Below, piece by piece: positions 1-64,000 of a stretch of DNA of 64,000 bases. The DNA comes from Naegleria gruberi. Lineage: Eukaryota. The position numbers and the translations under genes are program-made. The DNA is taken from assembly GCA_000004985.1 (NCBI GenBank), contig GG738894.1. One strand, given 5' to 3'. Below the pieces are notes generated by a model, which was not told the DNA's origin, made no database searches, and saw only the letters and a program-made list of their open reading frames with translations. Numbering within the stretch: position 1 is the stretch's first letter; each line of letters starts with the position of its first letter.

Positions 1-3000
1 NNNNNNNNNNNNNNNNNNNNNNNNNNNNNNNNNNNNNNNNNNNNNNNNNNNNNNNNNNNNNNNNNNNNNNNNNNNNNNNNNNNNNNNNNNNNNNNNNNNN
101 NNNNNNNNNNNNNNNNNNNNNNNNNNNNNNNNNNNNNNNNNNNNNNNNNNNNNNNNNNNNNNNNNNNNNNNNNNNNNNNNNNNNNNNNNNNNNNNNNNNN
201 NNNNNNNNNNNNNNNNNNNNNNNNNNNNNNNNNNNNNNNNNNNNNNNNNNNNNNNNNNNNNNNNNNNNNNNNNNNNNNNNNNNNNNNNNNNNNNNNNNNN
301 NNNNNNNNNNNNNNNNNNNNNNNNNNNNNNNNNNNNNNNNNNNNNNNNNNNNNNNNNNNNNNNNNNNNNNNNNNNNNNNNNNNNNNNNNNNNNNNNNNNN
401 NNNNNNNNNNNNNNNNNNNNNNNNNNNNNNNNNNNNNNNNNNNNNNNNNNNNNNNNNNNNNNNNNNNNNNNNNNNNNNNNNNNNNNNNNNNNNNNNNNNN
501 NNNNNNNNNNNNNNNNNNNNNNNNNNNNNNNNNNNNNNNNNNNNNNNNNNNNNNNNNNNNNNNNNNNNNNNNNNNNNNNNNNNNNNNNNNNNNNNNNNNN
601 NNNNNNNNNNNNNNNNNNNNNNNNNNNNNNNNNNNNNNNNNNNNNNNNNNNNNNNNNNNNNNNNNNNNNNNNNNNNNNNNNNNNNNNNNNNNNNNNNNNN
701 NNNNNNNNNNNNNNNNNNNNNNNNNNNNNNNNNNNNNNNNNNNNNNNNNNNNNNNNNNNNNNNNNNNNNNNNNNNNNNNNNNNNNNNNNNNNNNNNNNNN
801 NNNNNNNNNNNNNNNNNNNNNNNNNNNNNNNNNNNNNNNNNNNNNNNNNNNNNNNNNNNNNNNNNNNNNNNNNNNNNNNNNNNNNNNNNNNNNNNNNNNN
901 NNNNNNNNNNNNNNNNNNNNNNNNNNNNNNNNNNNNNNNNNNNNNNNNNNNNNNNNNNNNNNNNNNNNNNNNNNNNNNNNNNNNNNNNNNNNNNNNNNNN
1001 NNNNNNNNNNNNNNNNNNNNNNNNNNNNNNNNNNNNNNNNNNNNNNNNNNNNNNNNNNNNNNNNNNNNNNNNNNNNNNNNNNNNNNNNNNNNNNNNNNNN
1101 NNNNNNNNNNNNNNNNNNNNNNNNNNNNNNNNNNNNNNNNNNNNNNNNNNNNNNNNNNNNNNNNNNNNNNNNNNNNNNNNNNNNNNNNNNNNNNNNNNNN
1201 NNNNNNNNNNNNNNNNNNNNNNNNNNNNNNNNNNNNNNNNNNNNNNNNNNNNNNNNNNNNNNNNNNNNNNNNNNNNNNNNNNNNNNNNNNNNNNNNNNNN
1301 NNNNNNNNNNNNNNNNNNNNNNNNNNNNNNNNNNNNNNNNNNNNNNNNNNNNNNNNNNNNNNNNNNNNNNNNNNNNNNNNNNNNNNNNNNNNNNNNNNNN
1401 NNNNNNNNNNNNNNNNNNNNNNNNNNNNNNNNNNNNNNNNNNNNNNNNNNNNNNNNNNNNNNNNNNNNNNNNNNNNNNNNNNNNNNNNNNNNNNNNNNNN
1501 NNNNNNNNNNNNNNNNNNNNNNNNNNNNNNNNNNNNNNNNNNNNNNNNNNNNNNNNNNNNNNNNNNNNNNNNNNNNNNNNNNNNNNNNNNNNNNNNNNNN
1601 NNNNNNNNNNNNNNNNNNNNNNNNNNNNNNNNNNNNNNNNNNNNNNNNNNNNNNNNNNNNNNNNNNNNNNNNNNNNNNNNNNNNNNNNNNNNNNNNNNNN
1701 NNNNNNNNNNNNNNNNNNNNNNNNNNNNNNNNNNNNNNNNNNNNNNNNNNNNNNNNNNNNNNNNNNNNNNNNNNNNNNNNNNNNNNNNNNNNNNNNNNNN
1801 NNNNNNNNNNNNNNNNNNNNNNNNNNNNNNNNNNNNNNNNNNNNNNNNNNNNNNNNNNNNNNNNNNNNNNNNNNNNNNNNNNNNNNNNNNNNNNNNNNNN
1901 NNNNNNNNNNNNNNNNNNNNNNNNNNNNNNNNNNNNNNNNNNNNNNNNNNNNNNNNNNNNNNNNNNNNNNNNNNNNNNNNNNNNNNNNNNNNNNNNNNNN
2001 NNNNNNNNNNNNNNNNNNNNNNNNNNNNNNNNNNNNNNNNNNNNNNNNNNNNNNNNNNNNNNNNNNNNNNNNNNNNNNNNNNNNNNNNNNNNNNNNNNNN
2101 NNNNNNNNNNNNNNNNNNNNNNNNNNNNNNNNNNNNNNNNNNNNNNNNNNNNNNNNNNNNNNNNNNNNNNNNNNNNNNNNNNNNNNNNNNNNNNNNNNNN
2201 NNNNNNNNNNNNNNNNNNNNNNNNNNNNNNNNNNNNNNNNNNNNNNNNNNNNNNNNNNNNNNNNNNNNNNNNNNNNNNNNNNNNNNNNNNNNNNNNNNNN
2301 NNNNNNNNNNNNNNNNNNNNNNNNNNNNNNNNNNNNNNNNNNNNNNNNNNNNNNNNNNNNNNNNNNNNNNNNNNNNNNNNNNNNNNNNNNNNNNNNNNNN
2401 NNNNNNNNNNNNNNNNNNNNNNNNNNNNNNNNNNNNNNNNNNNNNNNNNNNNNNNNNNNNNNNNNNNNNNNNNNNNNNNNNNNNNNNNNNNNNNNNNNNN
2501 NNNNNNNNNNNNNNNNNNNNNNNNNNNNNNNNNNNNNNNNNNNNNNNNNNNNNNNNNNNNNNNNNNNNNNNNNNNNNNNNNNNNNNNNNNNNNNNNNNNN
2601 NNNNNNNNNNNNNNNNNNNNNNNNNNNNNNNNNNNNNNNNNNNNNNNNNNNNNNNNNNNNNNNNNNNNNNNNNNNNNNNNNNNNNNNNNNNNNNNNNNNN
2701 NNNNNNNNNNNNNNNNNNNNNNNNNNNNNNNNNNNNNNNNNNNNNNNNNNNNNNNNNNNNNNNNNNNNNNNNNNNNNNNNNNNNNNNNNNNNNNNNNNNN
2801 NNNNNNNNNNNNNNNNNNNNNNNNNNNNNNNNNNNNNNNNNNNNNNNNNNNNNNNNNNNNNNNNNNNNNNNNNNNNNNNNNNNNNNNNNNNNNNNNNNNN
2901 NNNNNNNNNNNNNNNNNNNNNNNNNNNNNNNNNNNNNNNNNNNNNNNNNNNNNNNNNNNNNNNNNNNNNNNNNNNNNNNNNNNNNNNNNNNNNNNNNNNN

Positions 3001-6000
3001 NNNNNNNNNNNNNNNNNNNNNNNNNNNNNNNNNNNNNNNNNNNNNNNNNNNNNNNNNNNNNNNNNNNNNNNNNNNNNNNNNNNNNNNNNNNNNNNNNNNN
3101 NNNNNNNNNNNNNNNNNNNNNNNNNNNNNNNNNNNNNNNNNNNNNNNNNNNNNNNNNNNNNNNNNNNNNNNNNNNNNNNNNNNNNNNNNNNNNNNNNNNN
3201 NNNNNNNNNNNNNNNNNNNNNNNNNNNNNNNNNNNNNNNNNNNNNNNNNNNNNNNNNNNNNNNNNNNNNNNNNNNNNNNNNNNNNNNNNNNNNNNNNNNN
3301 NNNNNNNNNNNNNNNNNNNNNNNNNNNNNNNNNNNNNNNNNNNNNNNNNNNNNNNNNNNNNNNNNNNNNNNNNNNNNNNNNNNNNNNNNNNNNNNNNNNN
3401 NNNNNNNNNNNNNNNNNNNNNNNNNNNNNNNNNNNNNNNNNNNNNNNNNNNNNNNNNNNNNNNNNNNNNNNNNNNNNNNNNNNNNNNNNNNNNNNNNNNN
3501 NNNNNNNNNNNNNNNNNNNNNNNNNNNNNNNNNNNNNNNNNNNNNNNNNNNNNNNNNNNNNNNNNNNNNNNNNNNNNNNNNNNNNNNNNNNNNNNNNNNN
3601 NNNNNNNNNNNNNNNNNNNNNNNNNNNNNNNNNNNNNNNNNNNNNNNNNNNNNNNNNNNNNNNNNNNNNNNNNNNNNNNNNNNNNNNNNNNNNNNNNNNN
3701 NNNNNNNNNNNNNNNNNNNNNNNNNNNNNNNNNNNNNNNNNNNNNNNNNNNNNNNNNNNNNNNNNNNNNNNNNNNNNNNNNNNNNNNNNNNNNNNNNNNN
3801 NNNNNNNNNNNNNNNNNNNNNNNNNNNNNNNNNNNNNNNNNNNNNNNNNNNNNNNNNNNNNNNNNNNNNNNNNNNNNNNNNNNNNNNNNNNNNNNNNNNN
3901 NNNNNNNNNNNNNNNNNNNNNNNNNNNNNNNNNNNNNNNNNNNNNNNNNNNNNNNNNNNNNNNNNNNNNNNNNNNNNNNNNNNNNNNNNNNNNNNNNNNN
4001 NNNNNNNNNNNNNNNNNNNNNNNNNNNNNNNNNNNNNNNNNNNNNNNNNNNNNNNNNNNNNNNNNNNNNNNNNNNNNNNNNNNNNNNNNNNNNNNNNNNN
4101 NNNNNNNNNNNNNNNNNNNNNNNNNNNNNNNNNNNNNNNNNNNNNNNNNNNNNNNNNNNNNNNNNNNNNNNNNNNNNNNNNNNNNNNNNNNNNNNNNNNN
4201 NNNNNNNNNNNNNNNNNNNNNNNNNNNNNNNNNNNNNNNNNNNNNNNNNNNNNNNNNNNNNNNNNNNNNNNNNNNNNNNNNNNNNNNNNNNNNNNNNNNN
4301 NNNNNNNNNNNNNNNNNNNNNNNNNNNNNNNNNNNNNNNNNNNNNNNNNNNNNNNNNNNNNNNNNNNNNNNNNNNNNNNNNNNNNNNNNNNNNNNNNNNN
4401 NNNNNNNNNNNNNNNNNNNNNNNNNNNNNNNNNNNNNNNNNNNNNNNNNNNNNNNNNNNNNNNNNNNNNNNNNNNNNNNNNNNNNNNNNNNNNNNNNNNN
4501 NNNNNNNNNNNNNNNNNNNNNNNNNNNNNNNNNNNNNNNNNNNNNNNNNNNNNNNNNNNNNNNNNNNNNNNNNNNNNNNNNNNNNNNNNNNNNNNNNNNN
4601 NNNNNNNNNNNNNNNNNNNNNNNNNNNNNNNNNNNNNNNNNNNNNNNNNNNNNNNNNNNNNNNNNNNNNNNNNNNNNNNNNNNNNNNNNNNNNNNNNNNN
4701 NNNNNNNNNNNNNNNNNNNNNNNNNNNNNNNNNNNNNNNNNNNNNNNNNNNNNNNNNNNNNNNNNNNNNNNNNNNNNNNNNNNNNNNNNNNNNNNNNNNN
4801 NNNNNNNNNNNNNNNNNNNNNNNNNNNNNNNNNNNNNNNNNNNNNNNNNNNNNNNNNNNNNNNNNNNNNNNNNNNNNNNNNNNNNNNNNNNNNNNNNNNN
4901 NNNNNNNNNNNNNNNNNNNNNNNNNNNNNNNNNNNNNNNNNNNNNNNNNNNNNNNNNNNNNNNNNNNNNNNNNNNNNNNNNNNNNNNNNNNNNNNNNNNN
5001 NNNNNNNNNNNNNNNNNNNNNNNNNNNNNNNNNNNNNNNNNNNNNNNNNNNNNNNNNNNNNNNNNNNNNNNNNNNNNNNNNNNNNNNNNNNNNNNNNNNN
5101 NNNNNNNNNNNNNNNNNNNNNNNNNNNNNNNNNNNNNNNNNNNNNNNNNNNNNNNNNNNNNNNNNNNNNNNNNNNNNNNNNNNNNNNNNNNNNNNNNNNN
5201 NNNNNNNNNNNNNNNNNNNNNNNNNNNNNNNNNNNNNNNNNNNNNNNNNNNNNNNNNNNNNNNNNNNNNNNNNNNNNNNNNNNNNNNNNNNNNNNNNNNN
5301 NNNNNNNNNNNNNNNNNNNNNNNNNNNNNNNNNNNNNNNNNNNNNNNNNNNNNNNNNNNNNNNNNNNNNNNNNNNNNNNNNNNNNNNNNNNNNNNNNNNN
5401 NNNNNNNNNNNNNNNNNNNNNNNNNNNNNNNNNNNNNNNNNNNNNNNNNNNNNNNNNNNNNNNNNNNNNNNNNNNNNNNNNNNNNNNNNNNNNNNNNNNN
5501 NNNNNNNNNNNNNNNNNNNNNNNNNNNNNNNNNNNNNNNNNNNNNNNNNNNNNNNNNNNNNNNNNNNNNNNNNNNNNNNNNNNNNNNNNNNNNNNNNNNN
5601 NNNNNNNNNNNNNNNNNNNNNNNNNNNNNNNNNNNNNNNNNNNNNNNNNNNNNNNNNNNNNNNNNNNNNNNNNNNNNNNNNNNNNNNNNNNNNNNNNNNN
5701 NNNNNNNNNNNNNNNNNNNNNNNNNNNNNNNNNNNNNNNNNNNNNNNNNNNNNNNNNNNNNNNNNNNNNNNNNNNNNNNNNNNNNNNNNNNNNNNNNNNN
5801 NNNNNNNNNNNNNNNNNNNNNNNNNNNNNNNNNNNNNNNNNNNNNNNNNNNNNNNNNNNNNNNNNNNNNNNNNNNNNNNNNNNNNNNNNNNNNNNNNNNN
5901 NNNNNNNNNNNNNNNNNNNNNNNNNNNNNNNNNNNNNNNNNNNNNNNNNNNNNNNNNNNNNNNNNNNNNNNNNNNNNNNNNNNNNNNNNNNNNNNNNNNN

Positions 6001-9000
6001 NNNNNNNNNNNNNNNNNNNNNNNNNNNNNNNNNNNNNNNNNNNNNNNNNNNNNNNNNNNNNNNNNNNNNNNNNNNNNNNNNNNNNNNNNNNNNNNNNNNN
6101 NNNNNNNNNNNNNNNNNNNNNNNNNNNNNNNNNNNNNNNNNNNNNNNNNNNNNNNNNNNNNNNNNNNNNNNNNNNNNNNNNNNNNNNNNNNNNNNNNNNN
6201 NNNNNNNNNNNNNNNNNNNNNNNNNNNNNNNNNNNNNNNNNNNNNNNNNNNNNNNNNNNNNNNNNNNNNNNNNNNNNNNNNNNNNNNNNNNNNNNNNNNN
6301 NNNNNNNNNNNNNNNNNNNNNNNNNNNNNNNNNNNNNNNNNNNNNNNNNNNNNNNNNNNNNNNNNNNNNNNNNNNNNNNNNNNNNNNNNNNNNNNNNNNN
6401 NNNNNNNNNNNNNNNNNNNNNNNNNNNNNNNNNNNNNNNNNNNNNNNNNNNNNNNNNNNNNNNNNNNNNNNNNNNNNNNNNNNNNNNNNNNNNNNNNNNN
6501 NNNNNNNNNNNNNNNNNNNNNNNNNNNNNNNNNNNNNNNNNNNNNNNNNNNNNNNNNNNNNNNNNNNNNNNNNNNNNNNNNNNNNNNNNNNNNNNNNNNN
6601 NNNNNNNNNNNNNNNNNNNNNNNNNNNNNNNNNNNNNNNNNNNNNNNNNNNNNNNNNNNNNNNNNNNNNNNNNNNNNNNNNNNNNNNNNNNNNNNNNNNN
6701 NNNNNNNNNNNNNNNNNNNNNNNNNNNNNNNNNNNNNNNNNNNNNNNNNNNNNNNNNNNNNNNNNNNNNNNNNNNNNNNNNNNNNNNNNNNNNNNNNNNN
6801 NNNNNNNNNNNNNNNNNNNNNNNNNNNNNNNNNNNNNNNNNNNNNNNNNNNNNNNNNNNNNNNNNNNNNNNNNNNNNNNNNNNNNNNNNNNNNNNNNNNN
6901 NNNNNNNNNNNNNNNNNNNNNNNNNNNNNNNNNNNNNNNNNNNNNNNNNNNNNNNNNNNNNNNNNNNNNNNNNNNNNNNNNNNNNNNNNNNNNNNNNNNN
7001 NNNNNNNNNNNNNNNNNNNNNNNNNNNNNNNNNNNNNNNNNNNNNNNNNNNNNNNNNNNNNNNNNNNNNNNNNNNNNNNNNNNNNNNNNNNNNNNNNNNN
7101 NNNNNNNNNNNNNNNNNNNNNNNNNNNNNNNNNNNNNNNNNNNNNNNNNNNNNNNNNNNNNNNNNNNNNNNNNNNNNNNNNNNNNNNNNNNNNNNNNNNN
7201 NNNNNNNNNNNNNNNNNNNNNNNNNNNNNNNNNNNNNNNNNNNNNNNNNNNNNNNNNNNNNNNNNNNNNNNNNNNNNNNNNNNNNNNNNNNNNNNNNNNN
7301 NNNNNNNNNNNNNNNNNNNNNNNNNNNNNNNNNNNNNNNNNNNNNNNNNNNNNNNNNNNNNNNNNNNNNNNNNNNNNNNNNNNNNNNNNNNNNNNNNNNN
7401 NNNNNNNNNNNNNNNNNNNNNNNNNNNNNNNNNNNNNNNNNNNNNNNNNNNNNNNNNNNNNNNNNNNNNNNNNNNNNNNNNNNNNNNNNNNNNNNNNNNN
7501 NNNNNNNNNNNNNNNNNNNNNNNNNNNNNNNNNNNNNNNNNNNNNNNNNNNNNNNNNNNNNNNNNNNNNNNNNNNNNNNNNNNNNNNNNNNNNNNNNNNN
7601 NNNNNNNNNNNNNNNNNNNNNNNNNNNNNNNNNNNNNNNNNNNNNNNNNNNNNNNNNNNNNNNNNNNNNNNNNNNNNNNNNNNNNNNNNNNNNNNNNNNN
7701 NNNNNNNNNNNNNNNNNNNNNNNNNNNNNNNNNNNNNNNNNNNNNNNNNNNNNNNNNNNNNNNNNNNNNNNNNNNNNNNNNNNNNNNNNNNNNNNNNNNN
7801 NNNNNNNNNNNNNNNNNNNNNNNNNNNNNNNNNNNNNNNNNNNNNNNNNNNNNNNNNNNNNNNNNNNNNNNNNNNNNNNNNNNNNNNNNNNNNNNNNNNN
7901 NNNNNNNNNNNNNNNNNNNNNNNNNNNNNNNNNNNNNNNNNNNNNNNNNNNNNNNNNNNNNNNNNNNNNNNNNNNNNNNNNNNNNNNNNNNNNNNNNNNN
8001 NNNNNNNNNNNNNNNNNNNNNNNNNNNNNNNNNNNNNNNNNNNNNNNNNNNNNNNNNNNNNNNNNNNNNNNNNNNNNNNNNNNNNNNNNNNNNNNNNNNN
8101 NNNNNNNNNNNNNNNNNNNNNNNNNNNNNNNNNNNNNNNNNNNNNNNNNNNNNNNNNNNNNNNNNNNNNNNNNNNNNNNNNNNNNNNNNNNNNNNNNNNN
8201 NNNNNNNNNNNNNNNNNNNNNNNNNNNNNNNNNNNNNNNNNNNNNNNNNNNNNNNNNNNNNNNNNNNNNNNNNNNNNNNNNNNNNNNNNNNNNNNNNNNN
8301 NNNNNNNNNNNNNNNNNNNNNNNNNNNNNNNNNNNNNNNNNNNNNNNNNNNNNNNNNNNNNNNNNNNNNNNNNNNNNNNNNNNNNNNNNNNNNNNNNNNN
8401 NNNNNNNNNNNNNNNNNNNNNNNNNNNNNNNNNNNNNNNNNNNNNNNNNNNNNNNNNNNNNNNNNNNNNNNNNNNNNNNNNNNNNNNNNNNNNNNNNNNN
8501 NNNNNNNNNNNNNNNNNNNNNNNNNNNNNNNNNNNNNNNNNNNNNNNNNNNNNNNNNNNNNNNNNNNNNNNNNNNNNNNNNNNNNNNNNNNNNNNNNNNN
8601 NNNNNNNNNNNNNNNNNNNNNNNNNNNNNNNNNNNNNNNNNNNNNNNNNNNNNNNNNNNNNNNNNNNNNNNNNNNNNNNNNNNNNNNNNNNNNNNNNNNN
8701 NNNNNNNNNNNNNNNNNNNNNNNNNNNNNNNNNNNNNNNNNNNNNNNNNNNNNNNNNNNNNNNNNNNNNNNNNNNNNNNNNNNNNNNNNNNNNNNNNNNN
8801 NNNNNNNNNNNNNNNNNNNNNNNNNNNNNNNNNNNNNNNNNNNNNNNNNNNNNNNNNNNNNNNNNNNNNNNNNNNNNNNNNNNNNNNNNNNNNNNNNNNN
8901 NNNNNNNNNNNNNNNNNNNNNNNNNNNNNNNNNNNNNNNNNNNNNNNNNNNNNNNNNNNNNNNNNNNNNNNNNNNNNNNNNNNNNNNNNNNNNNNNNNNN

Positions 9001-9860
9001 NNNNNNNNNNNNNNNNNNNNNNNNNNNNNNNNNNNNNNNNNNNNNNNNNNNNNNNNNNNNNNNNNNNNNNNNNNNNNNNNNNNNNNNNNNNNNNNNNNNN
9101 NNNNNNNNNNNNNNNNNNNNNNNNNNNNNNNNNNNNNNNNNNNNNNNNNNNNNNNNNNNNNNNNNNNNNNNNNNNNNNNNNNNNNNNNNNNNNNNNNNNN
9201 NNNNNNNNNNNNNNNNNNNNNNNNNNNNNNNNNNNNNNNNNNNNNNNNNNNNNNNNNNNNNNNNNNNNNNNNNNNNNNNNNNNNNNNNNNNNNNNNNNNN
9301 NNNNNNNNNNNNNNNNNNNNNNNNNNNNNNNNNNNNNNNNNNNNNNNNNNNNNNNNNNNNNNNNNNNNNNNNNNNNNNNNNNNNNNNNNNNNNNNNNNNN
9401 NNNNNNNNNNNNNNNNNNNNNNNNNNNNNNNNNNNNNNNNNNNNNNNNNNNNNNNNNNNNNNNNNNNNNNNNNNNNNNNNNNNNNNNNNNNNNNNNNNNN
9501 NNNNNNNNNNNNNNNNNNNNNNNNNNNNNNNNNNNNNNNNNNNNNNNNNNNNNNNNNNNNNNNNNNNNNNNNNNNNNNNNNNNNNNNNNNNNNNNNNNNN
9601 NNNNNNNNNNNNNNNNNNNNNNNNNNNNNNNNNNNNNNNNNNNNNNNNNNNNNNNNNNNNNNNNNNNNNNNNNNNNNNNNNNNNNNNNNNNNNNNNNNNN
9701 NNNNNNNNNNNNNNNNNNNNNNNNNNNNNNNNNNNNNNNNNNNNNNNNNNNNNNNNNNNNNNNNNNNNNNNNNNNNNNNNNNNNNNNNNNNNNNNNNNNN
9801 NNNNNNNNNNNNNNNNNNNNNNNNNNNNNNNNNNNNNNNNNNNNNNNNNNNNNNNNNNNN
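1..9860. other. Assembly gap (unbroken run of N)
   Basis: Positions 1-9860 are all n; real sequence starts at 9861. Confidence 1.
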
Positions 9861-11302
9861 TCCTTGACCACTCGAATATTAATACTCAATCTTTTTCTAT
9901 TTCTGATTTTGGTTTTCCTAATTTTGTTCTTTTTGGTTCGAATTGGCACTTTGTCAGACCAATACTCCTCTGTGTCATAGCCAGAGAGACTGGATTCTTC
10001 TTCGGTGGCTTCTTCTAGCTCAGTAAAAATTGTTTCGTTTTGGGATTCGGATTCGGGTATGGTAGTTACATCTTCATTTAGTTGTTTTTCTCTATCGTAC
10101 TGTCCTTTGTCATTTGTTTTTTCTAATTCCAAATCAACCTCAGTTCCCTCTTCATCTGAATCAAACTCATCGTCATCACTCAGTGAGCTATATTCATCAT
10201 CACTCGAAAAGTCTTCTTCACTTTCCGCTCCAGAATAAACCATTTGAGGTTCTGTCTTGTCCAAGTATTGTTGAGATGACAATGAAAATTGTTCTAACTC
10301 TTCTGTCAATTTGCTGTCCCATTTTAACCTTTTCCTTAATTTCTTAGCTACTGGAAGTTTATAAACTATATCACAAAAGTAGTTTTCAAAGTATGAGGAT
10401 GTTAGTTCAATGAGATGGGAGAAATTTTTTACTCCAATATTGTACAACATTAACTCAACTCCTGCCAATATTCTGCCAAGCCTTTTTCTTGTTCTGTCAT
10501 TGTAGCATGAATCATTTGTTCTGACATCAAGTACTTCACTACTATTTGCACTCTGCCTCGAGGTTGTAATAAATTTACTGTTGGGGAAGTTTGACATGTA
10601 CGATTGAGCTGCCAGTAATGTGTATGCTGGATCTACAGTTAACGAAAGTTGTTTCATGTTCATGACAGAATAAACATTTCCATTATTCTTAATAAAGGTT
10701 GAAGGGTGGTCTTTTTCTACAAATTGTGAGAAGTCCATTTCTCCATATTCCAAAGAATAATCAATATTCTCCAAGGCCTTCTTTGGTGCCTTTTTTTTTG
10801 GTGAACCTAATTCAGAAGAAGCAGCTCGTTTATTAGATTCCTGAGGTGTTGGTTCAGAATTTTCTAAAAAAGAAGATGGTAAAAAAGACGACTGGGTGCT
10901 TAATACATCAACATTTGAATCTTGAGTCAAATTGAGTCTTTGGGTATTTGAAATTGGAGATGTGTTATTGAAAGGAGTTGTCACATGTTGAATGTTGACT
11001 CGTTGTTGGAAGTTTGATGTTGGAGTTGTTGTTGTTTCATGTTGACCAATGTTAACTCGTTGTTGAAAGTATCTTACATGATTTGAGGTAGGAATAATGT
11101 GTTGAAGGATAGGTGTTGGACTCGGAGACACCACATAGTTTGGAGAGGTTATGTGGATTGGTATTTGAGATGTGGGTGTTGTGTTGAAGGCTCTGATATT
11201 GGGGCATGTTGCTGGTTGACAACGGAATGGGCTGTAGAGTAAGGGTGATCTGTATGATTGACGTTGGTTGATGATTACCTGATGGTTGACTTGTTGATTC
11301 AT
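9861..11302 (-). CDS. Hypothetical protein, 3' end lost in the gap (Q/T/P-rich N-terminus, acidic C-terminal part)
   Basis: I translated the minus strand by hand from the ATG at 11302 (MNQQVNHQVIINQRQSYRSPLLYSPF...). It stays open for about 480 codons until it meets the N gap (...KIRNRKRLSINIRVVK). It is absent from the ORF track because it has no stop. Track ORFs 10005-10238 and 10114-10347 (+) are its antisense shadows. There is an internal near-repeat (FQQRVNIGQHETTTTPTSN / FQQRVNIQHVTTP). No family was recognised. Confidence 0.6.
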
Positions 11303-11395
11303 TTTTTTGAATTTAAATTGAAACGGCTATATCTATTGAACAACAATTTCCATGTCTTTCTCGCAATTTGAATGATGACTAGACTTGATTGGATC

Positions 11396-12172
11396 TTACA
11401 CTGATGGTAGGGAGATGTAGTTAATTTTCATCCTATGTAACAAAACTTTTTGGCCAAATTTGCACGTGTTGTTGATAAGCTTAACCTGAAAGTTGCCCCA
11501 ATCATCATACTTATCCAAACATGGAAGACAATTCTTGAATCGAAATTGGATACATTCTTCCTTAACTTTAATACCATGCTTCTTAACAACTTGGAACCAT
11601 TGATTGAATACACCATTTGTTTCCTTCAATATCAAGTAAAAGACTGTTGGTAGACATGAACCAAGAGTAAGATGGTGGACTCTACTAGTGTTTCTCATTT
11701 CCAAATGATCATTAATGATAGAACGGGCACACTTGGCAAACATATCCCAAACCACTCTATAAACCTGTTTTACCTCACTTGAAATATCTGTCCAACATTG
11801 ATACTTTGGTGCATATGAATAAACTCCCTTTTCCAAAATAAAATCACACTCCTCATAATCACGTTCATCATCCTCATCCAAAATAACTTTCCTCTTCTTT
11901 GCCTTTGATTTAGATCTTTTTCCACTTGAACTTTGTTTGGTTTGTTCAGATGTTTGAAAGTCGGATGATGTTGAAAGATGAAAAACAAGTGATGGAGAAT
12001 TAGATGACGGAGAAGATGAAGAATTACTACTAATATTGATGCTAGTAAAAGATGGAGCATCAAACATGTCTAAAGTTCCTTCACAGAGTACAGTTTCATG
12101 GTTGTTCATTGTTAGTGTTGTTGATGTATTATGATATTTGTTTTGAGTTGAATTTGGTATGAACAAACGCAT
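11396..12172 (-). CDS. Hypothetical protein (Ser-rich, basic/acidic linker, Cys/Trp-containing C-terminal domain)
   Basis: Track ORF of 258 aa with a true ATG at 12172 and no in-frame interruptions. No recognisable domain. Confidence 0.55.
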   Translation of the reverse strand: MRLFIPNSTQNKYHNTSTTLTMNNHETVLCEGTLDMFDAPSFTSINISSNSSSSPSSNSPSLVFHLSTSSDFQTSEQTKQSSSGKRSKSKAKKRKVILDEDDERDYEECDFILEKGVYSYAPKYQCWTDISSEVKQVYRVVWDMFAKCARSIINDHLEMRNTSRVHHLTLGSCLPTVFYLILKETNGVFNQWFQVVKKHGIKVKEECIQFRFKNCLPCLDKYDDWGNFQVKLINNTCKFGQKVLLHRMKINYISLPSV

Positions 12173-13031
12173 TGTTGTATTTATTCATTTTTTTCAAAAT
12201 GGTTCAAGTTGGTTGTACGGCAACCATTACAGCAACTTGTCGTTTAATAAGAAAAGAGGCTGAAAAATATTGCAGTGAAATATTTTCTCCTCAATGTATT
12301 TATTTATTCTGTATTTCTTCTTTTTACTCCTCAAAAACTGTAATACAATTGATGGTTACTTTAACACATGCTCATTCACTACAGAAACACTCAAAAAAAA
12401 AACTAATTCTTTAATAAGGCTTTTAAAAAGCTTTAGAGATGGCACCTCATTCCCGGCACGCATGGTAATCATGGCCTGTATTCAATCGGTGTTGAATTCA
12501 GTTGTGGAAATCAGAGGATTCCACTGCCAAGCAAGTACTTTTCTGGCATCTCTATGAGGTGCTGATCTGGGCAGCTTTTCTTTTTTCTTATGCTGTATGC
12601 TCCTTTGTCAAGAAGCACAATAGATTTGATAGTGATGACTTGATAAATAGGTGAAGAAGGGAAATTTTCATAAACCGTTATGGTTTGAAAAAACTGACTT
12701 CCACTGTTTACTGGAACAAAATCTACAGAATACAGAATACGGATTCTGTCATTTTGCAAAACATTTTCTGATTAGGGCCAAACTTAATCCTCTAACATGT
12801 TCAACATACTTCTAATTACTGTAAATCACTTGGGTATTGTTTCGGACCGGTAGAACTATTCATGAATATTGGCAACTTCCACCAATCAAAGGATCCATGG
12901 AAGGACGCACCTCTGCGGAGGTTCATTTATGTTATCTTGCAATATCCTGTTCATGTTCAAATGAGACAATTAAATTGGTATATAGGGCAACACAGGAGGC
13001 AACAATAGAAATTAGAAAGGCACCAAAAAAA

Positions 13032-16000
13032 ATGCACAATATTAGTATCTCCTATTGGTGTGTTGTGATATTGTTATTCATCTGTTTTGCACAACCTTTT
13101 TTACTGCAGAGGAGTTGTGTTGTTGTTGCAGAGGAGTATCAATTACATTCCCTGACAGGACATAAAGGAAATGGACAAGATTTTGACAGGACATTCTCTG
13201 CTAAACATGCCTTTCTGGCAGAACCGTGTGGAATTTGTTTTGGACTAAATGATGAAATTTACATTTCAGATTGTGTAAGAAACTATATTTTCAAGATATT
13301 TCCAAATGAAAGTATGATTGTGTTTGGAGGGTTGGGCAGTACGGGATTCAATCAGGATGGTTATGATGTAAAACAAACTCTTTTCGACTCTCCTTCATCA
13401 TTGAGTGTGGCACCTAATGGTGATTTATATATTGCTGATACGAACAATGATAAGATTCGTGTGGTTTCGGCGGAGACAAGATTGGTTTCATCATTGCCAT
13501 TCACTTTCAAACATCCATTGGGAGTGTTTGCTTCCTCTAACAACATGCTTTATATTGCAGGTAAGTTGTCTTTTGCTATTTCATACGAAACCAAAATAGA
13601 TACTGGAAACAATATGATAAAGAAATATGATATTTCCCAAAAGGTATTGACAACTATTGCTGGAGGAACTGGTTATTTGGATGGATCATATGATAATGTT
13701 GATGGAAATTCAATCATTCTTCACTCACCAAAGAATATTCATGTTGTTTCGAGTGGTAAAGATGACACTGTTTATTTCACTGATGAAGAAAGACTAAAAT
13801 TAATTGATAGCAATGGAAAATATCGTGTGATTGCCATTCCTGAACTTAAATCCAATTTGTAAGTGTCCACTGCTTTTTTTATTGTTCATTTTACAATTCA
13901 AATTCACAAAGATATGGAATAGCTGTAACATCAGCGAATGAAATATGGACATCTTCAGATAGACAACATTTCATTCAAATGAATTCCATTGGATCTTCAC
14001 AACCTTCAACAATTATTGGTGAAAAAGATTCTTTTGGATACGAAGGTGATAATTTGATTGATTCCTTTTCGAGTGTGAGATTTTATGAACCTCGATCTTT
14101 GATAGTGAAAGATTCAATTATTCTAGTTATTGATAGGTATAATAATTGTGTGAGAAAGATTGATACACAGAAAAAGACAGTTTCAACATTCTCTGGAGGA
14201 TTAATTAATCATTCATATGGTGAAGACATTCCCAGATTTGAGGTGTCACCACTCAATACATTATATAGACCATTCACATACAAGAATGAGTTGTACTTCA
14301 TAGAGCAAAATTATATAATTAGAAAGGTTTCGAACAATGATGGGCTTATCAAGACAATATTTGGATCGGGTATTCAATTGAGAACTGAAAATTCACCAAC
14401 AAGAGTCTTTAGGTATATCGCAAGTGTTTTCTGTTTTCCAAATGGAGATTTAGTAATTACTAGTTCAAACGAATTCTATATTCTCAATTTAGAAACATTT
14501 ACAATGCAGAAAATTACTAATGTTGGCCCCAAGACAATTCTTTCAATTTCAGCAATAGTTGGCATTGGGAATTCTTTCAAGAATAGCACTATATATTTCT
14601 CCAATGAAGGTACTATTTACAAATATCAGAATGAAAGTGTTCAAGACTCCATGCCAACAGGTTTGGTGCCATCTAACCTTGCAATTTTGAACAATGATTT
14701 ATACTTTTCTACATCAGGATATCTTGTAAAAGTTAATTGGAACGAAACTACTACTTTGATAGCCGTTCCAAGGGGTGTTAACAGGATATCACAAGATTCC
14801 AAAACTGGAAAGATTTATCTTTCCAATACATACAGACTCTACGAAGCAAACGTAAGTAATTTCAGAGTTGAAAAGGTTGCTGGTGTCGATCCATTTGAAT
14901 ATTCTGTTGGGAATAGCATTGATTTTTTTGGATATAGTGGTGAGAATGTGAATGCTAACCAATCGGTAATGTAAGTAGCTCTTTTACAAATGTTATTCGA
15001 AATATTATGTATCAATTAGCTCTGTTTCTTTTATACATGCTGACAATGATAATGTTTATCTCTCTACTGCTTCCTCATACATACGTGTGATATATAATGG
15101 AGTTGTGCGCACTGTTGTGGGAAGTAGTCCATTTTCGAAAAAAACTGGAAGAACCCTATATTCATTTTGTAGAGATCCTATTAATGAAATTATTTACATG
15201 TTGGACAATAATGTGTTGAAGAAGTATGATGAGAAAACAGGAGAAGTTACATCTCTTCTGCCAGCTGTTGAAGTAATTTCATCAAATTCGTTAGTTCAAA
15301 CAAGTGCTTCTCCTTTTTTAGCAATTAAACCAAAGACTGACACGAAAATGATATTCTCAACATTTGATAACATGATATATTTCTCTGATTATTGTAGAAT
15401 ATTACAAATTGACCCAAAAACATTGAAATATCAAAAAGTGGCGGGAAGTATGTGTGGAGATGTAATACCAGATATTCCAGCTATACAATCTCCTTTACCT
15501 ACAAATCCCCCAAAAGGCCTTTCAGTTAATCCTGTAAATGGTGATCTCTACATTAGTTATGCTGATTTTTTTGGAAAGCTTGAAAAGACTTCAGGTATGA
15601 TTCGTGCATTATTTAGGAGTTTTCCATTTAGTCCAATAGAACCAAGTGATGGTCATGTTGGAAATAGCACTTTTATTGGGACGATCTCAACTTCCTATGC
15701 CATTAGTGATCAGACAATTTACTTTAGCACAAATACAAAAATTAGAGTTTTGGAGCTAGCTCAAAATGGTTCATACTACCTCAGAACTATTGTTGGAGAT
15801 GGGAATGGCGGATATTCAGGTGATAATTTACCTGCATTGAGTTCATCTGTACAAAACCCAAAGGCATTCCATGTTAAAAAGAATGGGGATATTGTATTTG
15901 TGGATGAAGGAAATTACCTTATTAGAAAATTTGTAAAAGCAACAGGTCTATTGAAGAATATAGCAGGAAAACCTCGTCAAATGACAGGTTATTATTCAGG

Positions 16001-17422
16001 AGAGTTGAAAGGGCTAGATACAATCTTTATTAATTTGGGATATTCATTTAGTTTCAATGAGAAAACAGAAGAAACTATTTTTTCTGAACACTCAGTTATT
16101 GACACATTCCTTATTAGAAAGCTTTCTCCTATCTGTGAAGGAGGAGCACGCTTCAATTCATTCAATAATACTTGTGACTGTTTGAGTGGATTTTATGGAG
16201 AGAAATGTCAAGCAATTACTTGCAATGGAACAATATCATCAGATGCAACAAGTTGTAATGGAAAGGGAACTTGTGTTGAATTAGATGTTTGTGAATGTTT
16301 GAATGGATTTGAAGGGCAGTATTGTGAAAAATCTATTGACAAGTTGGCAACCGATCAGTCAACAATTTTGATTGTTTCCATTGTCATTCCTATTCTTGGA
16401 GTAGGTCTGATTATCGTGATATTGATTGTAATTATTGTCATAGCATTACTACTTTTCAAAAAGAAGAAATCAAAGGAAATTAATGAAATTGCAACTGCAA
16501 ACATTGTGGAAATGTCAGAATTTCCAAGTAGTTCAATCATTATTTCATCATCACTTGGTTCTGACATGTCAGAAAAGGAAGACATACTTTCTAGGTATAT
16601 TAATATGATTAGAGTTGGGCAAGGCGCATTTGGAAGTGTTTTCAAAGTGACAGATACAAAGAGTGGAAATAAGGTAAAAGCAATCAAGATTGTGAGATTT
16701 GAATCATTCACCGATTTGAACACAATTATGAAAGAAGCATCTCAATTGAGTAATATCAATCATCCAAATATATTGCGAGTGAATGATTATTTCATCACTA
16801 ATGACAATTTGCTTTGTATAGATATGGATTATTATGAGAATGGTGACTTGACAAGGTTTACAAAGAAGGAAATATGTTCTGAAGATATTATTCGCAAGAT
16901 TATGAAACAAATGTTAAGTGCATTGAATTATGTCCACTCAGAATTGTCAATCATTCATAGAGATATCAAACCTTCAAATATTTTTATTCGAAAACTTTCT
17001 GGAAATGACATTGAAGTTGTTTTAGCTGATTTTGGATTGGCTAAAAAGTATCAAGAAATGAAAGGTCAATCCTATGCTGGAACTCCACTTTTTATGAGGT
17101 TTGTTTTATAATTATGCATTAGTTTTAAACTTTTTAAAGTCCTGAAATTGCACTGGGCAGCTCATATTCATTCAATACTGATATTTTCTCACTGGGAGTT
17201 TCGATTTATCAAATCATGACAAAAGACGAAACCATTCCTATTGGAAATTTATTGATGGGAAATCAATTAGCAAATGCAGAAGCCATTCTCACCCAACAAA
17301 TGAAACAGAATACTAGTTACTCGAATGAATTGATTGAAATTGTTATGAAAATGTTGGATAAGAATCAAGAAACTCGATCAAGTGCTGTTCAACTTCTTCA
17401 AATGCCTTATTTCAAACACTAA
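13032..17422 (+). CDS. Receptor-like Ser/Thr protein kinase with an NHL-repeat ectodomain and EGF-like modules
   Basis: Exons are 13032-13560, 13600-13858, 13912-14970, 15020-17098 and 17140-17422, joining track ORFs 12837.., 13979.., 15087.. and 17216... The GT..AG introns are 39, 53, 49 and 41 nt, and all junction phases were checked against the track frames. The N-terminus is signal-like (MHNISISYWCVVILLFICFA). NHL-type motifs recur (LYIADTNNDKIRVV; splicing restores LYIAD|TGNNMIKKYD). EGF-like Cys patterns are present (CDCLSGFYGEKCQ, CECLNGFEGQYCE). A TM helix follows (ILIVSIVIPILGVGLIIVILIVIIVIALLLF). Kinase motifs are GQGAFGSV, AIK, HRDIKPSN, DFG and GTPLFM|SPE, the last restored by the final splice. 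Confidence 0.9.
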
Positions 17423-17526
17423 CTCTCTTTTTTAATAAAGTTGGACTTCCTCGATTCATTGTTGTTAAGCCATACCCGAATGAGAAGGGGGATATTTAGT
17501 TTATTAATACAAATAATATCTGCTTC

Positions 17527-18660
17527 CTAATAGCTCTCTGATTTGTTGAACTTATTTGCTCCCCACAGTAGTGAATTCTCATGATTTAGTCCTTGATCAC
17601 CAATTCTATTGCCACGAATATTAAGTGATGTTAATTGTTTCATTTCACTTATATATTTGGCTCCTTCTACACCAATTCGATTGCCACGAATATTAAGTGA
17701 TGTTAATTGTTTCATTTCACTAATGAATTTGACTTTGCCACAAATATTAAGTGATGTTAATTGTTTCATTTCACTAATGAATTTAGCTCCTTCATCACCA
17801 GTTCTATTGTAAGAAATATTAAGTGATGTTAATTGTTTCATTTCACTAATGTATTTGACTCCTTCTATACCAATTTCATTTTCAGAAATATTAAGTGATG
17901 TTAATTGTTTCATTTCACTAATGAATTTAGCTCCTTCTATACCAATGAGAGTGTAATAAATATTAAGTGATGTCAATTGTTTCATTCCACTTATATATTT
18001 GGCTCCTTCATCGCCAATTATATTGTAAGAAATATCAAGTGATGTTAATTGTTTCATTTCACTTATATATTTGGCTCCTTCATCGCCAATTTCATTTTCA
18101 CGAATATTAAGTGATATTAATTGTTTCATTTCACTGATATATTTAGCTCCTTCATCACCAATTACATTGTAAGAAATATTAAGTGATGTTAATTGTTTCA
18201 TTTCACTGATATATTTGGCTCCTTCTACACCAATTCGATTGCCACGAATATTAAGTGATGTTAATTGTTTCATTTCAGTTACGAATTTGAGTTGTTCTAT
18301 GGCTTCCAGCAAATTTGTTGAAAATTTAACATCAACAATACTATTCATAAACTGACTTTTCATGAATAATTCAACTCGTTTCTCTGTAATGTTGTTTTTA
18401 AATTGAATAACAAGTTTTGAACGTTCCTTGATCACATTAAAGAATTGTTTTGAAATTAAAGTACAATTATTTAAAATAAACCACGAATCATCAATCATGC
18501 AAATTATTTCAAAACAAATATCATCTGAAAATATTTCTTGTTCGAGTTTCACATGCTTTTTTACTTTCTCTTCCATATTATTATTATTATTGTTAGTGAA
18601 TATTTCCTCCGAATTAATTAATTGATGATTTTCAAAATCTTGTCTGTTTCGTTTGCTCAT
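17527..18660 (-). CDS. Leucine-rich repeat protein (RI/LRR_6-like 24-aa repeats) with an F-box-like N-terminal region
   Basis: ORF of 377 aa with ATG at 18660. It has about 10 tandem units of MKQLTSLNIxxNxIGxEGAKYISE. The N-terminal segment IFSDDICFEIICMIDDSWFILNNCTLISKQFFNVI is F-box-like. It is a paralogue of 49469-50320. Confidence 0.9.
   Translation of the reverse strand: MSKRNRQDFENHQLINSEEIFTNNNNNNMEEKVKKHVKLEQEIFSDDICFEIICMIDDSWFILNNCTLISKQFFNVIKERSKLVIQFKNNITEKRVELFMKSQFMNSIVDVKFSTNLLEAIEQLKFVTEMKQLTSLNIRGNRIGVEGAKYISEMKQLTSLNISYNVIGDEGAKYISEMKQLISLNIRENEIGDEGAKYISEMKQLTSLDISYNIIGDEGAKYISGMKQLTSLNIYYTLIGIEGAKFISEMKQLTSLNISENEIGIEGVKYISEMKQLTSLNISYNRTGDEGAKFISEMKQLTSLNICGKVKFISEMKQLTSLNIRGNRIGVEGAKYISEMKQLTSLNIRGNRIGDQGLNHENSLLWGANKFNKSESY
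17586..18273 (-). repeat. Tandem 72-bp (24-codon) coding repeat array of the LRR gene
   Basis: The near-identical string ttaagtgatgttaattgtttcatttcact recurs every 72 nt. One unit is shortened by 18 nt (protein ...LNICGKVKFISE). Confidence 0.9.
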
Positions 18661-18747
18661 TTTTTCTTGAGATTTAAATTCATGGGATTTACTTTGGTTA
18701 GAATTGTTGGCATTGTAATGTTAAATAACATTTTGAGAAAATGATAT

Positions 18748-20769
18748 CTACAATATTTCTCTTTGCATCATAATCAGTCCAAAAAGGACTTGATGCAGCA
18801 CTGATAGTTCAACTCGTTCTTGCAAACAGGTATCTCTGAATCGGATAGTCACAGTTGCATTCAATAAACTCTCTTCATCAATAGTGATGGCAATAGGAAT
18901 TCCAATTTCATCAGCACGTTTATATTTCTTTCCAATTGAGTGTGCACTTTCATCATGTTTGAAGGGAATGGAAAGAGTTCTTATAATTTTAGTAACCTTT
19001 TCTAGTACCATCTTTTCCTCATTAGTTTTGACTTTACAGTTAGAAACCAGTAATACCTTGATTGGAGCCAACTGACTTGGTAAAGAAAGAATAGGCCTTT
19101 CCTCATCTCGAGTCCAAAATACATGTTCCAATAAGCTCAATAATATTCTACTAACAGAAAATGAAAGATCAATGATGTGAGGAGTAATCTTTTCTCCATA
19201 AACTTTTTTCACACATTCCACAAACGAAATATCATCTTTGGATAATTGGAAATTCTTTCCATTGATATCAAGTGAGATTTTGTGGTTGGTTTCCAACTCT
19301 GTTTGATATTGAGATTTCTTCTCCTTAGATAGTCCACTAAGGTGCTCTAACAGTATTTTGGTATCATTCTTGTAACGTTTTCCAAGCTTTTGATGTGAAA
19401 ACTCCACAACTATTTCTCTCTCCTCAAGAGGTTCATCAAATGAATCAAATAGAGAGAGATCAGAGTTAGAATGTTGAGAATGTTGCAGCAAATCGTAACC
19501 TGCTTTGGATTGAACATTAACAACCTCTACCCAACCAATGGTTGTCAACACCTCACATGTCCACAACTGCTCCAATCTATATGAAAATTGTTTTCGAAAC
19601 CGTATTCCTTCACTCAAAAATCCACATTCCTCCATGAATTCTTGTGTTCTGGCAAGATAGTAAGCCAATGATTTGTTAGCTATGAATTCTTGTTCCGCAG
19701 CATCTTTGATCGAAATCTTGGTTTCTTCATCATTTGAATCTAAAAGCAATCTCACAATTACTTGCTCGACTTTCTTGGAGTACTTTTCACAATTATTTTT
19801 CTTTGCTCCATTGCAGAAATGCATTATTTTTGCGCTTGAATTTTCCCTCAGTTTCGAATAGTGGCCAGTAGTTGTAGAATTATCAAAAATGGACCCAACC
19901 TGTGCAACTGAAAAGGGTAACCGTTTTCCACCATATTCCCATAACCGCTTAATATTTGTGTAAACACCTTGATCGAGATCAGGTCTCAAATAAACACTTG
20001 TTCTACCTGTTACTCCAATTTGTGTTTTAATCGCAAACGTCCATTCAAATACTTCAGAAATTTGATTTCCATCCATACTCCTAATTCTAAACCTCTTAAT
20101 AATATTATTCATGGCACCACCATCATAAGAATGAAGATTTGCAAGAATTTCTCTGAAATGTTTGATTTGAACACTTGTTAATAAATCCTCGTTGCCCAGC
20201 TTTTCCTGTATGAAATCCTCAATAACTTTGGTGGCAAGAATGATCTTATCAGTCTTCATATCTTTCACAATAAATTCATTAAAAGGAAAAAAGAATCCAA
20301 AAGCTCTGTAAACTTCATCAAGTACAAGTGAGCTCGTTTCCATTTCCATCATTTCTTCCTCCAATACGAAATGTTTCCTCCATAATCCAATCACATTATT
20401 CTTCAAATTGCATCCCAAAGGACCTAAATCCACCAAACCACTCACTCCACCATAAATTTCGAATGACGGTAATACGAAACAATTTTTCAATAAACATGCC
20501 CTTAATAACTGATCATTGAAATGTAATTTACTCGATTCGGAACACTTCTTTGCAATTATTTTCAATTCCAAATTTAATAATTTAATTCTCTCCTCATCAC
20601 GATCGGAAGAAGAATTAAAATTTGATAATTGTTGTAATTTTTCTTTGAATAATTGATTAATAGCAATTCGTTCTTCTAATGTTGCAATTTTAGGTTGATT
20701 GTTGGTGGTAGTTGTCGAAGAAATTGCATTTTCCGTTGATGTGTTGTTGCCTATCTGATTGTTGATCAT
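18748..20769 (-). CDS. Glycyl-tRNA synthetase-like protein (class IIa aaRS paralogue with degenerate catalytic motifs)
   Basis: The first ATG is at 20769; the track start at 20790 is GTG. The protein is collinear with eukaryotic GlyRS from the N-terminal core (FEIYGGVSGLVDLGPLGCNLKNNVIGLWRKHF) through YLRPDLDQGVYTNIKRL to the anticodon-binding domain (LAPIKVLLVS..., SIGKKYKRADEIGIPIAITID). The motif 2, AHYAxDCWD and motif 3 equivalents are altered; see findings. Confidence 0.85.
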   Translation of the reverse strand: MINNQIGNNTSTENAISSTTTTNNQPKIATLEERIAINQLFKEKLQQLSNFNSSSDRDEERIKLLNLELKIIAKKCSESSKLHFNDQLLRACLLKNCFVLPSFEIYGGVSGLVDLGPLGCNLKNNVIGLWRKHFVLEEEMMEMETSSLVLDEVYRAFGFFFPFNEFIVKDMKTDKIILATKVIEDFIQEKLGNEDLLTSVQIKHFREILANLHSYDGGAMNNIIKRFRIRSMDGNQISEVFEWTFAIKTQIGVTGRTSVYLRPDLDQGVYTNIKRLWEYGGKRLPFSVAQVGSIFDNSTTTGHYSKLRENSSAKIMHFCNGAKKNNCEKYSKKVEQVIVRLLLDSNDEETKISIKDAAEQEFIANKSLAYYLARTQEFMEECGFLSEGIRFRKQFSYRLEQLWTCEVLTTIGWVEVVNVQSKAGYDLLQHSQHSNSDLSLFDSFDEPLEEREIVVEFSHQKLGKRYKNDTKILLEHLSGLSKEKKSQYQTELETNHKISLDINGKNFQLSKDDISFVECVKKVYGEKITPHIIDLSFSVSRILLSLLEHVFWTRDEERPILSLPSQLAPIKVLLVSNCKVKTNEEKMVLEKVTKIIRTLSIPFKHDESAHSIGKKYKRADEIGIPIAITIDEESLLNATVTIRFRDTCLQERVELSVLHQVLFGLIMMQREIL

Positions 20770-21627
20770 TTTTTTAATTTGTAATTTCACAACAAGTCAT
20801 CATGAAACAATCAAATTTGTGAAACTATCAAGAAGACGCACTTTCTGTGCAATTTAATCCAACCACTCAGTTTGTTAATCCCAATGAGTGGAATAAAAGA
20901 TTCATAACAGCTAATACATTGGCATTATAATCCAAAATAGTTCCAATAGATAATGCATTAAGAGTAGCTTAATATTTCAATTAAAATGTTTACAAAAGTA
21001 TACCAGTATTCATAAAGTTGGAAATTACCAGGATTCACTCCTTTCCAGTATGGTAGCATTTCTGGAAAGTAGTTAGATATGGAACGATGAATTAAAATTA
21101 TTAATTATCAAGGTTTTCGAGTGCAACCATGGCTGGATCAAAACCATTAGAAATGAAAGTATTAGACTCTAAATAAGAGGAAGTTAGTGTTACTTTTTCT
21201 ACATGAATTACAAGCAGATTTTAACAATCACGTTCCGAAACTTAATTCCAAATTTTAGGATGCTAGGTAGATAACCTACCAACTCGTATTTCCATGCAAC
21301 TAATTATTATTAATTCGTGATGATGTGTTGACTTCAATATTTGCTGCGTTTACGAATTTGAATTTGAAAAAACCCTTTCAACTTCCAACTTGTCGCCTCA
21401 AATTTACCAAATTAATCAAAATTCACTATCAACACAAATGTTGTATGGAAGGAACTTTGTATGAAAGATCAAAGATAACTCTCTGTGCAATTATTAATAG
21501 CTACCTGATAGAGGAAGTCAGGGAATTCAAAAGGTGGATCGATGAAAACTTCGTCTTGTATTTTTTCAAGTAAAAAACAAATACAAAAGATCTTCATCAA
21601 TTAATTATATTATTAATAATCATCAAA

Positions 21628-23097
21628 ATGCCAGCCAATGTCGGAACTAGAAGAAAATTGAATCCAAATCTTAAGAAGGGATATGTAGCTCCACCAGTTG
21701 AAGATCATATCATCATTGAAGAGGATCAAAAGCAAAAATCACAACAACAACAACCTGTAAAAACAAAGAAGCAACAACAACCAATTGCTAATACTTCATC
21801 ACCAGCAACCACTACTACCACTAACAAGGTTGTTACCAATGCAAATGTACCAACAACAACAACAACAACAGCACCAAAAGCAAAGAATGTAAAATCATCA
21901 TCAGAATCACGTTTTGAAAAGTACGAAAAACAACATGAAGCCTTCATCAAGCAAATGGAAACATTCATGAAGTCCTTCCTTGATTTTGAAAAGGAGAGAT
22001 TGGCCTTCATGAAAGAACAATTCGGATCAAAGAGTGTTGGCACAACCACCACTACACAAACAACTGTGGCCAACAATAAGAAGGATAACAAGACAATTAC
22101 AGCCACAACAACAACTACACCAACAAAAACTACAACTCCTCCTCCAACTAACACAACTGTTAAAACAACAACAGCAACAGCAGCAACTACTACTCCTAAG
22201 AAAAAGACAACAGAACCAACCACAACTCCACAAAATAATACCAATGTAACATCACCAAAATCAACCAAGAATGAAGCAGCAAAGAATAAGGATCCTGCTG
22301 TTGATGCTTCTCCAACTAAGCAACAAACCAAGAAGGCAACAACTACTACTAGCCCTACCACTACTGCCACTACCACCACTACAACTGTACCAACAAAGAT
22401 TAGAGAATTGACTGTAACAAAAGATGAAATTTTTGATAATCTCAAAGTTGTCTATGTGAGTGGTGAAAACATCAAGGCAATTGCCGAGGCTAATAAGGTA
22501 TTCGATACTTTGGAAAAGAAGGATGCTGTATATGGATTTGACATTTTGTGGAATGCAAAGGAGGAAAAGACAATTAACGAAAGCCCAACCGAAACTCACA
22601 TCCTTGTACCAATCAGACTCATCTTATTGGCTAATCATGACACTGTCTTTGTTTATAGACCTCCAACTGCCGAAGAGATGCTTGCTGAAAAGATTGATAG
22701 ACCTCTCCCAGTAGCTCTTTACAAAATTCTCACTCAAAATCAATGTGTCAAGGTTTCATTTAATGCTATTGAAAAGGTCAACTACTTGTACCATAATTTG
22801 AACACTACCTATGTTAGTCATGTATCTGATATCAACTCCCTTTTCGTGAAGGAACCATATGGTTCTGCATTGGATATGTTAAGTAAGGAATTGGAATTAC
22901 CAACAGAACAAGTTTCCAAAGAGCTCAAAATGAGACATAATATTAATTATAGCAAGGAGCTCAGTAATGGCCAACTTGTCACAGTTGCCAAGAGATGTTG
23001 GTTGGAATTAAGACTTGTTGAAAAATTCTCTGAAAAACAAAAAACCAAGACAAATCTATTTGACTTTGTGACCAAAAACATGAAAATTGAAGATTAA
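21628..23097 (+). CDS. Thr/Gln-rich low-complexity protein with a C-terminal 3'-5' exonuclease-like (WRN-exo/RNase D-type) fold, apparently non-catalytic
   Basis: ORF of 489 aa starting at an ATG. Long poly-T/K/P low-complexity tracts explain the antisense V-rich ORF 21726-22445. The C-terminal ~220 aa follow the exonuclease pattern by eye (AVYGFDILW...ILLANHDTVFVY...CVKVSFNAIEKVNYL...YSKELSNGQLVTVAKRCW). The CDS call is solid; the domain call is tentative. Confidence 0.65.
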   Translation: MPANVGTRRKLNPNLKKGYVAPPVEDHIIIEEDQKQKSQQQQPVKTKKQQQPIANTSSPATTTTTNKVVTNANVPTTTTTTAPKAKNVKSSSESRFEKYEKQHEAFIKQMETFMKSFLDFEKERLAFMKEQFGSKSVGTTTTTQTTVANNKKDNKTITATTTTTPTKTTTPPPTNTTVKTTTATAATTTPKKKTTEPTTTPQNNTNVTSPKSTKNEAAKNKDPAVDASPTKQQTKKATTTTSPTTTATTTTTTVPTKIRELTVTKDEIFDNLKVVYVSGENIKAIAEANKVFDTLEKKDAVYGFDILWNAKEEKTINESPTETHILVPIRLILLANHDTVFVYRPPTAEEMLAEKIDRPLPVALYKILTQNQCVKVSFNAIEKVNYLYHNLNTTYVSHVSDINSLFVKEPYGSALDMLSKELELPTEQVSKELKMRHNINYSKELSNGQLVTVAKRCWLELRLVEKFSEKQKTKTNLFDFVTKNMKIED

Positions 23098-23101
23098 ATT
23101 T

Positions 23102-24022
23102 TTACTTTTTCCTACAGACAACTCCCCAGTTATCTTTTTCGTAATACATATTCTTTACAAACTCAAAATCGAATGATTGAACTTTTTCTCCAGTTTGTGG
23201 ACAAGTTGTGAAGGATGCTTCTTCGACCAATTTTTCCAATTCTCCTTCTTTGAACAAGTGATAAAATCTCTTGTAGACCTTTTCTCCATCTTCTCCTTGA
23301 ATAAAGTTTTCAGCATTTTGAGCTGGTTTCTTATCAAATTGTTTTTGTAAATGCCAAGGTACAAAGACATCTTGTTGTGGATACCTGTAGGAAGGTGTTG
23401 AAGAATCTTGTGACTTTTTCTTTGATTGTTGCTCAAAAGCCCAAACATAGATTAAAACTTCACCTCCTTGTTTACAAACTCTGAATAATTCTCTAATGGC
23501 ATTCATTCTTCTTTCAGGTGTAGCAAAATGGTGAATGACAGCCACACTAATCACAACATCAAATTTTTCTGATTTAAATGGTAATCTAGTATTATCGGCA
23601 ACCATAACTTCCAAATCTCTTCCTTTACAAATTTCAGCAAGTCCATCACTAATATCAGTACCAATAAAACAATTACTAGTTGAAATTTTTGATAATTTGT
23701 TTCCTCTATTAAATTCAAGAGTTTCCTTCCATGATTGCATATATTTACCATTTCCGCATCCGATATCAGCAAACAAACAATTTTCCTTTCCGAGAATATA
23801 TTCATTAATAAATGGCCATCTAGAATATCTAGTATTTGAAAAGTGTGGAGCAATTTCATTATAAACTTGTGTTACAAATTGTTTTTCAAATTGATGTAAT
23901 TGCATAGAATCATTTTCAACAGTATTAATGACACGATTAGCATCCAATTCGGGATCAATTTGTTGTGCTGTTGTTGAAGAAGAGGAAGAGGCAGCAGATG
24001 ATGAAGATTCTTGTTCACTCAT
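23102..24022 (-). CDS. TRM9: tRNA (mcm5U34) methyltransferase, Trm9/ALKBH8-MT family
   Basis: ORF of 306 aa with ATG at 24022. It matches Trm9/ALKBH8 methyltransferase motifs closely: VYNEIAPHFSNTRYSRWPFI, FADIGCGNGKY, GTDIS, ISVAVIHHFATPERR, GGEVLIYVWAFEQ. Confidence 0.9.
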   Translation of the reverse strand: MSEQESSSSAASSSSSTTAQQIDPELDANRVINTVENDSMQLHQFEKQFVTQVYNEIAPHFSNTRYSRWPFINEYILGKENCLFADIGCGNGKYMQSWKETLEFNRGNKLSKISTSNCFIGTDISDGLAEICKGRDLEVMVADNTRLPFKSEKFDVVISVAVIHHFATPERRMNAIRELFRVCKQGGEVLIYVWAFEQQSKKKSQDSSTPSYRYPQQDVFVPWHLQKQFDKKPAQNAENFIQGEDGEKVYKRFYHLFKEGELEKLVEEASFTTCPQTGEKVQSFDFEFVKNMYYEKDNWGVVCRKK

Positions 24023-24535
24023 TTTTTAAAAAATTAAAATTAGAAAAATGCTTTTTCATAGATGTACAGATTTCTGGAATAATTTTTCAATCTATGTCGA
24101 TACTTGATGAACTTGTTATTGGATTGCAAGATAGGCGGAATGTTTGAATAATATCGTTCCATTCCAATGGGACAATTCAACGCTTGGTAAAATTTGCGTT
24201 AGCTTTGTTAAAATCTTATCCACGTGTGCTGTCCAGGTTTCCTTAATGGAGGGAGATGCAACCATTTTTCATAGTGTTTGTCCTTAAATCCTTATGTAGA
24301 ACTGCTTATTCATTTAAGGAGCAAAGAAAAATGCCTCATCGTCCAGGTTTGGGTAAATCACGCAAAAGCAGAGGGGCTTTGATGATGCCTCTTTGTTCTG
24401 AAATAGAAATTTAAACAGGCGCAAACACTCTCGAAAAAACCAACCAAACAACATTAAGCTGTGTTATATTTCAATTAAAACTGAGAGTATTGCTGATATC
24501 CAATAACCAAAAACTCAATACTTGAATTTCAAAGT

Positions 24536-25381
24536 ATGGACAATCGTTCAGCTTTTCTTGCCTCAGATTATTCAATTCTTCAACTTGTCCAAACAATGTT
24601 TCATGTCTTACTCCTCATAATTGCCAAAATACTTGATACACTATATAGCTCGTTTGTATTTGAGGTAGAGAGTATAAGCAACAATGGCTCCACCTCAATC
24701 ATAACAAATAGGAGAGGTAATTCTTCAGATAATATAACTGACGAAGACAATGATGATGAACCACCATTAAGCAAACAACACTCCAAGAGAGAACACATTA
24801 CATTTCAAACTCCTTCCTCTACACCATCATCGGATCTGAATCCAATCAGCAAACCTTCAAATCATCCATTAAGGCGAATGAGTAATTTGTTCTTCTTCAA
24901 CAATGACTCTATAGATACTAGGCTTGATGAATTAATAGATGATGATTCAATATTATGGAGGAAGAGAGCCATATCGGCGCCCTCTGATGTTTTGCCCAGC
25001 CCCTCAAACTCACCAGAAAGTAACACTAACAATGAGCAAAATGATAATATGATTTTAATTGAGGACACTCATAAACAATTATCAACATTGAACGAAGAAC
25101 AATATAGCGAACAACAACAACCAATTTTGACCACGAACGATGAGGCTCAACCAGCAATGAACATTATAGAAGAGCATTCTAGTAACAATTCAAAGAGAAG
25201 AGGATTCCTTACCAAATCATCTTCCACAAATACACCTCCTCAAAGAACAAAGCAAAAAACCTCCCCTACTACCAATGGATCATCATTTACTCCACCTCCT
25301 CTGGGAAAAGGCAATTCTTTTGTAGAGCTTCGAAAGCAATTAACAGAGTTTGAATTTCCAAAGAAAAAATCAGAGGATTAA
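24536..25381 (+). CDS. Hypothetical Ser/Asn/Thr-rich protein with an N-terminal hydrophobic segment
   Basis: ATG-initiated ORF of 281 aa. It has a hydrophobic stretch (ILQLVQTMFHVLLLIIAKIL) followed by low complexity. No domain was recognised. Confidence 0.5.
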   Translation: MDNRSAFLASDYSILQLVQTMFHVLLLIIAKILDTLYSSFVFEVESISNNGSTSIITNRRGNSSDNITDEDNDDEPPLSKQHSKREHITFQTPSSTPSSDLNPISKPSNHPLRRMSNLFFFNNDSIDTRLDELIDDDSILWRKRAISAPSDVLPSPSNSPESNTNNEQNDNMILIEDTHKQLSTLNEEQYSEQQQPILTTNDEAQPAMNIIEEHSSNNSKRRGFLTKSSSTNTPPQRTKQKTSPTTNGSSFTPPPLGKGNSFVELRKQLTEFEFPKKKSED

Positions 25382-25499
25382 ATTCAATTTTCAAAAAATC
25401 CTTATTCTCTTTCAGTTTCGTCAAGTTAGAGTTCCAATCCAGTTCCTTGTTCTTTGAAGTTTGAAATATAATTAAATTCAAAAAAATATCAATTATTCA

Positions 25500-26654
25500 A
25501 TGCAATACGATTCAGAAGAATTCATTCCTCCAGCCATTTCAATAGATATTGGTTCGGGTAGGTTTAAATGTGGCTTCTCTGGAGAAGAGGCTCCACTCTT
25601 TGACATGCCAACCATTTGTGGTAGAACTGCAACATCACCAATGCATTACTACAACGGTCACAGGACTACTGGCTACCAGGCTAAACCAGATAAACCCGAT
25701 GATAAATTCTTTGGTGAGGAGGTTCTCTTGCAAAGGAGTTACTTGACAATGAATTATTTCATTGAGAATGGAGTTGTAGTGAATTGGGATAATTATGAAT
25801 ATGCAATGCATCACATGCTCTATAAGAAAATGAAAGTTGAACCAGAATGTCATCCAGTGATATTGAATAGCCTGCCTCATAATCCAAGGGCTGATAAGGA
25901 AAAAGCAACACAGATCATGTTTGAAACATTCAATATACCAGCCATTTATTTTGCAAATTCAGCACAAATGGCATTGTTTGCCTCGGGGAGAACTTTTGGA
26001 GTTTCATTATTGTGTGGTGATGGAGTTTCATTGGTAGCTCCATTCACAGATGATCTCCGTGCCAACGATGTTTATAGAATGAATTTTGGTGGAAGAGATT
26101 TGAATGATTACTTATTGAAATTGGTCATGTCGAGAGGAAAATGTTCATTGACAGAATTTATTGGAAGGGAAGTCATGAGGGAAATTAAGGAAAGTGGCTA
26201 TTTCACATGTGACACCTCTGAGAAGATAACGAAAAAGTATTTTACTTTACCTGATGGATCCAGGATTGTCATGGAGGAGGAATTATTGGAATGTACAGAA
26301 CCATTATTTAATGTTGAATTGATTTCATCGAGTTTTCAATTTTCTGGTTTGCACGAAATGTTAAATCATTCCATTTCTAACATGCCAATTGAATATAGAA
26401 AAGATCTTTATTCGAATATAGTTCTCTCAGGAGGAACAACACTTTTCAATGGATTTAAGAAGAGATTGGAAAGTGAAATGGATTCCATCTCAAAATCAAA
26501 ACTTTCCATTATTGCTCCTTCTCAAAGAAACCATTCCATTTGGTTAGGTCAATCAATCTATAGCTCCCTAGAATCATTTCAATCCATATGGAAAACAAAG
26601 GAAGAATATGATGAATCGGGTCCAGGTGTTGTGTCACGAAGGCCTTGTTGGTAA
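25500..26654 (+). CDS. Divergent actin-like / actin-related protein
   Basis: The 384-aa ORF is collinear with actin: IDIGSGRFKCGFSGEEAP, NPRADKEKATQIMFETFNIPAIYFANSAQMALFASGRT, GGRDLNDYL, LPDG, IVLSGGTTLFNGFKKRLESE, WLGQSIYSSLESFQSIWKTKEEYDESG. Confidence 0.9.
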   Translation: MQYDSEEFIPPAISIDIGSGRFKCGFSGEEAPLFDMPTICGRTATSPMHYYNGHRTTGYQAKPDKPDDKFFGEEVLLQRSYLTMNYFIENGVVVNWDNYEYAMHHMLYKKMKVEPECHPVILNSLPHNPRADKEKATQIMFETFNIPAIYFANSAQMALFASGRTFGVSLLCGDGVSLVAPFTDDLRANDVYRMNFGGRDLNDYLLKLVMSRGKCSLTEFIGREVMREIKESGYFTCDTSEKITKKYFTLPDGSRIVMEEELLECTEPLFNVELISSSFQFSGLHEMLNHSISNMPIEYRKDLYSNIVLSGGTTLFNGFKKRLESEMDSISKSKLSIIAPSQRNHSIWLGQSIYSSLESFQSIWKTKEEYDESGPGVVSRRPCW

Positions 26655-27301
26655 AACAAGGTGCAACTTATTCTTGCCATATATTCTACAAAATCAGTAT
26701 TATCCTTACAGTAGTGATGATTGTAATTATGCAAGAAGGTAGTTGTCTTGCTCTCTTTATAGTGTAATTAGTGCCACGTTTGGTAGAGCAAGAATGGACC
26801 AAGGAAACAAAATACATTCGAAACAAGCCTATTGACTTTACCTCAATCAAAAAAAATTTTATTTCAGTGTAGCTGATCCCAATAGGATCATGAGGTATTA
26901 TCTTGAATTAAGAGAACCTCAATCAAAAAAAATGTTTTACTTCCTCATTAGCATGATCATGATTGTGTGGATCAATATTTCCATACAGCATTTCTTTATC
27001 CGAATCAGCGATATGTATCTGGGCTCTTTCTTTTCTGAAATCGTACCATGAAGAATTTCCAATAACACAATCCACCCATGAGGTTTGTTAACAACAAACT
27101 CAAAAATCAAAACAAGCCTTTTCATTACTTTCATCAATTCATCCATCAGAGAAGAAGTAAATAATCAAGTAGCAGAGAGAACAACAAATGAACATGTTCT
27201 TTAAATAGCCTTCATCAATTTAAAAAACCAAATAAAAAAACAAATCAAACTCATCAACAGCACCTACACCCACATATAATTTTTCATCACATATTATCAT
27301 C

Positions 27302-28170
27302 ATGTATATGCATAACTTGAGTAGAGTTATTACAATAATTCCAAATGATTCTGTGGAATTATTGTCGAATAATAGTAGTAATATCACGAATCAAAGTGCT
27401 ATTTCTGCTACTACCATTAATAATGGTGGAAATGTAATAAATAATGATGATTCGGATATTGATACATTGGTGGATGAAATTGTAAATGGAGAACAAGTGG
27501 ATGAATACTTTTTTAATTGTGCAGGTTTAATTTCGAATTTGGAATATGTTAAACAAGTGATAGAAAAGAAGAAAACTGGAAATTTGATTGATTTGGTTTG
27601 TTTCACATATGAATTTTTTATTGGAATGTTTTTGTGTTTTGGATATTTTTGAAAATAATTGAAAAATAGATGGGTAGGAATATATTACATCATGCCTGTA
27701 AATGGGGAAACTTGAATATTGTCCAATATGCCATTTCGAAAGGAGTTTCGGTTAATTTGAAAGATATCCATGGAAACACTCCAATTCACTTTTGTTGTGA
27801 GGAAGGTTATACTGATATTGTGACGTGTTTACTTCATCATCCAAATATTAAAGCAACATTGAAGAATAAGGTAAGAACAATCTCATTTCCATAACTAATA
27901 ATTCTTATGAAACCTTTCGAATAATTCTAAAATTTAGGACGGTGCAACACCAAAGAGAAAGGCTCAATATTCTGGCTATTCAAACGTAGTTCTCTTACTG
28001 GAAAGATATTTGGGCAATATTTATGTAAGTTGTTGAATATTTTCACAAATTTCGTTTCGAACTATTTTCATTAGCTGTTTAAGGAAAATTTGAAAAATCA
28101 AGTAATTGATGTTGAGGAAACTTATTCCAACTACAAATTGAGTGATATTTCAATAAGGATAGTTGATTAA
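27302..28170 (+). CDS. Ankyrin-repeat protein
   Basis: Exons are 27302-27595, 27670-27870, 27938-28024 and 28075-28170, with introns of 74, 67 and 50 nt (GTTTGT, GTAAGA, GTAAGT donors). ANK motifs are GRNILHHACKWGNLNIVQYAISKGVSVNLKDIHGNTPIHFCCEEGYTDIVTCLL and DGATPKRKAQYSGYSNVVLLLERYL. The last intron and exon are less certain; the alternative is a stop at 28034. Confidence 0.78.
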
Positions 28171-28382
28171 AAATTTAATTACCCTTTGATCTTATTTATT
28201 GTAAAAACATTACAATGAAGAGTTTCATTCTCCCAGAAGGGAAATATTGAAAAAATCTTTTTCCACTGACCACAGTATTGTTGTAATCAAGATCAGAGCG
28301 AACTCTAAAAGTCCATTGAATATATCGCCACCACCTTTCATCTTGTGAAAAATAATATCATCACAAAAAAACGAGTTTAGAG

Positions 28383-31300
28383 ATGGTTATTATTCGAAAG
28401 GTTTACTTGTCTAAACCTTGGTGGTTATTTGTGCTACTGTTTAGCTGCATCGTTTTCACAATACACAACAACAACCTTGTTCATTCTAAATCGCCTTCTC
28501 TATACATTCCACAAGTTTCGGATACAAGCCAGACTAATAACATTCCATCTTCTCTATCATCAACAAGTTCCACCTCATCGGATAAATGTAAAACAACTAA
28601 TCCCTTCATATTTTCCCTTCCTACACCATTCTTTCACTGGGCAGAATCGGATTTCAATAACATTGGTTCGAAAGCTTTTTATGAAAATAATTGTTTACAA
28701 ATTGAACAAGTAAATAGATATAATGGATATATTCCATATGATCAAGTCAAGAAATCTCTCACCACCACTTCGACAACATCTAATATTGCAGAATTTTTAA
28801 TCATTGACGATTATTCACTTTTCAAATTGTGGAAAGACAATATTACAAACTTCAAGCTCATTTCACAATTTGCCAAATCAACGAATCTAATTCTAATGTC
28901 CAAGAAGGAAAAACAAATTACATCGATGAGAGATTTGAAAAATAAGAAGGTTGCTGTTTGTCAACATCATTTGGAATATTTGATTTATGAATTATATAAA
29001 CTAGGAATGAGTTTGAGTGATATTAAATATGAGATTGTAAATTATGACCTCATGTATATGAGGGTTTTATATGAAGATATTGATGCATACTTTGTGGATG
29101 ATCGATACATTTTCACACAAGTGAGAAAGACAACTACAACTCTTTATTATCCTAGAGAGTTTAATATTATTGAATCATCACTCAATTATACAAAGGATGG
29201 AATCAACATGTTCAGATATGGTATTATTGTGAAAGATAATCCAAGTGTTAGTGGGCTTGAAGAAATTACAAGAAGATTCTTACTGACACAAACTCAAATG
29301 TACACCTTTTGTAGAGATAATCCTTTGGAGTGTTTTGAAAGATGGGTCGTCTATGATTACATGATTGATAATTTGAACAATTTATTGTGGCCTTCTATTG
29401 ATGGTTTTGGAAATATTAGTAGAGTTTCAATTACAAATTCAATGTCTATATATTTGGGAAGAAATCCAACTTCAACAGAATCAAAAATATTTATCAACCA
29501 GTTTGTCAATTCAACCATAATGGATGAGATTATTTCGAATTGTACTGATAATTTGTGTACAGGCATAGATGGATCTGTATTGAATATTACAGGACTTGCC
29601 TATTCAGATGCAACTCCAACATTTTGTGAGGATTACATATTCCCATATCCACTCTCTTGTAAGAGATATTACTTGTACTTTAGATTGTACTGCTCATTTG
29701 TTCCATTCCTTATTGGTTCCCTAATTAATTTGATATTTGCTGTCATTGTTCCATTCATGAGAAGTGAACACTTGATGAAGCATCGTTTCATAGCCCCATT
29801 TGTAACACCAGTTTGCTTTTCAGGATTTTTACTCTTCTCTGCTATATTATTTTGCAGGTTTTCCTATTTTCCTGAGAATGTCATTTACGGTTTGGCAAGT
29901 GCCTGTATCGTTACAGTTATTATTACACGTTCCATGAATGTGATTCGTTACTTTTATGTGAGAAATATGTTCAAGCTCATGAAAAAGAGGAATAAGAATG
30001 AAAATAATGGATCAGCATACAATTTCTCAATGAAAGAAGATAAGGAAGTATTGGATAGGAATATTCGGTTTCACAGAGTTGCAGCATCCAAATTGGTCTT
30101 TGTTATTATTTGGATAGTACTGGTAGTACTTATTGCTCCGTCATTTTTCATAGCTCAATACTATGCTCCGGAGAATTATATTATAAGAAATGGAATTTCC
30201 ATTATTGTCTATGTATTGGCAACATTTTTCATGGTTTTCCTCTTTATTTTTGATTTGATTGTTAATAGAAAGAGATTGAAAAAGAGAGGTTTCATTTCCT
30301 TCATTCTATTCGACGATCCACTATTGTACAGATTGGAATTATTATTGTGTGGGTTTGAATTGATTTCAATTGTTTGGATTTCTCTCAGTGATTACTATGT
30401 CTATAACATTGCTGCCTTCTCTGCACAAGCTGTTGGTTTCCTTTCTTTGGGCCTTTCTGGTGCTGTAACATGGTCTTATGGATTTGCAGCAGCTGTCATT
30501 CTCTATAGACGTGGCAAGAAGTTTATCATGTCCAAAGTTTATAGAAGAAGAGCAATGAAAAGTAATTCAAACCTCTCTACAGAATTGAGTGGAAGTGCAA
30601 TCCAAGCTGATTTCTTGGAAAAGTTAATTGAAAATGATGATTTTTATTCTCTTCTTGAAGGTATGTTATAGATTGAATAGTTACGAATTTAATGCTTGTA
30701 TAGATTATGCTAAGAAGGAATTCTCATCGGAAAATCTCTTCCTTTACAATGTAAGTTTTCATTAACTCAATCCTCATTTACATGTTCAATCTTTTTGGCA
30801 ATAGATACTGAGACAATATAGAAAAAGGAGAGAACTCTACATTTCGGATTTACTGTTCATTTACAATAATTATGTAAAGAATTATTCACCATTTGAAGTG
30901 AACGTCTCCTCTGAAACTAAGAAGAGCGTTAGAGAAATTCTCTACACTTACCATATGATTGAGTCAGCAACTTCTAAAGACAGATTCTCTAAAAGAATCA
31001 CCCAATTTCCAACAGATATTTTCCCAAATTATGATTCATTCTCGGGAGCTACTCCTTATCAGGCCTTTGATGATGTTCATTCATCGCCAAAACTTGCAAG
31101 TAAGGCGACCATGCCACCTTCATTTCAGAATAACAACTCTCCAATGATGGGTCGATTTAAAGATAGTTTCAGAAAGCTATCATCTGTTTCAGATAGTGAA
31201 GCAAGTAGGGGGGATGATCTTGTTGGAGATGACGCAGATATAGGATCAGATCAAAGCAGAACTCCTAGAAGAAGTACTGTAAGTGGAGGGGGACCAGTTA

Positions 31301-31449
31301 TTCCATTCAATCAAATTCAAGCACTTTACAATGATGTTACACAGAATGTTATGGATACTTTCAGTAGATTATGTGAAACGAGTGAATATCAGCAATGGGA
31401 ATCCCTTAATAATATGGCATTGTTCATCTCCAATAAGGAATTGGCTTGA
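28383..31449 (+). CDS. Seven-transmembrane RGS-domain receptor with an extracellular solute-binding-protein-like domain (7TM-RGS, copy 1)
   Basis: Exons are 28383-30660, 30704-30750 and 30805-31449, with introns of 43 and 54 nt (GTATGT and GTAAGT donors) and phases checked. The N-terminus is signal-like (WWLFVLLFSCIVFTI). The ectodomain carries a type-2 PBP pattern (ITSMRDLKNKKVAVCQHHLEYLIYELYKLGMSLSDIKYEIV...YEDIDAYFVDD). Seven hydrophobic helices follow. The RGS box appears only after splicing (FYSLLE|DYAKKEFSSENLFLYN|ILRQYRKRRELYISDLLFIYNNYVKNYSPFEVN...). Confidence 0.85.
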
Positions 31450-31587
31450 GATAAAAAGTGCTTTGCTCATTTGTAAAATGATAAGCTGAGACACCTTTCT
31501 TTACCCAAATAATGGGCTGGACTCATTTTGTTCTGAGATACGCTTTATCTTAAAGAAATTTTTTTAAAAGTGAATAAAAAGTTTAAT

Positions 31588-31660
31588 CGCCCCACGTGGG
31601 GCTCGAACCCACGACCGTTGGATTAAAAGTCCAACGCTCTACCGACTGAGCTAGCAGGGC
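31588..31660 (-). tRNA. tRNA-Lys-UUU: tRNA-Lys (anticodon UUU)
   Basis: The reverse complement is GCCCTGC TA GCTC AGTCGGTA GAGC G TTGGA CTTTTAA TCCAA CGGTC GTGGG TTCGAGC CCCAC GTGGGGC G. This folds into a full 73-nt cloverleaf. The acceptor stem has two G-U pairs, the T-loop is canonical and CCA is not encoded. Confidence 0.97.
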
Positions 31661-31863
31661 TGCTCGTATTTGACATAAAATGTTTTTTCATGAAAATAAC
31701 AAGCGAGATTTTCATTATATGAACAATGAACATCCTCCTTGTTTGTTGATGTCACCAAGCAAATGAACCTTCGTGGCCAAATAAATCCACCACAAGAAAT
31801 TCACCTTTTTCTCAATCCAAAAAAAATAGATTTAAAACAATCCATATATTTACAAACAGTAAA

Positions 31864-33315
31864 ATGTCAACACCAAACAACAAATTGTCAGTTCGTGTCG
31901 ATGGCAATCAAATTAGTTTCTACTCACCAAACGATCCCGATGATAATATCATCATTACCTTCCATAGAACTTTACGTATACCTGATGATGGTAAGATTTA
32001 TCCTCTGCCACCATCATTAGGTAATTTCCCTGTAAAGAGAGTTGATGATTATCTTGATAGAGTTCCTGAAAAGTGGAAAAAGACAGGTGGTATATTTATT
32101 CCACTCTATCAACGTGAAGCCATGTGGATGGAATTCCTAAATGTAAGCTCTGAACATCCTCATGCTTTGAAGGTTGCAGTTGGTAAAGTGAATGCTTTGA
32201 GTGGTGAAATGTGGGATGAAGAAATGAAGGACAGATCTGTTCAGGATTATGTAGTAACTCCATTGCAACCATGGTTGGATGGTATTAATAGTGGAGATGG
32301 AACCATTAAACAATTCATTGCCATGCCACTCGGACAAGGATACACTGTCGAATCTCAAGTCACTGGTGAGGATAAAGTAGGAGGTGCTCAAATTATCTGT
32401 TTCAATCCAAATGAACAAAAGAGAAAGAGACAATTTGCTCCACAAGAACCAGTCAGAAGTGTTCCTCAACAACCAAAACCAATTTATCAACCACAAGTTT
32501 TATTCACACCACCTTCAATGACTTCTCCTCCTCCTCCTACTTCTTTTGGATTCTCAATGGTTTCACCTCAACCACCACAGGGTTATCAACAACATTCTGT
32601 TGTGCCATGTTGTGAATTAGTCAACTTGGGTTCATATGAAAAACAAGCTTGTGACTCTATTCAATCTCTTTCCTTTGATTGTTGTGAAAGTGAGGAATCC
32701 TATGCTCCTCCATCTGCTCCATCTTATCAAAATTCATACTCTTCACAACCATCATCATCATCATCTTTAGTATCTGATTTATTCTGTGCAACAACCTCTT
32801 CAACAGCCACCACTTTATCCAAACCACCATCAAATAGTGCACCAAAGATGAGGAAATCAAGCGATTCAAAATCTGAAAGAAAGAAAGAAAATTCATCAGT
32901 ACCTTCTTCTGTTAAGGCTCAAGAATTGGGTCTTGCATCAGGAGGTAAAATGAAACAACAAATCATTGAAGATCCATATGGAGCTGAATTCTGGGACGTC
33001 TCCACCAAGGCAAGAGTTTTCATCCACATTGTAAATAGTGAAATGTTTGCCCAAATTACTGGTGAATCTGTTCCACCAACTCCAATTTCTGCTCAAACCT
33101 ATTCCAGTTATAATTATCCTTGGTTTGATCACTACACTGAAAATGTTGGAACTATTGGAAAGAGTGAAATCTTGTCTGGAGTTAAGAGTGTCAAGCAAAT
33201 CGATGAAGAAAAGTACGCATGGTCACAACAAGATGATTCCACAGTCAAAATCAATAATGTTGTGACACACAAGGAAACATTTGATAAGAATAGTGTTAGA
33301 GATGGAGATTGGTAA
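31864..33315 (+). CDS. Conserved-looking protein of unknown function (structured N- and C-terminal domains, Pro/Ser-rich middle)
   Basis: ATG-initiated ORF of 483 aa. The N-terminal block is TFHRTLRIPDDGKIYPLPPSLGNFP...IPLYQREAMWMEF...ALKVAVGKVNALSGE...WLDGINSGDGTIKQFIAMPLGQGYTVESQVTGE. The C-terminal block is YNYPWFDHYTE...SGVKSVKQIDE. I recall similar blocks in uncharacterised fungal proteins but cannot verify this. Confidence 0.75.
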   Translation: MSTPNNKLSVRVDGNQISFYSPNDPDDNIIITFHRTLRIPDDGKIYPLPPSLGNFPVKRVDDYLDRVPEKWKKTGGIFIPLYQREAMWMEFLNVSSEHPHALKVAVGKVNALSGEMWDEEMKDRSVQDYVVTPLQPWLDGINSGDGTIKQFIAMPLGQGYTVESQVTGEDKVGGAQIICFNPNEQKRKRQFAPQEPVRSVPQQPKPIYQPQVLFTPPSMTSPPPPTSFGFSMVSPQPPQGYQQHSVVPCCELVNLGSYEKQACDSIQSLSFDCCESEESYAPPSAPSYQNSYSSQPSSSSSLVSDLFCATTSSTATTLSKPPSNSAPKMRKSSDSKSERKKENSSVPSSVKAQELGLASGGKMKQQIIEDPYGAEFWDVSTKARVFIHIVNSEMFAQITGESVPPTPISAQTYSSYNYPWFDHYTENVGTIGKSEILSGVKSVKQIDEEKYAWSQQDDSTVKINNVVTHKETFDKNSVRDGDW

Positions 33316-34085
33316 ATGTAAATTATTAAAAACTATGTAATATGTAATTAAGATTAAATTTGTAGGTTGTTTCTTATTTCTAGATATCTCAATTATAGTT
33401 TGGAGTCTTTGAAACAACTTGTATACCGTTGAACAATTCCTCATTCGTTTCAAGGAAGTACATTCTTCGACGAAGAGATATCTACTTTAGTACATTTCAG
33501 TTATTCTTACAAAAGCTATCCTTTCCACTATTCTACTTTAAAATCCAGCAGTGCTTACTTTGAACACCAACAATATTTTATCTGCTTAATACAACCTCTC
33601 CTCTTGGCCTAGGTCATGTTGTGTATTCTGCTTAAAACACTCCAAGGTACAATTTGGTAAAATTCCTTCCAAAATAGCAACTAGGGGACTTTTTACAAAC
33701 AAGGTATCGGTAAAGAGTCCACTCCAATATTCAAGCAAACTTGGAACTGCAGTAAAGGTAGTGTATTGCATCTGGAGCAGGACAGTGTCGCAACTTGGAT
33801 TAACACTACAAACTACACACCTCAGAAAGATACTAAAGCAAGAAATGAGCTAAAACAAAAAATTAGTGTGAAACAAAAAACATGTGCGACGAGAAAAGCA
33901 AGCCAAAAAGAATCGTTTCCTAATCCTTGCTTTAGGTGCGAATAGATTGTAGTGCATGGATATCACGAAGCCCTCCAGGCAAGTCATTTGCTTGTCTATC
34001 CAACAAACGACGAGCACCTTACTTTGACATGATCCTCAACACACACCTCCCTCTCTATTTTATTTGTTAACCACCCTTAAACAAA

Positions 34086-37000
34086 ATGCCTCAAAGTAGA
34101 ACAATTACACCAAATTTTCCCTCCATCAACATGTTCCTATTTCATCGAGAACCGTACTTTTTAGATTCGAGTGAGGATAAAAATCGTATTCAAATCAACA
34201 ACAAGAACAATAATAGGGATGATGGAGAAGCAAAAACAATATTAAGGATGAGAAGTTTGGATGAAACTGTGCGGGATGATGATACGCATTCTTCTTCAAT
34301 ACATCATCAAGAAGCCTTGGAACATGTTTTTGGTAAGACAAGAACATCTTCCGCTACAACGAGAACAGTATCACAAAATTCAAGGAATACTAATTATTTT
34401 AATGCTAATACAATAGCAAAAAGCGAGAATAACAACAACTACAAGAAAAACCTTATTAATCACCTGATAATATTATTATTAATTACACTCTTAGTTGTAC
34501 TTCCAACCTTTGTAGAGTGCCTACATCCATTCGCCACATACAATTGGAACAATGATGATGAGATTTGGTTTGCTCAGTCGGCACCATTTTCTGGCCCTAG
34601 TAGCACAATTGGGACAGGTAAGTAGTATCAACATGTAAATGTTCTATAGTGAGTACTTTAATTAGAATTGAGAAATGGAATATTAGCTGCTTTTAATGAA
34701 ATCAACTCTGTTGGAGGTATATTCGGAAAGAAGAAGCTGAGATTGATCAGTATGGACGATGGCTATGAACCACCCAATACAGTTCGCAACATTAATAATT
34801 TTCTGAATGGAAACAAGACAATATTTGGATTTATTGGAGTGGTAGGCTCACCCACTATTCTTGCAGCCTATGATTTGGTAGTGTCGTCTGGTCTTCCTCT
34901 GATTGGAAGTTACACAGGAGCTACATTTTTGAGACAGCCCTTTCATGCAAATTTTGTAAACATTAGACCATCATACTATGATGAAACAGCTGCAATTATG
35001 GATGTATTGATTGGAAAAAACATGGCGAGGAAAATATCAGTCCTTCATCAAGATGATCCTTTTGGAATTAATGGATATGAAGGAGTTAAACGTATACTTG
35101 ACCATATGGGAATTCCAATGTGTTCATCAGGAAGTTATCAAAGAAACACACTCAACGTTGAGGATGCATTCTACAAGATTGCAAAGTGTGATCCAGATGC
35201 TATTGTTGTAGTGGCACTGTATGCACCAGCAACAAAATTCATCAAAATGGTTACCAACTCGACCCTTTACCGAAAGGATATTTTATTTGCAGCAACCTCA
35301 ATAGCCAGCGATTTAATTGTAAAGGAGCTAGGCCCTGAAATTGCTCCAAGAGTTCTGTTTTCACAAGTTGCCCCTTCTCCAACAGATACATCCTCGACCC
35401 TTGTTAAATCTTTCATCACCGCAAGGAAATCAATAGATTCTAATTTTACACAAGGTACATTTATTGAAATAGAGGGATATATTGCTGGAAAAATGACGTA
35501 TCACTTGCTCCACAGAATAATTGGATACATGTCCCCCAGTAACATGCTGACTAATCTTTACTATTCACAAGAAGTTATGTTTGACAATTTGAAATTAGGA
35601 CCATTCTCTTCAGTGTCTGTCAAGGATCCTGTTTACCTTATTCAAACAAATTTTTCCACTCAATTTGATTGCAATCAAGGCTCAAAATCAGTTTGGAGGA
35701 CGAAAGCTGATTCTAACTTGAATTTCTATAATTATGCACCTCCATTTTCATGGTACACTTCTGGCACATGTATTTCAACCCCAGGCGATGTCATCAATCC
35801 AATTTTATTAGCACAACTTGTTTATAACAATCTAGGATCTTCTAATACCTATCTCACTAACGGAATTAAAGCCGCCTTATCCACTGCATATGTCCAGGGA
35901 AGACCTATACATCTACTAACTCGCACTTACTCAGATTTCCAATCTCTTATTTCCACCACTCAAGATCTCGTTGAAAACTACTATATTACTGCATTGGTTG
36001 GATCTTCTGGATTGGGAGAAGTTATTAGTTTAAATACTTCCTCTATTGATCTATTCAGAGAGATATTTAAAACATCCTTCCCACATATTCCTCTGATTGG
36101 AAGTGTAGTTGACAATCCGTCAATCATGTCAACAACTGGTTCGTTGTTTATCCCATCCATGGTAAACATTAGAAGTACAATCATTGAGGAAATTGGAACT
36201 TTGCTTCAACATGCATTCAAAAGAGGAGTTACCAGAATATCAATAGTGAACTGTCCTGCATACGTCCATATCAACAAAATTTTCAAACTTTTAATGTCAA
36301 AATTGCAACTAACAATTGAGAGTGAGCATGGATGCTCAGATACCATTCTTTTCGATAGCATCTCGATAAACCCACAAGTGGTTCTAGTAGCATGTGCATC
36401 TGCCATTCTCCCTGGAACTCTTTTAAAGTTGGATGCAAGTAGTAATCTTAGACAAGATGCATTGTTTTTTGTTTTGGAAGAGAAGAAAAAGCTAGTCTTG
36501 TCAAGCCTTGAGAGTGGACCTAAAGGTGTACAAAGACCTATCTTATATAGTTCTTCATTCCCAGATCCAAAAATCTCGGCCGTAACCATTGTTTCAAGAT
36601 TTAAATCAACTACACCGCCTCTAACAGATCTTTCTGGGTATTATTCTTCTGATTTGGCTCTTGAAGGATATTTTATTGGAGAGTTTGTTGGATCAATATT
36701 GGGATCAGTTGCAGATTCAGCACCCTCAATAACAGGTCAGGCAATTATTGACTTTATATACAAAAGTCAACAGATAGTGGTGAGAGACCAAAAGTATGGA
36801 TACTTTATTAGAGACAAGAAAAATTCATTGTGCAATATTGGGTCGAGAACAAGATTTCTATTCCAGATAAGAAATTGTTCAACCTCAATACTATCAACAA
36901 CAGGTTTCCAACAACAATCATGTTGTTTACAATCTGTTTTAGAGGATTCCAGTACCCTCAACTTTAGAAGACCAATGCAGTTCGTTAGATTCAAACCAGG

Positions 37001-39125
37001 AGACACTGAACAACTTACCATCGAAGCAATAGATGATTTTGCAAAAGGAGTAATATCTTTCATTAATGATATTAATACCATGGGGAAATATTCATTTGCC
37101 TTTCAATTTCTTACTCAAACTTTTAATGGATCTTCTGATATTCAAATGTTAGCTAACGATTTAACCTCTAAACAGCAAATATTTGGTGTTATCGCTCCAG
37201 ATGTAGATTATGACATTGAAATGTTTACGAACATTAGTTTACCAATTATCGGCCCCAAAACTGCTAACATGCAATACAGAAATTACAAAAAAAATGTAAT
37301 TAACATCTACCCTTCCTTAATAGATGAAATCTTCAATTTGGTTGAATTTTTCCTAAAATTTAGTGACGCAATTACTATTGTTTATGAGTCCTTGGATGTT
37401 AATAATTATGCTCAACCCCAGGTATTGAAAACTATCCAAAATATAATAACTAACAGACAACTTTCAAGAGTTTCCCTCACTTGTATGACTTGTGTCAGTG
37501 ATCAAGCAGGGTCAGTAATAATTATGGCAGAAACAGAAGAAATCATTCAGTTTATTAGAGCAAATCAGAAGATAATGAACAGAGTTGGTTTGATTTCAGA
37601 AGCATATGAAGAGCATGATGATCTTAAAGAGTTGTTGTCCCTTCATTCGAATGTTTACATGTCCACTATAGTATCCCTCACAACAGAAATGACGGGATTT
37701 GTGGAATCTGAATTCACAAAGCATTTTCAAGTTTCGTTTCCAAACGACGTGCCAACAATAGAGTCTATAGATGGTTTCGTTTCCTTTTTGTTTGTTGAAA
37801 AAGTATTTGAGTCATTCTTAGATAGAATACAACCAAGACAACAACAGGCTTTCATTGACAAGATATATAGTCTCTCTGTTTTAGATATTGGTGACATTAC
37901 TCTTGGAAAGTTCACCAATACCTGCAATCAAGGAACAAGAAGATTGTACGTTAGCAGATTTTCCCTTAGTAACACAAGTGAAGTCATAACAGTCACAGAA
38001 CCAAACAGTCTTTTCACAATTTCAACATGTGGGTATAACTTCCCTTCCCCTGCAGTCATGGATTATCTTTATTATATTCTAATTTCTATATTGGCTATAA
38101 TTTTTTTGATTGTAGCCATGGGAATATCAGGTTTATTAATTTACAGACAGTATAAGGCTAAAAAGTCACACCTTCATGCTCCAAAAGGAGGAGTCATTTC
38201 TTTTGCGTTTACTGATATTCAAAATTCTACTGTATTGTGGCAATACAATGAGAAAGCAATGAAATTAGCTCTTGCTATACATAACAAGATAGTTAGGGAT
38301 AATATTAAGAAATACAGAGGTTACGAAGTCAAAACTCAAGGGGATTCATTCTTTGTTGCTTTTAGAAAGATAGAAGATTGTATTAATTGGGCATTCTCTG
38401 TTCAAAGTGATTTATTGAAAGCAAATTGGCCATCTGATATTATTACACAGTATGATTGTAGACCAGAATTTGAGGAAGGAACAAAAGTTTTGATTTATTC
38501 TGGTTTGAGGGTAAGAATGGGGCTTCATTGTGGTCAAGCTGAATATATTTTTGATAAGACTGTGAAAAGACCAGATTACTTTGGCAACACCATTAACCAG
38601 ACTGCCAGAATTCAAGCTCTTGCAAGAGGAGGAGAAATATTATGTAGTGAGGCCATGTTACAAGAAAGCAAATATTTATTTAAAATTTCTGGCCCAAGTT
38701 TCGAGGAGGAATTGTCGCATCAATCCTTAAACATACCAAGAAGAAGCTCTGAATCCACATTGTCAAAGAAGCGTAGATCAGTTGTTCCTGGATCCAATCC
38801 AATCTATACAGCCGAAGATTTTGGATATTGCTCCCTAAAAGGTATTAAGGAGGAAGTCAGAGTCTTTACACTTAAAAATAATGATATGAAACTTAGAGTT
38901 TTTCCACCTATTGGAAGATACAAAAATATTGAGGAAACATCGAACAATACCTTGCGATCGATTGCTTCCGTTCCAACATTTGAAACATCAAGTATCAATG
39001 GAGATGATATCATTGTGCACATTCCTGATCAAGCATCAGACAACCAAAAGAGCAAACCTGAACGGTTGAACACTCAAGCGATTGAACTTCCAGAGATTAT
39101 GATTTCTGGTGTAGATAATAAATAA
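34086..39125 (+). CDS. Receptor-type class III adenylyl/guanylyl cyclase with tandem extracellular PBP type 1 (Leu/Ile/Val-binding, ANF-receptor-like) domains
   Basis: Exons are 34086-34617 and 34666-39125, separated by a 48-nt GTAAGT..AG intron in phase 1. The N-terminal anchor is LIILLLITLLVVLPTF. The PBP1 signature is LRNGILAAFNEINSVGGIFGKKKLRLISMDDGYEP...GFIGVVGSPT, with further PBP-like blocks downstream. A single TM follows (YILISILAIIFLIVAMGISGLLIY). The cyclase catalytic core is ISFAFTDIQNST...KTQGDSFFVAF...RVRMGLHCG...DYFGNTINQTARI. Confidence 0.92.
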
Positions 39126-39145
39126 AATGGTTTAATGGAAAGAAT

Positions 39146-42100
39146 TTACTCCATTTTCAAAAGTTGACAAAGTCTGTCCAAGTCTGGATGATTTTCCATA
39201 TATGCAACAGTATCTTTTTCAAAGAGAGCAAATAATTCATCATCAACTTCATCGAGTCCCTTATCTCCCAACCCAGGAACATTCAATCTAAAGTATTCAC
39301 ACAAACTCTTTCCTTCCTTAAAGAACTCGAGCTGAGCAGTAGCCATTTTGTGAATTCTATCACTGCTCAATTGTAAGTTTACCACTGAAAGTAGTGTGTT
39401 CAATGTTTGAGAAATACCCTTGAATGCCTTCATGATTGACTTTTTCCTTGGTTTAGTATTAGTTCCTTGTGGACTTAAATTTAAATTGACTTCTTCATCT
39501 CCATCTTCTTCACTATTTTTCCCTGATAATGCTCCTGTTCCCAAACTAACAAAAACAAACTTGTCATGATTAGGGAATATTTGCTTAGCCTCATACATTG
39601 CTAAAATATAATTTTAAAACACAACACTTCTAATTAATACTTACAAAGTTGAATTGGATTATTTGCAACAACTGCACCATCTATAAATTCAGAATCACCA
39701 ATTACTCTTGGCTTGAAGTACATTGGGGCAGCAGAAGTAGCTCTAATAACATCCATAGCTGTAATACCAGCACCTGTGCTAGTACCTCGGTAGAATGATG
39801 GCTGTTTCTTTGATGAGCTTGTTAAAGATGAAGACTCACTTTCCTCTGTGTAGTCATAAGGGTCGCTGTATGTTCTGAAAACAAAGGCTGTTGGCTCATC
39901 CAAGTTCATTTTAGGATTCGAAGATTTGTCCATTGTAGAGACAAGGAATGTAAAAGGTTTCTTTTTGTGAAGAGTATTCAAGTCAACATCTTGAGTAAGA
40001 TTCATTGAGGTCATCTCAAGATGATATCCATCATACCAACTTCTACCTCTGAGGACTTTCATTGTCTTGACAAGAGACTTGTTGTGGGTTGTCTTCAAGT
40101 CAAAAATATTTTTACCAATGTCAATATAATATTCTTTAGCAAGCTTCATTGGAACTCCTCCATTAATAAGCAATGCAACAATTCCACCAGTACTTGTTCC
40201 AGCAACAATGTCAAATATTTCACAAATCTTCTTACCAACTCTTTCTTCAATTACCTTTAAAATCTCAATCAAAATAAGACCCTTCATACCACCACCATCC
40301 ATAGAAAGTACCTTTACAGTTTTGCCTTTCTTTTCCTCTCTGTGTTTGGAAAAGTTGGTAATGATATTGTCATTATCATTTTTCCATATTGGAGATTCTT
40401 CGAGGCCAACTTGTTCATCTTCAATTTTAACGTTAAACAACTTTCTTCTTCTATGAATTCTCTCTTTCAGTAAATCTCTCAAATAGATTGGTTCGGCAAA
40501 GTGAATCTTTGTACCTTCTTTGTGGAAAAATTTACATTTTTGCTTTACAGGATCATACTTCTCTTGCAAATACTTTTCCAACCAAAACTTTCTATCCAAA
40601 GTTTTAAGAATCAAATAATCAAATTTGTATTCCTCCTTAAACTTTGGACACTGCTCAAGAAGAGAATTGATCAAGTTCAATAGGTAAGTGTGGTTCTTGA
40701 TCTCTTGTTTTTGGTGGAACTTTCTGTACTTTTTGAGAATTAATCTCTTTGGAACATAATAAATAAAATTGGTATCTCTATTTCTTTCTTCCTCTATTAA
40801 TAAATCCAAGTAGTCTTCTGGAGTGAAAGGTAAATTTTCTTTGCATGTTGGGGTTGCATCATCAAACTCGTCACCCTCCTTACCTTGTTCGTTTGGAGTA
40901 GCAGGAGATGGTGCTGAGTTTGATACCTTTGCGTGTTCTTTTTCTTCCTTTTCCTCTTTTTCTTTCTTCTTCTTTTCAATATCTCTATATTCTCTATAGT
41001 ATTTCACCAAGGTTTTTGGTAAAACATTCTTACTCTTGAGCTTTTTACCACTTAATTTTTCAATGACTCTTCTAGCAAAGGAAAACGAGTGGTAATTATA
41101 GTAGGAGTATTTCTGTTTGGTATTGTATTCATTGATAATTTGACATGTTGTGTCTAATACTTTGGAAAGTGGTTGTTCAGACAAGTTGAATTCAATTGTA
41201 GGACAGTCAGATAAATCAATCTTATCTGTCGAAAATTGATGGACCAGAGAATCTTCAAGCCAAACATAAATTCTATTAAAAATTTTAACTCCAAATTTGA
41301 TAAAATCTAAATCTCTAATCCATCGATCTGCCATTATTCTAATAGGTTCAAATTTGGTCATGTAGGTATCAATATCCATCATTATAAGTTCAACTTTAAC
41401 ACACTTGATATCAAATTCTGACCCAAAAACTCCAGCAGCATGAGTCAAGTTAAAGCTTTTCACTCTTCTGTGAGCTTTCTTCTTGAGTGGTGATTGCAAG
41501 CTAGGAGTCTTTTTATCTAGGGCGACAACACTACCAGATCTAAGTAAACGAGGAGATACTGGCGAAATTCCTTGGTTATCAAGTTCTTGGAAGGCATTTG
41601 AAGTCACAGGAATAGACCTTGGTGAAAATGCATTAGCTGCCACCAATGGTGAAACTGGAACAAATGGTGAAGCAGAGGGATCAATCATGAATCTAATGTC
41701 ACCATCCCTATTACTAGCCAAAATATCAGTATCTCTCTCAACAGTTGATGGTACACCTGAGGAAATATCGTCTGCTGAATCAAAACGGTTTGTGAGTGTA
41801 ATTTTCTTTGTTGGTGTTTTAAATCCTGGCTCATCAGCAGTGCTGCTGATGATAGAAGCATTCCACAATGTAGCACTATCACTCAATGCCCTACGATGAA
41901 CGTATTGTTCGGAATTATTCTCTGATGAACTTGTTGATGTTACTACTCTTTCCACTTTTCTATTATTTTCTGTACAATTTACTTGTTGGTTTTGAGGGAG
42001 TTCGAGCTGAATTTCATTTGAATCATCTTCCTTAATTGAATTATTTTGTGTATTATCATTATTAATAACGGTTACAGATGACGTTTTTGTCTCATCTTCC

Positions 42101-42150
42101 CCAACTGTCTTGCCTTGCTCCGTAGTACTATGTTGTTGTTGTTGATTCAC
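39146..42150 (-). CDS. Patatin-like phospholipase with a long N-terminal extension (5' end unresolved)
   Basis: Exons are 39645-42150 and 39146-39600, separated by a 44-nt intron (39601-39644, GTAAGT donor); the join reads ...ANNPIQL-S-MYEAKQIF... Patatin motifs are SMDGGGMKG (oxyanion hole), AGTSTGG (nucleophile Ser) and DGAVVANNP (catalytic Asp). The track start at 42150 is GTG. The first in-frame ATG is at 41688, and the frame abuts the upstream ORF; see findings. Confidence 0.88.
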
Positions 42151-43231
42151 CTTGTTCCATCTTGTTTGCCTTATTATTTGTAACGGCTATATTTAAGGCT
42201 GATTGTTGTAGATCCACAGCAAGTGATACGTTTGATGCAAGTGATGGTGTTTTTGAGGTGTTTTTTTGTTTATCCTTGTCAGTAAGACGTCCACCTGCAC
42301 CACCACTAGTATTTGTTGGCGGGAAATTGAGATCCTTATCGTTATTGTTGGTGGTTGATGATGATGTCGATGATGATGATGAATCATTCATACTCTCCTC
42401 ATAGGGAAGAATATAATTTTCATACGGAGTGTAAAAGTAATATTGTTTGCAATAATTTAAATGATCAACTTGATGATGATGATTAGGACTATCATTATGG
42501 GCTGATGATGATGATGAAGCCTTCTTATAGGAACGTGATAAGAATAATTGTTTGGCCTTGAATTCATTATAGACTGTTCCACACATTTCACTGATGAAAC
42601 CATATTGTTGATTCTGCCAAATATTCCTCTTATTATTGGGAAGGATCACTTCATCGAGTTGATTGTGTTGTATCATGTTCGGATAAGTCTCTACCAAATA
42701 TCTGGTAAAATAGACTGGTGATTGGGCAATCTTATTCTTGAGAACATTCAATCGATTAATGTCCTTCTTATGGGCCAGCACAATATCTATATCATGATCT
42801 TCATCATCCTCTTCTTCAATATCATGATCTTCTTCATCTTCTTCTTCTTCGGATGAATCTCTAAAGGCAACCTTCTTATGATGATGATTATTATTATTAG
42901 TAGTAGTAGTAGTACTGGTGATGTTGGAACTATTAGAACTGTTATTACTAAAAATTGTTGGTGCTGTTGGTGTACCTCCTGGTGATTGAACACTAATGTT
43001 GAATAAATTGGCTTCACTATTCGAATTGCTCATTGTTGTGGAGGTGGTAGTAGTACTGGTACTTGTACTAGTAATTGAAGAAGTTGTGGTTGTAATGGAG
43101 GAAGATGATGAAACATGAGGAATTGGTTGATTAAAGGCATCAGCTGAGAGTGGAGTAACTTTGTGTTGTTGCTTGGAAGACGAAGAGGTACTTTCGTCCG
43201 ATTGTTGTTGTGTGTTGTGGAAACTGGTCAT
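42128..43231 (-). CDS. Ser/Thr/Asn-rich acidic hypothetical protein (possibly the true N-terminal part of the patatin gene)
   Basis: ORF of 367 aa with ATG at 43231. Its TAG at 42128-42130 overlaps the start of the patatin frame by 23 nt inside a (CAA)n tract. Confidence 0.5.
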   Translation of the reverse strand: MTSFHNTQQQSDESTSSSSKQQHKVTPLSADAFNQPIPHVSSSSSITTTTSSITSTSTSTTTTSTTMSNSNSEANLFNISVQSPGGTPTAPTIFSNNSSNSSNITSTTTTTNNNNHHHKKVAFRDSSEEEEDEEDHDIEEEDDEDHDIDIVLAHKKDINRLNVLKNKIAQSPVYFTRYLVETYPNMIQHNQLDEVILPNNKRNIWQNQQYGFISEMCGTVYNEFKAKQLFLSRSYKKASSSSSAHNDSPNHHHQVDHLNYCKQYYFYTPYENYILPYEESMNDSSSSSTSSSTTNNNDKDLNFPPTNTSGGAGGRLTDKDKQKNTSKTPSLASNVSLAVDLQQSALNIAVTNNKANKMEQGESTTTT

Positions 43232-43924
43232 GGGTAATGTCAGTTTAAACTGTGGAGGAAAGGGATAATGAAAATGGGTTTCAGTGTGGTTGAATGACCA
43301 GCTCTTTCAACCTAATGAATGGTGTTTCGTACAAAATTGATTCTTTTTTTTTGAGAATGTTTCGTCTACAGTCTAATAGAGTTAGGAGGATGACTGAAGT
43401 AGAAAAGGTGCGTCTTTATGAATTACCGTGAGAGGAGTGAAGGACAACTGAGGTTTGTGCTCAAAAGAGAGTACGGTCTTTTAGGCGTGTGTACTTTTTT
43501 TTCAGTGATGTGAAGAAACCTTTAGAATAAGAATAAGAAGAATCAACAATTATTCATTCAAAATACTCAGGTTCAAGACAGAAAAGCAAAGTAATATAAT
43601 CGACCTATTAATCGTACAAAAAACTGGATCACTTTCATTTGTAATTGTCTCCTTTTTAAATCTGACTTGTGACTTGACTGGGTCTATTTGGTTTGATTCC
43701 ATGTCATGCAATTTTGTAACACAGATATTTATTCCTTGAAGAAAAGTACTACACCAATTGTAATCCATTCCTTTTTCATTTGTATACACTAGAATACTAA
43801 TTGAATTTAATTCACATCTTAAAACTCGCACTCGTGAAACAATTAAAAATTCAAAATAAGCGCTCATGCAGAATTTCCACAAGTTATCTTTAAAATAAAA
43901 AATTTAAACGTTTATTAATCGTAT

Positions 43925-44160
43925 GAACCCGACGGGTTCGTCTTGATGATATTACGAATATTAAATAATAAATTCTTTCTTGTTGGGATTGCTTTGTTCA
44001 TTTCTTGTAACTCTGTGGACACAAATACTTGGCTTGAACACCCTATGCTGGAACCCCGGGTAGTATAGGGTACGGTGACTTAACCCGACGTAAGTATTGC
44101 GGCAACACACTGTGGTCTCAGGGTCAACAGTGTAGTTACTGGGTGGTACGACATTTTTTT
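43925..44160. promoter_or_regulatory. GC-rich island with palindromes and repeated GAACCCG motifs upstream of the PstS-like gene (possible promoter and/or 5'-UTR intron)
   Basis: There is a perfect palindrome GAACCCG-A-CGGGTTC at 43925-43939. AACCCGACG is repeated at 43926-43934 and 44082-44090, and GAACCCCGGG sits at about 44051. Stems CCCTAT..ATAGGG and ACACTGT..ACAGTGT are present. A GTAAGT at 44090 and a T8+GAG at about 44153-44163 could bound a ~75-nt 5'-UTR intron. Confidence 0.35.
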
Positions 44161-44181
44161 TGAGACGCTTTAAAATAAAAA

Positions 44182-45600
44182 ATGAATAGAATGAGTCGGG
44201 CATATTTTCAAATGTGGAGGTGCGAAGGGTTGGGATGTCCTACTACTAATAATCATCAAGCTAGGACGGTGGTATCATCGTCGGGTGGTGAGAAGGATCA
44301 TGATTGGAGGCGCACCAATTCAATATTAAAATTATTTAATCTTTTTGATCGGAATAGTAGCAATAGTAGTGGTGGTTATAAATATTGTAAAAATAATTTT
44401 TCCATGATGATGATAAGTTTTGGAGTGATGATCATGTTGTTAATGTCATTATTGAATAGTACGAGTTTTGTGAATGCTGCTGAAGTGCCATTATTATTGG
44501 GAAGTGGATCTTCACTTGTTGAAGAATTTCATAAAGAAGCAGCAAATTATTTTATTGGATACATGAGAAGAAGTGTCGATGTAATGTATGATGCCTCTGG
44601 ATCGGGGACTGGTGTGAAAAATTTATTTAATTCGAATGGAGTTTATTCATTTGCAGCAACTGATTATGGATTAAAGGCAGCTGACAGAAAAATTAATACA
44701 GATGCAAAAGTGTTGCCAATCATGACAACATATATTTCAATAATTGTATGTAGGATAGCGAAAGAAATTAATATTGAACATAATTAGAGTAATATTGAAG
44801 GATTGAAGGGTGGTTATTCAATTACCTTTTCCCAGGAGGCGCTTGTAGGAATATTTAATGGAACCATTTCCAGATGGAATGACCAAACATTGCAATTGTT
44901 GAATCCATCACTTGCACTCCCAAATACATCAATTTATGTGGTTGTTAGAAATGATTCAAGTGGCACTACTGACATGCTCACTACTGGATTATCATCATTT
45001 TCAAAGGAGTGGGCTTCAACATATGGATCGGGAACTTTAATCAAATGGTCATCCCTCTTATCGAACAGAATAATCTATGCAGAGGATGCCAAAGATGTTT
45101 CTTTCATCATTACTAGCACACCAAACACTATTGGGTACTCTACACCTACTACTTTTGAGCAGCATGCTCCAGCAACTATCAAAACAAAATTAGGAGCTTC
45201 TGTCACTCCCTCATCGAGCTATCTAAAAGGTGTAATAACAAGTGGAATATCATTTAATGAGAATTTTATGCATCCTTCTGTGGTTATAGATAGGCCAGAT
45301 ATTTACCCATTCGTTGGTGTTTCTTATATTGTCTATTTGTCATCCACAATGAATGATTGTGTAAAGGCTACTTATTTGGGCAAGCTTTTGGAATATTATA
45401 CTTCAGATAGAGCTACCAAGATTATTGAGGATGCCGCCTTTTCTTCACTCTTCATTGATGCATCTGTAAAGGAAAGATATATGGGATATTTGAAAAATTT
45501 CACATGTAATGGTAAACCTGTACTGAGTTCCAGTTCCATCACTCAATATTCGATAGCACTTTTAATTTTATTGATTATTCAATTATTATGTATTTTATAA
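44182..45600 (+). CDS. PstS-family (DING-like) phosphate-binding protein, secreted or surface-anchored
   Basis: Exons are 44182 (or 44404)-44745 and 44788-45600, separated by a 42-nt GTATGT..AG intron in phase 0. The signal peptide is best from the ATG at 44404 (MMMISFGVMIMLLMSLLNSTSFVNA). PstS blocks are GSGSS, YDASGSGTGVKNL, FAATD, LVGIFNGTISRWNDQTLQLLNPSLALPNTSIYVVVRNDSSGTT and NTIGY. The C-terminal tail is hydrophobic (YSIALLILLIIQLLCIL). Confidence 0.85.
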
Positions 45601-45610
45601 GTTATATATT

Positions 45611-46624
45611 TTACAAAACCAAAGCAAATAATGCAACGATAACCATAATTAAGGAAACAAGATGCATACTCAATACATTTGCGCTATTAACTCTTGTATC
45701 GAAAGTGGTATATGTTTGTACATAATCCAAATAACTTGTAACATTTGTATAGATACCTCTATTTGAAACCGATCCTGCAGTTCCACATCCGTTAGGTCCA
45801 AAACTAACAATACCAAAAACAATATAATCATTTGTAGAATTAGGAGCTTTGTAAAATAATGGCCCTCCAGAATCACCTTGACAGCTAGTTATCATTAATT
45901 AATTATTGGAATTAATATTTTCAACTTAAATAATGAGGAATAAATACACCTACCTGTCATGTCCTTTTCCATCGCCAGCACAGATTTGTTTTGGTGATGA
46001 AGCATCCAAGTTAATAGCATTACATTTACTCATATCAACCACAGGTACAGTAACTTTCATCAAATCTGTTGGAAGTGGTTGAGTATCAACAGTTGTTCCC
46101 CATCCAGCAACAATAGATGAGAAACCAATAGGAATTGATCCAATTTCCAAATAGGCAGCCTTAGCTGTTTTACCGTCCAATGTCATTGCTGATTCCAATT
46201 CAAGAATAGCTATATCATTTACAACATTATTATTTGAATCACTATATTGAGGATGGACATGAATGTTCTTTATCTTAATATATTTACGTTGTACATCACT
46301 CACAGAATTTCCACCATATACAGCAATCCAAGGTAATGTATCAGGGGGACTGAAACAATGGGCAGCTGAGAGTAAATATTTGGAATTTATAATTGAAGCT
46401 CCACAAGTGTGACTGTAGCTTTTGGCGCTGATATCATCAGCCTGTTGGAGTGAGACAATGAATGGAAATTCGTTGGTGCTTGCCTTTTCACCATTGGACA
46501 CTTTAGAATCTCTCACTTTAAGTTGTTGAGCAGTTGATAATTTAGATATTAAGGCAACAATACTCAACAGAAGGAGGGCAAGAGTCCTCTTCCTTCCACT
46601 GTTACTACTTCCTCCGATCAACAT
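45611..46624 (-). CDS. Trypsin-like (S1) serine protease with a signal peptide and hydrophobic C-terminal tail (copy 1)
   Basis: Exons are 45954-46624 and 45611-45884, separated by a 69-nt intron (45885-45953); the join reads ...[16 protein letters not shown]. The likely start is the ATG at 46624 ([32 protein letters not shown]). The catalytic triad contexts are SAAHC, NDIAIL and GDSGGP. The tail is [16 protein letters not shown]. Confidence 0.92.
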
Positions 46625-46793
46625 TGTGTGAATTTTTATTGTTGTTGAAATAATTAAATTGGAAGTGTGAAGGACAAAACCAATCCAAAGATTACTGTGG
46701 AAGAGGAAATAGAGCGTTCTTTTAGGAGATAATTTGATCATTCTTTTATTATATTTCACAACTATATTGAAGGAACATCATGTGATGACCCAC

Positions 46794-49061
46794 TTAAAAG
46801 TCATATAATTCATTTTCCTTTTGAAGTTCTGTGAGTTTGAGCCACTTTTTGTACTCTGCTGTTTCCTCAAGTCTAGAAAAGGTATCAGATACATTCTTAA
46901 TGACTTCAAAGATGAGGATTTCTCTCAATTCAGAGTAAGGGATTGAGTTTGCAGTTGGTGTTTGCTCACAAACTTGTTTCTTCTCTTCAAACCATTTGTA
47001 AAATGCCTTTTTAGTAGAGTTTGGAAAATTGACCTCAAACTTGGAATAATTTCTCATATAGAGCTCTTCAATTTGGGCAGCCTGTTCGAAAGTTAAGAAT
47101 GAATCTGCAGAATTGACGAGGGAACTTGAACTAAATGTTCGTGAGGTTCTTGAATTGGATGTAGGCAATGAGTCAGTAGATGCTCCCATACTTGATTTCG
47201 ATCTATCATTACCTGAAGATGGGCTTTTCTTATTCTCCAATGATATTAACATTTCATATAACATTACATTTTCAATTGAAAATTCCTTCTTTGCAAACTT
47301 TCTCAATAATTTCATCAAATTCACATCTTCCAATCTGGATTCCAATGTTCTCTTTCCTTTTGGTTCATTGCCTCTGTTTGAAGAAAGTAATTTACTTATT
47401 TTTCTATAAATTTCAATAATCATTGCACTTCCACCAAGAATTAAATAACAAGTCAATGAAAATAGAACTGTCAATACTCCAATGGCAAATTGATTATTAT
47501 ACACTAACAGGGTGATAATTGTGAGTACGAGGAGTAAAAATATGAGTAACAAGTCTATCTTGATATAGAACGGATCATCAAAGAAAAAGTAGTAGTATAT
47601 TCCTTTCTTTTTGATCTTTCTTCGATTTCCAATCATATCCAATAGCAAGAATATTAAACCAATTACAATACATAGAATAATGACAGCACCAAGAGGTGCA
47701 TTTCTGAAATATCCCAAATAGGAAGTAAGGTAAACTTCTTTTTCTAGTATCATGAGAACCGAAGCTCCAAGAGGAATAAAAGGTACTGTTACACTTGTAA
47801 CTAATCCTAACCACTTCTTTCCCAAAAACTTGAAAAATTTGAAATGATCAGATTTTGAAATTATTGTAAACAAATTTCTCAGATAGAAATATCTCACAAC
47901 TGTTATAAAATACAGGAATACAGGATACATTACAACTGCATTGGCTATTCCATTATACAATCGAGTGCAATTGGCAGTAAATACCATAATCTGGAAAATG
48001 TTTCGCATAATAACAAAGAGTGGGCAAAGGTATGGAACAGCCAATCTAATTTTGATGGATTTAGTATTAAATGTCAATAACAGACCAATATAGTAGATAC
48101 ATAGAAAAAAAATTGCATAAACACCTTGGATTTCTTCATATTTAACAGGTTCAAAGGCACAGGTGGAGGATGAACATTCATATACTTCACTGTTCATGTA
48201 AGAAAGGGTGATATTGGAGATTCCAATACTTGAAATTGTTTCGTTTGTATACAATGTGATTTGAGGGTAACTGCTTTGAAGATATTTCACAAAATTATTA
48301 AATTCGAAACTAGAATTTGATAGAGAAATTTTTGATGACCTAAACAGACAATAATCGTGATTCAAATAACATGAAGTACGGTAAGAATCCCCTTTCACTT
48401 CTTCTCTGCACAATCTAATTAATGAATCACATGTTGTAGTGAAGTTGTTAAAATAATCAGTGACACATGAGATTTGGTTTTGATCTAGACTGTTGGAATA
48501 TGAAAAGAACAATGGTGCCAATCTCACAACATTTAAATCTTCAACCTGTAGGTATCTACCTAGCTTGTTATTTCCTCTAATCAACCTCAAAACCTTTGGC
48601 ATTTCTCTGTCAGTTGTTATGATAATTGGACCTTCATTTGATGACCAATAATCAACAAGAATACTTCCAAACACGCAATCAGAGTTGATTCTAACAGCTG
48701 AAAGAATGGAAATAGGTTTGATATCAGCATATGCAGAAGTTGAAATATTATAAATTTCTAATAATGTGTTAAAGGAACTTTCTAATATTTTCAATCGTTG
48801 GTCGGAAACTGAGTAAAAATCAGAATTTGGAGTAAATAGAATGATTCTCTTGTTTTCAAATAGTGATCTTGGTGTAGTAGTTGAATAACCTTTAAGAGCT
48901 ATTGCAATAATAGTTTCATTGGACGAAACTATCTGAATTGGTTGTTGACCATAAATTTCCTTCAATTGACCAATACTCGCTGTCTTTAACCCACAACTAC
49001 AAATCACACAGTGTAGTTGAACTAAACACAACACCAATGAAATCGTAAAGCTGATGTGCAT
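46794..49061 (-). CDS. Seven-transmembrane RGS-domain receptor (7TM-RGS, copy 2; intronless paralogue)
   Basis: The first ATG is at 49061 (MHISFTISLVLCLVQLHCVICS, signal-like); the track start at 49100 is GTG. It has a ~300-aa ectodomain, seven hydrophobic helices and an RGS box (LRKFAKKEFSIENVMLYEML ... YMRNYSKFEVNFPNSTKKAF). It shares family-specific motifs with copy 1: RYFY(V/L)RN, NR(K/R)(R/K)(L/I)KK(R/K)G..F(L/F)FDDP and the C-terminal DTFSRL.ET.EY..W. Confidence 0.85.
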   Translation of the reverse strand: MHISFTISLVLCLVQLHCVICSCGLKTASIGQLKEIYGQQPIQIVSSNETIIAIALKGYSTTTPRSLFENKRIILFTPNSDFYSVSDQRLKILESSFNTLLEIYNISTSAYADIKPISILSAVRINSDCVFGSILVDYWSSNEGPIIITTDREMPKVLRLIRGNNKLGRYLQVEDLNVVRLAPLFFSYSNSLDQNQISCVTDYFNNFTTTCDSLIRLCREEVKGDSYRTSCYLNHDYCLFRSSKISLSNSSFEFNNFVKYLQSSYPQITLYTNETISSIGISNITLSYMNSEVYECSSSTCAFEPVKYEEIQGVYAIFFLCIYYIGLLLTFNTKSIKIRLAVPYLCPLFVIMRNIFQIMVFTANCTRLYNGIANAVVMYPVFLYFITVVRYFYLRNLFTIISKSDHFKFFKFLGKKWLGLVTSVTVPFIPLGASVLMILEKEVYLTSYLGYFRNAPLGAVIILCIVIGLIFLLLDMIGNRRKIKKKGIYYYFFFDDPFYIKIDLLLIFLLLVLTIITLLVYNNQFAIGVLTVLFSLTCYLILGGSAMIIEIYRKISKLLSSNRGNEPKGKRTLESRLEDVNLMKLLRKFAKKEFSIENVMLYEMLISLENKKSPSSGNDRSKSSMGASTDSLPTSNSRTSRTFSSSSLVNSADSFLTFEQAAQIEELYMRNYSKFEVNFPNSTKKAFYKWFEEKKQVCEQTPTANSIPYSELREILIFEVIKNVSDTFSRLEETAEYKKWLKLTELQKENELYDF

Positions 49062-49371
49062 GTTTTTTTGACTTTTCGTTTGGCAAATCTCACATGTCAC
49101 GTTTCATTGGTAAACATCTTTAAAGGAAACTTTGGTTAAGCTCATGCGTTCATTGCAATTAAATCTCAAGTAAACGGTTCTAGAATCGAGTTGCAAGAAT
49201 ATTCATTTCAAGAAATGAGAAGATTTTAATCTATCCATTGAATGGATGGTTTTATGCCTTCTGCATACGAAGGAATAGGAAGTGATTTTGAACTTGCAAT
49301 TGTTCTCGAATTTTATTCTAAACAATTTCCTGAAACATTCATCAATAGTGTGTTTTCTAAATGAATGTAAT

Positions 49372-49415
49372 GGGGTGTAGCTCACATGGTAGAGCACTTC
49401 TTTAGCATGGAATCC
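49372..49415 (+). pseudogene. tRNA-Ala(AGC)-derived relic (5' two-thirds only)
   Basis: GGGGTG TA GCTC ACATGGTA GAGC A CTTCT TTAGCAT GGAAT reproduces the acceptor 5' strand, the D-arm and an anticodon arm with an AGC anticodon loop (4 of 5 stem pairs). The following sequence has no T-arm (no GGTTCGA) and no 3' acceptor strand. Confidence 0.5.
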
Positions 49416-49468
49416 ACACATGAGCCAAAGTCGGAAGAAAAAGAGTAAAAAACACTAATTTAAAAAAA

Positions 49469-50320
49469 ATGAGTAAACTTAACAGACAAGATTTTGAAAA
49501 TCATCAATTCATTAATTCGGAGGAAATATTCACTAACAATAATAATAATAATAATATAGAAGAGAAAGTAAAAAAGCATGTAAAACTCGAACAAGAAATA
49601 TTTTCAGATGATATTTGTTTTGAAATAATTTCAATGATTGATGATTCGTGGTTTATTTTAAATAATTGTACTTTAATTTCAAAACAATTCTTTAATGTGA
49701 TCAAGGAACGTTCAAAACTTGTTATTCAATTTAAAAAAAAATTTACAGAGAAACGAGTTGAAATATTAAAGAAAAGTCAATTTATGAATAGTATTGTTAA
49801 TCTTAAATTTTCAACAAATTTGTTTGACTATTTTGAAGAAGCAAAATTTATAAGTGAAATGAAAGAATTAACATCGCTTAATATTAATGGCAATGTAATT
49901 GGTGCAGAAGGAGCAAAATTCATCAGTGGAATGAAACAATTGACATCACTTAATATTTCTTACAATGTAATTGGTGATAAAGGAGCTAAATTGATAAGTG
50001 AAATGAAACAGTTAATATCAATTAATATTTCTTACAATAGAATTTGTGGTGAAGGAGCTAAATTCATAAGTGAAATGAAACAATTGACATCACTTAATAT
50101 TGCTAACAATTCAATTGGCGATACAGGAGCTAAATTCATCAGTGGAATGAAAGAATTAACATCACTTGATATATATAATAATAGAATTGGCAGAGAAGGA
50201 GCAAAATACATTAGTGAAATGAAACAATTGACATCACTTGATATTGGTGGCAATCAAATTGGTGATGAAGAAGTAAAATTGATAAGTGAAATGAAACAAT
50301 TGACATCACTAAGAAAATAA
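49469..50320 (+). CDS. Leucine-rich repeat protein, inverted paralogue of 17527-18660
   Basis: ATG-initiated ORF of 283 aa. The first ~115 aa are almost identical to the other copy (MSK.NRQDFENHQ.INSEEIFTNNNNNN..EEKVKKHVKLEQEIFSDDICFEII.MIDDSWFILNNCTLISKQFFNVIKERSKLVIQFK). About 7 LRR units of 24 aa follow. Confidence 0.9.
   Translation: MSKLNRQDFENHQFINSEEIFTNNNNNNNIEEKVKKHVKLEQEIFSDDICFEIISMIDDSWFILNNCTLISKQFFNVIKERSKLVIQFKKKFTEKRVEILKKSQFMNSIVNLKFSTNLFDYFEEAKFISEMKELTSLNINGNVIGAEGAKFISGMKQLTSLNISYNVIGDKGAKLISEMKQLISINISYNRICGEGAKFISEMKQLTSLNIANNSIGDTGAKFISGMKELTSLDIYNNRIGREGAKYISEMKQLTSLDIGGNQIGDEEVKLISEMKQLTSLRK
49859..50317 (+). repeat. Tandem 72-bp coding LRR repeat array (copy 2)
   Basis: The unit gaaatgaaacaattgacatcacttaatatt recurs with a 72-nt period. 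Confidence 0.85.
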
Positions 50321-50371
50321 GCTATTGAAAGATTGGAGAAAAAGGTAATTTATTACTAAATGTTAAAACTC

Positions 50372-52936
50372 TTATTGTTTAGGCATTGTATCACAGTAAT
50401 CTGTGTAGAGTGGGATATCTTCCTTAAGACCCTTTCTCTTTCTGATAGATTTGATGAGTTTGTGAACTTTAGATTGAGGATCATAAACATTGTCTTCCAT
50501 AACTTTCCAGTGACTGAAACTACATTGAGGGAAAGCTTGTCCTTGAGTAACACCTCTCAACTCTTCTGTTAAACCGAAACTTTCCAACACAGGTAAATTA
50601 CCAGTTATACTAACGAGAGGAGTACCAATTACCATTTCAGTAGATTTGATAACACCTCTTCTATTAGAAATGACACTATAGACAGAACCCATCACTGATT
50701 GAGGACATTGAACTTCAACAAGATACATTGGTTCAACTAACTTTGGATCAGCTCTCAATTGACTAGCAGTCATGACACGAGATGTTGCTTGGAGAATTTG
50801 ACCAGCTCCACGATGGATAGAATCTGCATGAAGATTACAATCATTAAATTTGAATAAAACACCTCTCATTGCTTCGTCACATAAACCTCCTGAAGAACTG
50901 CTTTGTTGGAAGCTAGTGACCACATATTGTTGAATTTCATTAATATAGTCAACTGACTTGGTTGCATTTACCAAAATGTTACTACCCTTATCAGCTTCAG
51001 GTCCAAAACTCCAAATTCTCTTTGTTATACTAGGATCCCATTCAAAGTCAATTTCTAAAATCTTTGCTCTCTTATTTTGATCATCCATTGGCAATTGACC
51101 TTCCTTAATCATTTCAATTAATTCCTCACTGATTGGTTCAGCTTGCATGTATAAACGATTGTGGCCGTTAGCACTTCTTGCCATGACCATGTCACCATTC
51201 TTATTTGAAACTGTTTCGTGGAAAGTGACAACAGGAGGAGACTTTTTAATTTGAATTCCTCTTGCATATTCTTCTTCTAAATTCTTTAAACAAATTTCCA
51301 AATGCAATTCACCTGCTGTTCCAAGAATATGTTGACCACTATCATTTTGCTTACATTCCAATAGAGGATCACTTTGAACGAGACGTTTCAAACCTTCAAC
51401 AAATCGAGATAAATCAGCTGGATTGACTGGCTCAACTCCCATTTGAACTACAGGACTCACAGAGTATTTCATATTCTTAATTGGCATACATGCAACTTGT
51501 CCTTCTTCTGTCAATGTACATGATTTGATAATGTACTTGTCAAGACCAACAATACCGACGATGGCACCACAAGAAGCTTGAGTGATACTTTCAGTGTTTT
51601 TACCAACCATGACTAACAATCTTTGAATGCTTGTATGGAAAACATCTTTCTTAGCAATTGGATCATAGTTAGGACCCAAAATTCTCACCTTAGTTGATTG
51701 AGTCAAACTACCAGAGAATATACGAGCTAGAGCAATAAAACGACCAACATTATTACTCATACTAGAGCTAGTATTAGAGTGCATAGGTACCATCTTACTG
51801 ACATAGACAACCAGTGGTGCATTTGGATCACATTCCTTAATACCAGTAGCGTATGGATCTGTCAAATCTTCACCAGTGTAGAGGTTATCATACCTGACCT
51901 TTTGAGCCTCTTTAGGAGAAGGTAAATGGTTGATAATCATTTGAACTAGAGGTTTGTGAGCTGGGAGGAACTTTCTCATGATTGATTTAGCTAAAAGTTT
52001 CGGCTCCTTTCTCTTTTCTTCTTTCGTCAGAGGTATAGACAATGCACCAATGATATTTTCCAAATCTGTTGACAAAATACCTTCACTCGAAATTGTATGT
52101 TCTCTAACCAACTTGAAAATCTTGAAAATAGGTTCTAAAATGAATTCACAGAAAGTATGTTTCAATTGTTGACCACTTGTCGATGAATAAGGTTCAGTGG
52201 TAAACTTCTTAGTTGAGTGATCATAATAATTTTCACCCCACAATTTGTTAATAACCTTCTCAACTGGAAGTTTAAACTTCTTGCTATATAATTGAGCGAA
52301 TTGCTCCAAAGTGAAAGCCCAACCCATCTTACCTGATCCAAAAGCAATGTTACAATCAACTGGATCAACAGAAACTGACTCATCAGAGTAAGTTGATAAT
52401 AGAGCATTCACAGACTCGATAATTCTTAAAAAGTTTTGATAACTTTCTTCTTCAGTAAATTGCATTTCTTCAATCAAACGGTCAACCTTGTTAATGAAGA
52501 GAACTGGACGAATTCTTTCTTGAAGAGATTGTCTAATTACTGTTTCAGTTTGACCTCTACAACCTTCAGCAGCATCAACAATCAGCACTGCACCATCAGT
52601 AATTCTCAAAGCTGTACTAACTTCAGATGAGAAATCAATGTGACCTGGACAATCGATCAAATTAACCAAATGATGATCATTCTCCTTGTCTGGATTTTCC
52701 AATACCATACTCAAACTTGTTGATTTAATGGTAATACCCTTTTCAATTTCATTCTTATCTACGTCACAAACTCTCTTCTCACCTGCAGCATCTTCATCCA
52801 CTAAACCAGCTGCTAAAGCCAATTGATCAGTGAGTGTTGATTTACCATGATCAACGTGAGCAATTATACTAATGTTACGAATCTTGTTACTGTCGAGTAA
52901 GAGCCTTTCGAGTATTTCTTTACTGAACTTGACCAT
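50372..52936 (-). CDS. Elongation factor 2-like translational GTPase (divergent EF2 family member)
   Basis: ORF of 854 aa with ATG at 52936, collinear with eEF2 end to end. GTPase motifs are G1 AHVDHGKST, G3 DCPGH and G4 NKVD. Domain IV has the loop LHADSIHRGAGQ, and the C-terminus is FSHWKVM...RKRKGLKEDIP. Confidence 0.93.
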   Translation of the reverse strand: MVKFSKEILERLLLDSNKIRNISIIAHVDHGKSTLTDQLALAAGLVDEDAAGEKRVCDVDKNEIEKGITIKSTSLSMVLENPDKENDHHLVNLIDCPGHIDFSSEVSTALRITDGAVLIVDAAEGCRGQTETVIRQSLQERIRPVLFINKVDRLIEEMQFTEEESYQNFLRIIESVNALLSTYSDESVSVDPVDCNIAFGSGKMGWAFTLEQFAQLYSKKFKLPVEKVINKLWGENYYDHSTKKFTTEPYSSTSGQQLKHTFCEFILEPIFKIFKLVREHTISSEGILSTDLENIIGALSIPLTKEEKRKEPKLLAKSIMRKFLPAHKPLVQMIINHLPSPKEAQKVRYDNLYTGEDLTDPYATGIKECDPNAPLVVYVSKMVPMHSNTSSSMSNNVGRFIALARIFSGSLTQSTKVRILGPNYDPIAKKDVFHTSIQRLLVMVGKNTESITQASCGAIVGIVGLDKYIIKSCTLTEEGQVACMPIKNMKYSVSPVVQMGVEPVNPADLSRFVEGLKRLVQSDPLLECKQNDSGQHILGTAGELHLEICLKNLEEEYARGIQIKKSPPVVTFHETVSNKNGDMVMARSANGHNRLYMQAEPISEELIEMIKEGQLPMDDQNKRAKILEIDFEWDPSITKRIWSFGPEADKGSNILVNATKSVDYINEIQQYVVTSFQQSSSSGGLCDEAMRGVLFKFNDCNLHADSIHRGAGQILQATSRVMTASQLRADPKLVEPMYLVEVQCPQSVMGSVYSVISNRRGVIKSTEMVIGTPLVSITGNLPVLESFGLTEELRGVTQGQAFPQCSFSHWKVMEDNVYDPQSKVHKLIKSIRKRKGLKEDIPLYTDYCDTMPKQ

Positions 52937-53077
52937 ATTGTAATTATTTTAATAATCTCTGTTTGAATATTGAGCTAAAGAATGAGCTGTTAGTCAATTT
53001 GTTGTTTTTTTTAGTTTGTTTGATGGAGTGAGAATACCTGAGAGCTTGTTTAAATAGAGCTAAATTTGCTTGTTTTC

Positions 53078-53232
53078 AATTTGAACCTCCACAGCTTCAT
53101 ATTCAGACTTCTGTTTGAATTTGAACCTCTGATTCACTTACGAAAATGAACCTCTTCTTCAATTTCAAATATGCACATTCATTTTCATATTATTTTGAAT
53201 AATTTAAAAATAGAGTGTTGGTTCAAATTCAA
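53078..53232. promoter_or_regulatory. Cluster of AATTTGAACC(TC) motifs upstream of the EF2-like gene
   Basis: AATTTGAACCTC occurs at about 53078-53089 and 53118-53129. ATGAACCTC occurs at about 53146-53154. An inverted copy GGTTCAAATTCAA lies at about 53220-53232. All sit 140-300 nt upstream of the ATG at 52936 on the minus strand. Coordinates are within about 1 nt. Confidence 0.3.
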
Positions 53233-53241
53233 GTTATTTTC

Positions 53242-53790
53242 TTATTTTACTTCCGAATTCAAGTGAGCAATGTAAGCTTCCACGGCTTTTGGCAATAAAT
53301 CATAACCATTCTCAACACCATGAATAATTGCCTTCTCAACCAAATGACCAAGTAACAACACAGAACAGTGAATTTCTGTTTCCAAAACATGATAACAACT
53401 ATGTTCGTCAATTGGTTCAATATGTTGATGAGTACTGATCTTTAGAATATCGTGATGACTCAGTGGAGGCATAGTATTACTATTCATGGTATAGTTCAAT
53501 AAATGCTTTTCCTGATGATCGACATAGTGAAATTCTTCCTGACCTAACAAGTGCAACAATGCATGGGGAATGTCATAATCTGGAAATACTTTGGCAGTTC
53601 TCTTGACAATATTGACATCTTCACTTGGAAGTGTTTCAGTTTCAACTTTGTTGAATTTGAGCAGAGGAGCTGTGAATTTATCAAAATCATCAGTAAATAT
53701 TATTTTCCAATATTCTTCTCTACTCAGTGGAATGAGTTTCTTGACGGAGTGTTGACCATGATGATGATGATAATGTTGACTGTAGTGATC
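53242..53790 (-). CDS. Hypothetical His-rich protein, terminal exon only (5' exon and start not found)
   Basis: The frame of track ORF 53242-53559 stays open upstream to an acceptor-like site (aatatcacag|GATCAC) at 53791/53790. It reads DHYSQHYHHHHHGQHSVKKLIPLSREEYWKIIFTDDFDKF...HALLHLLGQEEFHYV... There is no in-frame ATG and I could not place the initiating exon. Confidence 0.4.
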   Translation of the reverse strand, partial: DHYSQHYHHHHGQHSVKKLIPLSREEYWKIIFTDDFDKFTAPLLKFNKVETETLPSEDVNIVKRTAKVFPDYDIPHALLHLLGQEEFHYVDHQEKHLLNYTMNSNTMPPLSHHDILKISTHQHIEPIDEHSCYHVLETEIHCSVLLLGHLVEKAIIHGVENGYDLLPKAVEAYIAHLNSEVK

Positions 53791-53969
53791 CTGTGATATT
53801 TAAATTATTATTATTGAAAATGGATGTACGTGATTCGGAAGGCAGTAAAAAGGCAGTAAATTTCGGATCTGTTTTGTGGTATTTTTTTGTTGTTAGAATT
53901 GACAAACACTATGGACAATAATGTAGTTGACAAATTTAATGCATTTTCAATAGACTCTAAAAAGGAAAT

Positions 53970-54659
53970 TTGACAAGCCTACCACAATTTCTTGATTCTG
54001 AATTCATCAAACTATTAATTAATTATAACATTGACTATCGTATTATTGAGCACATGCCTGAAGTTGTAAAAGTAACACCCATTACATCTGAATTTGTGAA
54101 GAAATGGCCACAAGCTTTTACTCTATACCCAGAATTTTATTCAGACGATGTACAATTCATTACAGATAGTAATGTTATGGCTATTGCATTTGCTCGTGAA
54201 CCAGTGCAACTGGAACACTTGGATTTAGTCGCTCAGGCAGGATTGACAACATTGCAGAAAAATTATACACAAAACTACTCACTGGTAAAAAGAGAGAGTG
54301 GGTAGTCTTTAGATGTGATTTTAATGTGTGCTGGTTCTCCTTTTGGAGGTCATTTGGCTGATCTTATTCCAGAACAAGTCTTGTTGGACAGGGATTTCTT
54401 AGTCAACCTTGTCAGGAGAAATGGCTTTGCTTACCAAATGATTCGAGAAATGACGATGGAAGAGGATGAAGATGAAGAATTAGCTATGGAAGCTTTGAAA
54501 TCTTGGGGCTGATTTGAATCTTCATTACTATATCAATATCATGATGCTAAAATAATTTACAAGATTTTCAAGGAATTATTGAATCAACGTTTGAAGGCTT
54601 TTTACAGTGAAGATTTCTTTATTCCCTCAAGATATTCTTCACTTGCTTTTAAGGTTTAA
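53970..54659 (+). pseudogene. Single reading frame interrupted by two in-frame stops (TAG 54303-54305, TGA 54510-54512): pseudogene or readthrough candidate
   Basis: Track ORFs 53970-54305 and 54315-54512 are in the same frame, and 49 further open codons run to the TAA at 54657-54659. The only interruptions are the two stops. There is no ATG at the 5' end (the track start is TTG). No usable GT..AG pair removes either stop while keeping the frame. Confidence 0.35.
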
Positions 54660-54762
54660 CATTGAATAGGTTCAATATTTGAGAGGATTTATTTCCTTAA
54701 TCATTATGACTATAGAATAGTCTAAAGTAAATATTGCACTTTGCCACACCAATTTAAAAAAA

Positions 54763-56784
54763 ATGTCGCTATTCCTCACGCACTGTTTCCCTCATGCTAG
54801 CTCATGCACCGATCACTATGAATCCGATTCGGAATATGAATGTCGTGACGATCTATTCGATTTAAACAGATTCACACAACCAATTCACGTCGGATTGGAT
54901 TTAACAATCGAAGGTTCAAGAAAATTAGGACACTACCTATTGATCATCATGTGGAGGTTAATATTAAAAAGTCCCATGTTATTCCGAGTGAGAGATGAAG
55001 CGAAAGAACAAGTCAAATTGTTGGAGAAATTTTGTTGCCAGAGACACGAAGAGTTTGCTAGGGAGGTTTGTTGTTCGAATCATCATTTGTTTGAAGATTC
55101 GAGTGTGGAAGTGTTTGATGATATGCAGGTGTGGGCTTCCATGAGAGAAAGTGAAGAAAATGAGACACGGGAATACGAAGGAGAAAAGAGAATTAAATTA
55201 GATGCTGAATCCCTGTCAAAAGTTTATACACTTTCGAATTATTTTGCTACTATTGTTAAAAAATACATATTTGGAGAGTTGGCGAAACATGGCACTGCAG
55301 AGATTTACAAATTTATCACAAAGCAAAATAAGATTGCACTTACATTTAAAATTGAGGAGCTCAGAGATATGGTATTGAAATATTTCGAATATACTCCTTC
55401 AATGCTTCCATTGGAAGATCAGGATGTTAAATTATATTTTATTGGAATGACAGCCTTACTGGAATATTTGGCAGCTGAAATGATTGAATTGGGTGGAAAT
55501 GCCGCTAGAGATGCCCGTCAGGAATATATTACACCTTCTTGTTTTGAAATAGCCACTTCAGGAGATGCAGAATTGGAAAGGACGGTACTATTTCACATGA
55601 ACCATTTGCCTCTCGTTGATTTCAATTATTTTTATGGAGCCAATCAAACAGTATTACCTCCTATTGATGTGAATGAGAAAGCCAATAGTGGAGAGGAATT
55701 TAATTTTACTCAACTACCAACTGAATTACATAACACCATACTCAAAAATGTTTCTTCGTTGGAAGAACTTTTGGAAATGAGATTGGTTTGCAAACAATGG
55801 AACTATTTCATCATGAATGATAATGATATTTGGAAGAGTTTAATTTGTAACAATACGATTTCAGAAGATTTATTCAGGTTCTGTGATTCAACTTTTACTG
55901 TTGGTGAGTTGGAAACTATTTTGAGTAGAGGAAAAGATCTAAAACCTCTCCATTTTGGCCAACAAGTAATTAATCATTTCTATGAGAAGAATGATTGGAA
56001 GTCCCTATACTTTATTCTCGTACGAAGACATTTGACATTTATACGTGATTTGGATTTGATGAAATCAAGAGAATTTTTCGATGAATATTTCAATTACGAT
56101 TCTTCTGTAGAATCATATGACAACTCGAAAAAGAAACTGCAAATTGGAATTACAAAGGGTGTATTTGCGAATTTCAACTTTACAAAACACCTATCATCAC
56201 GTGTTTCGTCTAAGGTTTACATTCCTAAAGATGCTCTTTCAGAATTTTTGAAATTTGGAAATAATTATTCACTAGTTGGTGTGATTGACTTTTCAAAATT
56301 CTCCTCCTTCATTTCATGTCGTTTGTTCCCAAAAAATGGATTATTATATTGCTTTTATCACAAAATCAATCAAGCAGATTTTCTATTCTTTGAGAATTAT
56401 TCTCTTGAATCTGAACAATTAATTGAATTTGAAATCAAAGACAAAAGCTTTGAATTTCCTCAACCAATTAATCCATACCAAGTCTACCATGAACAAATTA
56501 TTGTCAATCAACCTTCATGTTGTCCACTCTTTTACTTGCAGCAAGCACAAGGTCATCGTTCAGGTTGCAATCTAGCCCCAAGCGTTCTATTTAACAATAA
56601 TGAAGACAAACCTGAAACAATGATTCAATCCTACCTCAGAGAGGATGACGAGGATAATATAGTACTGCTATCAGACACCTTGGAGGAATCAGAAGATACT
56701 TTTTCTATTTACATTTCAAGAGAGGATTTAATCTTAAGAAAGTTTGAGAATGCAAAAATTGAATATGTGAAACCAAACTACTAG
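54763..56784 (+). CDS. F-box protein containing a histone H2A-like histone-fold segment
   Basis: ATG-initiated ORF of 673 aa. Residues ~190-275 (nt ~55330-55588) align by eye with the H2A core: LLEYLAAEMIELGGNAARDARQEYITPSCFEIATSGDAELERTV versus [44 protein letters not shown]. The F-box lies at residues ~316-360 (LPTELHNTILKNVSSLEELLEMRLVCKQWNYFIMNDNDIWKSL). Confidence 0.8.
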   Translation: MSLFLTHCFPHASSCTDHYESDSEYECRDDLFDLNRFTQPIHVGLDLTIEGSRKLGHYLLIIMWRLILKSPMLFRVRDEAKEQVKLLEKFCCQRHEEFAREVCCSNHHLFEDSSVEVFDDMQVWASMRESEENETREYEGEKRIKLDAESLSKVYTLSNYFATIVKKYIFGELAKHGTAEIYKFITKQNKIALTFKIEELRDMVLKYFEYTPSMLPLEDQDVKLYFIGMTALLEYLAAEMIELGGNAARDARQEYITPSCFEIATSGDAELERTVLFHMNHLPLVDFNYFYGANQTVLPPIDVNEKANSGEEFNFTQLPTELHNTILKNVSSLEELLEMRLVCKQWNYFIMNDNDIWKSLICNNTISEDLFRFCDSTFTVGELETILSRGKDLKPLHFGQQVINHFYEKNDWKSLYFILVRRHLTFIRDLDLMKSREFFDEYFNYDSSVESYDNSKKKLQIGITKGVFANFNFTKHLSSRVSSKVYIPKDALSEFLKFGNNYSLVGVIDFSKFSSFISCRLFPKNGLLYCFYHKINQADFLFFENYSLESEQLIEFEIKDKSFEFPQPINPYQVYHEQIIVNQPSCCPLFYLQQAQGHRSGCNLAPSVLFNNNEDKPETMIQSYLREDDEDNIVLLSDTLEESEDTFSIYISREDLILRKFENAKIEYVKPNY

Positions 56785-56822
56785 CACGAGCCATCAGCCA
56801 AAATTGTTTAATAAATTAAAAA

Positions 56823-56940
56823 GACTACAGCACCACAGGTTTCCAAGTTGTCTCCAACCTCAGTACTGATGTGGCTCGACGATGCTTAACTTCTCAAATC
56901 GGACAGGATGAGGTGCATTCATCGTGATATGGCCGTAGCC
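56823..56940 (-). rRNA. 5S: 5S ribosomal RNA
   Basis: The reverse complement is GGCTACGGCCATATCACGATGAATGCACCTCATCCTGTCCGATTTGAGAAGTTAAGCATCGTCGAGCCACATCAGTACTGAGGTTGGAGACAACTTGGAAACCTGTGGTGCTGTAGTC. It aligns along its whole length with eukaryotic 5S (GGCCATAxCAC, GAAGxTAAGCA, AGTACT, GGAGAC, GGTGCTGTAG). Helix I pairs the 5' and 3' ends. A T5 run follows, acting as a Pol III terminator. Confidence 0.95.
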
Positions 56941-57061
56941 ATTCATTTCCTTAATACAATGAATATAAAGAATATTTAACTAATTGGATCAGAAATTTAT
57001 TCATTTTACATATTAACTCGGGCTATATTGTTGAATCTCTTGTTTCACTCTTTAGAAATAA

Positions 57062-57457
57062 CTACAAATCTTCGTCTTCAAATTGTGGAGGTTTGTGATG
57101 ATCTGGATTAACATTTCCAAACGAAGATGAAGAACTACCTCCTCTATTTCCACTTCCATAACCTCCAAATGGTCCAATGGTAGGATAAACTGGATCAAAT
57201 CGAGAACCTGGTAACATCTGAGGAGGTTTCATATCTCCTCCTCCCATTGAAGAAGCAGAAGGAAAATTCGAACGATCATTGAAAATTGGATTATTTGGTC
57301 CAACTTGATTGCCACCAAATCCACCACTCATTGAGGAAGGAGCATTTCCATGTAAAGGTTGAAAACAAGGCAATGGATTTAAATCTTGATCTCCTACTCT
57401 TCTATTATTATTCATCATCATGTTGTTACTATTATTGTTAAAATTATTGTTATTCAT
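57062..57457 (-). CDS. Small Gly/Asn/Pro-rich protein resembling the C-terminal region of proteasome regulator PI31
   Basis: ATG-initiated ORF of 131 aa. LPGSRFDPVYPTIGPFGG...NPDHHKPPQFEDEDL parallels the PI31 C-terminus (PPGARFDPFGPIG...NPDHLPPPGYDDMYL). No N-terminal FP domain is encoded. Confidence 0.6.
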   Translation of the reverse strand: MNNNNFNNNSNNMMMNNNRRVGDQDLNPLPCFQPLHGNAPSSMSGGFGGNQVGPNNPIFNDRSNFPSASSMGGGDMKPPQMLPGSRFDPVYPTIGPFGGYGSGNRGGSSSSSFGNVNPDHHKPPQFEDEDL

Positions 57458-57501
57458 GTTGTGTTATTCTTTTTGTGTTGAATTCATTGATTGGCATGAG
57501 A

Positions 57502-57578
57502 TTTTTGTGCTATTTAAAGAATTTTGAAAAAGGAATTAAAGTTATTTGTGTTACATATTACAAAAATAACTTTTTGAA
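57502..57578. repeat. Copy A of a ~80-bp dispersed direct repeat (promoter-proximal element)
   Basis: TTTTTGTGCTATTTAAAGAATTTTGAAAAAGGAATTAAAGTT (42/42 identical to copy B) is followed by a diverged tail that shares CAAAAATAACTTTTT. It lies 45-120 nt upstream of the minus-strand ATG at 57457. Confidence 0.8.
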
Positions 57579-57660
57579 CAACATTTCTACCCAAGAAACA
57601 GATGATACATATAGTCAAAACATTGAAAGTTGCGTTCAAAATGTTCTTGATAAATAGAAT

Positions 57661-58770
57661 TTATTCAAAATCTATTGAGATATCAGAGAGTTGATTGTTA
57701 ATTATTTTGATCAATAAATTAGATTTGAAACTATTGATATTGTGGAAGCGCTTCATATGTTCATACAAAAGATATCTCAATGCATACAAGGTCAGTAGGC
57801 ATTGGTTTTCATTTCCGTGACTATATCCATACCATGGAGTGAACATTACCTTCTTAGTTTTGTGAATAACCCATGGATATTTCTGCCTTTCACTTACACT
57901 CCTAGCAAGTAAATGCCAATCATTTACATTACTCAAGGTGGTGTCACAAACTCCACAAATGTATAAATCATCCAATTTCAAACAATCCTCAATAGTCTCT
58001 TCCACTTCACCAATTGTTTGAACTCTATTTTCTAATTTGTTCATACACTTATTCACAAATATAGTCAAGCTCTGATTATCCAATTGATTAATATTTTGTA
58101 GCAAGAGTTGTACATAAGTTCCATCTGTATACTCCACATAACCATCATTTGTGTCCTTTCTTCTCACAAAACCAAGTCTCATTGGAACTGATCGTCCTGC
58201 TCCTCTCAAAAACACTACAGACAACTCTCCACTGTTGATTAAATCATTAATCACACCTACAACAACTGAATCAAATCCCGTATAAGTTCCAGAATATAAC
58301 GTGAAGAAAACAATATTATATCCTCTCAGAAAGCTCCTCATCACTTGAGGTTGCAAGCTACAAAAACTGGATTCATTAATCCGATCCACCTTCTTGAATA
58401 TACATTTCTGATCGAGCATGAATCTCGTCCAATGTGATTCAGTGGACTCCTCCGAAGTCTTGAATAATTTTGGATTTTTAACATAATAACACAATCTCTC
58501 TTCAATACATTGCATAAAGTGGGCAGGTTCTGATGTATCTGCTTGAATAATCAAGGCTGATTGTAATTCATCAAATTCCTTTATAGTCAATTCATCCAAA
58601 TTGTCAGTGATTGCAAGTGGAACCAGATCAATGTCCTTCCTATCATGAGGTGTCCCTGCATCTAGATTATTATCAATTGTATCGTAATCATCCATTTTTT
58701 TTGTTGTAATATTTATTCTAAAAATAATTTGGCTCCATGGTAACAATTTGAAAGCAGTTACACGCAACAT
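57661..58770 (-). CDS. Hypothetical protein
   Basis: ORF of 369 aa with ATGs at 58770 and 58695 (MDDYDTIDNN...). It has ordinary globular composition. No family was recognised. Confidence 0.6.
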   Translation of the reverse strand: MLRVTAFKLLPWSQIIFRINITTKKMDDYDTIDNNLDAGTPHDRKDIDLVPLAITDNLDELTIKEFDELQSALIIQADTSEPAHFMQCIEERLCYYVKNPKLFKTSEESTESHWTRFMLDQKCIFKKVDRINESSFCSLQPQVMRSFLRGYNIVFFTLYSGTYTGFDSVVVGVINDLINSGELSVVFLRGAGRSVPMRLGFVRRKDTNDGYVEYTDGTYVQLLLQNINQLDNQSLTIFVNKCMNKLENRVQTIGEVEETIEDCLKLDDLYICGVCDTTLSNVNDWHLLARSVSERQKYPWVIHKTKKVMFTPWYGYSHGNENQCLLTLYALRYLLYEHMKRFHNINSFKSNLLIKIINNQLSDISIDFE

Positions 58771-58884
58771 TTCTTTTCATTTGACAAAGACCAACTGAGA
58801 TGACCTTGAGTAAGGAGTTATTAGAATCCAATGAGGATTAAAGAACTACTAAATTCCTTAGTTGTTTCTCCAATTGGATCTTGG

Positions 58885-58966
58885 TTTTTGTGCTATTTAA
58901 AGAATTTTGAAAAAGGAATTAAAGTTCTTTAGTGTGTGCAAATATTTCAAAAATAACTTTTTAAAG
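58885..58966. repeat. Copy B of the ~80-bp dispersed direct repeat
   Basis: It has the same 42-nt core as copy A (58885-58926) plus a related tail. It lies 115-270 nt upstream of the minus-strand ATGs at 58770 and 58695. Confidence 0.8.
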
Positions 58967-59246
58967 AGTGTTGGAAATGCAAAGGAGCAAAATATTAGAA
59001 TCGACAACTGACTAGACAATTTCACGTTGAAATTCAATGAGGTCTGTAAATTATTAATTTTTGAATTAGTACCCCAGTAATATTAATAATAATAATACAA
59101 CATTGTAAAGACAATATCTTAATGAGAGTGTCAAAGGAGAATTTATCCAATCATTTTTCCCTGACACACCAAATAAAACTTATCAGTCAGTAGTCAATTG
59201 TGAGACAAATCTCAGACAACCAAATTGAGAAGAATCGACACTCCCC

Positions 59247-60454
59247 ATGGAACACAACTCTCATACTTACCCCTCACCATTTCGTTTGACATCCATCTGT
59301 AAAAAAATGTTAGGCAGTAAGATTTGTCTATTGTTGCTTGCATGTTGTGTTGTTTCCCTACTTTTGGTCAACTTCCAAACAGTTAATAGTTCAAGACCCA
59401 ATTGTTCTGATCCATTACCTAAAGATTCCAGTCAATTTAGAAGAAATACCTTGCAACATGCTCTTGAGGAAGAATCTCTTCTTCAAGAAGATGACATGGA
59501 CCACTTGAACACCTTGAGTGCTGTCACTTTGAAAGGTGGCAGAGGTGGTGGAAGAGGTGGACGTGGTCGTGGTGGTGGTAGAGGTGGTAGAGGAGAGGAG
59601 GTAGAGGTAGAGGAGGACGTGGTTCAAGAGGAAGTAGAGGATCCAGAGGTGGTAAAGGAAGTAGAGGAAGCAAAGGTGGTTCAAGATCATCTTCTGGAAG
59701 AGGAAGTAGAGGAAGTAGAGGAGGTGGAAGAGGTAGAGGAAGCAGAGGAAGTAGAAGTGGATCAAGATCATCCTCAAGATCTGGAAGAAACAGTGGAAAG
59801 AGTAGAGGTGGAAAAGCTTCTTCGTCATCATCATCTGCTTCTTCTAAGGGAGCAAGAAGATCTGCAGCATCCAAAGCTAAAGCTACCAACAAATCACCAA
59901 CCGATTTGGGAAGAGTTTCGGTTACTGCCAGACGAACCTCCAAAACTAAAACAACTCAACAACAACAACAACAAGAATCCAAGGAAACTAAAAACAATAG
60001 AACCAAATCAGGAGGAGAAGGTTTACATATTCCATTTACAATGGAAGCTCTCAATATCATGTTCAAGGCCAAGAAGAAATTTGACGGATTTTTGGGACCT
60101 CACACTCAAAGACTTCCTCCAATTCCATTCGTTTCTGATAAACAAACATCTTGTGTGGCATGTAGAGTTGATTGCCTTAAAAGATGGAATGGTTTGGATA
60201 GACGTTCCATTTTTAGTAAGTGTAAGAAACAATTTTACTATTATGGATGTGAAAAAATTGCTCCATGTTTGAGAACGAGAGGAAATGGAGCAAATTTAGA
60301 GGAAGTTGAAGGTATGTTAGGTATTTGTTATGATAGAAATGGTTGTGAATTGGACAGACTTGTCGCCACTCAATATGTCAAACTTTATGGAATTGAAAAT
60401 GCGTCGAGAAGAATTGCAGCTGATATCATGTCTGAAAATCAAGATACTCAATAA
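59247..60454 (+). CDS. Secreted-type protein with an RGG/SR-rich repeat and Cys-rich C-terminal domain; the model needs a frame change near 59591-59597
   Basis: Track ORF 59247-60272 supplies the ATG, a signal-like segment (MLGSKICLLLLACCVVSLLLVNF) and the start of the RGG repeat. The repeat continues as RGGRGRGGRGSRGSRGSRGGKGSRGS... only in the frame of track ORF 59906-60454. That frame opens after the TAG at 59588-59590 and carries the Cys-rich tail (CVACRVDCLKRW...YYYGCEKIAPC...GICYDRNGCE). Confidence 0.5.
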
Positions 60455-60655
60455 ATTAGTTTGAATTGTAGTGAAATAATTGCCAAATATTCAAGATTTA
60501 GCTTATTAGAAACTTTATTCTAAAACGCACTAAACTAAAAGGAATTGCATATTAAATCGCTCAATACGCTCGTCGTTCTACCGTTGGCCCCGTTGTTAAC
60601 TTGGGAAGTAAAGGTCTATTTCCACTCTCGTCAATTTAACATTCTTACAAAAAAA

Positions 60656-61720
60656 ATGCTGAAATATTTAGCTGTCATTTGTCTTGTATTTTTTAGTTGT
60701 CATCTTGTGGCTGCAAAATTGCAAGTTACACCAAATAATGAACGTGGCATCAAGGTAGCAAATGGTCAAACTGCTGGTGAACACGAATTTCCTTTCATTG
60801 TTTCCATTCAAAAACAACTTTCGTCCGGAGCTTTCGAACATCTCTGTACAGGAAGTATCCTATCGAGTACATTTGTATTGACAGCTGCTCACTGTTTAGA
60901 CTCATCTACAACACTTGTTGTTGTTTACGGAACTTATGACAATACATGTTCAGATAATTGTAAATACATCAAAGTCAAAAATCAAATTGCTCATCCTTCC
61001 TATCAGAAAGGAACAGAAAGAAATGACATTGCTGTATTTGAACTTGAAAGTGCATTGCCAATTGATGATTCAACTGTTAGTACAGTTTCTATTGATGCAA
61101 ATTCAATTGCAATTCATGATGAGGAAAGTGATTCTTCTAGATTAGTTTTAATTTCTGGTTGGGGAGCTTTGAATTCTAACTTGGATTATCCTAAAAAGTT
61201 ACAAAAGGCATCTGTTCCAATTGTTAAAATGTCATATTGTAATAATTTGAATTTGGGTGGAGTTGATATTGAACAAATTTGTGCAGGAGCTGGAAATGGT
61301 AAGTTTTTACAATTTTAGAAAGTGAATTTCAATAATTTTCATAGGAAGGGATGCTTGCAGTGGAGACAGTGGTGGTCCTTTATTTAGAAAAATATCTTCC
61401 TCTTCAAAATATACTCAATTTGGTGTTGTAAGTATTGAAATACTTTACAAAAAATTATTGAAATATTGTAAAATATTGTAAAATAGGTTTCGACTGGTTA
61501 TGAAACTTGTGGAGCAACTGTTAGTAGAGGACTCTATTCGAATACCACTTTCTATCTATCATTCATTCAAACATACGTCCCAGGAGTTTCTGTTAATCAA
61601 GATTCGGATACTGTCAATCCAGGAGATATTGGAACTGGTAATACTGGAACAGGTTCTCAAATTGTATATACCTCACTATCATTTATTGTACTTTTATTCA
61701 TAATTTCACTAATTTTCTAA
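60656..61720 (+). CDS. Trypsin-like (S1) serine protease with a signal peptide and hydrophobic C-terminal tail (copy 2)
   Basis: Exons are 60656-61298, 61345-61427 and 61487-61720, with introns of 46 and 59 nt (GTAAGT donors); the last exon is absent from the track. The signal is MLKYLAVICLVFFSCHLVAA. The triad contexts are TAAHC, NDIAVF and G-RDACSGDSGGP (restored by splicing). The protein ends ...SLSFIVLLFIISLIF. Confidence 0.9.
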
Positions 61721-61753
61721 GTTATTTGAAAAACAAAACACTTTACAAAAAAA

Positions 61754-62880
61754 TTAAAGAGAATTCAAAATTTCTTCAGCAGTTTTTTCCACCTCTTGTC
61801 TATTCAAAGTATTAACAATGTAAACTCCCTTCACTTGTTTATGTGAATCGGCTTTAATAAATCTACTCATGAGAAAATCCTTCACTTGATTGACTTGTTC
61901 TGAGCTTTTCACAAATTCTGGAAAGAGAGAGGAAAAGACAACTTTTTGTCTGTGAATGATTTCTTCCAAAATGTCAAGTTTTGTAAAGATTAGAAAGATT
62001 GGAACAGTGGTTGATGAGATAACGTCCTTGAAACATTTCAAACTCTCATTAGCTCTGTTGAAATTCATTTTCCGATATACATATTCGAATAGAGGTAATA
62101 AACTTACCTATTTTCATTCTGATCTTCATAACAATATTGAAAGCATTCACTTAATGAAACCATGAAAAAGATAGCATCTGGAAGAGGATTTGCACTAATT
62201 ACATGTTTCCATTTCTTTCTCTCATTTCTTTGTCCTCCTGTATCTGTTCTAAATTCGTAAAATATTGAATTACCCAATTAGTTAATAACATACATGGTCA
62301 ATTTGAAATTTTTAAATTCAGTTGATCCACAATTTACAATTCCGACTGTCTTTTTCTGTAATCTTGCCAGATCCTCAATTGTTGGCTCATAATTATTCGA
62401 AAGTAGAATTCTCTCACTATTCTTAAAGAAATATTGATGATTTCCTGCGAGATGAAGGAGAGGATACAGTTCTGGATTGTCAATCACATCACAAACTGCT
62501 GGATTTTTCAATAATTTGATAAAATTCTTGCAATTCTTCAACAACACCTCCAAATGTCTCCTTTCAAAATGACTGTCAACATAATTTTCCACTAGGTGAG
62601 CTAATTGCTTGACAATATTTTCATCATCACCTGTAATATTCCTTCTAACCTGCGCATTTGTTGTAATATTCACCAAATTTTGAAGAACACTATATTGAAT
62701 ATGTTCGGAATGAATTTTCAAATTCTTATCAACAACAACTTGATTGGAAATTAATTGTCGTGCAAATGATGATTTGCCACATTCACCAGTTCCCAGAAAT
62801 ACAAACGACTTGTTGATGAATGAGCACGATGGAACAATTCCAGTAAAGAAGGTGAAGGGAGGAGAGGGCTTGTTCTTCAT
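61754..62880 (-). CDS. Heterotrimeric G-protein alpha subunit-like protein (divergent)
   Basis: Exons are 62294-62880, 62108-62248 and 61754-62054, with introns 62249-62293 (45 nt, GTATGT) and 62055-62107 (53 nt, GTAAGT). The P-loop is FLGTGECGKSS and a helical-domain insert is present. Switch I is KKTVGIV. Splicing restores FKLT-I-TDTGGQRNERKKW (switch II) and EDQNEN-R-ANESLKCF. The first ATG is at 62880; the track start at 62916 is TTG. Confidence 0.85.
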
Positions 62881-62969
62881 TTTGTTTTTTTTTGTATAAT
62901 TGTAAGTGGGCGGCAATCCTTAGAGCTACTTATTCGATTCTTTATTTATGGAAATGAAGAGTGGTGAAG

Positions 62970-64000
62970 TTATTCCTTCCTGCACAACATAAAGATGTGC
63001 TCTGGATTCCTAGAGAACATTTTTTCAATTCTGTACTGTCTTTGACTAATGCTGGTAATTTCTACAAATTTTGTACAATCTTCATTATTTCCAGGGAATC
63101 TACCAGTCGCAAATGTTGTTCCCATACCATTAACAATTATTGTATAGTTTGTTCCACATATTATTTGTTTGATACCTTCTGATACGAGTGCATGAGGCAA
63201 TAGATTTGTAACTTCGAATAGACGGCACTGAGAAGTCTTATTTCCAATACCCAATTGACCATTAAAATTCAATCCAGCTGCAAACACTCTTTGGTCAACT
63301 GTCATGCAAAATAAATGACTTGATCCACAAGAAACATCTACTAACTTGATATTTTGGCCATCTACATTGAATTGATTAGGGTGAACATATTTCAACCAGT
63401 GGATAGAGGAAGAAGCTCTACTAGCTGAGGATTTAGAGGAAGCTGCTGAGGAAGGTTTTTCATGATTATAAGGAAGGAATTTAGGTATTAATGGCTGCAC
63501 CAACTTTCCTTGAAATGAGAAATCAACTTTTACATCCAATTCTTCTCCATTCTTCCCAGGTTCCAAATTAATATCCACTTTAACAAACTTTTCCACCACT
63601 TTTTCAGATACAGAAAATTGAGCCTCTGTTGGACGATAATTGTTCGCGACGAATGTACCATTAGCAATTACACCAGTCATTCCACAACCACATAGCCATA
63701 ATTGACCATGCTTTGCCAGGAATGCAGAATAATCACTTCCACACATTATTCCATCAATCTCAACAAATGTTTTCTTTGTTCTCAATCTTCTGTATTCCTC
63801 GGTTTCTTGTTGTGTTTCTCTCATAATTTCTACCAATCTTGGTCTGGGAACATACTTAAGTTGAGCCTTTTCTGTTTGTGATAAATCCCCTTTGATATCC
63901 AAAAATCCAAGAACTCCTAGTTGACCTTGAGAACCATTTCCGAATCCATACACTAATCCAGTATCCGTAAGGCAAATAGTATGATGATCACCACAAGCAA
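62970..64000 (-). CDS. RCC1-repeat (beta-propeller) protein, 5' end beyond the window
   Basis: RCC1-type repeats are GFGNGSQGQLG, CGSDYSAFLAKHGQLWLCGCG, SCGSSHLFCMTVDQRVFAAGLNFNGQLGIG and ICGTNYTIIV. The frame stays open upstream of the track start to nt 64000 (ACGDHHTICLTDTGLVYGFG...). Confidence 0.85.
   Translation of the reverse strand, partial: ACGDHHTICLTDTGLVYGFGNGSQGQLGVLGFLDIKGDLSQTEKAQLKYVPRPRLVEIMRETQQETEEYRRLRTKKTFVEIDGIMCGSDYSAFLAKHGQLWLCGCGMTGVIANGTFVANNYRPTEAQFSVSEKVVEKFVKVDINLEPGKNGEELDVKVDFSFQGKLVQPLIPKFLPYNHEKPSSAASSKSSASRASSSIHWLKYVHPNQFNVDGQNIKLVDVSCGSSHLFCMTVDQRVFAAGLNFNGQLGIGNKTSQCRLFEVTNLLPHALVSEGIKQIICGTNYTIIVNGMGTTFATGRFPGNNEDCTKFVEITSISQRQYRIEKMFSRNPEHIFMLCRKE

Follow-up and report, generated by a model that had tools for sequence, protein, structure and literature searches.

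A gene encoding a predicted secreted RGG-repeat protein changes reading frame once, between positions 59593 and 59594, in the window, the 64,000-nt stretch of Naegleria gruberi DNA that was analysed here. This sequence does contain the frame change, and comparison with an intact relative shows that it results from one missing A. Since the gene is uninterrupted in two close relatives, the break comes down to a routine sequence error or a broken allele, and involves neither ribosomal frameshifting nor dual coding. An error and a genuine deletion allele, taken jointly, almost certainly include the true explanation, which leaves recoding, an intron and dual coding together a slim chance. We infer that the missing base is probably an error in the base calling or consensus of the draft reference, made in a G/A-rich repeat that varies between haplotypes. 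GenBank already contains the gene, with a 20-nt pseudo-intron that conceals the break.

The gene lies on the plus strand. Based on the ORF list and a three-frame translation, the ORF at 59247-60272 (+; 341 aa) carries in frame 0 a signal peptide and the first RGG units, reading MEHN...GGRGGGRGGRGRGGGRGGRG, and then turns into EEVEVEE... (EEVEVEEDVVQEE...). A second frame opens at 59591, directly after a TAG at 59588-59590, and reads RRGGRGRGGRGSRGSRG...CVACRVDC...QDTQ* to its end at 60454; this frame, which is open for 287 codons, continues the repeat as RRGGRGRGGRGSRGSRGSRGG... and leads through a Ser/Lys/Gln-rich spacer to a Cys-rich domain, with the stop codon at 60452-60454. The reading of the signal peptide and first RGG units in frame 0 followed by the acidic run, as given with its coordinates in an earlier sequence-only reading of this DNA, was found to be correct by translation. 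The further claim that the RGG/SRG repeat resumes only in the frame after the TAG, ending in a Cys-rich region at 60454, was borne out by translation and by codon scores, and the switch point proposed at 59591-59597 agrees with the missing A, which maps between 59593 and 59594. Positions 1-9860 of the window are Ns (a scaffold gap), so that sequence is present in ~54 kb of it, and the neighbouring ORFs are eukaryotic by Pfam, matching EF2, an F-box protein, RCC1, G-alpha and a trypsin-like protease.

The coding sequence can be divided at the break. Its first part, in frame 0, extends over 59307-59593 (+), has a positive coding score and contains the Met at which the deposited model begins, the hydrophobic stretch MLGSKICLLLLACCVVSLLLVNFQTVNS, the Cys motif SSRPNCSDP, an acidic stretch and the first RGG units; an upstream in-frame ATG at 59247, which adds 20 residues, is the start chosen by the gene call on the environmental contig described below. 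The second part, in frame 2, extends over 59594-60454 (+), stop included, and comprises the remaining RGG/SRG/KG linker, the Ser/Lys/Gln-rich spacer and the Cys-rich C-terminal domain. The domain, with eight conserved Cys, was placed at 60005-60451 (+) by HMMER, the family alignment and AlphaFold2. Frame 0 reads on beyond the break from 59595 to 60272 (+) as the EEVEVEE... tail, a stretch with a negative coding score and no homologue. The break itself, one A absent at 59593..59594 (+), was located by DNA alignment, TRF, repeat register and a repair test.

Codon usage places the switch between the two frames in the same region. A table of codon log-likelihoods was built from 18 long ORFs in the window. 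By this measure, the score per codon up to 59594 was +0.25 and +0.91 in frame 0 versus -0.80 and -2.02 in frame 2, and from 59816 it was +0.70, +0.32 and +0.37 in frame 2 versus -0.23, -0.13 and -0.25 in frame 0; within the purine repeat, the score does not separate the two frames. The repeat, a purine-rich RGG/SRG array that forms a low-complexity cationic linker at 59535-59815 (+), was delimited by TRF and repeat spacings and is made of AGA, GGT, GGA and AGT codons with periodicities of 9, 27 and 81 nt. Its copy-to-copy spacings are all multiples of three except two (32 and 47 nt) that span 59584-59598, and because the register is disturbed solely across this interval, the triplet register of the repeat is broken exactly once, by -1. 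TRF also reported a 14/15-nt unit carrying an indel at the break site. The preferred codons match the RGG reading, with AGA accounting for 64% of Arg codons and GGT and GGA also being genome-preferred, and the frame-0 reading of the repeat uses GAG, a codon that stands for 24% of the Glu residues across the long ORFs of the window.

An intact form of the gene was found in an environmental sample. With the C-terminal 149 residues as query, the best HMMER match was a 402-aa protein (P0001) that is 99% identical to the window across the domain and whose 90% cluster also includes the N. gruberi entries EFC40150.1/XP_002672894.1 and EFC35896.1. P0001 is encoded as a single 402-aa ORF on a 4,235-nt ENA metagenome contig, L001 (ERZ929261, run ERR1078381, PRJEB11402), which is syntenic with the window, having the trypsin and G-alpha genes downstream. 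The DNA identity between L001 and the window is 98% over 4.2 kb, with 44 substitutions and 9 indels, and this closeness to the N. gruberi reference indicates a close N. gruberi-like strain in that sample. Within the gene the two sequences differ by indels of 12, 12 and 1 nt, the sole one that is not a multiple of three being the 1-nt indel at 59593/59594, where L001 carries an A (GGTAGAGGAAGAGGAGG) that is absent from the window (GGTAGAGG-AGAGGAGG); the two forms of the site are thus GGAAGAGG with the extra A versus GGAGAGG without it. The remaining indels across the 4.2 kb that are not multiples of three all lie outside long ORFs. Two other ways of accounting for the frame change were considered and discarded: that two nucleotides were inserted, instead of one deleted, is ruled out by the 1-nt gap in the alignment, and a non-standard genetic code is ruled out by the many stops in frame 2 upstream of 59588. 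The same alignment showed a 72-nt in-frame length difference between the window (at 58741) and L001, near the N-terminus of a 369-aa ORF (57661-58770, -) in which Pfam detected no domain; this difference may reflect an indel polymorphism or an intron that has escaped recognition.

Insertion of the A into the window yields a 402-aa ORF that reads RGGRGRGGRGRGGRGS across the site. Compared with the window at the protein level, EFC35896.1 (P0025), a partial protein from a 13,674-bp contig, reads the same RGGRGRGGRGRGGRGS through the site as does the repaired window. The deposited model of EFC35896.1 also includes a piece that is 100% identical to the F-box gene at 54802-55149, and EFC35896.1 therefore stems from a second, collinear copy of this locus, for which the other haplotype is the simplest candidate; it differs from the window copy by a 12-nt indel and several substitutions, and the break is present in the window copy only. 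As deposited, the EFC35896.1 model is a chimera in which the F-box piece (54802-55149) is joined to the RGG/Cys-rich gene (59385-60454), spanning ~4 kb and skipping an intervening minus-strand gene. An RGG-type linker within one continuous ORF was also found in Naegleria fowleri (P0016, FDP41_002008), and the number of repeat units varies among the compared copies. Judging by these alignments, a single ORF is the normal state of the gene, from which the window departs by one missing base. The sequence-only reading had named a 1-nt indel in a purine repeat as the likely cause; the window is indeed short of one A relative to an intact 402-aa allele, and the repaired reading matches EFC35896.1.

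Exact searches gave no independent sequence of this allele. The repaired 402-aa and 382-aa proteins had no exact match in the protein collection, so that the extra A lacks independent confirmation for this very allele, and exact look-ups of the EF2, the 341-aa ORF, the 369-aa neighbour and the 220-aa trypsin exon ORF returned none on record. Neither form of the site, with or without the extra base, nor a conserved 29-mer from the domain was matched in JGI metagenome contigs, and the locus tags were mentioned in none of the papers searched.

The break site lies inside a G/A-rich repeat whose number of units is not the same in all compared copies; in such a repeat, bases are hard to call and a consensus is hard to build. 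Nothing else in the gene is damaged and all other coding indels are in frame, and the frameshifted product was not found elsewhere in the protein collection; each of these observations favours an error. Against an error, the missing base lies outside any long homopolymer, the classic context of sequencing errors. The N. gruberi reference is said to have been produced, by Fritz-Laylin and colleagues in 2010, by Sanger shotgun sequencing to good depth. The consensus accuracy of Sanger shotgun data is usually high. These last points speak for the competing explanation, in which a very recent, real 1-nt deletion arose in one of the haplotypes of NEG-M, an axenic strain that is clonal and has long been in culture, while the other haplotype stayed intact. 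Such an allele would encode a truncated or aberrant secreted protein composed of the signal peptide, 20 RGG residues and a 225-residue out-of-frame acidic tail. It is further favoured by the presence among N. gruberi records of two collinear copies of the locus, one of them broken, which differ as described above, and by the variation of the repeat between alleles. Naegleria has been described as a heterozygous diploid (PMC9928731), which makes a real null allele beside an intact one plausible. On the other side, the gene shows no second lesion and is undecayed elsewhere, so that a real deletion would have to be very recent; the other two indels of the gene have lengths divisible by three, as has the 72-nt indel of the neighbouring ORF, which is what purifying selection would lead one to expect; and the frameshifted ORF is absent from every other assembly in the collection. 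Taken with these points, a genuine deletion allele is a possible explanation, and a less probable one than an error of the reference.

A stronger form of this explanation is that the deletion is a real NEG-M allele which is expressed as a secreted protein, a new EEVE-rich acidic tail replacing the RGG linker and the Cys-rich domain. The out-of-frame reading is open for 225 codons, so that a deletion allele could yield such an acidic-tailed protein, and, if true, this would be the origin of a new protein tail by frameshift caught in the act, in a family found only in Heterolobosea. It is considered very unlikely.

The deposited annotation resolves the break in another way. The protein XP_002672894.1/EFC40150.1 (P0026, NAEGRDRAFT_71995, 375 aa; on a 499,907-bp contig) corresponds residue for residue to the window coding sequence from the ATG at 59307 minus 20 nt, which the model treats as a spliceosomal GT..AG intron at 59578-59597 (+), restoring the frame; its part downstream of the break is identical to the second part of the coding sequence in the window. 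This match identifies the window as belonging to the N. gruberi NEG-M reference scaffold. Excision of this segment (GTAGAGGTGGTAGAGGAGAG) reproduces the deposited 375-aa protein exactly and is the sole GT-AG removal that does so. The candidate intron is, however, only 20 nt long, begins with GTAGAG and has 55% GC, whereas the verified introns of the trypsin gene, 1.7 kb downstream, are 46 and 59 nt long, begin with GTAAGT and have 15-20% GC; these were verified in that their removal restores ...GNGRDACSGDSGGP... and ...QFGVVSTGYETCG..., and with them the GDSGGP motif. Moreover, the bases of the candidate intron are in-frame RGG coding sequence in both L001 and EFC35896.1. The 20-nt "intron" is an annotation device that papers over the frameshift, and is not a real intron; that it is spliced in the organism, as the model implies, is highly improbable. 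A longer GT..AG intron that would take out the frame-0 RGG units was also rejected, both flanks sharing codon usage and being translated in the relatives. The trypsin-like serine protease gene itself occupies 60656-61747 (+), with introns at 61299-61344 (46 nt) and 61428-61486 (59 nt) of the form GTAAGT...TAG, and its product is signal-like at the N-terminus and carries at the C-terminus a hydrophobic tail, SLSFIVLLFIISLIF, which suggests membrane or GPI anchoring.

Recoding during expression was weighed against the same comparisons. Programmed -1 ribosomal frameshifting sites, as in retroviral gag-pol and coronavirus ORF1a/1b, consist of an X XXY YYZ heptamer with a downstream pseudoknot or hairpin. 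Programmed -1 frameshifting, or transcriptional slippage, at 59591-59597 would join the two frames in vivo, and it is in keeping with this proposal that frame 2 opens exactly where frame 0 quits the RGG reading and that a -1 shift anywhere in the repeat would produce a sensible protein. However, the sequence at the shift site is A GGA GAG, no X XXY YYZ heptamer occurs near it, and the sole one in the ORF, AAATTTG at 60077, lies ~480 nt downstream. No homopolymer of at least 5 nt is present in 59500-59900. The only substantial hairpin predicted in 59596-59715 starts ~46 nt downstream and is weak, the minimum free energy of this segment being -17.4 kcal/mol versus -13.2 +/- 2.2 in shuffled sequences (z = -1.9). 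The two-frame layout is also not conserved, L001/P0001, EFC35896.1 and N. fowleri P0016 all being single ORFs; since close relatives use one frame, a frameshift is neither conserved nor needed. The low rank that frameshifting had initially been given is therefore upheld, the tests of heptamer, homopolymer, structure and conservation having all failed, and the chance that it operates here is very small.

The remaining alternative is dual coding, in which the DNA past the repeat would also be functional when read in frame 0, up to 60272. Past the repeat (59906-60272), this frame has 121 open codons, which lies in the upper tail of the shuffle distribution: among shuffles of the frame-2 codons, 1.0% matched 121 open codons from the start (P = 0.010) and 4.3% anywhere (P = 0.043). 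Open runs in the +1 frame of other ORFs in the window nevertheless reach 99, 106 and 109 codons, and joint openness over ~120 codons is less unusual than the earlier reading had supposed, its length not being clearly beyond chance. Over 59816-60454 the coding score of frame 0 is -0.13 to -0.25 per codon, against +0.32 to +0.70 in frame 2. One of the two substitutions between the window and L001 in the double-open stretch, a T>G at 60178, is synonymous in the real frame (CTT>CTG, Leu) and creates a TGA in the alternative frame of L001, and in N. fowleri P0016 the alternative frame contains 8 stops downstream of the linker, at or beside the Cys-rich domain. When the 341-aa ORF was compared with 5.8 billion proteins, only its N-terminal third found matches, the tail having no homologue. 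The frame-0 tail is a non-coding frame that happens to stay open, probably within the range of chance; coding score, the L001 TGA, the N. fowleri stops and the tail search all agree with the low rank at first assigned to dual coding, which is the least probable of the readings considered. Elsewhere in the window, an antisense ORF of 239 aa at 21726-22445 (-) lies wholly inside a 489-aa sense ORF at 21628-23097 (+), and is probably another long alternative frame open by chance.

Taken together, the locus is one ordinary protein-coding gene, NAEGRDRAFT_71995, with a predicted secreted product of 402 aa if translation starts at the first Met and 382 aa if it starts at the second. From N- to C-terminus this product consists of a putative signal peptide, the Cys motif, an acidic stretch, the RGG/SRG cationic linker and the 8-Cys C-terminal domain. 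In the window one A is absent from GGAAGA at 59593/59594, inside the purine-rich repeat, throwing the frame by -1. The true product is the RGG-frame protein; both the EEVE-rich acidic tail and the second long ORF are by-products of out-of-frame reading in purine-rich, T-poor DNA. The deposited 375-aa model loses 7 repeat residues and should be replaced by a single-exon model of 382 or 402 aa, or be flagged as a frameshifted allele. The finding carries little biological weight. It does illustrate that, in T-poor purine repeats and in genes with such codon usage, long alternative frames open by chance and are not evidence of recoding. Some mild interest attaches to the gene as a member of a lineage-restricted, secreted and uncharacterised family, with a confidently predicted domain that has no match in the PDB.

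The encoded protein is a member of an uncharacterised, predicted secreted family that is restricted to Heterolobosea. HMMER with the C-terminal domain as query gave 24 matches at E<=1e-3, with non-self members down to 3e-21, and the named matches are from Naegleria, Willaertia or Acrasis, save one weak plant match; unlike this exhaustive search, a word-indexed homology search with the same domain returned no match. Members include NAEGRDRAFT_63246, 59834, 50935 and 73150 in N. gruberi, FDP41_000343, 000344, 002008 and 008784 in N. fowleri, ABK040_001764 in Willaertia magna and, weakly, AKO1_008934 in Acrasis kona. In a family alignment of 19 sequences from N. gruberi, N. fowleri, Willaertia magna, Acrasis kona and environmental contigs, a constant plan is observed, with a hydrophobic N-terminal signal, a Cys shortly behind it, an acidic stretch, a strongly cationic linker of low complexity, a GP motif and the 8-Cys C-terminal domain. 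The N-terminal Cys (C33) is invariant in 19/19 aligned sequences; the signal peptide was judged by eye from the hydrophobic stretch. In the window protein the C-terminal pattern is CVACRVDC...F..C...YYYGC...APC...EGM.GIC..RNGC, and across the family the Cys, G and P columns of CxxCxxxC...C...YGC...C...C...C and of the preceding GP motif are invariant. Pfam found no domain in frame 0 or frame 2 and has no model for the family. AlphaFold2, run with the family alignment, modelled the Cys-rich domain with a pLDDT of 89 and a pTM of 0.83, and comparison of this model with the PDB gave no structural match. From this architecture, the family proteins would be secreted or exposed at the cell surface.

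The linker differs in character between members, being RGG/SRG in the window protein and in FDP41_002008 and amphipathic and Arg/Lys-rich in most others, as in RRLGRRLRRLGRRL... or KKLGKKIKKGVKK.... Five members (P0002, P0003, P0006, P0008 and P0010) have long Arg/Lys-rich amphipathic repeats at the position of the RGG repeat, with an acidic stretch before them, examples being RRLGRRLRRLGRRLGRGLRRIGRGIGR..., FRRFRRFFRRVGRVFRRIGRFIGRVLKGVFKLF and KKLGKKIKKGVKKIGKGIKK.... By their composition, these linkers look like cationic antimicrobial-peptide precursors, and it may be speculated that they are released as antimicrobial-like peptides, the acidic stretch serving as a neutralising pro-piece.

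Several known systems resemble the locus in part. As at programmed -1 frameshift sites, two overlapping ORFs stand -1 apart here and a sensible fusion is possible, but a slippery heptamer at the site and a suitably spaced stimulatory structure are both lacking, and the relatives do not conserve the shift. The closest likeness is to draft-assembly frameshifts bridged by tiny pseudo-introns, with which the locus shares a 1-nt indel, a low-complexity coding repeat, a 20-nt GT..AG skip and intact relatives, and no difference sets the window case apart from them. The Arg-Gly-Gly and Ser-Arg-Gly repeats, encoded by AGA/GGT/GGA arrays, recall RGG/GAR-box proteins of the fibrillarin, nucleolin and FUS type, but in the present protein the repeat sits between a signal-peptide-like N-terminus and a disulfide-type Cys-rich domain, and Pfam detects no RRM or other nucleic-acid-binding domain. 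As the linkers of paralogues read RRLGRRL or KKxGK at the same position, the likeness to RGG/GAR boxes is one of composition and not of homology. With the Cys-rich family of Heterolobosea, the window protein shares the overall architecture, the N-terminal Cys, the GP motif and the eight C-terminal Cys, differing from most other members in having, together with FDP41_002008, an RGG/SRG linker in place of the amphipathic Arg/Lys-rich one.

Follow-up and report, generated by a model that had tools for sequence, protein, structure and literature searches.

A conserved, divergent G-alpha of Naegleria gruberi with glutamine at the arginine-finger position

Atypical G-alpha proteins are not new in Naegleria. 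In its treatment of these proteins a review reports deviant catalytic motifs among the roughly 44 Naegleria G-alphas (PMC8584482, citing Anantharaman et al. 2011), and the gene described here belongs to this expansion, in which deviant copies were already known. The relative N. fowleri has self-activating G-alphas together with 28 7TM-RGS proteins and 79 other RGS proteins acting as GAPs (PMC9283941). Self-activation is a kinetic definition, exchange being faster than hydrolysis in vitro, and it has no conserved sequence signature (PMC9283941; PMC3971589); besides Nf Galpha5 and Galpha7, AtGPA1 and TvGalpha1 belong to this class. Six N. fowleri G-alphas were assayed by Bosch, Jeck & Siderovski 2022 (PMC9283941). 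The orthologue of the present gene, FDP41_006149, is not among the six, and the primer-encoded N-termini of Nf Galpha1-8, the fragments which were cloned or attempted, gave no match to it.

Other described counterparts are mammalian mutants. Replacement of the finger arginine of Gi1 (R178C or R178M) strongly reduces the intrinsic GTPase and leaves RGS sensitivity intact; A326S makes the release of GDP about 25-fold faster, and F332A in Gt makes exchange about 150-fold faster (PMC3633906). The double mutant R178M/A326S is in use because its turnover becomes RGS-dependent (PMC3633906). The Arg-to-Gln change that we find at the present locus is identical to GNAQ R183Q, an activating disease allele (PMC9670321), and RGS2 crystallised with Gq R183C (4EKD) was among our structure matches.

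Gene model, family and neighbourhood

The window analysed is a stretch of 64,000 nucleotides of the N. gruberi genome. Reconstruction from open reading frames and splice sites gives a minus-strand gene with three exons (62880-62294, 62248-62108 and 62054-61754) coding for a G-alpha of 342 amino acids; all features within this gene lie on that strand. The ATG is at 62880 and the stop codon at 61756-61754, and these outer ends are the coordinates given in the earlier note. Exon 1 (62294..62880) holds codons 1-195 and two bases of codon 196, and codes for an N-terminal motif, the P-loop, the helical domain and linker 2/switch I. Exon 2 (62108..62248) codes for switch II (DTGGQRNERKKW) and switch III, and exon 3 (61754..62054, stop codon included) for G4, G5 and a short alpha-5 helix. 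The two introns are short. Intron 1 (62249..62293) has 45 nt, GTATGT...TAG, in phase 2, and intron 2 (62055..62107) has 53 nt, GTAAGT...CAG.

The splicing finds support in the relatives. Sequence comparison places the exon 1 donor ACCAT/GTATGT at the identical position in the orthologue L001, where intron 1 has 42 nt, and the same intron is implied in N. fowleri and in P0014, whose gene-caller fragments stop with ...ITM or ...LTM at the read-through donor. The junction ENR/ANES is confirmed by L001, which lacks intron 2 and reads through colinearly. The public model XP_002672962.1 (275 aa) is mis-spliced; it is truncated with an out-of-frame tail, lacks both G4 and G5, and should be corrected in the database. 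Two further gene structures were considered and rejected. Re-splicing cannot give an NKxD or a TCAT because exon 3 is one open frame holding both of the motifs found, and the intron-2-less L001 reads ENR/ANES...FTKLD...VNTL colinearly. An upstream exon bringing in Met-Gly and an alpha-N helix is ruled out by the distance of only about 90 bp between the stop of the upstream gene and the ATG, and further by the N-terminus MKNK...FTFFTGIVP, which is conserved from Met1 in the orthologues.

The product matches Pfam PF00503 (G-alpha) with E 3.4e-51 and 174.8 bits (cut-off 48.8) over profile positions 24-331 of 333. The description of the protein as a divergent G-alpha with P-loop, helical domain and switch II holds over the full length, and the motifs quoted for it are all present. 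The best solved relative by sequence is N. fowleri Galpha7 (6NE6, E 6e-28, HMMER). An AF2 model of the N. fowleri orthologue, with which the window protein is colinear (MAFFT) and 45% identical, has pLDDT 92.1 and pTM 0.89. It consists of a Ras-like domain and a helical domain, the helices 56-163 lying between beta-1/alpha-1 and switch I, and Foldseek compares it with activated G-alpha structures at TM 0.74-0.81. No second G-alpha gene was found within the 64 kb. By its sequence the gene is a real, conserved and divergent G-alpha paralogue, functional and single-copy in N. gruberi.

The earlier note had seen two receptor-RGS genes in the same window, and a TM scan, splicing, Pfam RGS matches and paralogy of the TM regions bear this out for the first gene and agree with it for the second, whose RGS match is below the cut-off. 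The first gene (28383..31449, plus strand; exons 28383-30660, 30704-30750 and 30805-31449, from the TM scan, translation and splice sites) codes for a signal peptide, a periplasmic-binding-protein-like ectodomain, about seven TM segments and, at the C-terminus, an RGS box that carries a long insert; after splicing the box scores 30.2 bits (E 6.6e-7) and exceeds the Pfam cut-off of 23.9. The second (46794..49061, minus strand) has about seven TM segments in the TM scan and an RGS-like C-terminus. Its TM region is paralogous to that of the first gene (25% identity, E 3e-9), and its RGS match of 15.5 bits (E 0.023), below the cut-off, appears only once a Ser-rich insert is removed. The RGS boxes emerged only after screening for TM segments, manual splicing and removal of a low-complexity insert: Pfam scans of the unspliced long ORFs of the window gave no RGS, and phmmer with the human RGS4 box (an approximate query sequence) gave nothing significant in the window. 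These neighbours are not evidence of partnership: their distances from the G-alpha gene are 13 and 30 kb, and genes of this kind are abundant in the genome. Directly upstream, with its stop about 90 bp before the G-alpha ATG, is an RCC1-like (RLD) gene (62970..63953, minus strand; Pfam RCC1/WD40_RLD). The same adjacency is present in L001 and in N. fowleri (L002/L003), and it was sought in Willaertia and is absent there.

Nucleotide pocket and protein ends in the clade

Both the canonical G4 box (NKxD) and the canonical G5 box, TCA(T), are departed from, and the arginine finger is replaced. The finger region DLARLQKKTVGIV comprises residues 170-182, and in the column of Gi1 Arg178 the codon, read directly, is CAG (62356..62358), Gln175. 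The by-eye placement of Gln at the finger position does not stand alone, since three independent alignments agree on it. Gln175 lies opposite Arg178 without gaps in the HMMER pairwise alignments (6NE6, 1FQJ, 1GOT) and in two MAFFT alignments, with D173, R176, K180, T181 and G183 as anchors around it. The Arg of LAR was considered as the true finger and rejected; it is the gap-free match to Gi1 R176, which is canonical in G-alphas, and it is Leu in Willaertia.

The G4 box is TKLD (61973..61984, T267-D270, in LIFTKLDIL), in which Asn has become Thr while Lys and the guanine-specifying Asp are kept. The earlier note was right about this substitution, as the alignments confirm, and a loss of guanine specificity does not follow from it: Lys and Asp are in place, and Rac, dynamin/DNM1L, EngB, Roc and SRP GTPases use TKLD as their standard G4 motif (bioRxiv 10.1101/2019.12.24.888222; PMC2575402). 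Being the normal box of Rac and dynamin, it is therefore not a defect. The G5 region reads VNTLN (61802..61816, V323-N327) instead of TCATD, as noticed before; the HMMER and MAFFT alignments put Thr325 in the column of Gi1 Ala326.

The other elements of the pocket are intact. The P-loop GTGECGKS (62770..62793) covers residues 30-37 (GTGECGKSS, 30-38), and Thr178 (62347..62349), the Mg2+-coordinating switch I residue corresponding to Gi1 Thr181, is invariant in the clade. Switch II, DTGGQRNERKKW (62209..62244, D198-W209), is invariant in all orthologues, and with it the catalytic Gln202, which had correctly been reported as retained. Kept are thus the P-loop Lys/Ser, the switch I Thr, DxxGQ and the G4 Lys/Asp, which serve phosphate and Mg binding and the positioning of the attacking water. 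Altered are residues that clamp GDP: Gi1 E43 (in most clade members), D150, L175, N269 and A326, and in the window protein F336 as well.

The homologue search was made with the partial public model P0001 as query. A syntenic orthologue from an environmental Naegleria is 62% identical (dN 0.29, dS 1.30, dN/dS 0.23), and full-length orthologues are present in N. fowleri (FDP41_006149, 45% identical) and Willaertia magna (ABK040_005887, about 30%). In the MAFFT alignment all four orthologues have Gln as finger, T-K-x-D as G4, a residue other than Ala in the A326 column, an invariant DTGGQRNERKKW and no Met-Gly. GxxxxGK[ST], the Mg-binding Thr, DTGGQ and the G4 Lys-Asp are kept without exception among clade species which are 30-62% identical overall. 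A neighbour-joining tree groups the orthologues with further proteins having Thr in G4 and no finger Arg; the finger residue of these companions is Gln in N. lovaniensis C9374_004820 and P0054 and Tyr in P0012. Co-variation was analysed in 161 aligned sequences, namely the window protein with its nearest G-alpha relatives, and GNAI1. The finger column holds Arg in 138 of them and another residue in 23. Loss of the Arg co-varies with changes at E43, D150, N269, A326 and F336 (Fisher p 1e-3 to 6e-5, shared ancestry being ignored), and in the same set it is not associated with changes at K46, T181, Q204 or D272. Judged by these alignments, the nucleotide pocket of the clade has been remodelled in a coordinated way, and the changes are a signature of a heterolobosean clade (Naegleria and Willaertia), not decay.

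Both ends of the protein are short. The statement that there is no Met-Gly for myristoylation proved correct: the N-terminus is MKNKPSPPF, with no Gly2. The P-loop Gly is preceded by only 29 residues (median 40), and for the N. fowleri orthologue the AF2 model shows no helix ahead of beta-1, its confidence being low up to about residue 20. The place of the canonical lipidated N-terminus and the alpha-N helix is occupied by the motif FTFFTGIVPS (62827..62856, F9-S18). Its general form F-x-F-x-x-G-[IV]-[IV]-P-[ST] is common to the orthologues of N. gruberi, the ENA Naegleria, N. fowleri, P0014 and Willaertia, and the region is poorly predicted in the N. fowleri model (residues 1-16 have pLDDT <50 and residues 11-20 average 44). 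At the other end 17 residues follow the A326 column, where Gi1 has 28, which is also the median of 129 relatives; in the four orthologues the number is 17-18 against the same median, and the alpha-5 helix of the N. fowleri model has 12 residues. In alignment and model alike, the alpha-N helix and the lipidation site, the end facing G-beta-gamma and the membrane, are missing, and so are the last approximately 11 residues of alpha-5, the receptor end.

Proposed mechanism and competing explanations

The explanation which we consider best, and hold with moderate confidence, is that of a conserved G-alpha with a remodelled pocket that would be GAP-gated. The protein would bind GTP and load it spontaneously ('self-activating'), like several Naegleria and plant G-alphas; its own hydrolysis of GTP would be very slow, and no GPCR would act as its exchange factor. 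It would be switched off only once a GAP engages the fully conserved switch regions, and the likeliest candidate for this GAP is one of the many RGS-domain proteins of Naegleria. If turn-off takes place only by a GAP, the signal would be carried by regulated GAP activity and not by regulated exchange. We infer fast loading, slow hydrolysis and GAP dependence because the Arg-to-Gln change at the finger and the change of the G5 Ala mirror GNAQ R183Q and Gi1 R178M/A326S; the effects ascribed to R-to-Q, A-to-T and N-to-T are thus extrapolated from mammalian mutants. By this analogy the protein is probably a slow-hydrolysing switch requiring outside help for its turn-off, and the view of the earlier note, that such a G-alpha would depend on external GAPs or be locked on, is in plausible agreement with the published finger mutants.

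Indirect indicators of self-activation are the changes at A326, F336, D150 and E43/R178. On the side of the GAP, the alignment retains the positions G183, Q204, E207, K210 and E236 of Gi1, which we take to be RGS-contact residues. Gi1 Thr182, a key RGS contact, is Val or Ile in the orthologues, so that RGS binding might be weakened or re-specified, and this counts against the model.

An alternative reading, which we regard as unlikely, sees in the protein a nucleotide-independent decoy or scaffold resembling the plant XLGs, with nucleotide cycling effectively lost and constitutive protein contacts. Five or six nucleotide-contacting positions are indeed altered in the window protein. XLG2 has no arginine finger (Glu) and is a poor nucleotide binder, yet it binds its RGS protein and G-beta-gamma (bioRxiv 10.1101/795088), and deviant catalytic motifs in Dictyostelium, Naegleria and plant G-alphas have been said in review to suggest reduced or lost nucleotide-dependent activity (PMC8584482). 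However, in the XLGs the P-loop Gly and Lys, DVGG and the catalytic Gln are gone, so that they bind nucleotide very weakly, and the Q-finger clade keeps all of these features. If nucleotide and Mg were not bound, the strict retention of P-loop, Mg Thr, DTGGQ and G4 Lys-Asp would be difficult to account for, and TKxD is the working G4 motif of Rac, dynamin, Roc and SRP GTPases.

Equally unlikely in our view is a normally cycling G-alpha in which the loss of Arg is kinetically minor, the stabilisation of the transition state being taken over inside the protein, by the Gln, a neighbouring Lys or some residue of the helical domain. This would fit with the strict conservation of the catalytic Gln and the entire switch II, as expected if hydrolysis still matters, and with the Lys-Lys directly after the Gln (QKKT) in N. 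gruberi and the environmental orthologue. The extra Lys is, however, not conserved, N. fowleri having QLKT and Willaertia QIKT. The Arg two residues before the Gln corresponds to the canonical Gi1 R176 and is Leu in Willaertia, and a differential conservation scan gave no conserved basic residue specific to the subfamily. Moreover, the same Arg-to-Gln change in human Gq is activating and not neutral.

Quite improbable, to our mind, is a more far-reaching hypothesis in which the Q-finger clade is a reversion to a Ras-like state, monomeric and uncoupled from receptor and beta-gamma, constitutively loaded with GTP and turned off only via a GAP supplying the missing residue in trans, or else turned off by a specific 7TM-RGS protein, the GAP activity of this receptor being the sole input. 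F-x-F-x-x-G-[IV]-[IV]-P-[ST] would then be a new docking or targeting element, and the syntenic RCC1-like neighbour a possible regulator. The narrower proposal of a finger in trans, to which we assign a still smaller probability, would make the clade mechanistically Ras-like: an Arg or Lys would be brought into the pocket by a GAP dedicated to this purpose, in the manner of RasGAP on Ras. A plain RGS box would not do, as it has no arginine to offer. A catalytic Gln kept and an Arg lost is exactly the configuration of Ras and Rho, the G4 box is Rac-like (TKLD), and the receptor and beta-gamma elements are lost. Against the proposal, no candidate GAP was identified, and in a closed G-alpha a finger in trans would find its way obstructed by the helical domain, which lies over the pocket. 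It is also unnecessary for the data, because RGS proteins speed up Gi1 R178C/M, which has no finger, although they contribute no Arg (PMC3633906).

That the gene is a decaying pseudogene or an artefact of gene prediction, as the truncated XP_002672962.1 with its out-of-frame tail would suggest if taken alone, has next to no probability in view of the intact frame of 342 codons spanning the whole Pfam profile, the dN/dS of 0.23 against the syntenic orthologue, the full-length orthologues in N. fowleri and Willaertia and the conserved position of intron 1.

Comparison with known systems

If the GAP-gated model holds, Naegleria and Willaertia would have a natural clade of G-alphas running without a built-in finger, the counterpart of the GNAQ R183Q and GNAS R201 alleles and of R178M/A326S. 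The logic of gating by GAP rather than by GEF, first proposed for plants, would here be pushed to an extreme amid dozens of 7TM-RGS receptors. There is possible relevance for drug targets, as an orthologue is present in the pathogen N. fowleri, in which G-protein signalling is being explored for targets.

Among the G-alphas that have been studied, those of N. fowleri, in particular the self-activating Nf Galpha5 and Galpha7 (PMC9283941), come closest. They belong to the same genus-level expansion, have the same fold and share the switch II GGQRNERKKW, and rapid spontaneous exchange is documented for two of the family. Nf Galpha7 keeps, however, the arginine finger (R181) and the NKxD (D275) (PMC9283941), whereas the window protein has Gln, TKLD and NTL and no alpha-N helix. 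Likewise P0016, a Willaertia relative of Nf Galpha7, has NKYD, an Ala in G5 and a longer C-terminal tail (24 residues; 17 in the window protein).

The mammalian finger mutants (Gi1 R178C/M and R178M/A326S, GNAQ R183Q, GNAS R201C/H) are changed at the identical position. In the engineered R178M/A326S the second position, A326, is one that is also changed in the clade, but to Thr or Val and not to Ser. These mutants carry one or two substitutions in canonical proteins coupled to receptor and beta-gamma, and they are pathological or artificial. The Q-finger state, in contrast, is ancestral to its clade and under purifying selection, and the alpha-N helix and the alpha-5 tail have been lost along with the Arg.

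The plant XLG1-3 proteins are, like the window protein, atypical, without an arginine finger or canonical lipidation. Their mode of action is thought to lie outside the GPCR-GEF paradigm, and a 7TM-RGS protein is in use in their lineage. They carry a large N-terminal extension; the window protein has none, retains the P-loop, DTGG and Gln, and is not a relative of the XLGs. With Rac and dynamin, finally, it has the same TKLD as G4, which shows Thr for Asn to be compatible with normal guanine-nucleotide binding; this likeness is a convergence at the level of the motif, with no kinship beyond the P-loop GTPase fold.

The gene, its public annotation and its neighbourhood

The G-alpha gene lies on the minus strand and, when the reverse complement of 61700-62920 is read, consists of three exons, 62880-62294, 62248-62108 and, with the stop, 62054-61754, with a 45-nt intron (GTATGT...TAG) after the first and a 53-nt intron (GTAAGT...CAG) after the second. 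The spliced frame of 1029 nt codes for 342 residues which cover positions 24-331 of the 333 in Pfam PF00503 (E 3.4e-51); among solved structures Naegleria fowleri Galpha7 comes closest (6NE6, E 6e-28), and transducin and Gi chimeras rank next. The outer boundaries 61754-62880 proposed in the earlier note are exact, and the motifs it quoted are all at the places it gave. No second G-alpha gene was found in the whole window.

Residues 1-243 correspond to the N. gruberi 'predicted protein' XP_002672962.1 / EFC40218.1 (NAEGRDRAFT_71997, UniProt D2VSM9), matched with 98% identity over 73% of the query. This public model has 275 aa and reads NHSQTKSCLF... past ...EDQNENR. It is mis-spliced at its 3' end, where an acceptor within exon 3 gives an out-of-frame tail and G4, G5 and alpha-5 are lost. 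The splice of the earlier note, here giving 342 residues, is the correct one, because it completes the Pfam profile and is colinear with the orthologue on the environmental Naegleria contig L001 (ENA ERZ4903137), in which intron 2 is absent and the frame runs ENR/ANES...FTKLD...VNTL uninterrupted.

An RCC1-like (RLD) gene is found directly upstream on the same strand, with a gap of ~90-110 bp, in N. gruberi (62970-63953, minus), in the environmental Naegleria (L001, 1-630) and in N. fowleri (L002, 4512-5891; L003, 1693-3072); the adjacency is absent in Willaertia. RCC1-like domains can be exchange factors or regulators for small GTPases.

The unspliced ORFs of the window gave no RGS hits. A hydrophobicity scan gave two proteins with about seven TM segments, and these are probably the two receptor-RGS genes which the earlier note had placed in the window. 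The first (plus strand, exons 28383-30660, 30704-30750 and 30805-31449) carries a signal peptide, and its ectodomain is of the periplasmic-binding-protein type, NMT1/THI5-like; with its two small introns removed its RGS box scores 30.2 bits (E 6.6e-7), above the Pfam threshold. The box is split by these introns, has a long low-complexity insert and is invisible to Pfam unless spliced. The second (46794-49061, minus) has a TM region paralogous to the first (E 3e-9) and a divergent C-terminal RGS-like box which reaches a sub-threshold 15.5 bits, and only with a Ser-rich insert removed. The two genes are situated 13 and 30 kb from the G-alpha gene in a genome with many RGS genes, and they show no functional link to the G-alpha. 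The window also holds a large receptor-type adenylate/guanylate cyclase of a big Naegleria family (34668-39125, plus; Peripla_BP_6, Peripla_BP_A-cyclase, Guanylate_cyc) with two periplasmic-binding-protein-like domains, an EGF-repeat receptor-like protein kinase (15087-17111, plus), an elongation factor 2/EF-G family GTPase (50372-52936, minus) and an actin gene (25500-26654, plus). From 1 to ~10000 the composition profile shows zero GC; this stretch probably consists of N, as at an assembly gap or a scaffold end.

The finger column and the nucleotide pocket

The register at the arginine finger was taken from three independent alignments: HMMER pairwise alignments to 6NE6, 1FQJ and 1GOT, a MAFFT L-INS-i alignment of 161 G-alphas with human GNAI1 (Gi1) as ruler, and a seven-sequence alignment. 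All three gave one identical register without gaps, in which D170-L-A-R173-L-Q175-K-K177-T178-V-G180 is opposite Gi1 D173-V-L-R176-T-R178-V-K180-T181-T-G183. The finger column is therefore occupied by Gln175, as the earlier note had read by eye, and an Arg is not found there. The Arg of 'LAR' was rejected as the true finger; it equals Gi1 R176, which is also present in canonical subunits. Re-splicing does not regain the NKxD and TCAT motifs either: G5 reads V-N-T325-L, with Thr on the Gi1 Ala326 column, and G4 reads T267-K-L-D270. The earlier note was right that Thr replaces Asn in G4, but the loss of guanine specificity which it implied is not warranted, because the box keeps its Lys and the Asp that specifies guanine, and TKLD is what characteristically stands at G4 in Rac and DNM1L/dynamin, with TKxD in EngB, Roc and SRP GTPases; TKLD is no defect. 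The P-loop GTGECGKS, the Mg-binding Thr178 and switch II DTGGQRNERKKW, including Gln202, are intact.

Four orthologues were compared with 152 other G-alpha representatives at positions at least 75% conserved in the latter. The clade departs at Gi1 K35, L37, S44, K51, N76, W131, D150, L175, R178, V201, F215, Y230, D231, L249, F259, N269, F274, K277 and A326, of which S44, D150, L175, R178, N269 and A326 line or lid the nucleotide in the Gi1 and transducin structures. N. fowleri, Willaertia and the paralogous group carry Gly at E43, which forms the ionic lock with R178 from the P-loop, and the alpha-5 relay residue F336 is Ala in the N. gruberi protein. Among the 161 aligned sequences the finger column holds Arg in 138 and another residue in 23; loss of the Arg associates with changes at E43, D150, N269, A326 and F336 (Fisher p 1e-3 to 6e-5, a descriptive figure which ignores shared ancestry), and no association, with the same reservation, was found with changes at K46, T181, Q204 and D272. 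Taken together, the phosphate/Mg/water core is kept and the GDP-clamping and transition-state-stabilising elements are relaxed.

An old signature with shortened ends

Synteny extends to the L001 orthologue, which also has the RCC1-like gene upstream and is 62% identical to the N. gruberi protein; dN is 0.29 and dS 1.30, and the dN/dS of 0.23 indicates purifying selection. An exhaustive HMMER search with cluster look-ups added N. fowleri FDP41_006149 / XP_044559388.1 (348 aa, 45% identity), Willaertia magna ABK040_005887 (365 aa, ~30% identity) and the environmental fragment P0014. In all four full-length orthologues the finger residue is Gln, G4 reads T-K-x-D, the A326 column holds Thr or Val and DTGGQRNERKKW is invariant; the fragment has His at the finger. 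In a neighbour-joining tree they form a small clade with three more proteins in which the finger Arg is missing and the first G4 residue is Thr: N. lovaniensis C9374_004820 (P0042; finger Gln in FQKKTTG, G4 FTHLD), P0054 with Gln, and P0012 with Tyr and a TKKD G4, which groups with the other two. The loss of the Arg is thus wider than one orthologue set. P0042 and P0054 make up a second Naegleria paralogue group with long low-complexity N-terminal extensions and THLD or TNTD at G4; THLD is the LRRK2 Roc-type box. Being common to the orthologues and the tree clade, the substitutions are an old conserved clade signature in Heterolobosea.

None of the four full-length orthologues has the Met-Gly which the earlier note had reported as absent from the N. 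gruberi protein. The place of the lipidated alpha-N helix is occupied in all orthologues by a conserved motif, F-x-F-x-x-G-[IV]-[IV]-P-[ST] (N. gruberi residues 9-18; 62827-62856, minus), which may be a docking or targeting element. The C-termini are 11-13 residues short of Gi1; 17-18 residues follow the A326 column, where 129 relatives have a median of 28. An AF2 model of the N. fowleri orthologue, built on a 122-sequence alignment and standing in for the N. gruberi protein (mean pLDDT 92.1, pTM 0.89), has a Ras-like and a helical domain. Confidence is low to about residue 20, the motif included (pLDDT ~43-44; residues 1-16 below 50), no helix precedes beta-1, and alpha-5 has just 12 residues (333-344). 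Foldseek matched the model to activated G-alpha structures, many of them RGS-bound (E ~1e-22, TM 0.74-0.81). A G-alpha faces the membrane and G-beta-gamma with its alpha-N helix and the receptor with its distal alpha-5 tail; the model lacks the one and shortens the other, so both ends are missing in this subfamily.

Mode of action and relation to known G-alphas

The best reading, which we hold with slightly better than even confidence, is that the protein would bind GTP and load spontaneously, hydrolyse it very slowly, ignore GPCRs and probably G-beta-gamma, and be turned off by a GAP that acts on the switch regions, which are perfectly conserved. At Thr182, an RGS-contact residue, the orthologues have Val or Ile, so RGS specificity may be altered; G183, Q204, E207, K210 and E236 are kept. 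An XLG-like decoy working independently of nucleotide is less likely, because the losses in XLGs extend to the P-loop Gly/Lys, DVGG and the catalytic Gln, all of them invariant in this clade. Internal compensation by the neighbouring Lys or the Arg at -2 is not supported, since both vary among the orthologues. A GAP that itself supplies the missing residue, as a finger in trans, is an attractive but unlikely possibility. A pseudogene or artefact is excluded by the intact 342-residue frame, the full Pfam match, the dN/dS of 0.23 and the full-length orthologues elsewhere.

Homology and fold place the protein in the G-alpha family. Four functional hallmarks of canonical heterotrimeric G-alphas are missing from it: the arginine finger, the NKxD and TCAT boxes, the lipidated alpha-N helix and the tail of alpha-5. 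N. gruberi G-alphas have undergone lineage-specific diversification (PMC3971589), with 44 genes according to the review PMC8584482, which cites Anantharaman et al. 2011. The general phenomenon is already known, since that review reports deviant catalytic motifs and loss of N-terminal membrane-tethering residues in some Dictyostelium, Naegleria and plant G-alphas. In the literature, with Anantharaman et al. 2011 represented by papers citing it, we found no description of a conserved Q-finger clade, of its parallel to engineered R178M/A326S, or of the corrected 342-aa gene model.

Naegleria fowleri has self-activating G-alphas, 28 7TM-RGS proteins and another 79 RGS proteins, and GAP activity has been demonstrated for some (PMC9283941). 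The change of Arg to Gln is identical, on the identical column, to GNAQ R183Q, the activating allele of Sturge-Weber syndrome (PMC9670321), and there is a crystal structure of RGS2 together with Gq R183C (4EKD, among the Foldseek matches). Gi1 R178C/M markedly loses intrinsic GTPase activity and keeps RGS sensitivity, Gi1 A326S releases GDP ~25-fold faster, transducin F332A exchanges ~150-fold faster, and screens make use of Gi1 R178M/A326S, because at steady state its turnover comes to depend on RGS (PMC3633906). The natural substitutions of the Naegleria protein correspond closely to these mutants of Gi1, transducin and GNAQ.
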